A stretch of 63,477 nt of DNA, filler included, from Sluysia triapertura (taxonomy: Eukaryota): the NCBI GenBank assembly GCA_046118255.1. It is 5 parts of 5 records of this genome, joined end to end, with 100 filler letters (N's around TTAATTAATTAA, not from the genome) between each part and the next. Parts side by side here need not be neighbours in the genome. Positions count along the whole stretch, not along the records: positions 41,181 to 52,383 come from JBJNIA010187392.1; positions 52,484 to 63,477 come from JBJNIA010190419.1; 3 more parts are not named here. One strand, 5' to 3'. The position numbers and the translations under genes are program-made. The notes under the pieces were generated by a model. That model ran no database searches. It saw only the letters and a program-made list of their open reading frames with translations, and was not told the origin of the DNA. Below, piece by piece: positions 1 through 63,477 of this stretch (positions within the stretch are counted from its first letter, which is position 1; each line of letters starts with the position of its first letter).

Positions 1-71
<71 letters not shown>
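1..71. repeat. (TAT)n microsatellite abutting a 3' splice site
   Basis: Perfect TAT run followed directly by GTAG and an open exon starting at 76. Confidence 0.95.
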
Positions 72-75
72 GTAG

Positions 76-837
76 CAAGATTTGGAAACTTCTAAGAAAA
101 CATGGCACTTGGAACAATTGAAAGCTCTTCATGAAGCAGATGAATTGAAAGCAGAAATTGACGAAGATGACATGCTCTATTGTTACGGCAGGTACGACAT
201 GACAGCTCAGAAGAGAGAATTAGAGCGCCTGAAACGAGAAGAGGCAAAATTATTCAAAGCTGAGCAAGAAAAAATAAATCGTGAAAAAAGTCTGTCATCG
301 TTCAATGACAGTATTATTTGTAGTAGTAATAGTAACTCTAATTTCAACAATAATAGTAATAATAACAGTGGTAATAATTGCGATGGTAATGTGAATCTGG
401 GCGGTGATAATGTCATGGATGAAACTGCATGGTTAAGACGTCAACATTTAATAGCAATGAAACGAAAAAGTAGCGATGAATTGTTTGTGCTGAATAATTC
501 TAAAAGTGGTGGAAAATCGAGAAAAGAAAAAGAACGAATTGCTATGGAAACGGTTTGTCGTAGAAATGGTAATGACAGTAATATTAATAATTGTGATAAT
601 GATAGTGGGGGTGGTGGTGATGATGATGATAATAATAATGATATCGATGATGATGATGACGATGACGATGATAGTAATATTGAAAGTGGTATCGACTTCC
701 ATAGTAATATGTTTCAAGAAAATAAATACGATGAATTTTCTTTTAAAAGTTTCGGATTAAAGAGTGCTAAAATTTGTCGAACAAATTCTATGGTACCATC
801 AGTTCATAATCAATCTATTGTCAGCAATTTTAATAAA
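76..837 (+). CDS. Internal exon, probable C-terminal region of a domino/SRCAP/p400-type SWR1 remodeller
   Basis: AG acceptor at 74-75 and GT donor at 838. QDLETSKKTWHLEQLKALHEADELKAEIDEDDMLYCY resembles the post-helicase 'KxEWELxRLxALxEEEExxxxxEEDEMLxY' segment of domino proteins. Asn/Asp low-complexity sequence follows. Confidence 0.6.
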
Positions 838-1113
838 GTTAGAGTTGCATTATGTATATTCATATGTTACAATTTTTTATTTACTTTTTTAGACATTTTG
901 TCATGATTCTGAGTAGTTTACTAAGATAACTAAGTATTCAATTTAATATAAGTTTTCGTCTTAAATTTTTTTGCTCCCATCAATCACATTTAAGAAATAA
1001 ATAATTAAAAATCTTTTTGAGATTCTTCTTAATAATTGTGATTTCTTTTTCTTTTCTTTTAAATTTAATTGTAAAAGCAAATAACATTTTATTTAGTGTC
1101 CTATTCCTCCCAG

Positions 1114-1528
1114 ATCGTCTGTTTATTCCAGATATTCGAAATTGCGAAACGGTGGTAACTGCAACTCCTATAGAACATCTCATCCCACTCGATATTCGTC
1201 ATCCAAAGTTTGTGTGACAAATTCATTATCAATAAATGCAATAAATCCAGCAACGAAATTTTCGGCAAAAAACGGTGAACACTATCAAAGTACTTACAAA
1301 GTAAATAATCCACAATCACAACGTGTTATACCTTATTATCAATCTCCCTACAACAATAACAATACCAACACAAACAATAGAATGACCGTTCAGAGTCGCA
1401 TAGCTCCACCACAAACTTTAGCTTCAATTGGTCAATATACAACCTCCAACGTTATTGTAAAACCTGCATCTGCGCTTCCAGGAAACAACAAGATACAGAT
1501 ATCGCAGAATTCTTATTGTAAATATCAG
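1114..1528 (+). CDS. Exon of the same gene (low-complexity Ser/Asn/Gln tail)
   Basis: CAG acceptor at 1111-1113 (alternative at 1129-1131), open frame, CAG|GTTTGT donor at 1529. Phase is compatible if a 20-nt micro-exon at 893-912 is included. Confidence 0.5.
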
Positions 1529-2555
1529 GTTTGTATTTCTAGTAGTAGCAATAGATTACCATACAATAACCTAATATTTTGACTGGTAATTTTAAAGAAA
1601 ATAATCGTTTTAAGTTAGTTTTCATGAAACATTGGTTTGATGATCTTTGAGTGGATCATTTATTATTTATCAACACTGTCGATAATTAATTACATCCAAA
1701 TTTTGACTAATTTCATAAATTTATTGAAATGAATCTGTGGACAGTGACTGAAAGTTAATAACCGATAATAACTCATAAGAATGATGCTCTTGTTTATACA
1801 GTAATATATGAATTGATTAGGGTAATATCTACTATAAAATGAGTAATCAAAAACACTTAGAATATATCATTCATTCATTGATATTTTACATTCTCTTAAA
1901 GTTGATTGCATATTGTTATAATTGCTGCATATCTTGAAACCATTTATTTTGATTTCAAAGATACACTCAGAACTTCCATTCGGACATAATTTTGAATTTT
2001 ACTCTCTAATGTTAGATTATGCTTTAAACATTATACAATTTTCGCTTTTTTCCGTAAGAGACGTTGTACAATTATTGTAAGACATTTTCTAATATTTGAT
2101 ATTCTGTTACATACACTTTTTCATGTTCATACTTTATGCACATCTTATCACCTAAAATTGACTCTGATTCCATTTATTTTGGCTTTGTGGTTTCACGTTT
2201 TATCATTTCTTTTCAAATATTTATCAATCAATTTATTAGTTCTGTTTTTCAGAGTATTTTCTCTATTATTGATATGAAAATTCACTATGCATTTGCACAT
2301 TATCGTCATACTTAAGGTGTTTTCTGTCTTCGTAATAATTCTATGCAAACAGAAGCTACAAGTATGACACTATAAACGTATACTCCACAATCGAATTGTG
2401 GAAACTCAAATCACACATTTAAATAATTAAAAACGGTACCGTAATTATTTCATTTCTGCAGTTGAAAGTCAACAAGATTGTTCAGATATGCACAATTATT
2501 TGAATTAATGATCAGTAAGGACGACATTGTCATTTAAATAGCAAGTTTTTACATA

Positions 2556-3022
2556 TTGGGTTGGTCCATAAATTCGGGTGATTTTTACAATGCATACCGA
2601 TCAAGAATATAAACCATGCAAAAAATTCCAGATAACAAAATGAATTTATTAAATCATTAGGTAAAACCAATATCTCAGTCTCAATCGGTGAGATATTCTC
2701 CGTCACAATCGATCACTTCCTTACACCGTTCTGTCACTCCCACGTGTGAAGAAGCTTGGTGATTTTTGGTCGGAAAATTATTCAATCCACGTTCTTATTG
2801 TTTCTTTGTTTTCAATTAAAATAGAAAAGGAGTAGGTGCCGGAAATGTTCATTTTATCTACCTGACACTCCATTTTAATGAGGGTAATGAAAGTGAAAGT
2901 TGGTCTAAAATGATTTAAATAGATAATTCAGCTGAATAAATATAACTCAATCAGTTAAAACAAGAAGTTGGTGTATTTTCTTTGCAACGAATGAAACTGC
3001 ACGAATTTATACACCAACCCAA
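2556..3022 (-). mobile_element. Internally deleted mariner element (intronic)
   Basis: TIRs TTGGGTTGGTCCATAAATTCG and CGAATTTATACACCAACCCAA, with TA on both sides. The minus strand retains a transposase C-terminus, ERCKEVIDCDGEYLTD*. Confidence 0.85.
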
Positions 3023-3458
3023 TAATTTATGTTTTGAAACTTTGAAATAAAATTTATTTCAAATAAAAAAATTTTATTTTATTTTGAATTAGAATTAGTT
3101 ATAAATACTGCAAATTATATATTTAACAATTACTAATATCTATTACTACAGAATATATTATAAAGACAGATGTGGTGATAAAAATAATTACCAGAATGTG
3201 ATTGTGTGCTATTAGAATAATTAAAATTCGAAAATAACGAATACCAAATGTAACAAATTGTGAAAATAATTACCAAAATATCGAAAATCCCAAATCTTAT
3301 ACTTAGATAAAAATATTGAAAAAGACATTTTTATATATTTAATTCATGCATTTTTTTGTTTAAATAATTTGTCGATTGTTTGTGATTGGTTCCTACTCTC
3401 ATAATTTATTAATGTCTATATAAAGTTGGCAAAGGTTATACCACATTTTCTGTTCCAG

Positions 3459-3936
3459 ATAAATGAGTCGAATCAAAATGGAGTCGAAATGTTCGCAGAA
3501 TCTAGCAATAACATATCGCCATTGAATGTGAATCTGAAAAAGCAACCAAATCCGATTATTTCTCATCAGTACACTCAAGTTCCTGGTTCTTTATCAATTC
3601 CTTCAACAACTCGATTTATTATATCGTCTCATAATGTCAATCCTTCGCCTCTCGCATCATCTACTTCTATAGGGTACACTCAATCACAGCCAACACCACT
3701 TCCACCGGTTCCAATTACATTTCAATCCACTCCCACTATCAAAATACAAACGTTACCGCCCCTTTCTACTGGTTCTTCATCATCTCTTACAATGCCTACT
3801 ATTGTCACATCAGCGCCTGCATTACACGTACCACTTCAGTTACGCCCACAATTGCAAGCCCCACAACCTAGTCACATTATCATAAATTCAGCTCAACCTG
3901 TTCTTTTCCTTAACCGACCTCTTAATACACCAACTG
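3459..3936 (+). CDS. Pro/Ser/Thr-rich exon of the same gene; probable final exon 4739-4743
   Basis: TTCCAG acceptor in phase 0 with the previous donor, open frame, G|GTTAGT donor. The next acceptor TTTTAG|GG-TAA at 4738 would end the protein. Confidence 0.55.
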
Positions 3937-4935
3937 GTTAGTTAAATTTACTTTGCCTTTCGTTGTTTAATATAGGATTGGTTATTAGTTTTTTAAAATA
4001 ATTTCATTGGCCACTCAATGAATGGTCATTGTTAATTAGATATGAAAAATGCGACGAGTTACTAATAATATTACTTTCCTGGGGTCACAATTCAGAATTA
4101 GGAAAGTGATTTGTATTTAGCTTTATTGTTACTCAATTCGTTTTTCAAAAGTAAGAATGTTTTACTTTTATTTCTATCTGCAATACGTATTGTTCTCTTC
4201 TATCATACAGTTAGATTGTTTCTGTCTTAGATTACGATCAAATTGTATTAAAATTGAAATTATATATGAGAATTATTCAATTCTCATAACTTTACTGTGT
4301 TTAATGGTTTAGTCATTCTATTCTGACATATCCGACATCTAAAGACAATTGATGTTCTGATACAAATTACAATTTTATAAAGACATAAAGAAATTGAAGC
4401 ACTAAGCCACACACACCTGCTCAGGGGAAGGATTGCATGGTGCCTGTAGTGTCCTAGCCACTTACAGTACTTTTATTACTACCCTTATACATAAATCACA
4501 AAATATACTCTACGAATCATCATCTCATTCCATCTAACATAAACCATCAATTCTACGTTAAAATCATTAATATCAAAATTGTAATAATTAATCACACCAT
4601 TACTAAAATTAATTTTTTTGGCATCACATTCTCCATTCTCATTAACATCATTACGAAGAACACATTTAAAACTCTACATTCTATTTTTGTATTTGTAAAT
4701 GTAAATTATACATTTATAAAATTTGCTGTTTCTTTTAGGGTAAACTGATATTCGTAACGATACTGTATCACTTTGTTCTTTAGTTCTTGTTTGTTTTAAG
4801 TGCGATGATATTGGTGTTGGTTTCTCAAAATTTTTTTTGGAAATTAGAACAAGACGGTTACTTAAACTTCGATTGCAAATCTTTCGAATATTTTATTGGT
4901 TTAACATCAAACTTATGTATACTTTTTGCATATAT

Positions 4936-4937
<2 letters not shown>

Positions 4938-4990
<53 letters not shown>
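4938..4990. repeat. (TAT)n microsatellite
   Basis: Perfect trinucleotide run. Confidence 0.95.
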
Positions 4991-4991
<1 letters not shown>

Positions 4992-7900
4992 ACAACTCTT
5001 CTTTCAAATGTAGTTTATTTTGATCTGTTCCTTAGTTATTCTTTTATTTTTTATTTATCACTCAGTTGTGATTAATATTTGTTAGTATAAAGAAAACTAT
5101 TATTTTGTTTTAATAATTAGCAAAACAATGATTGTTACGATTTTGAAAAATTTTGAATTTTAAAAAATTTACTATCCGAAAGGTATCTTGGTTTGCTTTG
5201 TCTGATTGTGAAAATATATCAAATTTCAATTATAATATATTAAAGTTATAAAATAAAATAATATAAAGTTATAATAATAAAATATATTAAAGTTTTCATT
5301 AACGTTGTTGTTGATAAAGATGTTATTAAAGTAACTACTAAAGTCGTTATTAAGTGTTTTTAAAGCTATGCAGTACATTTCAGACTCGTATGATCGAATT
5401 GTCCAAGAAGTCGAAATGATCGAGGTCTTTTAAGGAACGGTATACGGTATTTTTAAATTTGACTTATTATATTATTGAAGTTGTCAATGACGGTTCTATG
5501 GTTGTTAGGTTGACGAAATATACACGTGTTATTTTTAGTACTGTTTAAGTTTTTGTACGTAAAATTATAAAAAAACTATTTTCAAATTTGGAAATAAATT
5601 TTTCACAAACGTAAAATTTTCTCTATTCGAAATATCGTACCACAAAATTAATTCAGGAGCAACGCATGGAGATATTCTACGAATGATTAAATTAGATTAA
5701 AAATCTTATATATGTTTATACTAATTTAGCTTCAAGTAATTGACAGGATGGTGGTTGCGATTTTTTATGGCATGGTACTCCAGTTTCTATTTGACGCATA
5801 ACATTTTCATTTTTATCAATAATTAAAGTATCAGCAATATCAAAAACATGTCTTTAAATATTACTAATCGACATCTTTAATACAATAAATAATACTTTTA
5901 AGCATTACAGAATGTTAAAAACGCAGATAGTTATCATTGTGATTAAGGTCATTTTCCATATTTGAGTGAAGAATGTAAAAATAATTAATTTTCCTTAAAT
6001 AAAAGCATGCGTTTGAGTATTTTTTTCGTCTTAATGCATTTCATTTATCTTGGTATTGTGTTTTCTTGTTATTGGTTTTTTAGGTAAGGACTTTCTTAAT
6101 TTTGGTTTCATATTTTTAAAGTAATTTATTATTAATGGTGATGATAATGGAGTACGAAAATTATCAATATCTGCATTATGTGTGGGTCTAACATTTTTAA
6201 TGATAGTAGTTTTAAAGATTTAGTACTATAAGAGTATGAACTTTTAAGTATTGATTGTACAAATTAATTTTATGGAATTAAACTATTAGCATACGTTTCA
6301 TAATTGCGCCAAATTTTGATTTTTTTTGTAACTTTTATGATAAACTACACACATTAAAATATTTGCGTGGTCCTACATTTTTGTCATTATATGTTTTGTG
6401 TGTTGGTATGATTTATATGGTCTGATGTTTGATAATTTTGTGATTTGATACATGGATGGTTTTAGATATATATACTTTTTGACAGAGTTGCAATAAGTCA
6501 GTATAGTTGAATAGTTTAAATTGTGTAAGGATCTTACATGTCGTGAACTACTGAATTTATGTAACAGGACGGAAGAGGGAAAGAAGGCGTATTACAGCTC
6601 GAATTCATAAGGAGACATTAAATGTCATAAATATTTAGTGTGCAGACTATAATTTGAAGAAAAGGAGATGTGATTATAAAGAACTGCATTAACAGCTTCT
6701 GGATAGACAAAAGAATTTCACTAGAATGTTTACTGTATATGTTATGTTAATCCCATTTTTTAATCGAGAACTAAATTCTTCATATTAAATCTTGTTCTTT
6801 TACAATTCTTTTGACATTTTAATTTAAAATGTTTATTTTTTAATTCCATTTATTATTCTGATATTAAAATATTAAAAATGATTACTAAAAACGCACTATC
6901 CAACCCTGAAGCAAAAATAACAAAAATAACTCCGATTAAAAAATATAACATACATAAAAATTAAACTGTTTAATCAAATAATATATAAAAAGAGTAATAA
7001 CTCTAACTATTCATATAGGTTGTTGAGTAACCATCCGACAAAGTGGTGTTGTTTCAAGGTGATTCGTCTACGTTCCTCAGCAAAACATTAAAAAACTGGT
7101 AGCAAAACGAACATCAGTTGGCAAACATTTTGCATTAGGTAAACCAAATAAAAAATTTTCACCCATAAATTTAATTTGGATGTTGACTATCTTGCTTGAT
7201 TTCGAATTTCGATTATTAATTTCGTAATCTTAGAACTTCGTAGTTATGTTCCTAATACAAGTCAGAACCTTAACTCTATTGTTTTCTTTTGTTAACATTT
7301 AACAATCTGTTAAAATTCGAATGTTTTCAAATGAAATGGAATTTGATTGGTCAAATTGCATGTATAGATTCGGAAAACATTTTTAAATTGTCCTTTGAAC
7401 TTATTTACGCTTTACAATTTTAATTGTTGACGAAAGACTAATAATTTCATGATACACACCGAAATCTTCAAAAGCTTTTCGCGTTTCGAATTTTTAAAAA
7501 TTTTAATATTAATAAAACAAAATGATTTTTAATCCCAAATTTTTAGAAAAAATTTTTATTATAATTCTTATTTTCTTTATAATCTTGACATAATTTAGTT
7601 ATATTAATTAAAATTTAGTTCATCCTATTACTTAAATATCTTTTTACAGTGATTATATTGTCATTTGTTGAAAGGCGCTGATAACTTAAAATAATTTTAG
7701 GAGACTTTTAATCTACGACAAAAAAAAGTATTTGGTACACAAAACAAATAAAATTAATTGTTTCTTTCTGTCGATATTTTCGATCTTCTGTAACAATTAT
7801 AAACTATCCACACAATATTTTCTACATCTAAAAATAAATTAAAATTAAAAATTCATTCATTATGACTCTCCGGTGAGTCTGGAATATATTTGTCATCAAG

Positions 7901-10544
7901 TGTAATGACTTCTAATGGGTCGACATTTTCTTCTTCGGATTCGGTAATATGTGCTCTATAGTCTCCATTTCTGCCGAATTTCTGAGAGCTACTTGATATT
8001 GCTTGTAATGCTGTAGTAGATCCACTTCATTCATAATAATTATTCAATATAATAAAATTATTTTATAAATGCACTAATTCATATAATAATTTTTTAAATT
8101 TTAACGCAACCTTTGTAATTAATATATGCTAGTATGACGTAAAAAATGACGCAATGATTTCTTTGTAACTATTTATGTATGCATAAATTTTTCTATCTAC
8201 ATACATTAACAAAGAATTAGCTAAATGCTTTGTTCTATTTATGTGTTGGAGTTATAGAGTTTTATAATTTGATGTAAAAAATTAGTTTTTATTTTATTTG
8301 ACTTAGATAGCCGAGGGTAATGAATATTACAAACATTAATAATTAACAATGGAATGAACTGCATATGAAGCGTATCGTTGGTGTAACAAAAGTAGTATGT
8401 GCAACATTTATTGTTGACATAATATAAAACATAATGCCGAAAATAATGAGTAGATGCATTAGAGTAACAATAATGATAAGAATAACGTAGAAGAATTTGA
8501 TTGAGTCATATGTATAGGTAAAATTTAAAAAGATTTAAAAATTTAAAAATCACATTTATAATTCTGATTAAAATCAGATAAATTATTGTGAAGATTTAGA
8601 AAACATTTAATTTGATTACAAATTATTCTATCATATTCAATGTGTGAAGAATGAATTATTTTATTAATATAATTCTTTTCAGCTTTAAGGGCTATTAAAC
8701 TAAGTAAACATTGTTTTATTAAAATATAATACGCAACAATTAATTTATTTTCCAACGAAAAGTTAAAATACTAACGAAGTGTTGAAAAGAATTCGAAATA
8801 TTAAAATGTATTATTTTAAGTGTCTGATTGATAAAAACGAATTGAACGAATATCTTTATTAATAAGAATTACTTAAATTGATATAAAAACCAAAATTATG
8901 ATTAGAGATCGATGTTTCTAATTAAAATGGTATTTGTTGACCAAAATTGACAATAGCACATAACAATTGTAGTAACATTTAATTTAGCATTCAGCAAATA
9001 CACAAAGTCTGAGTAAAATATATAAAGCTTATTCATATAATCTAACGTATTAAAATTGTGATTGTACATTACGAAATAAACTCTAAAGATTTGTTTCACT
9101 GTAAGAATGGAAATTTTAACAAAACATTTCTGAGATGTTAGTCAGTGCAATCACAAAGTACACCAATAAGAACAAGTTACATATAAAATTGCATTATAAA
9201 GTTTATGTATACTTATTTTAGTACTACCTATTTTGAATTTTTGACACTTGACAGATAAAGTGTCAGGCAGATGAGAAATAAGAGAATTATCAACATCAAA
9301 GAATTACTGCACATCTGAGATATCTTGAAGTATTTACCTGTAGACTTGTGAGCATTGGAGGGTCTTACTTTATTGTCGCAAGACTTAAGGAAAGTGATTC
9401 TTGTAGTTCAGGTATGTTGACCTTCGTTTATTTGTTTAGATGCATTTTGGGTTAATCTTAATTAGTAAATCTGCCTCGGCAGCATCCGTATTATAAAAAA
9501 ATTTTAATAAATCGCGCAAGCAAATAATTTTCAAAATTTCAATTAATCTATAAGTATTATCTTTTAGAAAACATATTATATTCTAAATATTTCAACATAT
9601 GAACTTTATTATGCTTTAAATTTAAATTATATTCATCTTTTAAAACTTTGGTTTTTGTACAATTTACATTTACTATTTCTTTACTCTATATTGGCGTGAT
9701 CCCCCTACAAACAAAGAAGGAAAAACAATGAAATTGACAATTTGATTTGAAAAAGTTATCAATTATCTATCTTACCTCTGGAAACACCCATCTATCAACG
9801 AGTTCATTTATTTAATCAAGCTAATTAAAAAGTTTATTTACAACTCGATGATTCCTCAGAAATATTGCGAATATTCGGAAAACATTATACCTATGGATAC
9901 AGGTATGAAACTGTCGAACATTTTTGATATTCCTATAAATTTATATTTAGGCATTCCTGGGTTCTTTCCAGAAATATTTTCTTCATACATGTTAATTAAG
10001 TTTTGAATAAATTATCCAAATAATAAACTAATTGTGCATTTTTTTATGTCGTAGTTGTTTCTCTTTCACTTTCGACTCAAAATGACTAATTGTTAATCCT
10101 ACTATCATTCTAACAAGTTGTCGATTTCCCCAAAGATACTGAATGAATATCGCATTCCTTTTACTTCTATTGAACTAAAGACCGCGCGAATATTGTTTCG
10201 TAAAAGTATTTAATCAACGTCTAAAAATTTCAGATACGTTAGGTTGTCATGAAAATCTTATGGAAAAAGAGAAATGTACTTATAAATTCCGAATATATTT
10301 GGTCAATAAAATAATCACCTCCCACCTCGTTTCGTCATTGACGTAAAAATATCTTTTGATTCGCAGCCAATACCACCTTAATATTTGCATTACAACTGGA
10401 ATATCTAAATTAAATTCTGTTGGTAGACTTCGAATACCTTTTGAGGCATATGGTTTTTCATTGCTGGAAGCAAATTCAATGCAGGCCCAACCTTGAAACG
10501 TTTCTAAGTCAAGTAATTGCTGATAAGAGATGACAGACTATATC

Positions 10545-10880
10545 GTGTTCAATAATTGATCACGTCAGACTCTAGCCATATCCAGCCATTTGAGAAGTTG
10601 GTTAAGATCGTATTATGAGATGATCTATAATACCCATCGTTCATCTCCTGTAATAATTCGATTCAAAAAAGGTTCGATACTCGATGTCTTAATAAAAAAG
10701 AAGTTACAAGAGAGAAACTCATACTAAACCTTAAAATTATGGAAATACAAATGATTTAAAACGGTCCTTTGGTTATTTAAAAGTCTTAGATTACATTCAA
10801 CGAGATTGTTCAGATCTAGGTCTTGTTTGTAAGCCGTAGTTTCCCAATCTAATTATTGAAACCACGTTTCAACTGTTCTA
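10545..10880 (-). mobile_element. Mariner transposase remnant
   Basis: Minus strand at about 10625-10675 reads PFLNRIITGDERWVL, the first catalytic Asp motif of mariner transposases. Confidence 0.7.
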
Positions 10881-11343
10881 AATCTTATAGGATTTATCAA
10901 AAGCGATGTACATAATTTAGCCCTTAAATTATTTAACATTATTTAACTTTAAATATAATAAATCATTTTTAGAAGCTCTTGGTGTAGGTAAAATATTCTA
11001 ACTTATATTCAACAGAATTATGAAAGGACAATTTTAAAATATGAAAATTCAACATTAATGGCACAGTCTTCCAAACGGATTGAACTTGTAAGCATATCTG
11101 TCATGAACCCTCTGATTAGTTGTATCTTCTAAAATAAACGAAATAGTGCTATGCTAACATTATTCTCTGAGACGTAAGCCTGTAGAATATGGCAATATTA
11201 AGTGCAAAATTGCAAAAGATCCGTATTTAAATCAATATTAAGGTGGCAAATTAGATTTTTAAAATGCAGCAAAGTCACTTGTATAAGTCGCGCCTTACAA
11301 ATTTTTTTAAACGACTTTTTCTGTTGATAAGCCGCGGAAGTGT

Positions 11344-11443
11344 NNNNNNNNNNNNNNNNNNNNNNNNNNNNNNNNNNNNNNNNNNNNTTAATTAATTAAN
11401 NNNNNNNNNNNNNNNNNNNNNNNNNNNNNNNNNNNNNNNNNNN
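11344..11443. other. Artificial contig spacer
   Basis: 44 N + TTAATTAATTAA (stops in all six frames) + 44 N. Confidence 0.97.

Positions 11444-11512
<69 letters not shown>
11444..11512. repeat. (ATA)n microsatellite at contig end
   Basis: Perfect run next to the gap. Confidence 0.95.
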
Positions 11513-11515
<3 letters not shown>

Positions 11516-12089
11516 TTAAGGTATTTGAAATTTGAAAATGGAAAAGAAACATTTCGAAAAAATTAATAAAATAAAAATAAGACAAATGCAAAGACACCAA
11601 TTAATAATAAGACGGATGTAAATATATAATTAAGGAATGTACACAACTGAATAAATGTAGCGAATGAAAATATAGCCAGAATGTGATTAATTATTTTATA
11701 AAAAAGAATTAGCTATATAAAGATAAAAATATATGGAATAAGATTAAAATGCGTACCTAATTATAGAGTAAAATTAGATTATGAAGAAATAAACTAAGAA
11801 ATGTGGCCTTTCTTTTCTATTTGATTCCGGAATATGAGAGCAAACAATCTGTTTCATTCGACAATGTCAATCTTGAAATGGTATGCATAGGGTGAAAAAG
11901 AAACAGAAAAGCAAGTAATCTATAAAACGTTGTATTCAAAACAGGGTATAAAGATGTAGATAAGACTGAAGAGAGACGCTAAATAATAAAAAATAAATGA
12001 ACGCGAAACTGCTAATAATATGCATCCGGTTGCATAGTAAACGCGATCATTCGGTTATTTGATAGTAAAAAATAAAACCAAACACTAAC

Positions 12090-12200
12090 CTTGTGAACTA
12101 CACAGCAATCCCAACATCACCATTTTATCTTTTGTAGGGTTACTTTTGGTTTGACATATTACACACTCGTATAACTCGTCGTTTTCTGCTGTATTCAGGT
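12090..12200 (-). CDS. UBR3: Exon of UBR3-like E3 ligase (start of the split RING)
   Basis: TTCAG acceptor and GTTAGT donor. Reads DLNTAENDELYECVICQTKSNPTKDKMVMLGLLCSSQ, like the UBR3 'YDCVIC' segment. Phase matches the preceding exon. Confidence 0.65.
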
Positions 12201-13154
12201 CTGAATGGTCAAAAAAGAAACTTTTAGTAACCAATAGAAATATTGAAATATTAGTAAAAACAAAACATGTTTCCTAACATTTTATCACGTAATCAAGAAG
12301 TACAATTAATCAGTAACTGATCATTATTGATCACTGGAATCAGTGACAACAACACTAACCATGTACATCGTGATCAAAGATAATCATAATAGATCTACAA
12401 TCTAGAAGCTTGTTTTATCAATCAGATTCTTAGAGTAAAATGTTACAATTTTCCTTCGTAAAATGCAGAATTTTATTTTTGTACTTTTGATTAGTAACAT
12501 TGGAGATTTTGTGGTAAGTCGTTAGAAGAAAAGCATCACTGTGATAATTTCTTATTTGAGAAATTCACATTTACGACTAAACCATTTTATTTTGTTTCAC
12601 TGACAATTTCTCCGAATAAATAAATGCTTATGTTTTGTATTTGTATCTTGCTAAGTTATATTATTGTCACTTCAGCTCAATTTTCGATCTTACCATATGG
12701 GATTGTAACAACAATGAGTTATGCTTTTCAATTTTTATTTCTTTAATTTTGCTTTGGAATTTGGATTTGAAAATATGAACCCTAAGATATATCATAACGT
12801 ACAACTTGTGGATAACTTGCAAAACATACATATACAAGTGTAAAAACTTGAAAAAACACTAGGAATAAACTTGTTTTTACAAAATATTCTACTTTATTTA
12901 TTAATTTATGTTTATTTTCCAAAATAATAAATTATTAGTAGCTACTTCTCTTACTGATGAGAGATGTTGCATATAAAGTCAGTTAGAGTCAAATTGTTCA
13001 ATATTACATGATCCGTTATTTGCTGAGACGAAATAGAATCTAAGTAATCGTCAGCAGTGAATAATCAACCTTTGTAAATTTACAGAAAATTGTGGACCCT
13101 GTTTTTTAGCATTTTCATATTTTCATGTATTTGTGCGATTAATGATTTGTTATT

Positions 13155-13345
13155 TTAGCATCCCCATTGCCAACCACACGAGTATACTCGTGTTTGATGT
13201 TTATACATATAAATAACCATTATTTATGACAAAATATGTGTATTTATCTTGAAATAATAAAATCTTAGATAAACAATAACACTCAAAACAGAAACGGCAA
13301 AGCGAATAGCTTCATACAATTTAGGCTTGGCAGCAAATAAGTTAA
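13155..13345. mobile_element. Possible piggyBac-like MITE containing an 18-bp palindrome
   Basis: Imperfect terminal inverted repeats (TTGCCAACC ... GCTTGGCAGCAAATAAGTTAA) and the palindrome ACACGAGTATACTCGTGT at 13176-13193. Confidence 0.4.
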
Positions 13346-13938
13346 TTATTCCAAGCTTATGCACCAAGCTTCAGTAGAGCCTTATTTAATTGAGGCTTCG
13401 AACAGTGTGGCCTGTTGTTAAGATGAAAGTAAGAGCTCAAACGTATGCAAAATAATAAATTATTGATTTATTAGAGTTTGAATATTAAGTTAAAAAACGA
13501 ATTTTTCCATTTAACAATATTTAAAACGAGTTATGCAAATCGTCAATAAATAACCAATGAATTAAGGATGAATTAAATCCGCGACCATTTGGTAATTTTT
13601 AATATTATTTGTAGTAAAAAGTCAGTCTATCTTCTCCTTTGTTCTTTACTACCAATAAGATTCGTTTCTTATGTGCAATGCTTGTTACTGTATTCATAAT
13701 ATAATGTTTGGTAATAATATTTACTTGTCTATGTTTCCATGGTATTGCAGTATTTTCTTATAGCACATGCTTCTATAAAGTCTCCATAGTTACTTAATTT
13801 ATTATCATAATATAATTATTTATTGTTGGATTCTTCTACGAATTTACTGATATAATACATATACAAGATCGTTATTCAAATTAATGAATCAATATATAAA
13901 GTAATTGGGATGTAATTGAACTAATATTTATTTTAAGA

Positions 13939-14016
<78 letters not shown>
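13939..14016. repeat. (ATT)n microsatellite
   Basis: Perfect run. Confidence 0.95.
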
Positions 14017-14265
14017 GCTCTTTGGGAATTCCTGTAGTAAGTCAAACCACTAGCTCGGTCATATTTCATTTTAGTACAAGCTGTGTTATCCACTAAGTTT
14101 ACATTGTCAAGTGATAATCAAAATATGGAAATCTTACTCCCCAACTGTCACCTCACCGCCGCACTAAGATGAATCTTGCTCACTAGATTACATTTCTGAA
14201 AATGTTACTAATCTTATGTCAGTATTCCAATTTCAATTTAAAATAATATTCGAAAGAAAACTAAC

Positions 14266-14481
14266 CAGCACTTAACATTTCCGATTCATGAGTTTTAACA
14301 AACGCCTTCTGTTTCATAGCCATAAGGGCAATAACTTTTTGTCGACGTTCTAGAGCTTTCTGCTTCTTTTCTTGAATAGATTCCAGTAGTTTTCCAGATG
14401 CTGTTTTGATTTGTTGATCTGCAGATGTTGTGTTAACATTTTCGGAACTGAATTCGATTAAATTATTTAGTAATTGCGATA
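14266..14481 (-). CDS. UBR3: Exon of UBR3-like E3 ligase (basic helical region before the RING)
   Basis: Reads ...IQEKKQKALERRQKVIALMAMKQKAFVKTH..., matching the UBR1-3 'KAxxRxxKxxAxxxxxQKxF' motif. GTTAGT donor at 14265. The acceptor is ambiguous (14481 or 14447). Confidence 0.7.
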
Positions 14482-14519
14482 CTACGTATAATAATGCATT
14501 ACTCAGTTAAAGAATAAGC

Positions 14520-14825
14520 TCGTGGCCGTATAAAAAATGTGTCAAAACACTGCAGCTATTACGAAAAGTTTAGTGGAACTTCGAACATCAAACATTGATC
14601 GAGTTTTCGTCGAAAAGTGCCTTGTTTCAGCAGAAAGACCAGAAACAAGTTGAATAATGTGACAGTGTGGACTATTTCGATCAATGAAGTACTTTATGAA
14701 ATCTCACCAATTTGAGTCATTAGATGAAGTTTTCGATTTTTCGATTCAAAGCCGAAAGAGTGGTACTTTAATCAAATGAAGGAAGCTTGCAGCGTGGACA
14801 ATTATGGTCTTTATTTTTGAATAAT
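14520..14825 (+). mobile_element. Mariner transposase C-terminal remnant
   Basis: Fragments LFRSMKYFMKSHQFESLDEV / FFDSKPKEWYFNQM / DNYGLYF are typical of mariner C-termini. Confidence 0.65.
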
Positions 14826-15217
14826 AATCTTAAGAATCATTATTTTATCACGGCACACGAGCGTTTCCTTCAACCTGGTGTTATAAATTAATAAAGGTTT
14901 TTCTAAATCTAAATTGAAATCAAAGTTGATGAAGTAAATTTTGTGATACAATATTTTAGAACATGCATTTATACAAAGATATTAATGGTATTCACTCATC
15001 GACTTACAACCACTTTGAATATCCATTCAGGAAACCCGACAATTATGACCCAAATACAAGGCCACTTTCAAGTGACTTGTATACAACTTTTATATCTAAT
15101 CGCAGAAACATAAATAACGTTGGCATAAAAATGTTTCTTATTGCATCAAAAGCCTCAACTCATATCATATCATATCAACTCATAACAAAAATCATAAAAT
15201 AATCATAATACTAATTC

Positions 15218-15290
<73 letters not shown>
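15218..15290. repeat. Compound (AAT)n(AGT)n microsatellite
   Basis: Direct read. Confidence 0.9.
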
Positions 15291-17062
15291 TAACAATAAT
15301 TATTATTTCTAGTAGAATATGATGTAACACCCTTTAAATATAAAATTTCATTAACCCTTTCCGCATGGGTATATTTCGCAATATTGCACTCATAGGACGC
15401 AAAAAATCCGCGGGAAAATCGCGAGAAATTGATGGTGTACCCATAGTATAAAAGTAACGGCTTCGAAAAATATATAAATCCGAATGAAAGTAATGAAGCG
15501 ACGAGACAATCACAGTCAAAAACTTCTATAATTCTAAGTACGGAGTAGACGTGTGATACAAACCAATCCAAAATATCCTATCATATACTGTATACCAAAG
15601 GTGCTCAAACTAGTGGTCGAGCCCCGGATAGGAATGCGTTAGATTTTACAAACAAAGTTTTGTTTTTTCGTTGAATATTTTTTGTGGTTTTTACCAATTC
15701 AAGTAATTCCATAATTTACGTTCTTTATGTAGAACAATCATCAAGAATAAAATTTCAAAGAAATATACTTACAAATTCATAAAACAATTATACATGTGCA
15801 CTAGAGATGTTATGCTATTTGGTAGTTTGCTATTTTTTAGATGTTAATTAAAAATAATGATAGCAGAAGTGAAATATTAACAGACATAATATTGCATTTT
15901 TGATATAAAGAATTAAAATTTAATTTTGTTAATTTTTCTTTATCTATGCTAAATAATTAGACCTGCTGTTGTTCATAATATTTAATTTATAAGAAACAGA
16001 AAAAATACATTTTGTTATTAAAAAGGTACTTATTTTTATTAAGTTGGGAGCGCCAAAAATAAATATGCTGAAATGGGGACGCAACTTAAAAAGTTTGCGC
16101 ACCTTTGCTGTATACAACTGATATAGCCAAGCGCTAACATAAATAAACAAAGCCTATTCAACATATATGCAGCAACAATAAGAGTTTTTCGGCTATTAAA
16201 ACAAGAAAATTCATCAGAACGCTTATTGATACTACTTGGCTATCTCGCAAGTTACGCGGAAGTTATATTAAGGGGTGTTATACCCAATGAAATTAGTATA
16301 ACGATGCGAAAAGTCACATATGGAAACAATAAATAAATTGAAACATGAGATAACATTGGAAACGAAGGCAAAATTTTTGCTTAAATATATCATATGTCAA
16401 GGAACAGTCCACAAGTCGACTACTCATTAGATAATCTCATTTGAAAAATCATATTCTGAATAATTAAGATTGGAACTTAAATTATAGTTACCTGGACTAT
16501 TCAAATCTCTTCTCGTTGACCGTTGAAACGAATCATCTTCTGAATATTTTGAGTATTATTGTAAACATTGTAAGTTATATTTAATTAGGAGGTTTTCCTT
16601 AAATAAATCAAGGGATAATTAAAAAACTTAAAATATTTAATAACGCTATCATCGAAATACTAAATAAAATTTATTTTCACTATTAAGAAATACATTAACA
16701 AGACCCTCGATAGAAGTTATGTTCATAATTGGAGACAATATGAAAATCCTTAGGATACAAATCGTTGGTTGCAGGCGAATCCAGCACAAATACGTTTTGT
16801 AAGGTTTAATATATATTATATTTGTATGCATGTTCAAAAAGTAAATGTATAAAATAAAAACCAAATTCATGGATTAGAAAAGGATTATAAGAATATCATA
16901 AGCATAGATAAACTTTCGGCGCTGTGCTGTGACTTCTGATATATTATCAGATTCTCTTATGGCCTCTCTGTAAGAGGTCGCTCGTAAATGAATATTAAAG
17001 AAGTGTTTCAATTTGAATATAATTATTTTACTAATAAAATAAAAAGACAAATTCACACTAAC

Positions 17063-17570
17063 GTTTGAGGACTATTTAGTGAATTTTCTTGGGAATTAGC
17101 ATCTTCGTTTTGACGATTTTGCCGTTCACGAGACATACTTCGACGAATTGAACGAATAATTTGTTGAAGAATCATTGAATTCTCGTCATTATTACTGATA
17201 ATAAGGTCTAACAAATGACCGACATAATCCACTCCGTCTCCCCAATTGATTCCAATACCCGTTTTATGACTTTCGAGCATATTCTTATCACAGTATCCAT
17301 AAACTAAAGGGTATTGTTGGAAGAAAATCATAGATTTCGGATCTAGTTCCTTTAAAACATTATTATCTTCTGAATGCATGCTTAAGTCCGATTGATGATC
17401 TTTGGCCACTGAATCGAATTGCACTCCAGTCACTTCGTTACTGTTGCTGTAGCTAATATCCATAGGTTCACCAGACTTCTTTACTGAAATCGTTGTTGGA
17501 GAATCACAAAGAATGGCCTCTTGAGATGTACATTTTGGAGAAATATTAGAAATTTCTTTCAATTCTGACA
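17063..17570 (-). CDS. UBR3: Exon of UBR3-like E3 ligase
   Basis: 172-aa open frame bounded by TTTAG and GTTAGT. WGDGVDYVGHLLDLI resembles the invertebrate UBR3 'GDGxxxIGxxL' motif. A phase-compatible small exon follows at 16967-16914. Confidence 0.6.
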
Positions 17571-18314
17571 CTAAATTTCGAAAATTATTTTACGAAAGAA
17601 GAAAAATTAAATGTAGAACTTTACTTAAACTATTCCTGATCTACATTTGATGAATCATACTTTTGCAATAGATTAAGAAGTTGATTTTTGTAATTAATAT
17701 TTTCTTGCAAAATAAAATAATAAAATGTAAAAAGCAAATGTTGCTTGAATGAATTAAAAATTTTAACTACAGAAATAGATCTTAGTTCAATAACGAAACT
17801 TCAAATAAAAAGCTTTAGACGAAGAGCTTAAAGCACTTTAAGAAATTAACAAAAAAAATAAAGAGTGAATATTTATTCAGTGAATCTAAGATATTAAGAT
17901 AGTTTCAAAAGGAACCCTTTATTTCATATATGATATACACTTAAGAAAAATTCTATCATTACAACTTTAAAAATAATTTAAATTTATAAAATAGTGACGG
18001 TTTAACATGTCTTATTATCTTAAAATATTAGACAAAAATATGTCAAGCATCGAAAATCAAACTAAAATCAAAATAAAATCAAACCTTTACTGTAATATGG
18101 GGACGATAACAGAATTGATTTACCACCAGTTTGTAAACGTAATGCGTGCAATTTCGAATGGACTTTCAACAAAAGCGTTAAAATCGATTCATGATACAAC
18201 AAGAATGGCGACAAAACTTCATCTAGACCAGTCATATTTATTCCGAATTGATAGTTATCGCATTCCATGTGACTAAATCAAAAAATCAATGATCACACAC
18301 AATATTGTACATAT

Positions 18315-18900
18315 ACCGGGTGTCCAAAAGTATCCGAACCACAAACTTAAATAAAAATTAGATATCAAAAACGACAAATTTAATAGGTATATTTAGTATT
18401 TACAAATGTTCAACATGTCCACCTTGAATTTCAATACAAGCAAGACATCTTTTGACAAGTTTTCTTTGAAATCTGGCTCAATTCCATAAGATGAAATTTG
18501 GAAAGTCTGATGATTCTTCGCGAAATTGTGCAAAATTCTAATCCTTTATTCGGGTTATCCTCATGAATAAGATGAGGTCCTGCAAGGTACGGTGGAGTGA
18601 AGTTCGAGAAATGTTCAGCTCTTTCGATAGATTTTTTTTGTTCATCCTTGTTTTCAGATGAACAAACTGTTTAGGAGCATGTGACACAAGATTGAACTGT
18701 ATAGACCTACTCGGTACAGGTATTCTGAAGTTTGCTTCCCATCTTTCTTCAACATGCTTGTAGCTAGTCCTTGTACAGTAATTCTTAATAATGAAGATAC
18801 GTTCGTTTAAATCTAAAGAATGAGGTATCAAAATCAAACAATGACGTCTGAACAAAATCAATAAAAATACACAAACTATAAATTGCACCAATAGAATCGT
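18315..18900 (-). mobile_element. Internally deleted Tc1/mariner-superfamily element (DUF4817/rosa-like)
   Basis: TA-CCGGGTGTCCAAAA end. Minus strand has an N-terminal HTH-like segment (LNERIFIIKNY...VPSRS) and a C-terminal RCLACIEIQGGHVEHL. Confidence 0.7.
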
Positions 18901-20039
18901 TTTATAATCAATTTCTGATTCGTTGAGATTCTCTGATGGTAAAGATGGAAATTTATTATTTATTACAATAGTTATGGCAATACAAATTTAATTTATTAAT
19001 AAAAATATAAATTAATTCAATATTCAAATTATTAAATCTATTGACATAGACCATTGACAATCCTTAATTTCCATAAAAGAAAATTATTTTCTAAAAAAGT
19101 AAACTTATTAGTAAAAATAAAAAAGAACATTACATCGATTCCTATTAGGGCGGACTAAGGCCTAAGCAACCTAGGCACGTGACTAGGGCCCGAAAATTAG
19201 GTTTTTAATTTATATAATTAATTTTTATTTTTATTTAACTAAAAAACTTAATTATTACGAAACGTATCCATATTATACCGAATCGTTGATTGATGAAGTC
19301 GACAAGTGTGGCGAGAGTTCCCGTGTTTATGCATCCACACCCGCGACCGAGCATTTACTATGCAAGTGCTTAAAAAGTCGTGAGTGAAAAATAAGCCACT
19401 GATTCCTATTGGCCGATGTAATACTCAAAGTAAGTACTCAAAAGCGCTTAAAATAAATCATTCACCATAATATTTCTGAAACAGAAACAACTTTGCCTTT
19501 TTCTTGAATATTTCATAATCTTCCAGTGATTTGACATTCTCTGGTAGTACTGGTTGTATATTTTTAAGACAAACAGTATACAACCTATCATCTAGCTCTT
19601 ATTATCACTGTGGATTCTGTATAGATTATTATTATGAATCAATGAAATATTCATCTTGGATTCCAATTTTTTATTATTTCTAAAAGATATTCAGGACTTT
19701 TGTAATGTAAATTATTGTCATGATTTTGAATTCTATTCTTGCTTTTATTGGCAACTAATAAAGAATTTAAGAAAATCAATGAAGATGATTTAATAATGAA
19801 TATGTAGAAAATTTCAAAACCAGTTCTACTGACTCCCAATTTATCAACAATAATTGAATTTTCACAAGTTATTAAAGTTTTATTGAAAATTATTAATAAT
19901 TCATTATAATTCCGTCAAGTGAACAAGTGTCCGTTGTATTGTCTCATCCGTTACTTTTAAATAATTATAACAATTATAACATTTTTATTAAAACTGATTG
20001 AAAAAGCAATTTTACAACAATGGTCAAAGTTTTTATATG

Positions 20040-20730
20040 AGAATAAACTTCGTACATTGTATCATTCTGCTTACAGAGCCTATCTTAAGAATGAATTATG
20101 ATATTTTAAAGATTTTTAATAGCAAAAATGTGTTTTGATGGTATTGTTCGATATATCTGCTTCTTTTGATACAGTAGATCGTGGCATTATTTTGTGTACT
20201 CTAAAGAATGTTTTATGTAAAGAATAGAGTTACTCAGTGATCAGTCATGCATAGCAGAAAATACTATTAAAAAAACGTAAGAACTTGTATCAGAATTGAT
20301 AAAGTGGTTTGGAAACAAGTTCTTCAAAATCAATGAAGTCAGAATTTATAATTTTAAGTAATAAAAATAGTCACAATATGAAAGAAATTTAATTGTAGGT
20401 GGTAAGATACTGGAGGCGAAATTAAACATGAAGTATAAGCTGTTATTTGGATTCAAAAATAAACGGAAATATTAATTAAATATCAATTAAGGAAATTATC
20501 AAATATTCGAAAATTTAATAATAAAGAAATAGCTAAATTTATTGTTCATTCATTGATAACTAATAATATAGATTTTAATAATGGTATATTCTACTTAATT
20601 CCACATAGGAAATTGCAGAAATTACAATTAATGAATCAATCAACAAGAGTAAAGATCTCACAGCACCTTAAAGAATTATTGGTTATCAATAAAAGCAAGA
20701 AGAGTAGTATTCAAAATCAAGACTACAGTT
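20040..20730 (+). mobile_element. Decayed L2/CR1-group LINE reverse transcriptase
   Basis: Fragments YHSAYRA, VLMVLFDISASFDTVDRGIIL (LLDLSAAFDTVDH motif), KFIVHSLI and SQHLKEL..WLSIKAR, with many frameshifts. Confidence 0.75.
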
Positions 20731-23041
20731 GATTTTGACTTTATTATGGTGATTCAAATTATAAAAATTGAGAAACTAAAATCAATGCCTCTAAGATATA
20801 GCAATTTATAGAGAGTGATAAGATAGGTAATATGTTACTGTCAGAGAGTACACTCTAAGGTAATAATAATATGTTAATAATTTACATATTGATTTTAAGG
20901 TATCGAGCGAAATAGAATATCTCTTATTAAAATTATTAATATTGAAGTCCGATTGTGTTTAAGGCGTTTGTAAAATGAACATTGAGTCTTGCGGCCTCTA
21001 ACAAAAAAATAATTATTTACATGTTTAGTTGCCACCACAACCCTCTAAAATTATGTAAAATATCATTAAAAAACTTAAAAATCATTTTAAAAATATTTTA
21101 AAACTTCCAAATAACTAAAAAATATTTATTTTTCCAAAAAAGAAAATAAAATTTCGAAAAAAGAAAGTAAGCTTCTAAAAAAGGAATAGAAGAATCTAGA
21201 ACATGCCATCTATTTCTGTTGGTTGATGGCTAGTAAGTAAACTAGTATCAGTTCGATTACAAACAATTCCATTATCACAATAGTATCGCAATATCGTTTT
21301 TACAAATTTTATGTGAACACAATATCATTATCTCAATTTCAATTAGCTGAATTGCTTTATTTCATAATAACTATGGATTCATTAGTACAAGTTTATTGAT
21401 GTGGTATCATTTACGCAATCTGATTTTTCATATTTTAAGTGAAGATGGTTTATCCTCTCATCGGATATAATTTGGCAATTTGATTTCAAAGGACTTATTC
21501 AAATCATTTTATTAGTTATTTGGTAATGCAACGAATTTCTTAAACTTATAATGCAAAATATAGCTTTGGGGGCGATTCCACCTAAAAGAAACGTCTTATA
21601 TCTGGTCGAAGGCGGTCTATTAGGCTTTTAAAGAGTAATAAAATATTTAGTCAGGTAAATGACATTGCTTAATAACTATCAGAAAATTAATTATGTTTTA
21701 GCTAATTTTGAGTTAGCCTTTTTACGGTCTAACTTTAAATAATGATATTTTAAATTAGCTTTTTACGGTCGAATTCAGAAAAGCTTTATATAATATTTTG
21801 ATTTTAAGCTAGCCTTATTACGGTCTAGCAATGATAATTGATTTTAGTTTTTTAATAAACAACTTAAAACTTCCTATAAGGTATATTATTAAAAGAATTT
21901 TTATGTAGAAAAGTTCGCCTAGCAAAAGTAAGTACAATATAATAAAGATACACATGTTAATACTTAAATCTTAACGATTTCGTATTAAAGATTTTAATGA
22001 AAATATTAACTTATCCTGTTACGGTATAAGTATAAAATGAATTATTATTTTACGTATATTTTACTTCTCCCAGTTAACATTAAATCTTGTAATAGAATTG
22101 TGAGAATAGACGATTTAATGTTTTTCAGCTTACGGTAGTGTGTATTCTGCTAAACCTATTAGCCATATTGCTTACTTCTATTTTATTTAAACAAAATAAA
22201 ATTCCAATTTATTCTAATTTTTTATTAAATGTAAAAATAATCTAAATAATTTAATTTTATTAGATATAATTCAAATGATTTATTTGATCTATTAAATTTT
22301 GAAAATTAATTTTTTTTCAATATAATAAAAATAAATAATTTAATAAAAATAAATAAATACAATTTACAATGGATATAATAAATATAATTTAATAATAAAT
22401 GTGAATTAAGTCAAATAAAAATAAAATAAATGTTAATGTTCGCAGTTAGCGACTACTTGAGGACAGCATCATGTCCTTCACAGTAAGATTTACTATAAGG
22501 AGGTTTCAACCTAAAAAATTGAAATCAAAAAATACACGCAAATTAATTTAAGGAATTTTCAAAACCCCTATCTAGTGATGGGAACGTTTATAAATTAAAA
22601 TAATGTACGTTAAAATCAAAGATCTGTAAGATTTTGATTTCAAATTAATAGATTTTTAAAACATGATCTAATAACTTATCTTTTCTCTTTTTATTAGTAG
22701 TGTGCTGATATAATTAATATATCATTAATTAATTGGATTGATTATTAATTAATTTTTACATTAAAATTAACTTAGTGTTAGTTACAGATACGCCACCTTT
22801 ACGGCATACGTTGTTTACTGCAACCTGACCCTGCTCAATTTTATTTTGCCGTAGGTTAAGAGTTAAGAAAAATCACAACATATAATAGACTTAGTGATGT
22901 TCTATATTACATTAACAAAGGCTATTAGGCCGTAATTTTGGGTGCCCAAAACATAAAACAAACGATAACATGATAGATAATAAGTACTTAGATAACTCGA
23001 ACATTTCCAAGTCCTATATTATCGAGCAAAAAGTAGAGGTC

Positions 23042-23417
23042 TACTTTTCGATGGTATTTCAATTTCATGTAAAACTTGATTGCCAATTATATTTAAAATA
23101 TACATATCTGTATCCTTAAAGCTGTTTGATTTTAAAGCACACATATTCATTATGTGCAATTTTGAATGTGTACCAAAATATTTTAAATATACATCTTAGA
23201 ATTAAATAACGTTAAAGCTAAGGATATGTACAATTAAATGATGTTAAAATTAAATATGCATATGTTTTATAATTAAATATTGATAAATCTAAGAATGTGT
23301 GCTTTAAAATCGAACAGACGTATACCTTTCGATGGTATTTCAATTTCATGCAGAACTTGATTGTCAATTATATCTAAAATATACGTATTTGTCTCCTTAA
23401 AGCTGTACGATTTAAAA
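23042..23417. repeat. Diverged direct repeat of about 95 bp with an internal inverted segment
   Basis: 23042-23135 and 23323-23417 are near-identical. CTGTTTGATTTTAAAGCACA at about 23122 recurs inverted at about 23298. Confidence 0.8.
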
Positions 23418-26400
23418 CTAAATACGTAAAAGACTAAACTATACAAAACGCTACAAGGAAAATAGTTTAATAGATGCCTATTCAATTTAGAAAACAATGT
23501 ATTATTAATGGTCCCAGTGGATTGTAATAGTGAATTATAGTAGATGGAAATTAGGGAATTATAATAAATGGAAATAGTACATATTACAATAAATATCAGA
23601 AGTCTATTATTATCAAGTTTATTATTAAAGGACAATAAAATCTATTTTATGGGAGAAACGATAATTAATGTATATAAAAGTTTATTATTTTATTAACATA
23701 TATTGAATAAAAGGATAATAAAGTTTCTTATTAATGTATATATTTAATTGTTGCTTAATCTTTTATTTTTCAATTTGACATTAATGTAAACTTTATTTAT
23801 GTCATGATATTCAAAATTTTCTACAAATTCCTTTAAAGTCTTACATTTAAAATCATTATAACGTTTTACGGTTAGAAAATTATAAAAGGCGGTTAAAATA
23901 ATTGACAAATATAATTTTATTATTATTAAATACTATACAAATTCTTAAATTTAATGTTTCTCTTCTATGCACGCCAAGTAGCCTTATCATTAATTCAATG
24001 TCAAAAGTAAGATAAGAAAATAAATTATAAGTTGAATGAATAAAAGAATTACGTTACAAAACAGGATCTCGTTATCTGCATCAATAATCAGACGACTTTC
24101 TACTTTGTGACAACCCATGGTTTCATGTTCGATGGTCGCAGTGCTGACTCTTGTAAACATAATATCCTTGTTGTAATTTATCGGCAAGCCTACGATTCTT
24201 CTAGTCTTATAGTATGTGTTTCCGGTATCTCACGTTGTGCTTAATTCTGTTAATTTCTTTCGAATCAATTCGCGTTGGGTTTGGTTATATACATCATCTC
24301 GGTTGTGTAATTGGTAAATAGCTATTCTAATCGCCTTAACAATGTCTAAACTCTCTTTTGTAGTATTGATTGTAATGTTGACATGGATTATTGTCGGTTC
24401 TGTATAAATATTTAGAAGAAATACCTAGATTATCATCGTTCGTAACAAAACTACTCTTTAATTCCAATTGAAAACTGTCTAAAATCATCTAAATTCAACA
24501 ACTGACATAGTGCATAATCTGTAACAGTGCTTTGGGAAGTATTCTTAAAACGATTCTCAATCATTATTTCATCATGATCAGGTTGATTTTTCAAATCATG
24601 TTATTAACATTGGATATTTACATTTTGTATTAGTTGTAGCAGTCGATATTGAATTAAGAAGCTGTTTTAAATTATCATGTTCATAAACAAACATATTGGT
24701 TGTTGGTGCCATGATAATATTTTGGTGTATTTTATTACCAGCATAGTCAGTTGAATTATCATTATCGAGGGTGACAAACTCTTTTAATTGACATGTTAAA
24801 ATCTCTAAATTTGTTACATTAATAACATCATCAACCTGAAAGTTTTCATTATGTTGCGAATCCATTTTTGATTGACATTAATAATACTGATAAGATTTTA
24901 ATATTTCTGTCTTTTCTATTTTTTCGCTTGAAAGATTTTTGTCAACTTTGTTTTTTAAATAATGTTACTTTGAAAAATTTTTGTACAAAGCATTAACCTG
25001 ATTGGCTGTAAAAATTAATGATCACTATAACACTGATTGGACGACCAATACTAAAGACTGTAGACAGGATGATTGAAAGATGAGCCACCATCAACGTTGA
25101 CATGAATTTATATACAGTAATCAACAATGTCAGCATTGGTGGTGGTAGTTACTGATTTAGACAGTATATAAAATTAATAAAGGTTAATATTAACAATAAT
25201 AACAATAATATTGTTATTACCAATACTAATTTAAAATAAATATTTAAAGTGCATAAATTCTTTGTAAAGATCTATACATGAGCTTTCTTTGATGATCTTT
25301 AATTTCTTAACATATTCGAAGTTAGAGGCAAAGAAAGAATATGATATTTTATGATTACTCACAGTTCTAATGCCAACTCATTATTGTTAAAATAGCATTA
25401 GAAGTTTAAATGTTATCGAAATGTAGTTGATTAGGGCCTAAATACCTTGAAATATTACTCTGTGTTGTTCTGTAATGAGAGGTACCTTAATTTAAATACT
25501 TTTTAATGTAGTTTTATGATTTAGAGTCTTATTATGGTTTATATGTTCTGGACTGTGGATATAATTGACTTTAATAGATGAATTGTTTTGGTAAACGTAG
25601 AGAAGGTAAATGTGATAATGCTAAAATGTTAAAGAGTCTGATTTTATGTAGAATGTGTTGATTTGATGATTTTTGTAATGTTATAAAAAAAGGTGAATTT
25701 TTATAAAATTTGAAAGGTTGACCACCACAATATAACAAAATAACATAAACAGACGGTCGATTGTGAAGGTATATTAATATTTGGTATTATTTATTCGGTT
25801 GTGAAAATATCAACATTTAGTACATCAATATTTGGTTGTGAAGAAGATTGTGAAATACACTTGAAATTTGACAGAGAGGTTAAGTTATTAGACAATATGA
25901 AGACGCTGATTGTAAGGTATAATTTAATTATTTTCTTTGTAACAATTTTGATTTTAACATATTTGTTATTCAAAATATTTGGAATAATATTTTAATAATT
26001 ATAACATTGTTAAAATTTTTTAAATTTAAAATACATTTCGATTTGTAACTACATCATTTGTTAGACTTTAAAAAACATTTTATCTAACATTAAACTTTTT
26101 TTATTTTATTCGTTAGCGTTGATTGGTGTTTGATATCGTGTAACCATTCTATTCCCATTGTAAATATTGTAAATTTTTAGTTTTATAATCATCTACTACT
26201 TAACTATTCAGTTAACAATTCGAATTATCGTTTTTATATATTTTCATTGGTCTGAATAACAATTTTAAACCAGTTTGTTTTAGTTACTAGCTAGAGTAGA
26301 GGAAGGGAACTCTAATCCTAAAATCACATATCTAATATTTCACTTCCATCTCTTCCATCAGAGACTAGCGAACAGTAACCTCCAGTTATTATTATAAGTG

Positions 26401-26689
26401 TTAGAAGATAATTATCTTAAATTCAAGTTGTGATCTTAACATACATAAGTCAAGCCCTAAGTTTCAAATCATTACCGAAGTTAAGTTTTAGTATTTAATT
26501 TTATATTCTATTCTAACACCAATTATGTACGTTTGTACCCAAATATTTTTAATATTGATAACACTAGACTCAATACAAGTTCCGATAATATTTAGATTTC
26601 ATTTAAGGGCTGGCACGGATAATCCGCAAAATAATAATAGAAAAATAATGAAAAAAATGCTAGTATAATACAAAAATAATGAAAATATA

Positions 26690-27229
26690 TTCATTATGAA
26701 AAATCGGTAATTTTGGTTTGTTTAAGTGAATTTCTCAATGACTTAATATCATCTCGAATTTTTCTTAAAGATATTACATCGTTACAGTCGAAGCTCCAAT
26801 GATCAACGTATTCTAGTAAAGTATCGATAGAAATCGATTGGTAATATCTTCTACCTCACTTTCTGTCTCACTTTCATTTTCATTTGGATTTGAAATAATA
26901 TCCGTGTCACTTTATATCTGGAATCTTGATCAGATGAATCAAATTCTATCCATTTCTCAATATTTTGGTCATCAACATTTTCAAAGCAATTTAAATTTTT
27001 CATTAGTTCACATAATTTTGAAATGTTACATATATCAGATATGGAGGGCGTTGATGAATTATTTTTTAAATTAATAAGATTTAATATTATGTTGTCGTTA
27101 TCAAAACACAATTCGTGATGCGACAGTTTGACTACGACTTTGCAGTTGTTATTTCTAGATCTTTTTATATCAACGCTATGTTCGGTTTCTCGAGTGGTTT
27201 TATAAAGCTTTTGCTTAATACATAATTTA
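26690..27229 (-). mobile_element. pogo/Tigger-like transposase C-terminal remnant
   Basis: Minus strand has IEKWIEFD, an acidic tract and a terminal QTKITDF typical of Tigger/pogo C-termini. Confidence 0.55.
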
Positions 27230-27329
27230 NNNNNNNNNNNNNNNNNNNNNNNNNNNNNNNNNNNNNNNNNNNNTTAATTAATTAANNNNNNNNNNNNNNN
27301 NNNNNNNNNNNNNNNNNNNNNNNNNNNNN
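27230..27329. other. Artificial contig spacer
   Basis: N-TTAATTAATTAA-N. Confidence 0.97.
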
Positions 27330-27786
27330 TGAAGTGTTAAGGTAGTAGTTGTGAGTATTGTTATTTTATGTGATGAATTGTATGGTGGTTGTGGTTGCAG
27401 AGTGTGGTTGTACTGAATTTTATTTTAATTTAGTTAATTTAAATTTTGATTTACGGAGTTGGCCACTACAAATATATATAAATTCGTTTAATAAAGCAAA
27501 TTTCAAACAGCAAAATTATTGTAAATTAATTATATAAAATTTTTAAAATTAGTTATCATATTTTGAAAACTAATTTATATATTAAACATGTAAAATTAAC
27601 AAAAAATAATGATTTTAATCTTATTACCTTTTTCTTTTATGTAATTTCTGAGTAATAATTAAAATAAACTAAATTAAACTAAATGCATATTATTATTATT
27701 ATCATTATTATTATTATTAATGTTGGGATAAAGGCCTAAAGTGCCATTTGGTATAATTGAATAAAAATATAAAAAAATTGTTAGAC

Positions 27787-27859
27787 GGGACTGAAGCTCA
27801 GTGGGTAGAGCATCGAACTACGCAGCGAGAGGTCCCTGGTTCGATTACCTGTCAGTCCA
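27787..27859 (+). pseudogene. tRNA-like sequence (ACG anticodon, Arg-like); tRNA pseudogene or SINE head
   Basis: GGACTG/CAGTCC acceptor stem, A-box AGCTCAGTGGGTAGAGC and B-box GGTTCGATT. Anticodon and T stems are mispaired. Confidence 0.65.
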
Positions 27860-28999
27860 CTTTATGAAGTCTAACATTAATATTGCCATATTTTCATTTT
27901 ATGACAATACGTAATTTCTGAATTATAATTAAGAAAACTAAACCCATAAACTAAATGTATATAATAGAATATTATTATTATTATTGTGATGCCTGTACAC
28001 TAGCTATTGATTATCCAGCACATTAGCTATTGATGCACATTAACTATTGATTATCTATGTTGATGTAATTGTGAATTTATTAATTATTTTGTAATACAAT
28101 GAACTTTATGTTGATATAATTATGAATTTATTGATTATTTTGTACATAATTATTATTAAATTGTATGTATAAGTATTTATTATTTTATATTTTAAACAAT
28201 TTATTATTTTAAACAATATTTTATAATTTTGATGATTTTATAACGGAATTAATCAAAAAAATTACCGAATTTAAAGTAAGAGATTACATTATTTTCGATT
28301 AAATTTTTAAATTAATTAAGCCTTTAATATTTTATTAATTTGAATTAAATATTGTTTTATTAAAATATATTTGATAGACTAAAACATATATATATATATA
28401 TATAGGTACAAGTTTCATGACTTGACACAACAAAAAACGAAATAAAAGTTATAAGAAACTACCGCGTAGTATTGACATCAAGATTGAAGTTCAGATTCCA
28501 TTTTTATTGGCATCAAGATTGAAAAATCCATTTCATTTTTTTGTTCATTTTTTACGTTAGTTTATTTTAATAAGATATTGATATCGTTATGATATTACCG
28601 TATCATTTTACTTAAATTCATTTTTATAACTATTTAGGATCTTATAATAGATCCTTCGTAAAATCATCTTTTAGAATCACAAATAAATTTGGGGAATTGA
28701 TTGATTCCAACGTAATATAAATATTATTTTATAATTTGTTTCTAATATTTGATTTTGATAATAAACTTTTAAGTTAAATTTATTGTTTTTTGACTTACAA
28801 TAATTTTTATAGTTTTAACTATAAAATTATCACTTGAATAGATTTTGTTAGGTTATAAGTCTAACATCGTAAATTGATTATTCTCAATCCTATTTCAAAG
28901 GATCTTCGAAAAATCTCATTTAAATTATTAGATAAATTTTGTAAAACCGCATAAATACCTCCAGATATTTAACATACCTAACTAGCATTAAATTAAATG

Positions 29000-31900
29000 T
29001 TTTGATACTTTTACTTCACAAATCCAACGGCTGGCCCCAGATGGTAAGTCCATTACATTGGTGAACTGAAGTTTTTTTTAATCTTTATTCTACTTTTCTC
29101 ACAGTTATGAGTCTAGTAGTTTGTTTAACGTTCTGTGTATGTAAGTGATGTTTTTATGTGATGAAGTGTAATGAATTTTATATGATTTCCCTACAGTCGG
29201 TATCCAATCTAAGTCTACTGGCATGTTCGAATGACCCCAATACATTAAATAAAATGGAGTAAAATTCGTATCTTGATGCACCGGCTTATGTACGCGAATA
29301 AGCATGGCGCAATATATAAATTGTCTGCCATTTAAATATGATTGAAGCATGTTTATTAGAGTTCGATTAAATATCTAGACTAATTCATCCGTTTGCGGAT
29401 GATACGGTGATGTGTAAATTCTAAGGATGTCAAATACTTTTGCTACTGATTTGATCACATCGTTAGTAAAATTCGTACCTCGATCTGTAACTTTCGCGGT
29501 ATACCATATCTATAAATTATTTTCTCCATTAATATTTGCGCAACAGTTTCCGCTTTTTCGTTTGGCATTGGGTAAGCTTCAGCGAATGCAACAATTTATT
29601 TATTTCCATGTATTGTTTCTGGCAATAGCCCCATTATGTCCATCCTGTAAATTCCATTTGTGACAATGGTACAGGCATAGGTTTTAGTGGCACTCTTGTC
29701 TTAATTCCTACAGCAGACTGAAAAATCCTTACACCATTTTTTCACGTCTTGTTCCCAATAATACTTATCTTTTATTCGCGATAATGTTTTTCTCATGCAC
29801 AGGTAGCCGCCTAACTGTCGTCATGAATTGTATTAAGATTGGAGTTATTAGTGATTTAGGAACAATTGTTTTCCATTCATCTTTTGAATTTCTAAATTAA
29901 TGTTGATTCCCCTGTGCCACAACTAGTCTGATCACTTTTATAATATGATCGTGACAACATTGTGCCTTTTTCCATGTCAAAACTGTCAATAAATTATTTC
30001 AGACTCACTACATATGTTTCTTGGAGAACATATTCCCCTCATATTCTCTCGTTCCTTGCTCATAAGTTCCGTCTGTTCTTAAATTGTTGATTATTTTTTC
30101 ATTCTTTCCTAGTTTTAACTTATCGCCTATATTTAAACTTAAATATCACGTTTAAAATACATCCCTACATTGTTTTGGCAATATTTTAAATGGTTTAAGT
30201 ACATTAGATAATTCTATTATAGATGAGTGATAGCCACAATACCAAATTGCCACTGATCGTTTTACCATATATTCTTTTATTAAAGTTGCCACTAAATTTC
30301 CCTCTTGGTACACATTAATTACTTTACTATCCTTTATTTGGATCCGATATGGCCTTGAGTTAGGGTAATCTTCCGTATCCAACAAAAAAATTTTATATCT
30401 ATCTGAGATTGACTGCAATCGAATGCTTTTATTGCATTAATCCTATTTATACCAAACATAGCCATTATATTATAATAAATAACATATTATTTGTCGAATT
30501 TTCTATTCCGAGTATTGCTGTACTTAATTTATTGTCATTATTGCCGAATAATTGTGTCATATCCAATCCTACAATCATGTCACAGAGGAATTCTTTATCG
30601 CCTTTGGGGTACAAATAATTTCTTTTCTGGCAATCATAAGTTCTTTTCCTACTACGGATATTATAATTCCTAAATATGGCGTTATTTTGTTAATCAGTTT
30701 TTCGTCTACAATTTGAATATTAATAATCGAGTGAATATATGTGGATTTTTTACCAATTTATTTTTGTGTTTCTCTTAATCGCGACCCATGTAACACATTC
30801 TTTTGTTGTGGTGGTAATAATCTTATTTCTTTTATCTCTTATTTCACTTTCTCTCAACATTTCAAAGTAGTTACTGAAAAGATTTCATTGTTTCTTATTA
30901 CTAAAATTATTTCATATTTTGTAGTTAAATAGTTTTACTTATAATCTTATAAGTAAAATTCGGTGTCTATATATTACATATCTACATCTCCAGAGATATT
31001 TGCGCCTGACTCTATAAATGCCTTTAATAAATCTATGTCTGTATTAATTCTGAAATTCTTTTTTATAATCATTCATTTTTCTTCTACGTGAACTCCTACT
31101 CAAATAACTTTTATCCATAGCCATGTCTTTCAGTCTCCTATATCCTGAAGTAACTGATTTATTTTATTCTACGATTTGGCACCCGCTATTGATTTAAAGG
31201 AAAATTAAAATTCTATCTTCATTTCTAAACGTTCGAATTTTATCTTTTAACTCGATTCCTTTCTTTATTAATATTTCTGGAATTTGGCTTTGGATAAGGA
31301 CAATGTTAAATAACTCTAGGTGTGCATTTTATGCTTTGTCGTGCGATAGAGATTTAACTTCTTAATTATCTTAACGGAAGTTATTTGATTTCCTCCTACA
31401 GAATGTGTTCTATGATATGGTATCTTTTTCATATCTTTATCTAAAATTTGCTAATTAATTATGAAGTGTGTTGCACCTTTATCCATTATGGCTTCGTATT
31501 TTTCATTTATTATTTTGGCTAACCTCAGATCTGGCTGCAGCTCGCTCCATTCGTGTTTTCAAAAAGTTACACATTTTGCATTTCTTGATCCATTTTATCC
31601 AAGTAATGTTTTCTTTTAAATATTTCTATAGCTTTATTTATTGAAATATGACCTAATTGTCTACGGTAAAAATGTATTAATATAGTTGTGTTTCCAGATT
31701 TCGGAGTAACAATTATTAATTATTGTGTATCTGATAATCTGGAAAGATATCTTCTGCTAAATTATCATTTAGATATAGCATTAATTAGTATGTCTAATTT
31801 TTCTATCATTTTTTTGTTCTATTCTCATTACCTCTTTTCTTAATTCGTCAATATCGTCTGATGTGGTTAGGTATTTTTTGAATTTCTGAATTCTCGCCAT

Positions 31901-32200
31901 TTTCTAAAATCGCCTATTTCAATTTCTTCCATTGAGTCTTATATCCGATATTATTTCCTTTAAATTTTCTAATGTCATCAGGTCATAACCTGGAATATGA
32001 AAGTGTCAATCATAATATTTTCTGAACATTCATCCATAATATAAGTTTTTGTTTCGATTTCTTGATTTAGAATTTTTATATTATCTACAAGGCTTCTTAC
32101 GTTTATTATTTCTTCATTTATCCTTTCTAGATATTCTATATCATCTATCTTCTTTTCTTTTTCCTTTCGTGGAAGCATTTTGCAAGGAGGAGCCGATACT
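29000..32200 (-). mobile_element. Decayed Ty3/Gypsy element (gag-protease-integrase, no RT seen)
   Basis: Integrase core VTDRGTNF...YTSPYHPQT (29380-29495) and HQDTNFTPFYLMY. Protease-like AIMDKGATHFII (about 31460-31500) and AFIESGANIS (about 30990-31030). Pre-RT-like YPNSRPYRI. Confidence 0.8.
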
Positions 32201-33180
32201 TACCATTTTGTACCAATAAAACCATTTGTAGATAAATTGTTCTTTAATGTATTATTAATTGTTGTTCATCGTTTTATCGAATTATAAATGGAATTTAATG
32301 CCTTCTTGAGAACGTTTAAGATAATCATATTTGTCGTTTAATTCAGTATTTAATCTAAGAATTAGTTTCGTTAAGGTTTGTATTGATGAGAAATTTAAAC
32401 TTGCCTCTCATTCATATTTAATATAAAAAAATAACACGAAATAACAGATTAACACATAATTTCTCATCGACGAGAACTGTCAGTTGTTAAATTGCATTGG
32501 TCGTTGATTAAAAGGTTGGTTTTCGTCGTTAATAAAATAAATTTCGTCTTTACTCTTTATAAACATATTTATATAACATCGCATCTTAAATTCATATCTT
32601 TCAAAATGAGTTTAAAGGACAGATAATATAACAAGTAAAATTATAAAAACTAATAAATATTATTTGAAGTTCAGAAAGCGTTTATAAACACAGGTTTGTC
32701 AAACAGTATTTATTAAATAATTCACATGCTCAAATGAATAACTCGAGTTTTTTTATTTGAAAGTTTAACTTTCACTTCAATATTAGTATTACAAAATTCG
32801 AAAGATTCTGATTGAACGGTTTGTTCACCACAATGTTAGTATTGATCATAACTAAAAAACTCTATTACCTTTTGACATTTTACGATTTTTCCAAAAATTT
32901 TATCTCTGCATTACATAACAAACTCAAAACTCTAAATATGAAACTTTTACGAATTATTACACGTTTAATAATAAATCATTCCAATGTTTTAAGGTCTAAT
33001 ATTGATATAAAAATGGGTATAAGCACTATATTGGATATAAAAAGAGACGAATCAAGTTACAAATTCTATTAGCTCTTTTTAGAATTTAATAAAGTTTACA
33101 TTCTAGTAAAAATTCATAAAAACTCAAATATATTTAAAAAGTATTTACAGAAACATAAGCACAGTAAATATTCACTTTTT

Positions 33181-34212
33181 TTAATGGCGATCTCGATGTT
33201 TATCATGGTCTTTGCGATCAGAACGTTTCCTGTGATTATCAAATGGAGAATGCTTAATTCGATCGTCACGCCCTCGATCTCTATCTCGATCACGCTCTCT
33301 GTTAGTTTCAACTGGCGAATGTTTAATACGATCTTCACGATCTCGTTTACTTTCTCGATGTTTACGACGTTCTTTTCTATCACGTTCTTCTGATCGTTTT
33401 CTTCGTTTTCCATGAGATCTGTAGAAACACAATAAATGAAAATAATTAATTAACCTAGACTTAGATCTTCTTCTACCAGAATCTTGATCATGCTTATGTT
33501 CTTGATCTTCTAACTCTTTTTTAATAGCTTTTTCTTTTTCCTGTCGAGCCAATTCAGCTGCCTCTGCTTCACGTTGAGCTTCTTTTTCAAATTCTGCTAA
33601 CATCGCTTCTTGTAAATCTTCATCTAATATCGAAATTCTTGGTTCCAATAAATTCTGTTCCTCCAAAATAAATCGTTTCTGAATTCTTGGTAATATAATA
33701 GAACATACACGATCATCTCGCAATAGTTCCTCAATAAATTCATCCATATGAACTAAAGCAAAACTACCATCTTCGCGCTGCCGACGTAATTTTGAATAAT
33801 CGTTATACAATGTCTCCAGATATTTATATATGTCTATAGAATTACCAGTTAAGCGTAAATAAATAGCCCCTAATGCTCGTGCATATCTAATTAAAAAAAC
33901 GTATTTAAATAGCTGTACTTACTTAAAATCATTTTGCCTGATAAATTCTATCACAATATCTTTTTCTGGTTGAATCTGTAATAATTTTTGCACAAGACAT
34001 AAAAATGGAGTTGGTACATTCGTAGCCCCATAAACTCCACCAATGTACCTTAATTCACAAGATTTATCCACAAGCAATTCTGCATTTAATCCAAAACAAT
34101 CTTCTTTCCAATAACGGCTATCATAAATTCGATATCGAATTACTTTCTCTATTAAATTTTGTGGATTTGTACTGTGTATTGTATGAGCATCTCGTACCGT
34201 AGGGTTTGCCAT
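33181..34212 (-). CDS. PRPF38A: Pre-mRNA splicing factor 38A; exons 34212-33923, 33886-33455, 33418-33181
   Basis: MANPTVRDAHTIHSTNPQNLIEKVIRYRIYDSRYWKEDCFGL...QIQPEKDIV...FKYARALGAIYLRLTG...HMDEFIEELL, then an RS/RD tail. Two GT-AG introns of 36 nt. Confidence 0.97.
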
Positions 34213-35499
34213 TTAAGAAACAAAATCTATATAGCTAAATGTCACAAACGGAACTTTAAACAGGAATGAAATTCGTATTAAATAATAAATCTAATTATAT
34301 TTCTAATACACAGAGTGGGACTATTTTAATAAAGATACAAATAAAGATAATTAATTTTGATTTTATAAATAGCATTATAATTGTTTATTATATAAACAAA
34401 AATAATTTTTTCTTTTATCTATAATTTAGAAATTTAATTCGTATACATAATATCTGAATAAAGACCGAGTTACAATTACAAATACTTTATAAAACGCAAC
34501 AATATACATTGCCTAAGTATATTTATTATTGTAAATAAACAGATGAAACAAAAATATAAAACCTTAAGGTTATTAGAAATAAAACACTAGACATAATGAG
34601 TTATTTGCAATCAATTATTCTAATACTACATATTTTTATAAATTATTAAAGAAAAAATCAAAACCATTTAATAAGTGATAAAACGTCTCAAGTGATTAAT
34701 GCTCTTGAAAAGTATGAATTAATATTTATAAATCAAATATTACATTAGAAACACAAAAGACGAATAGTGAGTCTTAATTTCAGAGAAATATTGAAGATGA
34801 TTTAATAATGATTATGTCGGAAAAGTCAAAAATAACTAATGTGGAAACGCGTTTTCCCGGTTTTACTGAAATTTATTAATCACTCTTCATATCATCTAAA
34901 TTTAAGACTTTAATAGTAATTGAATATTAAAATATTAATATAATAATTTTATAAATAACCATATGTGAATCTAGTAATAAGATTAGGTGGGCCTTTTGTA
35001 AATTGTTTTGTGGATGTATGAAATGAATCTTCGTATTTTGGATGAATCGATGGGATCCTTGAAATGTATTTATCAAGTTTATTTATAAGAGTTAAAATTA
35101 GTGAAACTTAAAGGTGTTGTAATATTATAGTGTTCTGTATCTATAGTGTTATAGTGTTCCGTATCTATCAAATCTTACTTTATTAACATTTGTTCGACTT
35201 GATTTGAATTCTCTAATTCATTCTCTTGCTGAATTATGATTTCCGATTCCAATATTTAACAATAATTATAACAATGATAATGTAATAACTAATAATAAAT
35301 TAGATCAGTCATTTTTATAATAAGAATGACTGTCATATGAATGAAAATCATATATAAAAATCATTGTTATTGGTCTGGTAATAATTAACATAAAGAAGCA
35401 GAAAAATGAATCAGAGAGGTGAAGGTGAAAACATCTTGAACCTTCTGAACACCTTATTAACTACTAAATAATTTTAGAACACTAATTAAAGATAAAATA

Positions 35500-37560
35500 A
35501 AATAAGATTAAACATAATAAAAGATTAAGTCTGAAAGAATTAATTTAGTCTAAAAATTAATTAAAAATCTTAATTAACTTAATACTAAAAAGTACGTTTG
35601 AATGCAGAATGCTGTGTCAAAGTCGAAACTGTGTATGTATTTGTATTAAAGAGACCTTGACCGAATTCGTGCAAGAAACGCCTTAATGTTGAGTAAAATC
35701 AACTTTTTATTAATTCTTAATTATGAAAGGTTGAATTTTTAATCCTTAAATGAGGAAAAGATAATGATTGAATATGAGATGATTGACATGAAAGAGGAGA
35801 ATTTAAATGTTTGTAAAATGGTTTGTTTGAGAATTAGAAAACTTTGTGTCAAAAAATCGAAAATAAATTAAATTCTAAAAACTACTATTAAATTCATTAC
35901 TTTTTATGTATGTTAACAATATTGTTGATTGTTATTTTAATGTGATAAGTAATTTAAAAGTAGGAAGTAAAAATAGATTGATGAGAGTAAAAGTAAATGA
36001 TGAAAATCAATGAAGTGTGACGAACTATACCATGGATTATTATTACGAAAATCCATGACTATGGATTTTAATTTTTACAATATTTTTTTCAATATTTTAA
36101 TTATTATTAAAACTAACTTTTTCGGGAATCTTTAGTAAACTTTTGCTATTATTAGTATAATTTCTTAAGCTATTTATAAATTGTTTTTGGGGCTTCCTAC
36201 CCGAATTATTTTGAAATATTTTAAGTTAGACATTTGATTATTATTATCTTAATTTTTCTAAAGCTATGTATAATTTGATATTTGGGATACTCCCTGTCCG
36301 AATTATTTTATAAATTTTCTGTTATTAAGTTAGAATAAAATTATTATTTTCAACTTTTTAGTTATTGATATTTTGGTTTTTGTTGCGTCACTTCAGGTTT
36401 CTTTGGACAGATTATTCTATGCCTAATATTGTTGTAAGGATTTTTGCTAATTTTGAGATTTAATCATTTTTAGTTAATTCACTCATATTATGTTAAATAG
36501 GACAACTTTAATAGCTATCTGTATTTGTTTTTGTAATTATTGTATTATTGAGTTATTGTTATTAATTTTAATTGTTATTGATTGAATTTTTGGCCTACAT
36601 AAATATCATTATTAAAATAAGAAAATTTGTTATAATGTTGAGATTGTCCAACTGTGGATCTGGAGACGATTGAAAACATACAAGTTATAAAATAAAGTAA
36701 TAACTGATACAAATTGATGGATTAAACATTATAAACATTGTCGGAATAAGAATTATATTTGTAAAAACATCTATAATAATGTTAACAGCTAAAGAATACC
36801 TTGGTATTACAAAGACCTATATATAATGTCGAGACCTTGTTGAAACTTGAAATAAACTTGGAAAATCTTTGAAGACATTAAGTATCTTTGAGCTTGTTAG
36901 TTATGAGATCATCTAAAACCTTATTAACTCTTAAGTATTCTCGAAACCTTGATAAGCATCTAAGATCTTCGAGTAATTTTTTAAAGTGTATAAAATCTTT
37001 TTTCAAAATAATTAACATGAAGAATTTGAAAAAGGAATAAGAAATGTGACTGTGAAAACATCTAGAGCCTCAATAAAACATTTAAACATAAAATAAGATT
37101 CAGTCTAAAAATAGATTAATTAATTAAAATCTTAATTAACTTAATACGAAAAGTATGTTTTTATGAAAAACGTTTGAATGAAGAATGCTATGTTAAATTT
37201 GAAAAGATGTATGTAATTGGTTTGTAAAGACCATTCGATGTAGGTTTGGTTTGAACGAATTCATGCAAGGAAAGCCTTAATATTGAGCAAAGTCAGATTT
37301 TAATTAATTTTTAATTATGGAATGTGGAATATAATGAATATAATGAATTGAATATGAGATGAAAAGCTATGGAAGAGGAGAATCTAGAAGTGAGTTTGAA
37401 ATGTTTGTAGAGTGGTTTGTTTGAGAATAAGAAGCTTAAAACATTTTTCATTAGAAAATTTGGTGTCAAAAAACAAAAATCAATTAAATTCTTAAAACTA
37501 AAATTAAATTAATTTTTTTGTGTATGCTAAAAATATTAATGATTATTATATTAATGTAAG
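35500..37560. repeat. Two diverged copies (about 35500-35960 and 37085-37560) of an unclassified interspersed repeat
   Basis: Shared blocks such as AATCTTAATTAACTTAATAC, GTTTGAATG.AGAATGCT, GAATTC.TGCAAG and TGGTTTGTTTGAGAAT. Confidence 0.8.
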
Positions 37561-38665
37561 AATTAATTTAAATAAAGGTAGATTGAGTAGAGTACCGGAA
37601 AATAATATATAATCATAAATCAATTTTTGTGTTTTGTATCTAATAAAGTTTGACAGTCTCTAGCATGTAACCGTCAAAGTTATTAATGTTGGATTAATTC
37701 TCAAAGAATGTTGCAGTGATTTGTGTGACAGAATGTTTAACCAAAATTTGGGAATGATTTGATGATGATAATACATAAAAAGGTATACCAAAAAATTTTT
37801 TACCTCACGGCAACATCACAATAGTAACAACAACAATTAATAATGCAAATGAGAAGGTCCATGCTTGAAGTAATTTTTGAATTTATTTTATAATTAAAAT
37901 AATATTATTTTTGGGAGATTTTATTAAAATAGTTTTGTGTTATTTTTGGAAATTTATATTTGCTTATTATTAAGAAATAATCGTGAATAATAATTAATAT
38001 TTGTCTTAGTGTTTGTTGCGTCACTCCTGGTTTCTTTAGATAGATTGTTGTATCCTTGATACTAGTATAAACTGTGGTGCCCAACTTTGTAACACAAAAT
38101 TTTAAACCCATTTCAATACATCAAACATCAAATTCTTATATCACATTAAAAAATTACATTTTGTTACACTTTAGCTTTTCATTCCAGTAAAAATCATTAA
38201 AATTGTAATTTAAATTTAAATATAAAAGTTAATATACTAAATGGAATTTCCTTAACACCTTTAACTACGTCATTACAATCTATTGTTATTACTTCATAAA
38301 TTCTTTTTACATTTTGTGTTATATTCAAAGAAAAGGAAAAGGATTTATGTATTTTATGTGTTTTGTCTTCATTTTTATTTTTAATTTTATTATTCTTATT
38401 GTTTTATTTCATTTTTATTATTTTTATTATTAATAATTAAAATATTATTATTACTATTATTTTCATTTTATTATTATTATTATTTTATTATTGCACTTTT
38501 ATTATTATTATTATTAATTTCTATTATTATCATTATTTTAATTATCACTGTCCACTTTGACAGTTTACCTATTTTGTGCCGTCAACAATTGACAGCCTCT
38601 ATACTTTTAAAATCAAAATTTGCATTCAGCAACAAAATTAGTTGCTCTTCATTTGACAGTTTAAA

Positions 38666-39720
38666 ATGAATTTTCAATCAGTATATCTTCTCAATTGGCT
38701 AACAAATAGGGACCTTCAAATGTTTGCATACTGAAATATTTTGATTTTACAATAAATTTGGACATTCACACTTATTTTATCAGTGATTATAAAAGTTTCA
38801 ACCTGATTTTTTTGCAACAAATATTAAAAAAGAGATTTTTAGTAAATATTTATGATATTGAAAGATTCAGACAATTCCATCAATGAAATTAAAAAAGCAG
38901 TTCTCGAATTAATGCAAAAGTCTTGTGATTTCATCGAAAATATGCTGAAATTCATAATAAAAAGATTAATTTAATGAAACGAGTAAAATTACTTCAACCC
39001 GAAAATTCTATGTTAAATGATAATTTATTTACAATTGAGAAGTCAGTCGATACTGTGAATAAAATATGTTATGATATGGAAAGTTTGAGCAAAGAGTTAG
39101 AGAAAAAGCAAACTGAAAATGAGCGATTTAATTCATTAATTAGATTTATTTATGAATCGACTGATAAAAATTCAGCTAACTATAATGAAACACCTATATC
39201 AATTGATCAAGGCCTTTTACAAAATGTTATCAAAATCGATTTCATAGTACCGCACCTAATGCAAATTCATTTCGAAATAATCATCAATATTCTCGTGGGA
39301 ATATTAAAGAAAAAGAAGGTGATAATAATTTGCGTCTTTTTAAATCTGCATTGTGCATGTATGGATCTTGAGCTACAGGTCAATGTATCAAGAATGGTAA
39401 ATTTTGTCCATATGCTCACGAATTGAATAAGTTAGGATCAATTCCTGGTGTCAAATCAATCAATCTTACGTGCTCACAAATTCATGAATTAGTATTTAGC
39501 TTAACAACGCAGAAACATTATCATAACCTTCATAATCCATTAATACCAATTACTGATATCGAAGAAGATCCTAAAATTTATGGTCGTAACACTTGATTTA
39601 TTTTAAGGTAAATAACTATTATAATTTTAATTATAATTATAATTCCAATTATAATTATATTTTAAATTTTAGAAATCATTTGGGGAACATGGCGTACCGA
39701 AACATAAACTTTGAGTCATC
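38666..39720 (+). pseudogene. Decayed gene with a coiled-coil and an Unkempt-type CCCH zinc finger
   Basis: 39330-39435 reads LRLFKSALCMYGS*ATGQCIKNGKFCPYAHELNKL (C-x9-C-x6-C-x3-H with KNG). It has an in-frame stop, frameshifts and a GT-AG intron-like tract at 39608-39671. Confidence 0.6.
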
Positions 39721-41011
39721 AAAACATTATTTTTATGCTAGAGAACAATCTTTGATTAAATTAAGTTTTTGTGTAATAAATAAATGTTTCAAGATTTATT
39801 TTAATTCTCTTATTTCTAATAATTTCATAAATACTTTGGATAAAAATATGAAATTTTTCTAAATAATTATAATAATAATTTAATCAGCTTTAATTTAAAA
39901 TCAATTTTTGATAACAAAACTAAAACTACATAAAATAAACGTTATTGTTGATCTCGTCATTTTACTCATGTTTAGAATTGTTTAGTGGAGATTTATAATA
40001 ATAATAATAATAATAATTTTGATTTGATTTTTTGTTTAACCAGTAAATTATTGTGTTATTATTGATTTGATTTTCAAGAGCTTAATTTTGGGGTGAATAA
40101 TTATTATCAGAATAAGAGAATTACTGAAAAATATTACAGTGACTACTTAAATTATTGAGATTTTATTAAAGTTAATTAAATTGATATAGAGTTAGCGTAA
40201 TTAATAATTTTTAAAGACGCAACAATTTGATTAGTTTTATCTTTATTTTATGTTGATAAATTGAGTTAATAGCAGAACATTAATGTAATAACGATGGTAA
40301 ATTTTAGAAAGGATAAGAGGATTGATTATCACAAATCCAAATATCTTTGAGTAATTGCGGGAGACGATGAATGAAATTGGAAACCAACTGAAATTACTAT
40401 TGAAATATTTAATTAATAAAATTGGTCGGCTTATGACCGACTAAAAAGAATGAATAGTTTTAGAAGTAATCATTTCCAGTTTTCCAACTTTTAATATCCT
40501 AAACTTCTATGTAAATAAGAGTATTTTTGTCATAGAATCAAAACAAGAATAATTAAACCAAAGAGAAACTTGATATCCAAAACTTTATCTTGATAAACAC
40601 TGTGATTGAGGACTTATCTTTTGCAACTCATTAAACTTTAGAAACAGTGGCTTTATTGTTAAGGTTTGTAGCTTACGTTATGGTTATTTTATTATTGTTA
40701 ATAAAGATGTCAACACTTATGTGTTGTGTAAACCCTGGATTTTTATAGATTTAGTACATAAGGTAGTGATTTATAATTGTTGAATTTATATATTGAAAGC
40801 ATAATAGTGCCATTTAGAATAATGATAGCAAATTGACTATAATAAATCTAAAACTGTTAGTCACGGCTGGTTGTGAATTCCCTTGGAGCCTTAAACAATC
40901 CCCTTCTGTGATCTGCACTCCAAATATCTAATTTTATCTTTTTTAAAATTTCTTTTGTAGCTTCTTGAGTAGCTGTTGTCTTAGGTGTGTCTAATTGATC
41001 ATCATTTATAT

Positions 41012-41080
41012 CAGGGCTTCTTAAACTGTGGGTCGCGAGACTACTAAAAGGGGGTCGCAAAGATCTGATACTTTTCAATC
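41012..41080. mobile_element. hAT/Charlie-like element end
   Basis: CAGGGCTTCTTAAACTGTGGGTCGCG...GGGGGTCGC, truncated by the gap. Confidence 0.5.
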
Positions 41081-41180
41081 NNNNNNNNNNNNNNNNNNNN
41101 NNNNNNNNNNNNNNNNNNNNNNNNTTAATTAATTAANNNNNNNNNNNNNNNNNNNNNNNNNNNNNNNNNNNNNNNNNNNN
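41081..41180. other. Artificial contig spacer
   Basis: N-TTAATTAATTAA-N. Confidence 0.97.
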
Positions 41181-42629
41181 AAGTTATTATTTAGCATTAA
41201 GTGTGAATTTTATAAGTTTATACGTTGATTTTATAAGTTTAAGTTTGAATTTCTATACGTTTTTTTACTCGTTTTCTAAGTAATTTTGATAGGATTTTCA
41301 TAAGTTTAAGGATTTAAGTCTGAATTATATTGATATTTTGATATTTAAGTTAGTTAAAATTTAGTCTAAGTTGTTCATATTTGCATTTTTAAGAATTAAG
41401 TCTATGTTTTATTACATATTTTGTGATTATTCTAAGTTCCCATTAAGTTTAAGCTATTAAATTGTGGATTTTATTAAGTTTAAGTGTCATATTTTGAATT
41501 TTTAAGTCATAAGTGTAAGTTTTATTGCATATTTTTGGTAATTAAGTTAAGTTTTCATTAAGTTTCCCCATTAAGTATTTGATAAGTTTTAGCTGATTTT
41601 CATAAGTCTTCATTTATGTTTAAGTAAGAATTTATAAGTTTATTAAGTTTTTTGAAGTTAATTTGACAAGTCTTTACGATTTTTATAAGTTTAACATTAA
41701 GTTACAAAAGTTGACAGTTATTTTAAGTCGTTTTATAAGAATTTCATTAAGTTTTCATTGCATTTGTTTAGTTTTATTTAATTATTTGAATTTGCATAAG
41801 TTTTAATTAAGTTTTACCCCTAATTTTGATAAAAGTTAAGTTTATAAGTAAGATTTTTCTACGATTTTATCGAATTGAAGTATTATTTTGAATTTTACCT
41901 CAGTTGTTTATAAGTTTTCTTGATTTAATAAGTAAAATTTATAAGTTTTCTGATATTTTGATAAGTTTTCTAAGATATTTGTATGATTTTTCTACGATTT
42001 TGAATTTTGTTAAGGTTTCTGATATTTCGATAAGTTTTCTGTACTATTTTTAACATTACCCATTAAGTTGTACCTTAATTTTGATTATAAGTTTAAGTTT
42101 TACAGTTTATTTCATAAGTTACACAAGTTTTAAGTTTGATTTCAACTCTATTTTATTGTCATTAAGTTTAAATATATTGATAAAAGTTTCCCTGATTAAG
42201 TTTTATAAGATTTTGATTTATATTTGTTGTTATTTTCCAAGTTTAATTGAATTTCCAAAGTTTTCATGATTTAAGTTTAATTATAAGTTTATTTAAAGTT
42301 TGTTATTAAGTTTGACTTTACTGATTGAAGCTTCCTTGATTAAGTTGTATAAGACTTTGATTTATATTTGTTGATATTTTCCAAGTTTAATTGAATATCT
42401 AAGTTTAAATATCTAAGTTTAAGATATTTGATTTCGATTTGAATTTTTATCCCATTAAATTTGTATTGAAGTTATTAAGTTTTGATATTTGACTAAGTTT
42501 ATCTTTATTTTGATAAGTTATAAGTTTATATTTAAGTTTTTAAGTCTTCAAAATTGACACACGAATTTTAATTGAATTTACTAAGATTAAAAAAATTCTA
42601 GAAGAAATCACTCCAAACAAACTAATAAG

Positions 42630-43720
42630 ATGTCTTTACCTATAGAAACATTTAGAGACTATGCATCAATGTGCTAAAGATATTAGGCCTAAAGATATTT
42701 GAAGAACTCTATTACTTTCTTTTTGAGTATGATAGTATTGCAGAGGCAAATGGCTGGACTGAAATGGAAAAGATTAAGCGTATACAAAATTACTTAACTG
42801 GAGTTGCAATCCAGACTTATAAGGAGATAGATAACGATTATAAGCAAAAATGGCAAGAGTTTGTAAATGCCTTCACTGAAGAAATAGCTTTCGACGATAT
42901 AGGTAAGTATTATATTAGGATGCTCAATACATTAAAACAAAAGAGAAAGGAAACTGCATATGAATTTGTTTGCGTATTAAAGTCTTTAGTAGTTAGAGCT
43001 AAAATTCCTAATGATAAAAAGGAAAGTGTTTTAATTGATAAGTTAAAAAATGCCTGCGCTCAGAGTTAAGAGCTTATGTAGGTCTAATTGATGATTTACC
43101 CTTTAGAAATATTGTTAAAAAATTAAGGGTATCGAGAAATATGGAGCCGAAGAAAAAGATAGTATAAGTTACGTTAGTGATAACGAAGATAATTATAAAA
43201 ATAGAAATTGAGTCTCCAAGATTTGAGCGTAAGAACTTTAATTTTAATGATGGATATGATAATCATTTAGATTATAGAGCAAATAGTTATAGTAATACTA
43301 ATCCTAATTTTAGAGAAAATAATTCTAATTACAGAGGCAATGATTTTAACAGATGAAATAATTTTAGAACGAAAAGAGCTCCAAGGTATGATGATACTCA
43401 TGGAAGTAGAAATAATTTTAGAGAAGATAACTTTCCAGCTTCTAGAAATAATAATAATTATGGTTTTAGAAGTAATAATAAAAGTTCAGGCTTTAGTGGT
43501 TACGAACAAAGACCTGCACCGCGTTGGCCAAGTTCGGCTGGTGAATATGTTGATCGACAAAATAATAGTAGTAACACTAGAAAAAGGAGTCCTACTAAAT
43601 TTAATGATAATTATAACGTTGAGGTTCAGACAAACGTAGAAGGGAATTTAATATTTAGTAACTGTGGTAGCAAGGTCACTTTGCTAGAAATTGTAGGAAG
43701 TTAAGGGCTGATACTTTTAA
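42630..43720 (+). pseudogene. Retrotransposon gag (frameshifted)
   Basis: FLFEYDSIAEANGWTEMEKIKRIQNYLTGVAIQTY...WQEFVNAF is a capsid signature. An N/R/G-rich linker follows, then the knuckle remnant NCG..QGHFARNCR at about 43660-43700. Confidence 0.8.
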
Positions 43721-45248
43721 TCAAAATCTTACTAAATGCAAGATTATTCGAAAGGGACAGGCTCGAATAGAAAAGTAAGGTTTGATGACGTTAAGAATAA
43801 GAATAAGGGACAAATAAATTATAATTATAATAAAATGAGAATAGTTACAATAATTATGATGAAGAAACGCACGTAGATTATGATTCCGAAGAAGAAAACT
43901 ATAGGAGAGCGACGAAGTATACTAAAAGACATAAAGATGGATTTGTTAATGCGTTCTATAGAATAAAATTAGACGGTGACAATGATGATACAATTGAAGT
44001 AGATATAATAGACAAAAAGAAGAAGATGCATTTATAAATTATATGTGCGAGTATTATCTTGAATATTTAAAAAGAAAACAAGAATTGAAAGATAAGGAGT
44101 TAGAAAAGGAGAAAATGAATAATAAAAATCAAATAGATCACAATAGTAACAATTCGAGTTTAACATCAGATGAGAATACCTACATCGATTCTATTATCAC
44201 TGAGGAAAATGATTCGAATAATAATACTGAATTCAATTTGGAAAAAGATAATACAACGGATGTGGAATCAACAACAAGCAAATATCTCGAAACAAATTCA
44301 ACAATCAGTGAAGATGAAAGTTCGAGTATAAGTGAAGATGAAGGATCAAATGCAAGTGAAATTAATAATTCGAACGTAAGTGACGAAGTCATTTTAGAAA
44401 ATGAAAGTGAACTAGAACTAACAATTGTACCAGCTAATGAAGAGAAGAAATTAAATACACCAGAGTTAACTACAAATGAAGAAATTAAGGCATTTCAATT
44501 AGATTTAAATCATGACATCTAAAATGCGACAAATATTGATAAAAATTTAGATAATTTATTCGATTCATATTTAAATATACGAAATGGACAATATTTAGTT
44601 CTATTAAGTAAAGACAACAGCCCATTTAAGTTTGAAGCAAGAAAAGTAACAAGGAAAATTGGCCAACTAGAAAGAGTTGAAATACCCAAATCATTAATGA
44701 ATGTTAAGATAATAATTAATGATTTAATGAATGCTGATATGGAATTGTCAGTTACTACAAAGGTTGAGGAGATTATTAAATTAATTAAGTTAAATGATCC
44801 GCCAATGAGAGATTATACTTTCACGATATAAATTTGTTACCAGATAAATTTTTTAATAATTACGATTACCCTATTGAAATTTATGGAGAAGCATTGAAAG
44901 CTTCTATTCGCTCAGAAAGCCAATTGATAATTTGATTCCGTGTGAGATTGTTATTTACAACATTGATTTAGATAATTTTCTTCATTCATTTAAGAAGCAA
45001 CTGATGGGTGATGACGATAATGTAGTTAATATTATTAATGATAATAATTATAATATTGATAAGAAACCTGAATGCGTACTAGATTTAAATGATAACAAAC
45101 TATAAAGAAATTAATACTTTTAAAAGAGAACCTAGTAGCTTAATAAAAGTTGAATATAATGATGATATAACAGTTCTGAATCCATTTCATAGAAATGCCA
45201 TAGATTTGAAAAAAAATTATTTACGATAACTTAAATAACGAACTTCAT

Positions 45249-45745
45249 TTGAATATGAGAAGTTTAATTTATGCATTATTCTCCGATAAATTTGATCATT
45301 TTGATCAGTTTAAGAAAATACTGCCTACAATAAAAGACTGTGGATTTGCATTAATTAAAATAATGAAGCAATTAGATGAAAACTATATGCATAAAAACAT
45401 AAGCAATTTTATAGACACAAGTAGATATAAGTTGGTAATTAATAAACAAATAAACTCGGATCTAATTAAAGAAAGGTTTAAAATTATAATTACTTACATT
45501 GTATTCCAGTAGGATAAGGTAGAAAAATTCACAAAATAATAAGCTTTATAGAGATGAAATTTAAGTTGAAGATAGACATAATTAAACAAAATATTGAGTT
45601 GTATTGTACCAAGATTAGGAAATCTTGCGAATGGTATTCATTTTACCATTATACTATTCACCATGCTCAAAATAAATAAAACAAAAGGAACGAAGGCATT
45701 TGAGTTTAGTCAACTGTATACAGGAAGAAAATTTTCATTATTAGA
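45249..45745 (+). pseudogene. Highly degenerate integrase-like remnant
   Basis: MRSLIYALFSDKFDHFDQFKKILPTIK resembles the zinc-binding domain. ILFTMLKINKTKGTKAFE...LYTGRK resembles 'LFAYNT...STG.SPFELLYGR'. Confidence 0.4.
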
Positions 45746-46540
45746 TAATGAAGATAGTTCCGAGCCAAAATCTAATAAAATAAGGATTAAGGATAGAATG
45801 TTATTTAATAACATATTACCTCCTTTTGTGCTAACTTCTAAAATAATGTCGGATATATCAACACATTCTTCAGAAGATTATTTTAAATTCTTCCTTTGGT
45901 TAAAATTAATTAAACTATTAATTTTAATGTAGTTTATACTTCGAAATTAGGTAGTAAAATAAAAACATGAGCTAAGCAAGACACAAGACAAGCATTGGAT
46001 TATATGACTTGTGTATCAGTACTTGCGCAATCATTACATAGGAAAAATAAACTTGATACTAAACGAGATTTAGGTACTAACAATAAAAATATCACAATGA
46101 AGAAATTAATCAAGCAATCAATCTAATTCCAACTAATATTAAATATAGTTTAATATTACGATTATACAAAATCCTGCTTTTTATTTCTCATATTACTCTA
46201 TCCATATAATGATCTTTATACTTTTCACTCTGCTTTTGACCAATCTTACGATTGGAGCTATTAGATTCAATCTATTTTTAACACGACAGCGTAAACATGC
46301 TCTAGAAGTTTAGGAAAAGTATATTCTTCGTTTAAATAAACGGCCGGTGGAAGTGGCATCACTATTAACCTGGTCTTAATTACTCGAAAATATACAATAT
46401 CTTTTCGTAGCATCACCGAAAAATACGTTAATAATTTTGGGAGTTTGTTAATTTTCCATTAAGTTTTATTAAATTCATTTAATTCCACTTAATTCCTTTT
46501 ATGATATTCATTTTTATATCTCTTTAATTTCGTTTCAGTT

Positions 46541-46998
46541 ATGAGCTTTTATCGCTGCTCATTCTACCTTAGGCTTCTACGCAAATATGAAGCTTGTGTG
46601 ACAACTTGCACCCATCGCTTCCATTTAAGGTGTATCTTTTTTCTGTATGATAATGCGCCTACTGATTATCCTTCTTGTCCCTTAAGTAGATCAACCATTA
46701 CGTCTTGCAAAATTTTATACAAAAATCGATATAAACACCAATATATACAGTTCAAATTTCATCTTCATCATCTATGACACTTACTTCATTTTCTATTGCT
46801 GTTTCTCAACCTTCTGATAAAACTTGCCTTCATTCAACTTCCACTTCTAATCCGCAATTTATTAAGCCACCTGCTTCAAACCCTTCTGGCCTCACAAAAT
46901 CTCAAAAGCGACATAGGCGGAGGAGAGAGTTGAAACGTTTCTACAAGGCCAATGGTCTTTATAAAAACGAAGGAATAATAAACCGAATCCTTTCTTGA
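46541..46998 (+). pseudogene. Accessory RING-H2 protein with Arg-rich tail, copy A (degenerate, one frameshift)
   Basis: CSFY...TCTHRFHLRC...SCPLSR, then GLTKSQKRHRRRRELKRFYK. Homologous to 55946-56393. Confidence 0.75.
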
Positions 46999-47166
46999 AA
47001 TACACTGGTATCTTCTAATTTTCTCTTTAAATTACGTATTTAGTTTACGTATAAATGATAGTTTATTAATAAAAATAATTTACCCTTATCAATTTTTGTG
47101 TTGCTTGTATTTTATTTTGTAATTATGTTTTTATTTTATTTTTATGTATATATCATGTAATTCTAG

Positions 47167-48168
47167 ATGTCACAACCCAATGGCAAAGTCTTTTTTCAAA
47201 CTAAAGCTTTTTATGGAGGCATTGACCGCTTTTCTAAACATAATGTCCCTTCTACTTCATTTTTAAATTCTAAATCAACCTCTAACCCTCTTAAATCTGA
47301 AATTAATGAAAATTTTGCCACACATCTTTTTAGTTTATCGTTTACTTTCCCATCAGTTACTATTAATGAATTACTATGTTTTCCAACAAATCACAGTTTT
47401 ATCATTTTGGCAGCCTCACTAGGTGTTCTCAAAATTACTTTGACAATTAATTCTTCCCATCTTCTTTTTCGTCTTTGAAACTTGACAATGTTTACCATTC
47501 TCATACTGACGAATATCCCACAACATTTGCAGCGCTTTTTCCTTTCCTCCCTAGGAAGTCGAAATCGTGTCTTAATCCTTTACATGACACCGATGTACAA
47601 CATTTCGACGCATAGTAGGAATATTTAACTTTCACCCATATTTCCGTTCTTACCCATTTTTGAGGAGAACAAATTAATCCTTTTGGCATTTCACCACCTC
47701 TTAGATGTCAGTTATGAACATCAAATTATTCCGTTAGGTTTCATGTCCTACCATAGGAAATTTCATTCTATTGATATCATAAGACCACGAGTTCGCGTCC
47801 AACATTTTTACAAAGAAATACACGGACTAAACGAACAAAATCTAACATCGGCTAAAGACATTGAAGACATTAAGAGCTTTTGGCTCGCATCACTGTACGA
47901 CAAATTCTTGGTTTGTCTCTATCCCGAATTAGTTGTAAAAACATTAAATATTCCTTATGGCTGGTTGAGAGGAATAGTAAACCTCACCAACACCCATCCC
48001 GTGTCTTTTTCATCTGCCGATCCAATTATAAGGGGGAAACAAGTTTTAAAGTTACTATATCCATCTTTACCTAAAATGTCTTGTATGGATCTCATTCAGA
48101 ACTCGATTTTATTGTGTCGAGATACTAATGCTAAATTTAATTTATGCTGTGAGTCCTTACAATCTTAG
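47167..48168 (+). pseudogene. Accessory ORF-X, copy A (unknown function, disrupted)
   Basis: Colinear protein-level similarity to 56508-57450 across its full length. Confidence 0.75.
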
Positions 48169-48654
48169 ACTTATTCACTCAAGGGCTAAGTTGTAAGCAG
48201 TATTTTAGAAGAAATTAGATGGAGGTATAAGTAGGCTTATGTTAAATCAATTATGTTTTTGGGAAAAATGTGTTTATGCGATGCTAATTTTGGCTCTTTT
48301 AAGAAGTTATTAAATGTTAATCAAAAAATGCTCAAACTACAGTTAAAAAACTTTTATTATGTTTCATTTAAATACAAATGTTATTTTAAGTTATATTTTT
48401 CAACCGTATTTCAAAAACGGTAAGCCTTAAATACAAATCTATTCTTTAACTATAAATTACGTCCGATTAAAATCGGCGACCTTATTTTAGCAATAAATAA
48501 AAAATCTTTTTAAAAGGATATATTAACGAATTGACAAACGCATAATAATAATTTAGTTAACTTTTTACAAAGAATATTTAATATAAATAATAATTTTATC
48601 TAGATTAATGTATAATCTTTAATGTACATGTTATTAAATTATTCCTCACCTCTT

Positions 48655-48666
48655 AAAAAGGGGGGA
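48655..48666 (+). other. Polypurine tract, copy A
   Basis: AAAAAGGGGGGA about 490 bp after the last ORF. A canonical TG LTR start is not evident. Confidence 0.55.
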
Positions 48667-49893
48667 TAAAAATAATTAAAAAATAAATTAAGTATAGAAT
48701 TTTCAATTAATTAAAAATGATTCTAAAACTTATGCAATTCAAACTAACGGTTAACAGAATAAAATTTGTCAAAGAAATTATAATTCATGGATTGACTGAT
48801 TTGTCGAGAAAGTCGAATACGTAATTCGAATATTGAATCTTTTAAAATACGTTTGATAAAGCTGCGATAATTTTTGCATAACAATTCTTGTTGTTGAGCG
48901 TTTATAAAGAACTTGTGATTACAATGTTGTGTGATTTTTGTGAACATTTCATGTTTATATATATTTTTAATTTGTCATTGACCGAATAAAAGTTAATTTA
49001 TTAAAATAAAAGAATTTTGGAAATAATATTGATAATGATTTTAAAAATAATAATTGATAAAATATGATAATAATAAAAACAACAATAATAAAATAATAAT
49101 AATAATAATAATACCAATAATAATTAGGTTAACTATTTTTAACTAAATTATTTTAAAAAATCAAATAAAACTATTTTAGATATAAAAATCGATTATTTTA
49201 TTCATCTATATACACATAAAACTGTACATATTATTTATTTTTAGATTTTCAGATACTTGACATAACTTTCCCATACGGAAAAATTTGTCTCTAATTTTAA
49301 AATAATTATTATTATTAACATATAATTCAAAGTCAGAATCACTATCTAATAAAGTGATGACGGGTATGTCGTTATCACAACCAAAAAATTCATTATCATT
49401 TAAGTTTTTTCCCAATACACCGTAAATGTCATCGTCGCTGTCAACTAGATCGACATTTGGCGAATTCCTTTCTGCTTCTTGATGATTGTAACTTTCTCCG
49501 GCTGTTTGGTTCAGACTTTCTCTCAGCTTTGGTAGATTTTGTTAGGCGTTGATGTGACTTCGAAGATATTTTGGTGTTATGTCTCGATGTATTATTTGTA
49601 TGTTGTTTGTGAGGTGAAAAAGGTATAGGCTTATCAATGTGAGGAAATTCTGTGCAGATTGTGTCTTTGTTAGAAGATATAGATGAGGAAAAGAGGAAGA
49701 AAGCAAAATTAAAGGAGGAATAACTTTTGAATTATCAATTTGTGGCAAAAAGGAATTGTCCTTACTTTGAATTAAATCAAATAATAAGATGAAGTCTTTG
49801 GCGTGTTGTAGACTAAGTCTAAGTTGCGCAATCTAATAATCCTACAGAAGTTCATGAACAACATAACTTTTGTATCGAAGGAGTATTTAATAA

Positions 49894-50660
49894 GTGTTTG
49901 GTTTCAAATTGTCTAATAATGAATACCGATTTCGAAGTGTATACAGACTTACCGAGTCTGGGTCAACGGAAGCCATCATAGTGTTACCAGATAATTTAAA
50001 ATATATTGCATTAAAAAATGTTAGACACAGACTGCTCCTGTTAATTATTTTCGAGAAACTTTTTTTGTTCAATTTGAGAAATGCTCTGATTATGACTTAG
50101 TAGACGTATTAATGATCTACCTACCTAATAGTAAGTGTTCTATTGATTTAATGTTCGAATTAACTAATTTAAATCACAAAGAGATGTTAATTATGTTTAA
50201 TCGTGATAAATATTTTATATTTGACCATTTAGCCAAAGATATTATGCGAACGTATGATCTAGTATCTTATGTACTTGATGTAAACATAATACCAAATAAA
50301 CTGCCTTTTAAAAAATTATACAGTTATAAAAGTGACCAAATGGAACAAGAATGCGTGTTAGAATTGATTAATCAATTAATTTTAAAATTGATTAATTTTG
50401 AAAAATAAGCTCTACGAGTATTGCCTTATACGAAAACATTCTGTAATTGAAGTCATGCAATACTTCCCTCAAACCACACGCACATTTGGCACTGTAGTAT
50501 GGGTAAATATAATTCCATTTATACGTAACCGAGAATATTCCATAGCTAGTTCTTCCATTTCTGACATAACATTAGACATATTAGTTGCAAGGGTTCAATT
50601 TGAAACTAAAGCCATGTACTAAAGAAAAAGATTATGTTCGTCATATTTGTGTAATTTTCT
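49894..50660 (+). pseudogene. NDOR1: NDOR1-like diflavin reductase FAD-binding domain fragment
   Basis: DVLMIYLPNS...LVSYVLDVNIIP...LYEYCLIRKHSVIEVMQYFPQT...IPFIRNREYSIASS...LDILVARVQFETK..*RKRLCSSYL parallels NDOR1. Frameshifts and an in-frame stop are present. Confidence 0.8.
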
Positions 50661-52139
50661 GACATGCTTAATATTTTGTTACTCGTTGTGAAATAAATGA
50701 AATAAGTTTTTATTTTGTTATTTGCTGTTCATTTAAAGAATTAATCTTAGGCCTTAAGCCTACTGTTCATTCGAGTCTAAAACAATGAGTAAGGACCTTA
50801 AGTCACATTTTAGCAAATTAATTGTAATTATTTTAAATAATTTCTTTTTATTAAGAATTTTTCAATTAATCACAACCCTAACACTAATATTGATGATAAT
50901 GTTAAAGATTAAAGATCAAAGATGTACATGAATGTAAGAAATAGAATTAATAAAATTTTTTAATTAAAATGAATAAAACAAAATAAAAATTAATGGATTT
51001 TAATAATGCATTTTTAATGAAATATTGAAATATTAATAGATTTATTTTATTAATAAAGTAATGGATCTTTAATGGATTTTCAATTAATAATAGTAACTAA
51101 TGAATATCAATTAATAATGAACAAAACTAATGGATTTTTATCAATGAAATTTTATTTTAATGAATAATGGATTTTTATCACCAAAAAACTAATGGATTTT
51201 TAAAAATAAATTTTAACTAATTGTTTTACAAGGTATATAATATTAATATTAGAACTCACACAATTAGAGAGAGAACCAGTTAAAAAGAAAGTTATTCATT
51301 TCTGCATCAAGTGGTCGTCAAGACATTACATCCGTAATACCACATAAATAAAGTTTCAGTGAACAAAATTATACTTCGTTTCGTATATTTAAGTAGTAAG
51401 TTAATTTACTTCTATTTTTATGTAGGGATTACAAAATCTAAATTCTAATCTTTAAAGTTAGTTCTTAAATCGAATTATAAAATCATTGAATTATAAAAAT
51501 AAAGCCTCAAAAACTTTATTTGCTTTTGTTGTTATTATTATTATTGTTAATATCACAAGCATCATTAACATTTGTATTTGAACATTTTCGTAAATTATAA
51601 ACTAAACTATGTATTGATAAAAATTCGTGTGTTATTTTTTGTATATTAATATTAAATAAGAGCTTCGTCAGTTAAGAATTAATAGACCCTTATGTGAGGA
51701 GATTATAAAGTTCTGTAGGTGCGCCAACATAAGACGTTCACTACAGGCGGACCCAATTAAAAAATTAAATTTATTATGCAAGAAAAACCTTAGTAATAGT
51801 ATACAACAGATTCGTATATCTACTCGAGCTCTACGTCAGCATTTGCATCATAAAGTTATCTTAATCTTAAATATAGGTGTTGTATATTCACTAGCCATTC
51901 AAAAACAATTAACATAGAATAAATGAAAATTCTATCCTCCAGTTAAGAATATGTTTAAAGATGAAGTTACAAGTAATCTAGTCTTAGAATTCGATGTGCT
52001 TTATCAAATGATTCCAAAAGCAATCAAAGACGGCTCAATTTGAGTGCAATAGAATACACTAGTTTAATACTTATTAAGCTGTTAGGGTACTTAAGAGTTA
52101 GGGTATATAAAATATTTTGTTAAAAAATTGAATTAAGAA

Positions 52140-52383
52140 TAAAAACTATTAATAATAATCATAATTATTGTTGGGATTGCCCAACTGTGGATCTGGAGAT
52201 GAATGAAAACATATAAAATTAGGGGAAAACATTATTGGAATAAGAATCATGAGAGTAAAAACATCTATAATAATGGAAAAGGAGAATTCATAAGTGAACT
52301 CAAAACGTTTATAAAATGGTTCGTTTGAGAATAAGAACCTTAAAACATTTTTCATTAGAAAATTGGGTGTGAAAAATAGAAAA
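52140..52383. repeat. Third, internally deleted copy of the 35.5-37.6 kb repeat family
   Basis: CCAACTGTGGATCTGGAGA block (also at about 36648) joined to the GTTTGAGAATAAGAA.CTTAAAACATTTTTCATTAGAAAATT block (also at about 37418). Confidence 0.8.
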
Positions 52384-52483
52384 NNNNNNNNNNNNNNNNN
52401 NNNNNNNNNNNNNNNNNNNNNNNNNNNTTAATTAATTAANNNNNNNNNNNNNNNNNNNNNNNNNNNNNNNNNNNNNNNNNNNN
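52384..52483. other. Artificial contig spacer
   Basis: N-TTAATTAATTAA-N. Confidence 0.97.
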
Positions 52484-54199
52484 TTCAAATAATTGAACCT
52501 TTTCAAATGTAATTAATTTTGCTTTGGTTCTTTCTCGAACCTTTTCTTCTTTAATTATGCAGATTTTAAATCAATAAATATAATTCAAATTTTTATTACA
52601 CAAAATTTAACTTTTACAAAGATGCGATTAGTATTATAATAATATAAAGATTTTTACAGAGATGCGATTAGTATTATAATATAAAAATCAAATAATAACA
52701 AAATTTTACAAGGGATTATTTTGTATGATAATCCTAATTTTAATGAATTTTTTAAATAGATTTTTCTTAGTTTCTCTTATAAGAAACTTTTAATTTAATA
52801 ATGATTTTGAGTGTGATTTTACTTGGGCAATTATTAAAAATTGCCAAAAACTTATATAAATAGACTAACAATTAAAATAATCAAGATCTGGTGCCACAAT
52901 AATGTTGATGCCACAAGAGCTGAAACTGTTGTCACAATAATTGAAGAACTTGGTACAAAAATCTCGTTGTTCACGTTACTGGAAAATGGCTAATGAAGAA
53001 GCTCGAAAAATAATTTGTAAGAGATGCTGTCTTGCAAAAATAATTTATAAAAATGTTGTGTTGATCTTGATTATGTTAAGCCTATTTATACAATTTTTTG
53101 CTTATTAAAACAAAAAATTTTTATTTTTAATTAAATGAAAATATGAATAATTTTAACAATTTTCACTAATATAGAAATTTTAATAATTTAGAATATAAAA
53201 ATAATAAATTTTTATTAAAATAATTTTTAATTAAATGATTTATTAAAATATGAATAATTTTAACAGTTTTCATTAATATAAAAATTTTAATAATATAATA
53301 AAAATTATTTAACAAACAATAATACACTTACATTATTATTTGGACGATAATTTCATAAATTAATTTTTTAAATTTCTAATCAATTTTAATAAATTTCCAC
53401 GTAAACTTTAAAATAATAAAATTTTTAACTAAATTATTGATAAATGTTTAACTAAATTATAAATTATTTATAAATTGAAATAAATTGTATTGATAACTAT
53501 TATTTATGAATTAATTGATAAAATTAGCTTTTAAGCTTTACATTATTTATGAATTAATTGATAAAAATGAATTAATTGATAAAATTAGCAATTGATAAAA
53601 TTAGCTTTTAAACTTTACACTATTATATAAAATTAGGATTTTCTAAAACTTAACATTAATAATTACTTTTGCATGGAGTCTTGACTTGTATATTTTTCTG
53701 TAACACTATTGTCGGAACCAAAGTCGATCGGAATTTTCTTTCTCGCGTCAAATTTTGGATTCTTCGTGTCAAATCTTTAATTCTGAAAAATTACCTAAAA
53801 TTTCCTCTATTTATATAAAATTTGCTTACCTCCATTTTTGTTTGTTTATTTTGATCTATTTCCTTTTTAATGTGTTAAAACAAATTTTAAAATTCATTAT
53901 ATTTATTTATTTATTATTATTAATTTGTTTTATTTTGTTAATTTATCTTAGTTATTTTATTCTAAATATATTATTAATTTATTTTACTTTATATAATAAA
54001 AATATTCATTTAAAATTACACAATACAATGCTATAAATTATCAAATATCAAATACTAATTTAAAATTATAAAATACAATAAAAATACAAATAACCATATA
54101 AATGTAGTTCATAATCAAATGGTTTATTAATTATCATAGCCAAAGTTCATGATTGAATATTGAATATGACACCAACACAATGAAGTAAAAGTTAAAATA

Positions 54200-54710
54200 T
54201 TGACTAAAAACATTCATGCCAAATTTGCATGTTTGAAACCTGCCAGACTTAACTTTAGCTCATGGGTTATATGCGAAAATTATATTGATAGTGAATTGAG
54301 ATATCCAGTCACGGTTTGCTCAGATATTTTACCTGTCGAGGATAGACGTATTATAGTGAGATTCCGTCACTCATCAAAATACTTGAATTTTGCATTTAAA
54401 GGAACAAGAAAACATTTAACGATATTGGAGATATTACGGAATGATCCAGCATTCGTGATATTAATTGTGGCGGCAATACTGTTCGTAATTGCTTTAGCTC
54501 TAGTGGTATTGGTTATTATTATGTTTGTTTCGAATAGATGTCGATACTCATGCTAACCACATAACAATAATAATGACGATGACGACGCGTACACAGTTCC
54601 GCACAGAAACAATTACGCTCCTCCTCCAGGTATGCCAATAATTCCACCTCCAATTTATGAATATGCTACAAATAATCAAATCCCACTCATATACGGAGAC
54701 TGGCAAATGA
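54200..54710 (+). pseudogene. Single-pass membrane protein with Pro-rich cytoplasmic tail (PPxY)
   Basis: Hydrophobic run AFVILIVAAILFVIALALVVLVIIMFV. Past one TAA the frame continues ...YAPPPGMPIIPPPIYEY. Confidence 0.6.
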
Positions 54711-55702
54711 CTCAAGTAAAATATACAATTCTGATATGTATCTATCAAGCGCAAATTATTTATCAGAAAACAATACACCTAGAATAATTTTGGTAGCCAC
54801 TCAGAAAGATATTTATGCTAAGATATTAACATACAAAATTAAATTATTTTCCGTTAAAATAAAATGTTGTATAATGGATTGGTGCGAAATTGAAACAAGA
54901 GCAAGTAAACAGGATTTCTATTAGTTTATCTTGCATTGATCTTGCCGAATACCAACTAATTAGCGTAATAATAACTATAGAACTAGAATATGACCCTCAG
55001 AGTGATTCCAGAACTATCTTGATACGGTATTACAATATAAGAACTAAACCATTTGTTTTCCGACAATCTTCAACAGTAATTGAGTTTCCAATGATCATAT
55101 ATCGCTATCTCGGAAATGTTATACGTATTCATAACCCGTTATACAATAACACGTTGATAATTGCGTACGAACTATCTGACGGTTTACGTTACGGAATGAT
55201 ATTGCCTAATGATACTGTTCGTCTATATCACATCGCGACTAATAGACTCATGTTTATCAAATTTTGGATATTGAGAAAAACAGAATTACATGATGTAAAA
55301 GGATTTTGGCCAGCAATAAGATATCACGATATACAACTGCCAATTATAGATAAGTACGAAAATGACACGAAATCACAAAAAACGTCCAAGAATGATAACG
55401 CTACAAATATATTTCATGATAGGAATAAGAATGTTAATTCTAATACAACCAATAGGAACAGAAGTACAAATGCGAATATCACCAGTATAATTATGACTGT
55501 AAGTAAGGAAAATATTGAGTACCCAATTATAGTGAAATCCAACAATAATTTGATCATAACTATAAACTACATTTTAATATTAATTTCTCTAGTAACATTA
55601 ATAATTAATTTTGTTATTCAAAAATTTTACATGTTTATTAGGCAAAGAGCCCATTTTTTCATATATGTTTTCAATACATATTGCATAATTGACCACATGT
55701 AA
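54707..55702 (+). pseudogene. Probable type I membrane glycoprotein (frameshifted N-terminus)
   Basis: Beta-rich ectodomain, stalk with NAT/NTT/NRS/NIT sequons, and C-terminal hydrophobic LIITINYILILISLVTLIINFVI. Confidence 0.5.
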
Positions 55703-55945
55703 TGGCATTCCCAATCATTTTGGGTCATATGTAATATTAAAATCATAATTAAAATTAATTTTGTAAATATATTAAGGATCGTGCATATGACTGTATGTGA
55801 TGGTTTACTATCATCTCGAGTCATGCACTAACTAAAATATTACTTAAAATTTTTTTTATATAAGTTTAAGATTTTTTAATTTTTCTAATATTATTTATTT
55901 ATTATCTTATTATACATTTTTATTTTTTAGTTAGAACAATCAGCA

Positions 55946-56393
55946 ATGTCTTTTTCCACATGTGCCATTTGTCTCCGTTCTCTTCACAAATACTTTTCTA
56001 AAACTTCCCCTTGCTTTCACCGCTTTCATTTCTTTTGTTTCTACCATCTCTTCGAATCCTCTCCATCACCTTTACCAAGTTGCCCCTTATGCAGAGCCAC
56101 TATTAATAAGTGCGACATTTATTACAAACGCTCCTTCCGACGGTCGTACGAATTAACAGACGACTCGGAAGAGCCCGGTATTGATGTATATCAACCGGCA
56201 TCGCCTATAAAGGAAAAGAGCCTTAGTAAGAATGGATGGGTAAGACCTCCCCCCTAACTTCTCATCAGGTTTATCCAAATCACAAAGACTCAACAGACGA
56301 AGGCGTCAATTAAAACATTTTTATAAGGAAAAGGAAACAAATATGTCTAAAGCTTCGAAACCTATTAATACCTTTTTAAAAAGAAAGAATTAG
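55946..56393 (+). CDS. Accessory RING-H2 protein with Arg-rich tail, copy B
   Basis: Complete C3H2C3 motif CAIC...PCFHRFHFFC...CPLCR. A 1-nt shift in the C-run at about 56250 continues into GLSKSQRLNRRRRQLKHFYK. Confidence 0.8.
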
Positions 56394-56507
56394 TTCTTCT
56401 TAACTTATTTTATTAGATTATTATATGATTTTAAAAATTGACAAAAATAGTTTACTTATTTAATTTATTTTTCTTGTATAATTTTTATTTTCCTTCCTTT
56501 TCTTTAG

Positions 56508-57937
56508 TCACATCCAAGCAAAATTACTTGACCAACAAAAATTTTTTTATGTATTTATCGACCGATACTGCCATGTAAGTATTACCCCTGCTTTTTTCTG
56601 TGACTCGGTCTCGACACCCAACACCTTAAAATCGGAACTTAATATCAATCTTGTAACCCATATATTTTCATTAAAATCCGAATCTCCATTTGTTTCGCTT
56701 GATGGTCTATCACAAGTCCCAGAAACTACTTAGTCGTTGCCAGAGGTGTTGTAAAAGTCACTTTAATAGACAACGGCGCGCCATTTCTGACTCGTGTTCA
56801 TGGCTTCACTTCGTTACACATTACTGATTTGGACAAGAATTGTAACGTGATAATTGAGGCAACAGAATACCCACTTCAATCGCACTGCTTTTCCATTTGC
56901 TTCCATCTACCTTCCAATTTTTTCTTCCAAATTTGTATAAAAATGATACAATAAACTTGGCACGCTGGCAGATCGGGACGTCTTTTACTCATGTTTCCCC
57001 GATGACTGCTTACGACGAAGATCGTCTAGTCTTTGTGGCTTATTCCTACACCCACGATTTTCTTAATCGCCCGCACTTAACTCAATTGTCTTGTACCCCT
57101 TATTCGAAATAGTTTCATACTGATATCAACATTAAACCTCGTCTCCGAATAAAGAATTTTTTGAGAGATCCAGGAGATCTCCGAGGCTAAGGATATTGAT
57201 GATGTCCGCCCCTTCTTACTGGGTCATCTGCACGATAAAATCATGGTGTCTTTGAACCCATGTTTTATCATTAAAAGCCTCGATTTGCCTTTTGGTTGGC
57301 TTAAGGGAGTCATTAACTTAACCAATCATAACCTACTTTCTTATACAACTGACGTTGCCATTTTACGTGGACGGCAAACCTTTAGATTATTATATCCCGT
57401 AACTGCTCACGGATGGCTTTTGAGTTGGTTTCACTTTTGGATCTAATCCGTGAGAGGGATTTGTCCCTCTTCCCTAACTGCTCTTTTTCTCCCTCTTCAC
57501 TCTTTTCTAATTCTAATACTACTAATAATATTTTCATGGCATCATCAACATCATCATCAGTATCAGTACCAACACCATCCTTAGTACCTGCGTCATCATC
57601 AACATCTATATTTCCATCATCAGTGACACCTATGTCGACAGCACCAACTACATCATCGTCAGCGAACCCCGCCAAACCTTCTGAGCCTCGACCGACCAAA
57701 CAACCTACTACTCGGTATCCATCACCAAGTCCTACCCATATACCATATGGCGAGAATACGTCCTTTAAACCTTGGAAGAAAGGACGATACCAATCCATGA
57801 CCAGCCTATCCGTCACCCTGGGACGACGACAGCGATGTCGATTTAGACAATTGATATGTTACTTTAACAGTTTCATGATGATTATATTCATGAATACTAT
57901 ATTCACTTTTTATTCACCTTTTATTATATTATCATGA
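56508..57937 (+). pseudogene. Accessory ORF-X, copy B, with Ser/Thr/Pro-rich tail
   Basis: Shares LKSE.N.N..TH.FSL, FTH.S..T, AKDI.D, P.GWL.G..NLTN and RG.Q...LLYP with copy A. Several frameshifts and stops. Confidence 0.75.
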
Positions 57938-59769
57938 TTTAACATTCTATTGACTTAGGTGATTCGATTCGAGACGAATATTCCCTGACGGGGAAGTAAA
58001 TGTAAATATTTAAATCATGTAAATTTAATTTGTAAATATTTAATAAATTACAATAATAATCATGTAAATTTAATTTGTAACGTAAATTTAATTTGTAAAT
58101 ATTTAATAAATTATAAATAATAAAATAAATACTTGGTCCATTATTGTTTATAATATATCAATGATGTTTCAAGTGTAATCGAATCATATGGATTTAAATA
58201 CCATATATATACTGATGATTATTATTATTATCAGCACAAAAAGGCAAACTTGCGAAAATAAAACATAATGTTAAAGAGAAAAATCAAAGGAAAATCAATT
58301 AGTTGAGAAGTATCCATTGATCAAATTTTTCTAAGATGCGATTAGACTATTTAGCTATTAAACATTTTGTCTGTGGTTATTGTGTAAAACATTTTTGCAC
58401 AGATTTCTTTGACAAATTAATCCTATTAATTTAAAAACAATTTGTATAAATTAACTTGTTGATACAAAATGAATTTTTATGATTATCAAAGAGAATTGTT
58501 TGATGTTTTTTGTCTTGCTAATTTAATCTATTAATAAGCAAAAGAAAGGGAATTGAAGAATAAAGTTCAGATGAAAATAAAGTTTGAATAAAGTTCAGCG
58601 ACTAAAAAATTTCAATAATTAAGAATTAATACACAAACAATATTATCACAAACAATAACAATATTATCAGCTATCATTTATTAAAATTACGTCAGTTACA
58701 TATTTATTATGATTATATTTTATTTATTTTATTACAAATTTATTATGACTTATGGTATTTTATTTTAAATATTATAGAATATTATTAATTTAAAAAAGTA
58801 TTTATAAAAATTCATTATTAAATATTTTAATATTACTTATCGACGTAAATAAATATTTGCTTATTTCAAATTTCAAAAAATGTGCTATTCTAAAAATATC
58901 TTTTCTTGTTTAAACATATCAATGAAAAAAATTAATAAACAAGATGGCGAAGATGAATATATAAACATTGGAATTTACAAGCAAAGGCACAATTTTTTGG
59001 ATAATAATTGTAACAATATCTTCGACCATATTCTTGCAAAAACAATTTCATGTCACAGTAAGGCTATTTGTTAATTTTTTTATTTATTTTTAAAATTAAA
59101 TCGTAACAGCATAAGAGTTAATTCTTAAAGCCAAAATCATTATTACTATTATAATTGTTTATAATTTTACTTAGTGTTTTACTTTGTAGATAATACATGT
59201 TTAAGATAGTAATAATTTTGTTTTTCTTTAATTAGTTAAATTACTGAATATACCTTGTCAGACCATAACAGGCTGACTTAAAATTTCATACTTTTTAAGT
59301 TACCTGCACTATAGAACTTGTAATTTGTTCGTCCAGTAATTTTCGCAGTTACTTCATTATATTTTCTTGCTTATTAAAATCCTAACTCGAATGCCTTCAT
59401 TCTGATATAAGCTGTATCAATTAGGTGTACTCACCTTCGGAAATTTTTCTGTAAGTTTAGATTAAGCTTCTACAAGATAAAATACTTGCATAAGTGTAAC
59501 GAATAAAGTTAGAAAGATAAAATTAAAATTACAACGTTTATTGCAATTAATATATTAAAGAATTTGTTCTTAAGTAGAATATTTAGAGAAAGAAGAGTCA
59601 AAAGTCATGAAGTTTGATCATTTTGTAAAGGTAAGAATTAAAGAGCAAAATTAAAATCAATACGTTAGACAAGTAAAACCTAAATGATATTTTAAAATAG
59701 AGTAGAGCAACAAAACATACTAAATAATTCACCAGGAGCATACACACTAAGAAACAAATATACAAAATA

Positions 59770-59888
59770 CAGTCAAACCTGCTATGTATAATTCTTGATT
59801 GTTTTGCAAAACAAAATATTTTAAAGCCATTTTCGAAGTTTCGACATATTTTTATGCACTTTTTATACAGTCCCTATAGCCTTGACTG
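59770..59888. mobile_element. Possible short pogo-like MITE
   Basis: TA-CAGTCAA...TTGACTG-TA ends. Confidence 0.4.
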
Positions 59889-60253
59889 TAATGAAAATAT
59901 TGAATGCGTGTTTTAAAAAATCAATACATTTTCAACTGATAATTAATGACATTGCTTTTGTATTAATTATTGATTCCAAATTGAAGTAATTTTAAATATT
60001 GTAATAGTTTTATTCAACAATCCAATTAACTGTTACTTTATGCTTGAATGACAGTTCTGAAATAATTTTTCATTAATTATGGTCGTTAAGATTATTCATA
60101 TAAGAAAGATTAACTTATTAAAGTTAAGTTAATTAATAAATTAAAATGTATTACTTATAATTTGGAATATATTTTATGAGTCACGTTATGATACAACTTT
60201 TTATTCACTTTTTTATTTGTTATTTTAATCTAAATATTGTGAATAAAAATCAT

Positions 60254-60400
60254 ATTAGGCGTACCGGAAAGTTCTGTCCGATAAAACAATATTAAGTTTC
60301 AACATATATTTTCATATTAATTCGTTAATTAAAAATTTGAATTGCCGAACTGTAAAAAGACCATCAGTGTCGATAAAACATTAACTTGGATACATTTTAC
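60254..60400 (-). mobile_element. Mariner element end
   Basis: TA-TTAGGCGTACCGGAAAGTTCTGTCCGAT TIR-like sequence, with an IDTDG C-terminal remnant on the minus strand. Confidence 0.45.
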
Positions 60401-62119
60401 AGTAATATTTCGCTGAAAAAGAAAAGTATGCATTAGGAAAGAAACAAGAAGATGAAAAGACATTTATAAATTATATGTATGGAAAATTTCTTGAACATTT
60501 AGAAAAGACGATTATAGTAGTAGAACAAGACTCAATTACAAATAAGCAAAATAGATAGAAAATATTGAAGAAATAATATCATTGCCAAACGTTTCCATTC
60601 ATAATATATGCAAACAGTAAGTTATATTCAGATTCCTTGTTCTTTTTCTTCCTCTTCTGCACAACACATTAACATACAACAAGAAACACAATCATCACAC
60701 AATATCTACAAACACACTGAAGAATACTATTATTTAAAATATATGTTCGTCATATGGAGTCTAAAAAATTGTTAACATATTAATGTTGAATTAATAAATG
60801 TTTGTAACATTATAAAACAAAATTGTCTTTAATTTAGTTGTGAAATTTATGTAATATACTTTTAATCACCGTTTTGCTGCAATATTTTGTCAGCAAGAAA
60901 CCAGCACTTATTAATCAAGTCAAATTATGACAAGTTCTTTTATATTATTCACTTTAAATTAATATTTTCTAACATTATACTTTTCATATAACAATCAACT
61001 TAAAGTTTTATATGATTTTCTCTCATTTTAAAAACTTCTAGCATAGAAAAACCATTTTTAATGTGCATATTTTGATTAAATCATTCCTACATTAAGGATT
61101 CGTTCTTTTTAAGTTTCTGGTTTAAAATAATAATTTCCTTTGTTATTTCCGTTAATTTATAATTTAATTTAATTTAATGTTTTAACATTGTTCATTAATT
61201 GTATATTTTATCACTTCAATCCAAACTTATTTTACAACACATATTTTAATTAGCAAATGTACTTTCATCGATTTTACACTTTATTGAAATAACATCTTAA
61301 GTATTCTTTATCATTCATAAAACATGGAAATATTGAACAGATTATTCATCGTATAACAGTTCCTGGATCTTTTCAAACCTTTCACATACCTTTATTTCAC
61401 TCCACTCCAGTTTCACCATTTATTACCATCAATATAATATATACTTCAAATAGCTACTCAAAAATTATTTAGTTATCTTTATTTTATTATATTTTTATTT
61501 AAAAAATTTATATACAATGACCTTCACGGTTACTTTTTTAATGTAAGAATAATATAGGTTATCTTTCATTAATTTTATACAAAGAAAATGCAAAGGTTAT
61601 GTACTGAAAGGTCTATCCTTTTTGTCTGGCATTTATGACAACATTAATAGCGGCTATTATAATTCGCTATTAGATTCGGAATTGTGATATTATTTCTGTA
61701 ATATGATGCAAAGGAACATCTCCAAATGAACATCCAATACGTCGGTAGCAATTGATGATCCATTTTAAACATCAAAATTTAAAGAGTTACATAAAACCTT
61801 TTCATGAGCTTGAGTCGACTTGTTCCTATAAAGAAGTAATAGATTTTAAGCACGAATACAAAACATTAAATATTAATTTTTCTTGTAAAATAATTAACAT
61901 TCAAAATGTGAAATTAACTGTATTAGAATTATTGGTAAATAAGTTGTGAGTGCGGTGTCAAATATAAAGCTTTACTATTCTTATAATTATTGTAATCAAT
62001 GGTAGATTAATAATTACATTATTAATTATTATTATTAAATTATTATTAATTCTATAATAATTATTATTACTATTATAATTAGTTTTATCAAATTCCGTAA
62101 TTATTTTTATTATTATTAA

Positions 62120-62341
62120 CATGTTCACAGACACAAAAATGTGTTGGATTCGTTATGTGACACATTGAATTTTGATTGATCAATATCGGTTTTTGCTTTA
62201 GTAATGTCAATTATAATAGTTTTAGTATTTCAATGTAATTATCTGTACTAATTAGCATGCGGCTATAACTGTCCTGTCAATAAGCGTAAGCGGAATGAAT
62301 GGCGAGAAAAACGGCTAGAGCCGTCGCTGTCTGTAAACAGG
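62120..62341. mobile_element. piggyBac-like MITE
   Basis: TTAA on both sides; TIRs CATGTTCACAGACA and TGTCTGTAAACAGG. Confidence 0.7.
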
Positions 62342-63477
62342 TTAATTTTAACTTCTAATCATTAACTCTATTCATAATTTCAATAACTGATATAATTATT
62401 TTTTATTATTAAATAAATTTCAAAAGTAATTTTAATTAAATTGAATTAATTATTAATTCTGCTTTTATTCTTAATTAAATTTTAGATCGCGAGACTTGAC
62501 ACTTGATGTCATCAATATCCTTGTAATTCATCATAACAAAATTAGGTATATTAACGAAACATGTTTTATATCCTAACTATTCAATCGTTAGATTGATGGA
62601 ATCATAACAATGATAATAATTAGGAATAATAAAATGAAAAAATAAATTTACTTAAAAAATTATGTAATCATTAAAATGAGTAGATAATAAATAATTATTT
62701 TTTATAAAAAAGAAATACAAGATTCCTATTTTTAATTTTTTGTATAGCTACTTAATTTAAAAAAAAAGTTTTCATAATAACATCAATTTTATGTGAAGGG
62801 AGAATTTTTTACCACACCTATAGGATGTGAACGCGTCCACAATTTAGAAGAATAACATGATGCTTTCTTTTGTAAATTCATCAGTTACAAATTTAATTTA
62901 GAATATTTCTAGGAATTTAACAATTTCATTCTTTAACTTTACAGTAATTGTGATATTTTATATGGATGTTATAATAATATAATGAATCATAAAATGATGA
63001 CTAAAATTCTTCTAAGCGATTTAAACGATTAAATGCTTTGACATTTTAGCTTCAATTAAAACATTTGTACTTTTTTTATGTTAACATTCTGATCGGAGTA
63101 CTGTTTGTATTTAATTGAATTTATTGTTGGTTAACGACTTATAGATTATTGGGAAAATGTGTTGAATAATATGAAATAAACATTTAATAAATTTGTCTAA
63201 TTAAAAAAATTAACATAAAAATTTAAAATGTTGTGAGTAATAACATAAGTAATAATTTGTTATAAGCATTAATCGCGAAAATAGAATAAGCAGTCAGACT
63301 GGAATTTTAAATTCACATAAATGTGACCCTCTGTCATGGAAACTATCTAGTTATTAAACTAAATCATATTAAGCTACATAGACAATTACTTAAGTACAAA
63401 TTCGAAGCTTATTTACTGTCGATTTAGTCAGAGGCTCGTTTTAAGTCGTATACTGTAACTAAACCCTACTAAAATTT

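Follow-up and report, generated by a model that had tools for sequence, protein, structure and literature searches.

Retroviruses and insect errantiviruses express env and accessory genes from spliced mRNAs, in which one 5' donor is joined to several 3' acceptors and the 5' exon sometimes supplies the start codon; the primer site precedes their major donor, and unspliced RNA serves for the translation of gag. In the elements described here, by contrast, the candidate donor is part of the LTR and thus precedes the primer site, and gag itself has the appearance of a spliced exon. Burro and GYPSM1, giant gypsy-like LTR elements of planarian flatworms, share with this family a high copy number, a zinc-knuckle gag, accessory ORFs and extra domains tied to ubiquitination, and their hallmarks, according to the available excerpts of the reports, include BCL2, BIR and MATH domains and a length of more than 30 kb (PMC6431247, PMC8532177). 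Burro has a single giant ORF in which env is flanked by gag and pol (PMC6431247, PMC8532177), whereas the membrane ORF here stands behind an integrase-like region (relative L065) and is followed by RING and ORF-X. The same excerpts give no splice map for Burro or GYPSM1 (PMC6431247, PMC8532177).

The bdelloid LTR elements Juno and Vesta resemble this family in carrying a nuclease-type accessory ORF behind pol. In the accessible sections of that work, their ORF3 is a DEDDy exonuclease with intact catalytic residues, and ORF3s are typically expressed via spliced messages (PMC5408684); in ORF-X, however, the acidic positions are replaced. Unlike Juno and Vesta, the elements studied here have two accessory ORFs, a putative shared LTR leader and a predicted AlkB-like fold in front of the nuclease-type domain. 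Among plant Ty1/copia elements, EVD couples alternative splicing to internal 3' end formation (PMC5580714), and BARE has separate RNA pools, with translated RNA that is not reverse transcribable (PMC3735527), both of which have counterparts in the scheme proposed below. As far as the consulted parts of these sources describe them, EVD splices around the protease region (PMC5580714) and BARE uses two promoters (PMC3735527), whereas for the present gypsy-like family we propose that an intron running from the LTR to gag would take the primer site with it. Flatworm spliced-leader (SL) operons offer a different parallel, with gaps of about 100 nt, U-rich tracts and AG acceptors (PMC12582326, PMC5832876, PMC8629364). 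The excerpts available give a median gap of 99 bp for S. mansoni operons and describe flatworm acceptors as often used by both cis- and trans-splicing (PMC12582326). The flatworm SL ends in AUG (PMC12582326, PMC5832876, PMC8629364), which would be off-frame at the ATG-less sites of these elements.

Element family, copies and host

The window, the whole stretch of 63,477 nucleotides of Sluysia triapertura DNA that was analysed, contains two decayed copies, A and B, of a multi-lineage gypsy-like LTR element, to which the AG sites discussed here belong (Table 1). The gene order of the element is gag, pol, membrane ORF, RING and ORF-X, a layout assembled from several contigs, no single one of which spans a complete element. 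Directly visible in the DNA are the arrangements LTR-PBS-gag and ORF-X-PPT-LTR: in A-type as well as B-like copies, a PBS follows immediately on the LTR, and a PPT and then the TG start follow downstream of ORF-X. A reverse transcriptase (PF00078, E=1.3e-29) adjoins a RING fragment in relative L007, full pol being present on no contig, and in L065 an integrase-like end, recognised by eye and without a Pfam or PDB match, lies upstream of the membrane ORF. Copy A is without pol and has an internal deletion with its joint at about 45995; this joint was considered as a splice scar and rejected, as it is not at an AG. The gag matches to Pfam (PF03732, E=0.00097 and 0.039; zf-CCHC, E=0.004) are all below the curated cut-offs, and the zinc knuckle is found in the gag of relative L068 (E=0.004). 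A stretch behind gag may resemble BCL2; Pfam and PDB searches of the element sequences returned no BCL2 match.

The host is probably a flatworm, because an AT-rich COX1 in the assembly decodes AAA as Asn and ATA as Ile. Homologue searches with PRP38 and COX1 did not place it below phylum (best COX1 identity 54-57%, with one triclad among insects). Host introns are tiny, lengths of 36-46 nt being common, and HSP60 carries a 37-nt 5' intron-like stretch whose end abuts the ATG. Host donors include GTATGT, GTATGA and GTAAAT, and the LTR donors are similar. Enolase was not behind UQCRB in the two host loci read.

Table 1. Features of the two element copies, in window positions.
Feature	Copy	Position	Strand	Remarks
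gag in-frame extension and putative acceptor	A	42544..42629	+	frame shifted
gag	A	42630..43700	+	broken by frameshifts/stops; PF03732 E=0.00097, below cut-off
Membrane-protein ORF, 3' end	A	45995..46317	+	internal deletion joins gag-side region; deletion common to L068
T-rich tract and putative CAG acceptor before RING	A	46480..46538	+	16/18 copies, always 2 nt 5' of ATG
RING ORF	A	46541..47018	+	frameshifted; RING Pfams E 0.002-0.01
RING-ORF-X spacer	A	47019..47166	+	AATAAA 47068-47073; putative TAG acceptor
ORF-X	A	47167..48115	+	own ATG directly behind AG; broken, 3'-truncated
Membrane-protein (env-like) ORF, 5'-truncated	B	54177..55702	+	Pfam search: no match
RNA hairpin upstream of RING tract	B	55781..55828	+	conserved; z -3.16, 0/200 shuffles
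T-rich tract and putative TAG acceptor before RING	B	55880..55930	+	17/17 copies
RING ORF	B	55946..56393	+	PF13639 E=2.6e-7; early stop at 56255
RING-ORF-X spacer	B	56394..56507	+	putative TAG acceptor; AATAAA absent here, present in 13/23 relatives
ORF-X	B	56508..57854	+	putative ATG-less exon read from second base; frameshifted
PPT and truncated 3' LTR (TG at 58001)	B	57981..58130	+	

Acceptor-like AGs before RING, ORF-X and gag

The initial annotation had noticed that each accessory ORF starts just behind a T-rich tract and an AG, and all four sites were located where it had placed them: TTTCAG-TT-ATG before RING A (ATG at 46541), TTCTAG-ATG before ORF-X A (ATG at 47167, so that this ORF has its own start codon), TTCTTTAG before ORF-X B (ending at 56507), and the site before RING B. 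At the last of these, the TTTTAG ending at 55930 and the CAG-CA-ATG with its ATG at 55946 are both present, but the CAG is not the conserved AG; that AG is 55929-55930, kept in 17/17 copies, and an AG two bases 5' of the ATG is the nearest one in only 11 of the 17. The RING-ORF-X spacers, put at about 115-170 nt, measure 148 nt in copy A and 114 nt in copy B; the value for A is counted from the family stop (47016-47018) and becomes 168 nt from the premature stop. Conservation across copies, which had been named as one way to check the idea, holds: with rules set group by group, copies with less than 130 nt upstream excluded and related copies within each group making the counts non-independent, an acceptor-like AG is kept in 98/102 copies before RING (A 16/18, B 17/17, C 27/28, D 38/39) and in 91/109 before ORF-X (A 19/23, B 23/25, C 17/24, D 32/37). 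The RING tree of the four lineages is a quick one, of 65 columns. A pattern blind to the upstream bases recovered an AG at a fixed place in 17/18 B-type ORF-X copies, which come from the same contigs as the earlier set and are not independent of it.

The AG sites exceed chance, and splicing to them is well supported by comparison of the copies, because they are conserved across four protein lineages whose spacers cannot be aligned. The final 40 nt before the acceptors are 51-67% T. CTAAC lies 40-85 nt upstream in 21/38 (RING D), 14/17 (ORF-X C) and 29/32 (ORF-X D) copies, against shuffle expectations of 1.1, 0.3 and 1.4, and is absent in groups A and B. A-type ORF-X has no branch-point match, with YTRAY in 1/19 copies against 15.1 expected, which counts against splicing there. 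The RING-ORF-X spacer is enriched in AATAAA (12/19, 13/23, 16/17 and 24/32 copies against 1.5, 2.2, 4.0 and 6.7 expected) and is the only one to show a poly(A) signal, a branch point and an AG within a short gap; no AATAAA enrichment was found in the spacer before RING. In the DNA-like read run X1, no donor-to-acceptor GT..AG joint to these AGs was among the 15 joints listed for copy B, nor among the 15 listed for L068; a further 57 and 310 joints, respectively, lay beyond these lists.

The start of B-type ORF-X differs from the initial description. The S-H-P frame, with which copy B was thought to begin, stops after 7 codons; the coding frame begins one base behind the AG (xHIQAK), and third-position variation tracks this +1 frame from the first codon onward. 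Nor is the missing ATG a simple loss in copy B: 22/23 family copies also lack it, and the ATG-less start is, on this comparison, a family trait rather than decay. The first ATG behind the AG is off-frame in 22/23 copies. An Ile codon (ATT/ATC), replaced by ATG in one copy, stands 4 nt into the ORF, and the codon before it is under coding constraint.

A comparable extension precedes gag. In the B-like set, 26/27 copies read through from it into the downstream ATG without a frame change, and an AG with the same one-base offset precedes it in 25/27, the remaining two having ATG there; the acceptor is AAG, a weaker type found in 1/10 host acceptors. Of seven distinct A-type gag places, a thin sample, 4 have the AG and 4 an in-frame extension, one of them with stops; copy A has AA at 42550-42551 where its relatives carry AG. 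In the stretch from the primer site to gag, neither leader type has a conserved ATG.

A candidate LTR leader and the proposed expression scheme

In LTRs of both types, TATAAATA is followed at about 255-270 nt by an island made up of an ATG and a GT. An open ATG stands in phase 2 with the putative donor in 20/21 B-type LTRs (phases 0 and 1: none) and in 7/8 A-type LTRs (three also in phase 0); over all B-type loci examined, it is in phase 2 at 25/39 donor sites, the other two phases accounting for 0 and 3, and the figure for control GT sites is 50/383. For the 20-nt A-type ATG-donor motif, 96 occurrences were counted, their upstream flanks being divergent, and the reversed control gave none. 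In a full LTR, some 600 nt precede the leader donor, which is 450-620 nt upstream of the primer site; it is missing from the truncated 3' LTR of copy B. Twelve 3' LTRs physically joined to B-type ORF-X were examined, and the two that reach the donor position both have the open phase-2 ATG. Short upstream ORFs precede the leader ATG in the LTRs read, and this ATG was identified by anchoring on the donor, a column-wise LTR scan not having revealed it. LTR leaders of groups C and D were looked for and not found. In 17 B-like 5' LTRs, reached via the gag leader, the GT is kept in 15 and an open phase-2 ATG lies within 260 nt in only 7, most having the conserved ATG-less gag extension. The 10 LTRs without a leader ATG are evidence against a shared leader.

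Because the LTR carries an element-encoded leader in the right phase, the sequences favour cis-splicing, and we propose a multistep scheme in which (i) a short leader exon from the 5' LTR, whose ATG-led frame breaks off after the second base of a codon, would be joined to gag, RING or ORF-X; (ii) this phase-2 leader would fit B-type ORF-X and the ATG-less gag extension, both offset by one base from their AG, and would supply the start codon of both Gag and B-type ORF-X; (iii) at the B RING acceptor, where a frame +1 stop follows right behind the junction in 17/17 copies (55932-55934 in the window), the leader frame would end at once as a tiny upstream ORF, with re-initiation at RING's own ATG 11-15 nt further on; (iv) leaky scanning beyond a leader ATG in weak context would give access to RING and ORF-X of the A family; and (v) the RING mRNA would be terminated by the AATAAA in the RING-ORF-X spacer. 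Since the donor sits in the LTR, splicing would strip U5 and the primer binding site from the gag-pol mRNA, and thus only unspliced RNA could be reverse transcribed. Counting against the scheme, as do the short ORFs upstream of the leader ATG, the leader would open an off-frame ORF of 10-18 codons across the RING ATG in groups A and C and in most of D. We give a probability of roughly two in three to the reading that the window holds decayed gypsy-like copies whose RING and ORF-X lie behind conserved AGs, and that one 5' LTR leader is cis-spliced to gag, RING and ORF-X. The fuller version, in which all proteins including Gag-Pol are made via one LTR leader, with internal polyadenylation between the accessory genes, sorting of translated from replicated RNA by splicing and an Arg-rich RING protein that may be a Rev-like switch for the unspliced genome, is more tentative, and we would place the odds slightly against it.

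The initial annotation had left open cis- or SL trans-splicing; splicing as such is supported by the conservation of the AGs, but its suggestion of an SL-borne start codon did not hold, as an AUG joined at 56508 would open an off-frame peptide of 7-44 codons in 23/23 copies. A host SL could still be added before ORF-X, and likewise before RING, to a polycistronic element RNA cleaved at AATAAA. The operon-like spacers (114-148 nt in the window, with AATAAA 50-110 nt before the AG in four groups) and the strong branch motif of groups C and D suit this mechanism, most sites carry their own ATG, and a terminal AUG would be in frame with RING in 66/98 copies. It is nevertheless unlikely: the 3'-terminal AUG would be off-frame at the gag extension as well as at B-type ORF-X, the element itself carries a leader in the required phase, the env-RING spacer shows no AATAAA enrichment, and a search with one narrow SL-gene pattern, a weak test, gave 17 matches against 8 in the control, with no repeated family.

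We consider it slightly less likely again that RING and ORF-X depend on a short local intron and on a promoter inside the element, close to the hairpin that precedes RING, a B-type mini-exon (ATG 55787, GT 55864) starting ORF-X. The tiny host introns and the HSP60 stretch would fit such an intron, TATATAAG-like words lie 60-125 nt upstream of several acceptors, and the mini-exon GT is kept in 14/17 B copies. Phase is where the mini-exon (55787-55863) lost its initial appeal: 9/11 copies seemed phase-conserved at first, but the fuller count gave phase 2 in 10/16, phase 0 in 4/16 and phase 1 in 2/16, the window's own sub-lineage being among the exceptions, and it was demoted to a rival. A 12-nt repeat accounts for some of the 3n length changes, changes in the mini-frame alter amino acids yet preserve the hairpin, and GTTTAG did not occur among the observed host donors. 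The groups do not all share an equivalent local donor, and the gag extension would be left unexplained. Very improbable, finally, is that the AGs are unused, in which case the tracts would be neutral AT-rich spacer and unspliced RNA would serve to translate the ORFs, through re-initiation, internal entry or near-cognate starts. The AT content of the spacers is indeed very high, most accessory ORFs come with an ATG, and the Ile codon of B-type ORF-X could act as a near-cognate start; however, four lineages whose spacers cannot be aligned all keep an AG 0-27 nt upstream of the start, CTAAC is far above shuffles, the codon before that Ile is itself constrained, and the LTR donor island is present.

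Shared-leader cis-splicing, the reading we prefer, would be a virus-like expression strategy, likely for the family and probably including its main structural gene. It bears on how one retroelement RNA acts as both mRNA and genome, and on how giant LTR elements of invertebrates express their extra ORFs. Should gag prove to be a spliced exon, deletion of the primer site would separate translated from replicated RNA, a route to separate RNA pools that our searches of the open-access literature did not turn up. The family also offers exact junction predictions, namely one LTR donor and three acceptors with matching phase, and suggests that, in a host that is likely to trans-splice, operon-like spacers in a mobile element need not imply SL use.

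Predicted ORF-X and RING proteins

B-type ORF-X is predicted to combine an AlkB-like double-stranded beta-helix with a degenerate DEDD exonuclease domain. Profile hits of ORF-X (P0243, P0244 and P0246; E 1e-8 to 5e-5) carry PF00929 RNase_T, and hhalign gives 95.5% for a DEDD exonuclease. The acidic ExoI and ExoII positions are hydrophobic in the aligned ORF-X copies, those of ExoI being V/I and Y/A/I/F. The single-sequence fold was unusable (pLDDT 33). In the alignment-based model, whose C-terminal half is of low confidence, the N-domain matches ALKBH6 (Z 10.8, rmsd 4.5, 144 aligned), in a tie with prolyl hydroxylases (Z 10.6-10.7, rmsd 3.1). Residues 1-140 contain no HxD of the HxD...H iron ligands and one conserved His column (53). 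A word-index search with ORF-X gave no match, and Atlas structure matches were all below 0.9.

Upstream of RING B, the conserved hairpin overlaps the short ATG frame from 55787, which ends near the weak donor-like GT at 55864. A phase-2 GT inside RING, kept in 16/19 copies, was considered as a donor and rejected, being missing in the window's sub-lineage, with G-ending codons common in the ORFs. The RING ORF contains an Arg-rich motif, near 46903 in copy A and near 56289 in copy B, which weakly resembles HIV Rev (PF00424, E=0.06).

Element architecture and accessory proteins

All four AG sites named in the initial annotation were confirmed in the window sequence, and they belong to two decayed copies, A and B, of one repeat superfamily of gypsy-like LTR elements. 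Searches of the same genome's DNA gave at least 45 matches with copy A (40 of 1,692 candidates scored) and at least 48 with copy B (40 of 574), totals that are lower bounds because only part of the candidates was scored; the RING protein of a third lineage gave 150 scored matches among 1,826 candidates. The first 30 loci per search and 40 further, more divergent ones were analysed as groups A, B, C and D; in a quick RING tree A, B and C stand apart, with C nested inside a diverse D. As the copies are related to each other, the counts overstate independence.

On their 5' side, relatives have an LTR that ends in CA or near it and is followed by the primer binding site, the leader and then gag; on their 3' side, a polypurine tract follows ORF-X and leads into an LTR that starts with TG and spans about 0.95–1.1 kb. 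Locus L065 shows, in order, an integrase-like end, a protease-like stretch, a multi-membrane ORF, RING and ORF-X, the first three of which were assigned by eye and had no match in a Pfam search; in L007, an RT fragment directly adjoins a RING fragment. Copy A is a deletion derivative without pol and without the 3' end, and copy B lacks everything upstream of 54177 and most of the LTR. B-like leaders between primer site and gag measure only about 200 nt. At L008/L014 (G000:C119295), two B-type 3' cassettes lie inverted, tail-to-tail, and meet at the LTR start.

Features located in the window
Feature	Window position (strand)	Also seen in	Observation
Copy A	42544-48115 (+), gag extension to ORF-X
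Copy B	~54177-58130 (+)
A-type leader, primer site to gag	41181-42540	L068 2060-3530	~1.5 kb, T-rich AAGTTT repeats
gag extension	42544-42632	L262-L291	conserved, ATG-less, basic, behind AG
Membrane ORF	54170-55702	L065, L062, L079	tandem units with internal signal-like segments; PPPIY motif behind a transmembrane helix
Hairpins, membrane ORF to RING tract	55700-55835 and 46340-46375		conserved
Host PRP38 gene	33178-34212 (-)		two 36-nt introns
Host gene pieces between and before the copies	50025-50405 and 38929-39423		FAD-binding domain (PF00667, E=0.0002); BLOC1S2-like (E=0.004)

The RING protein has a finger of C3HC4/RING-H2 type (Pfam) and a C-terminal Arg-rich motif, which a strict pattern matched in 39 of 108 copies and which weakly resembles PF00424 Rev (E=0.06). 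ORF-X is predicted to begin with a double-stranded beta-helix (pLDDT mostly 60–94 over residues 1–140), structurally matching ALKBH6 (Z 10.8, tied with prolyl hydroxylases); HxD...H was not found in this domain. Its C-terminal domain is related, via the ORF-X relatives P0243, P0244 and P0246, to RNase T-type exonucleases, whose catalytic acids it lacks. ORF-X would likely be a non-catalytic nucleic-acid-binding protein. The DEDD motif looks intact in the three relatives (ENA/JGI contigs, 5–17 kb).

Putative acceptors and the start of ORF-X

The acceptor-like AG feature is real, and its conservation across copies, named earlier as a check, was borne out: with rules set group by group, copies with short flanks dropped and best-hit grouping differing from DNA family at three loci, an acceptor-like AG precedes RING in 98 of 102 copies and ORF-X in 91 of 109. 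T content of the 40 nt upstream is 51–67%. CTAAC occurs 40–85 nt upstream of 21/38 D RING, 14/17 C ORF-X and 29/32 D ORF-X acceptors (shuffles about 1); no such enrichment was found in groups A and B, and ahead of A ORF-X even a loose branch match is scarce (1/19 vs 15.1 expected). In all four groups the spacer between RING and ORF-X shows an enrichment of AATAAA, unlike the stretch ahead of RING. A TACAT...TA(A)GG-like motif recurs 60–125 nt ahead of most acceptors in all groups. The hairpins between membrane ORF and RING tract are possibly an export or packaging element; in B copies, a G-C pair of their inner stem has become an A-T pair.

In groups A, C and D, RING and ORF-X mostly have their own ATG 0–27 nt past the AG, that of ORF-X lying in all three frames relative to it. 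For copy B, the initial annotation had read ORF-X as S-H-P directly after the AG and allowed for simple loss of the ATG through decay. Neither view holds: the S-H-P frame runs into a stop after 7 codons in the window copy and after 7–44 in 23/23 family B copies, and 22 of the 23 have no ATG there, the exception being L025 with its own. The coding frame instead starts one base past the AG, third positions varying from the first codon on while first and second positions hold, and the first downstream ATG of the 22 copies is off-frame. The start would therefore have to come from an upstream exon ending two bases into a codon. A spliced leader (SL) had been suggested as its source; the AUG in which the flatworm SL ends, according to PMC12582326, would be off-frame here.

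A candidate leader exon in the LTR

Local candidates for this exon proved weak or failed. A clue came from gag: ahead of its first conserved ATG, B-like elements have about 35 further conserved codons, which are in frame in 26/27 copies and start one base past an AG in 25/27, the remaining two having an ATG at that place. A-type gag appears to share this offset on thinner evidence (AG in 4/7 places). Three gag copies have a mutated downstream ATG and a retained extension.

In either LTR type, a GT is conserved some 255–270 nt after a TATAAATA. Anchored on it, 20/21 B-type and 7/8 A-type LTRs have an open ATG in phase 2. Across all loci examined, 25 of 39 B-type donor sites have an open ATG in phase 2, 3 have one in phase 1 and none has one in phase 0, where a stop adjoining the donor mostly closes the frame; at 383 control GT sites the respective numbers are 50, 27 and 35. 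An open phase-2 ATG is likewise present in the two 3' LTRs that adjoin a B ORF-X and extend as far as the donor. For the A-type ATG-donor island, 96 occurrences were counted, their upstream flanks being divergent; this number shows persistence rather than frequency, since the search pattern itself requires the island. Directly behind the B RING acceptor, 17/17 copies have a stop in the leader's frame.

Other observations count against the leader reading: among 17 B-like 5' LTRs chosen via the gag leader, 15 keep the GT but no more than 7 show an open ATG in phase 2 within 260 nt of it, and short upstream ORFs lie ahead of the leader ATG. In groups A and C and in most D copies, the leader frame would also overlap the RING start for 10–18 codons, which makes it necessary to assume leaky scanning. 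Leaders of groups C and D were looked for and not found. On this sequence evidence we favour cis-splicing at the RING, ORF-X and gag acceptors, with a probability of roughly two in three. SL addition may also occur at the same AGs, because flatworm acceptors are often shared, as stated in the same paper (PMC12582326).

For cis-splicing, we propose a hypothetical scheme in which (i) transcription would begin in the 5' LTR; (ii) unspliced RNA would serve as genome; (iii) splicing of the leader exon to gag would take out U5 and the primer site; (iv) splicing to RING would be accompanied by 3' end formation in the spacer; and (v) splicing to ORF-X by 3' end formation in the LTR. Taken singly, accessory ORFs expressed by splicing, ORF3s of nuclease type, early termination coupled to splicing and separate pools of RNA all have precedents (PMC5408684, PMC5580714, PMC3735527, PMC6431247); searches of an open-access library found no coding leader inside an LTR that also serves gag.

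Host context

The host is probably a flatworm, because the assembly contains an AT-rich COX1 in which AAA codes for Asn and ATA for Ile; a COX1 homologue search found no close relative. Host introns of 36–46 nt are frequent. In host HSP60 (L161), a 37-nt GTAAG...AG stretch directly abuts the ATG, paralleling ORF-X of copy A. Of the mitochondrial contigs L110-L113 in the assembly, three are fish-like and one uses the flatworm code; GC-rich, bacterial-type enolase contigs (L256, L261) are present as well.

Follow-up and report, generated by a model that had tools for sequence, protein, structure and literature searches.

We analysed a 63,477-nucleotide stretch of the AT-rich genome of Sluysia triapertura, a eukaryote and probably an animal (GCA_046118255.1; the whole stretch, filler included, is the window hereafter). 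One gene pair occurs in it twice, as copy A (46541-48168) and copy B (55946-57446), with gene order and spacing common to both. N spacers at 41081-41180 and 52384-52483 place the two units on different contigs, in agreement with the first-pass annotation. The upstream gene of each pair encodes a RING-H2/Arg-rich protein and the downstream gene is ORF-X.

46541..46998, plus strand: copy A of the RING-H2, Ser/Thr linker and Arg-rich gene; frameshifted, with six of the eight zinc ligands kept
47167..48168, plus strand: ORF-X copy A; N-terminal half and a putatively dead ISG20/REX4-type DEDDh domain (47659-48165); broken mid-gene
55946..56390, plus strand: RING-H2, linker and Arg-rich gene, copy B; frameshifted, 8 of 8 zinc ligands
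56508..57446, plus strand: ORF-X copy B; compared with A, several frameshifts, one stop and a short deletion
57386..57937, plus strand: Ser/Thr/Pro-rich ORF, possibly the C-terminal tail of ORF-X B

All four ORFs are broken by frameshifts or stops, and both copies are now decayed. The four peptide blocks quoted earlier as colinear were all found, in the same order in A and B, and the RING, Arg-rich, ORF-X N-terminal and ORF-X C-terminal blocks each score above 2000 of 2000 shuffles. The RING start lies 626 nt ahead of the ORF-X start in A and 562 nt ahead in B. DNA likeness had been described as hard to see; indeed, blastn returns no match between the cassettes, and the sole A-B match falls outside them. 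The encoded proteins share 43% amino acid identity over 282 codons, with identities of 0.56, 0.68 and 0.40 at codon positions 1, 2 and 3. Over these codons synonymous sites are saturated (pS=0.78; pN=0.36), and the 95% interval of pN/pS is 0.40-0.54, a ratio biased down by the choice of blocks on protein similarity. Since 43% protein identity stands beside saturated synonymous sites, the proteins were under purifying selection, as had been proposed for the two-gene cassette. Copy B was originally drawn to 57937; its alignable part extends to near 57446, and 57386-57937 has no match in A.

The predicted partner of ORF-X combines a RING-H2 domain with a conserved Arg-rich motif. RING B carries the full C3H2C3 pattern and matches Pfam zf-RING_2 (E=2.6e-7; 31.2 bits, above the cut-off of 27.3), while two of the eight zinc ligands are replaced in RING A.

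ORF-X had been left unrecognised, which holds for its N-terminal half, where no Pfam or PDB match was found, and not for its C-terminal half. The ~170 residues at the C-terminus form, as judged from sequence and models, a degenerate DEDDh exonuclease domain of the ISG20/ISG20L2/REX4 type. Residues 198-365 of the relative P0005 (168 residues) gave two matches, one to ISG20L2 at E=5.3e-7 and one to ISG20 at E=2e-5, and this domain matches human ISG20L2 end to end. The three PDB matches of profile A3 are all DEDDh. Performing structure prediction, we obtained two models of low confidence (pLDDT 37.8 and 57.8). The nearest fold to the model of A's domain is human ISG20 (Z 7.2, rmsd 3.1, 95 aligned), and the top Foldseek match to the ORF-X domain model is ISG20L2 (E=4.7e-3); no Foldseek match reached E 0.001 and no fold match reached Z 8.

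The active site is where ORF-X departs from this family. The ExoI Asp is changed to Ala in 4/4 sequences covering the site, the ExoI Glu is replaced by S, H, S and Q in the four sequences, and the ExoII Asp position is hydrophobic in 5/5. The ExoIII general-base His is absent, and the register of the ExoIII Asp is ambiguous by one residue. Of the four catalytic acids, the predicted domain has thus lost three or more, together with the general-base His. ORF-X descends from the DEDDh exonuclease family; by these residues it does not count as active within it, and the protein is very probably nuclease-dead. The reading of ORF-X as two DEDD domains in tandem was rejected (hhalign, 0.9%). An AlkB/2OG-Fe(II) oxygenase fold was considered for the N-terminal half, which has no Pfam or PDB match to it; hhalign against E. 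coli AlkB gives 0.2% with a single-sequence template. The model of the N-terminal region has a pLDDT of about 30, and residues 189-305 were all that the fold search covered.

We then consider the surroundings of the two pairs.

42630..43700, plus strand: gag of unit A, Ty3/Gypsy-type and broken; capsid region and zinc-knuckle remnant
44855..44932, plus strand: possible aspartic-protease remnant, by eye
45584..46070, plus strand: possible integrase remnant, by eye
48655..48666, plus strand: polypurine-tract-like run AAAAAGGGGGGA, 490 nt beyond ORF-X A
54170..54757, plus strand: membrane-protein ORF 1; broken, with a transmembrane segment (hydropathy 3.6) and a PPIY motif in its tail
54875..55702, plus strand: membrane-protein ORF 2; 7 N-glycosylation sequons and a C-terminal transmembrane segment
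57990..57996, plus strand: weak polypurine-tract candidate of B; a 7-purine run, then TAAA and TGTAAA

Copy A lies downstream of gag, as reported before. The gag matches Retrotrans_gag at E=9.7e-4 (1e-3 when rounded) and its zinc knuckle matches zf-CCHC at E=0.093, both below the Pfam cut-off, and four of its six weak PDB matches are the Arc capsid (E 0.58-1.8). We take 44855..44932 to be a possible aspartic protease and 45584..46070 a possible integrase from their motifs; the former has no Pfam or relevant PDB match, and the latter no Pfam or PDB match. No RT or RNase H was found, and the order PR-RT-RH-IN is represented only by these two by-eye candidates. Unit A, ~6 kb from gag to the polypurine tract, is decayed and has probably undergone internal deletion. 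A polypurine tract had been placed just downstream of each pair. For A this stands, with the run at 48655-48666 being one of three such plus-strand tracts in the window; for B there is only the 7-purine run.

Copy B lies downstream of the two membrane-protein ORFs. Pfam gives nothing better than E=0.27 for ORF 1 and no family for ORF 2, and a Pfam scan of the long ORFs of contig B revealed no adjoining gag or pol. No LTR pair, target-site duplication or primer-binding site was found in the window for A or B, and no tRNA gene. As the contigs start in repeats, a 5' LTR could be situated beyond the contig end. We did not accept as an LTR pair the 48-nt AT-rich match of 55729-55775 to 58000-58043, which has no extension. 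The earlier description of the units as retroelement-like is supported at A by the Gypsy-type gag and polypurine tract; LTRs, an intact pol and a core gene on contig B were not found.

Pyrimidine-rich, acceptor-like AG dinucleotides lie 0-16 nt upstream of all four ORFs, and we scored these sites against 1167 plus-strand YAG sites.

46509..46538, plus strand: 3' splice-acceptor-like site of RING A; pyrimidine fraction 0.79, reached by 1.3% of the 1167 YAG sites
46999..47166, plus strand: T-rich spacer A (52% T, 18% GC); an acceptor-like YAG abuts the ORF-X ATG
55901..55930, plus strand: 3' splice-acceptor-like site of RING B; pyrimidine fraction 0.75, reached by 2.9% of the 1167 YAG sites
56391..56507, plus strand: T-rich spacer B (57% T); the acceptor-like site at its end is the strongest between 54000 and 58000

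The tract score of spacer A (0.62) equals that of one host PRP38 intron, and spacer B scores 0.92, where 0.88 is reached by 0.1% of the YAG sites. By analogy, the placement of the four ORFs just past a pyrimidine-rich AG would match separately spliced accessory genes.

Both cassette regions are multi-copy, with many divergent contigs of one run (X1) over every gene. Several copies are evident from the distinct contigs of this run, which may be the source sample itself: 11-23 at the listed ORF-X A sites, 19-29 for RING B and 5-17 for ORF-X B. Summed depth over the A cassette (337-1001, three bins and the preceding bin) overlaps that of the 3' flank (96-1241). The two membrane-protein ORFs upstream of B are also multi-copy. 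Searching 1.84 billion representatives, we found three relatives of ORF-X (P0001, P0002 and P0005); the other three of six matches (P0003, P0004 and P0006) were dropped as repeat proteins aligned through 7-8 short stretches. The full-length relative P0001 aligns to ORF-X over residues 14-326 (E=4e-22). The N-terminal half of P0005 has no match to the other ORF-X sequences, and P0005 has, like the Ser/Thr/Pro-rich ORF beyond copy B, a long Pro/Ser/Thr-rich tail. With the C-terminal piece of A, word-indexed homolog searches gave 0/283 and 0/40 candidates, and an alignment search matched 2 of 7994, both among the relatives found before. Metagenome locus scans were empty for ORF-X (0/353) and gag (0/115).

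The above observations raise the question of whether the pair is one spliced gene, with the spacer as an intron. Its product would be a PML-like RING-linker-Arg-unknown-DEDDh fusion, in which the dead exonuclease serves as a substrate- or RNA-binding arm of the ligase. In PML, an N-terminus that carries a RING is fused with a DEDDh domain (in the portion of PMC10123124 consulted), and a T-rich spacer with a terminal acceptor is found in both A and B; a GT lies a few codons beyond the RING A stop in phase with ORF-X, and at the corresponding ORF-X position B is without an in-frame ATG. However, both RING ORFs run to a stop at similar length (458 nt in A, 445 nt in B), and the Met start occupies the same aligned position in A and in the independent relative P0001. 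Moreover, the RING genes are preceded by the same acceptor type, so acceptors here mark gene starts, and the candidate donors in B are weak. We consider a single gene improbable.

Two host genes, perhaps those of a restriction module, might also have been captured or duplicated as a pair and amplified passively in or beside retroelements with no service to them. The exonuclease domain is of the cellular ISG20L2/REX4 type, vertebrate RING plus DEDDh proteins restrict retroelements (same portion of PMC10123124), and neither an LTR pair nor, for B, a retroelement core gene was found. Against this, no intron-sized gaps interrupt the alignment of the ORFs to P0001, multiple copies and broken ORFs are seen in each of the two lineages, whose synonymous sites are saturated, 43% protein identity is not expected of passive cargo, and three relatives only are unlike a conserved host gene. 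This origin appears more improbable still. In arenaviruses, a RING protein (Z) is paired with a DEDDh exonuclease (NP), and if the units were remains of an endogenised virus, or of another kind of non-LTR mobile unit, the two membrane-protein ORFs upstream of B would be candidate glycoproteins. Among the language-model look-alikes of ORF-X, the C-terminal domain of arenavirus NP ranks first (0.92, 139/256 features), and P0001 scores 0.76 against NP. Nevertheless, 139 common features lie below the same-family level of this comparison, ISG20, ISG20L2 and PolC outrank NP by sequence and fold, viral-contig scans gave no related locus (0/180 and 0/17 pattern matches), and splice acceptors with gag linkage suit a nuclear retroelement. 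A viral origin is the least probable of the three, and we regard it as very unlikely.

We favour, with somewhat better than even confidence, a decayed multi-copy gene pair that likely served an old lineage of Gypsy-type LTR retroelements as its 3' accessory cassette; that the cassette is retroelement cargo at all we hold with good confidence. Under the retroelement reading, each gene would be expressed from its own message, spliced or leader trans-spliced, via the acceptor ahead of it. ORF-X may be a pseudo-nuclease that grips nucleic-acid ends and shields or escorts element RNA, or alternatively a decoy for host 3'-5' exonucleases. The RING protein would act as an E3 ligase that the Arg-rich motif steers to RNA or the nucleus, and ORF-X may provide its targeting. 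A specific shield-plus-ligase role in counter-defence is possible and rather doubtful. Still more speculative is an undescribed lineage of complex LTR retroelements with envelope-like genes and a two-part counter-defence on separate subgenomic messages, where an ISG20/REX4 mimic at RNA ends might steer the RING-H2 ligase against host silencing or restriction factors. To our knowledge, counter-defence proteins are known from few animal retrotransposons. Such a lineage would present a pseudo-nuclease from an antiviral/RNA-processing family, selected beside a RING ligase in lineages saturated at synonymous sites, and invertebrate LTR elements with several separately spliced accessory genes, like complex retroviruses. 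The two small, nameable proteins would lend themselves to assays of ubiquitination, RNA binding and suppression of silencing.

Literature searches at the level of listings and abstracts gave no account of an ORF pair that combines a RING gene with a dead-DEDDh gene; an unannotated version may exist in Repbase/Dfam entries or supplements. Exonuclease cargo itself is already known in LTR elements: bdelloid Juno/Vesta LTR retrotransposons and Terminons likewise bear a separate 3' gene for a DnaQ-fold 3'-5' exonuclease (ORF3), whose message is typically spliced (Rodriguez et al. 2017, PMC5408684, in the sections consulted). According to the same sections, the bdelloid ORF3 is RNase D-like DEDDy with catalytic residues intact, whereas ORF-X is ISG20/REX4-like DEDDh with residues lost; ORF-X has in addition an extra N-terminal half and a RING gene neighbour, and the word 'ring' has 0 occurrences in the main text of that paper. 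ISG20, ISG20L2 and REX4 exoribonucleases (PDB 1wlj, 7yw5) resemble the ORF-X C-terminal domain in sequence and predicted fold, while ORF-X lacks at least three of their four catalytic acids and the His and sits in a mobile-element setting. Maelstrom and EXD1, inactive DEDD derivatives (PMC5408684, sections consulted), and Exuperantia (PDB 5l80; fold match to the ORF-X domain model, Z 5.4) have a DEDD fold in which the canonical active site is missing, and offer a precedent for a role in binding RNA. They are host genes of other DEDD branches, none of them carried by an element, and ORF-X has no specific sequence match to them.

PML and Plex9 of jawed vertebrates bring RING-type and DEDDh functions, with ubiquitin-dependent degradation, into retroelement conflict. 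They are host restriction factors on one polypeptide, with a nuclease active in fish (PMC10123124, portion consulted), whereas the cassette has two genes, a dead nuclease and apparently the element's side. If true, the two-part counter-defence would mirror, on the element's side, the combination of RING and DEDDh in host PML. The planarian giant Gypsy element Burro/GYPSM has accessory ORFs, env homology and ubiquitin-related domains (AIR1 'with RING Zn-finger', MATH/TRAF, BIR and SUMO-like), mostly within a ~4,900-aa ORF1; the part of PMC6431247 describing it names neither an exonuclease nor a stand-alone RING-H2 gene. The giant-ORF1 domains MATH, BIR, BCL2 and ankyrin had no match in the scanned ORFs; unit A is decayed, and Burro was compared by description only. 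Burro/GYPSM spans ~30 kb with an in-frame env, in contrast to the ~6 kb of unit A.

Performing a translated comparison of the two contigs, we find that ORF-X, the second gene of the cassette, aligns between unit A (46541-48168) and unit B (55946-57446) in colinear blocks (E = 6e-9, 0.002 and 5e-19), and a further colinear block covers the Arg-rich motif of the first gene (E = 2e-4). Four blocks (RING, Arg-rich, ORF-X N and ORF-X C) each exceed 2000 of 2000 shuffles. The RING domains share 47% identity in a gap-free alignment, the distance from RING start to ORF-X start is 626 nt in A and 562 nt in B, and blastn gave no DNA-level match between the two cassettes. The translated matches, shuffles and spacing agree with the first-pass annotation, which had proposed the same gene pair, with colinear protein blocks, on two contigs. 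Frameshifts or stops interrupt all four ORFs (RING and ORF-X of both units).

Features of the window
33181-34212, - strand: host PRP38 splicing-factor gene (E = 1e-44), spliced, introns <40 nt
37369-37479 and 52273-52383: 111-nt repeat pair, very high-copy, 83%
41181-42629, + strand: long T-rich leader before gag of A, degenerate TTAAGTTT-like units, high-copy in run X1
42156-42258 and 42300-42402, + strand: 103-nt direct repeat in the T-rich leader
46870-46950 (A) and 56250-56330 (B), + strand: Arg-rich block, the cassette's best conserved part (62% identity, 26 codons)
50025-50408, + strand: 127-aa ORF 3′ of unit A, weak FAD_binding_1 match (E = 2.3e-4, below cut-off)
54170-55702, + strand: two membrane-protein ORFs immediately 5′ of RING B, multi-copy
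58112-58379: very high-copy short repeats

Both proteins have clearly been conserved through saturated synonymous change. Over 282 aligned in-frame codons, A and B are identical at 0.56 of first, 0.68 of second and 0.40 of third codon positions (Fisher p = 1e-9), with pS = 0.78 (saturated) and pN = 0.36. The bootstrap interval of pN/pS is 0.40-0.54, and 0.42-0.60 for ORF-X alone (195 codons), the selection effect being inflated by choosing codon blocks on protein similarity. The protein-level selection claimed earlier is borne out along the A-B path, where the ratio is not about 1.

We compared the window with contigs of run X1, a sequencing run that is possibly the source sample. Contigs identical to the window occur at depth 15-23, and many divergent contigs lie over each cassette gene; pieces over RING A carry 54 differences in 361 bases and 48 in 432. 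Depth is well above the single-contig level throughout 54092-58111, and the flank of A is as deep as cassette A; summed depth does not equal copy number. Of the interruptions in ORF-X B, at least one is missing from most related contigs, so the breaks look copy-specific. The cassette is real, under selection and multi-copy.

RING B is a complete C3H2C3 RING-H2 domain (zf-RING_2, E = 2.6e-7), and RING A has lost two zinc ligands. We take the product to be a putative E3 ligase, as is general for RING-H2 proteins. After the RING come a Ser/Thr/Pro linker and the basic Arg-rich block, which matches REV faintly (E = 0.1) and might serve in RNA binding or as a nucleolar signal.

A language-model search gave DEDDh exonucleases as a first lead for ORF-X, and only a lead. 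Searching 1.84 billion representatives with a profile of the window's ORF-X pieces, we obtained six matches, of which three are real: P0001 (365 aa), P0002 (176 aa) and P0005 (562 aa), each a nameless single-member cluster from a contig of <2 kb. The alignment of P0001 spans the N- and C-terminal halves of ORF-X (E = 4e-22). Residues 198-365 of P0005 match human ISG20L2 domain-wide (E = 5.3e-7) and ISG20 (E = 2e-5), and all three matches of the ORF-X family profile are PolC exonuclease, ISG20L2 and ISG20. The model of the ORF-X A domain (pLDDT 57.8) has ISG20 as its top structural match (Z 7.2, rmsd 3.1, 95 aligned), with Z of at least 5 for 21 chains and Z 8 for none. Foldseek places ISG20L2 and PolC at the top without reaching E 0.001, and the P0001 model, of poorer quality, agrees. 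We base the ISG20-type assignment on the sequence match, as the structural scores are only middling. A, B and P0001 share a conserved N-terminal half (E 2e-6 to 8e-17), for which the family alignment shows no detectable conservation in P0005. ORF-X had been left unrecognised; its C-terminal domain is now of ISG20/REX4 type. Its unassigned N-terminal half matched nothing in Pfam or PDB, and a comparison with E. coli AlkB as a single-sequence template for an oxygenase fold gave 0.2% in hhalign.

We mapped the active-site residues by carrying the ISG20L2 alignment through the ORF-X family alignment. In ORF-X A, ORF-X B, P0001 and P0005, the ExoI Asp is replaced by Ala and the ExoI Glu by His, Ser, Gln and Ser. 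The ExoII Asp position is hydrophobic in all five sequences, the ExoIII His is absent from the family alignment, and a one-residue shift in register decides whether the ExoIII Asp is lost or retained as Asp/Glu. By these residues, the C-terminal domain is a predicted pseudo-exonuclease of ISG20/REX4 origin. The shared Ala suggests a single old inactivation, not decay of the window copies.

Unit A runs from the T-rich leader through gag, an acidic stretch, ~2 kb of decayed coding DNA, RING and ORF-X to a polypurine tract. Its gag matches Retrotrans_gag (E = 1e-3, below cut-off), with a knuckle remnant (E = 0.09) and weak Arc matches. Protease-like and integrase-like motifs in the decayed DNA were seen by eye only, and our searches gave them no tool support. 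We infer an internally deleted Gypsy-type element. In unit B, RING and ORF-X stand between the two membrane-protein ORFs and a Ser/Thr/Pro-rich ORF. One membrane ORF has a transmembrane segment and a late-domain-like PPIY tail; in the other, the transmembrane segment is C-terminal and there are seven sequons. Neither has a family match in Pfam, NCBIfam or PHROGs. We found neither an LTR pair nor a primer-binding site within the window. The proposed retroelement linkage is fair for A (gag, polypurine tract) and indirect for B; of the polypurine tracts described 3′ of each pair, that of A is good, that of B weak.

The window comprises five AT-rich contigs with N spacers between. The host is a eukaryote, since the window holds the spliced PRP38 gene, and likely an animal. 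A YAG with a pyrimidine-rich tract lies 0-16 nt before the start of all four cassette ORFs. On a crude score devised for this analysis, with PRP38 introns as reference, the tracts reach 0.79, 0.62, 0.75 and 0.92 (window median 0.50, 1167 sites; two host introns 0.62 and 0.75), and three of the four sites rank within the top 3%. The sites are consistent with separate spliced messages or with leader trans-splicing; spliced messages are described for LTR-element ORF3s (PMC5408684).

The element would encode two small accessory proteins, each on its own message. ORF-X would still have the cleft with which an ISG20/REX4 enzyme binds nucleic acid but would no longer cut, and would thereby shield element RNA ends or act as a decoy for host exonucleases. 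The RING protein would attach ubiquitin to host factors, and ORF-X might serve as its targeting partner. Maelstrom and EXD1, inactive DEDD derivatives that retain RNA binding, are precedents for ORF-X (PMC5408684).

Host PML combines RING and DEDDh (PMC10123124); a single PML-like spliced gene is an unlikely reading of the cassette. Passive host cargo is a little less probable again, and a viral remnant is improbable. Accessory proteins of a retroelement are the reading we prefer. Bdelloid rotifer LTR elements carry a catalytically intact DEDDy exonuclease as cargo (PMC5408684); exonuclease cargo is already known in LTR elements, whereas ORF-X is DEDDh and catalytically degenerate. Planarian Burro has ubiquitin-related domains (PMC6431247), and orchid Gypsy elements an AlkB ORF (PMC9289625). 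In the open literature, repeat databases and supplements aside, we found no earlier description of a RING plus dead-DEDDh ORF pair.

Two bins at the very high-copy short repeats have a summed depth of >190,000 in run X1. A fragment of the coding region that follows gag in unit A recurs on contig B, 2.5 kb past the cassette (60444-60508, + strand, versus 44012-44075, + strand; 65 nt, 78%).
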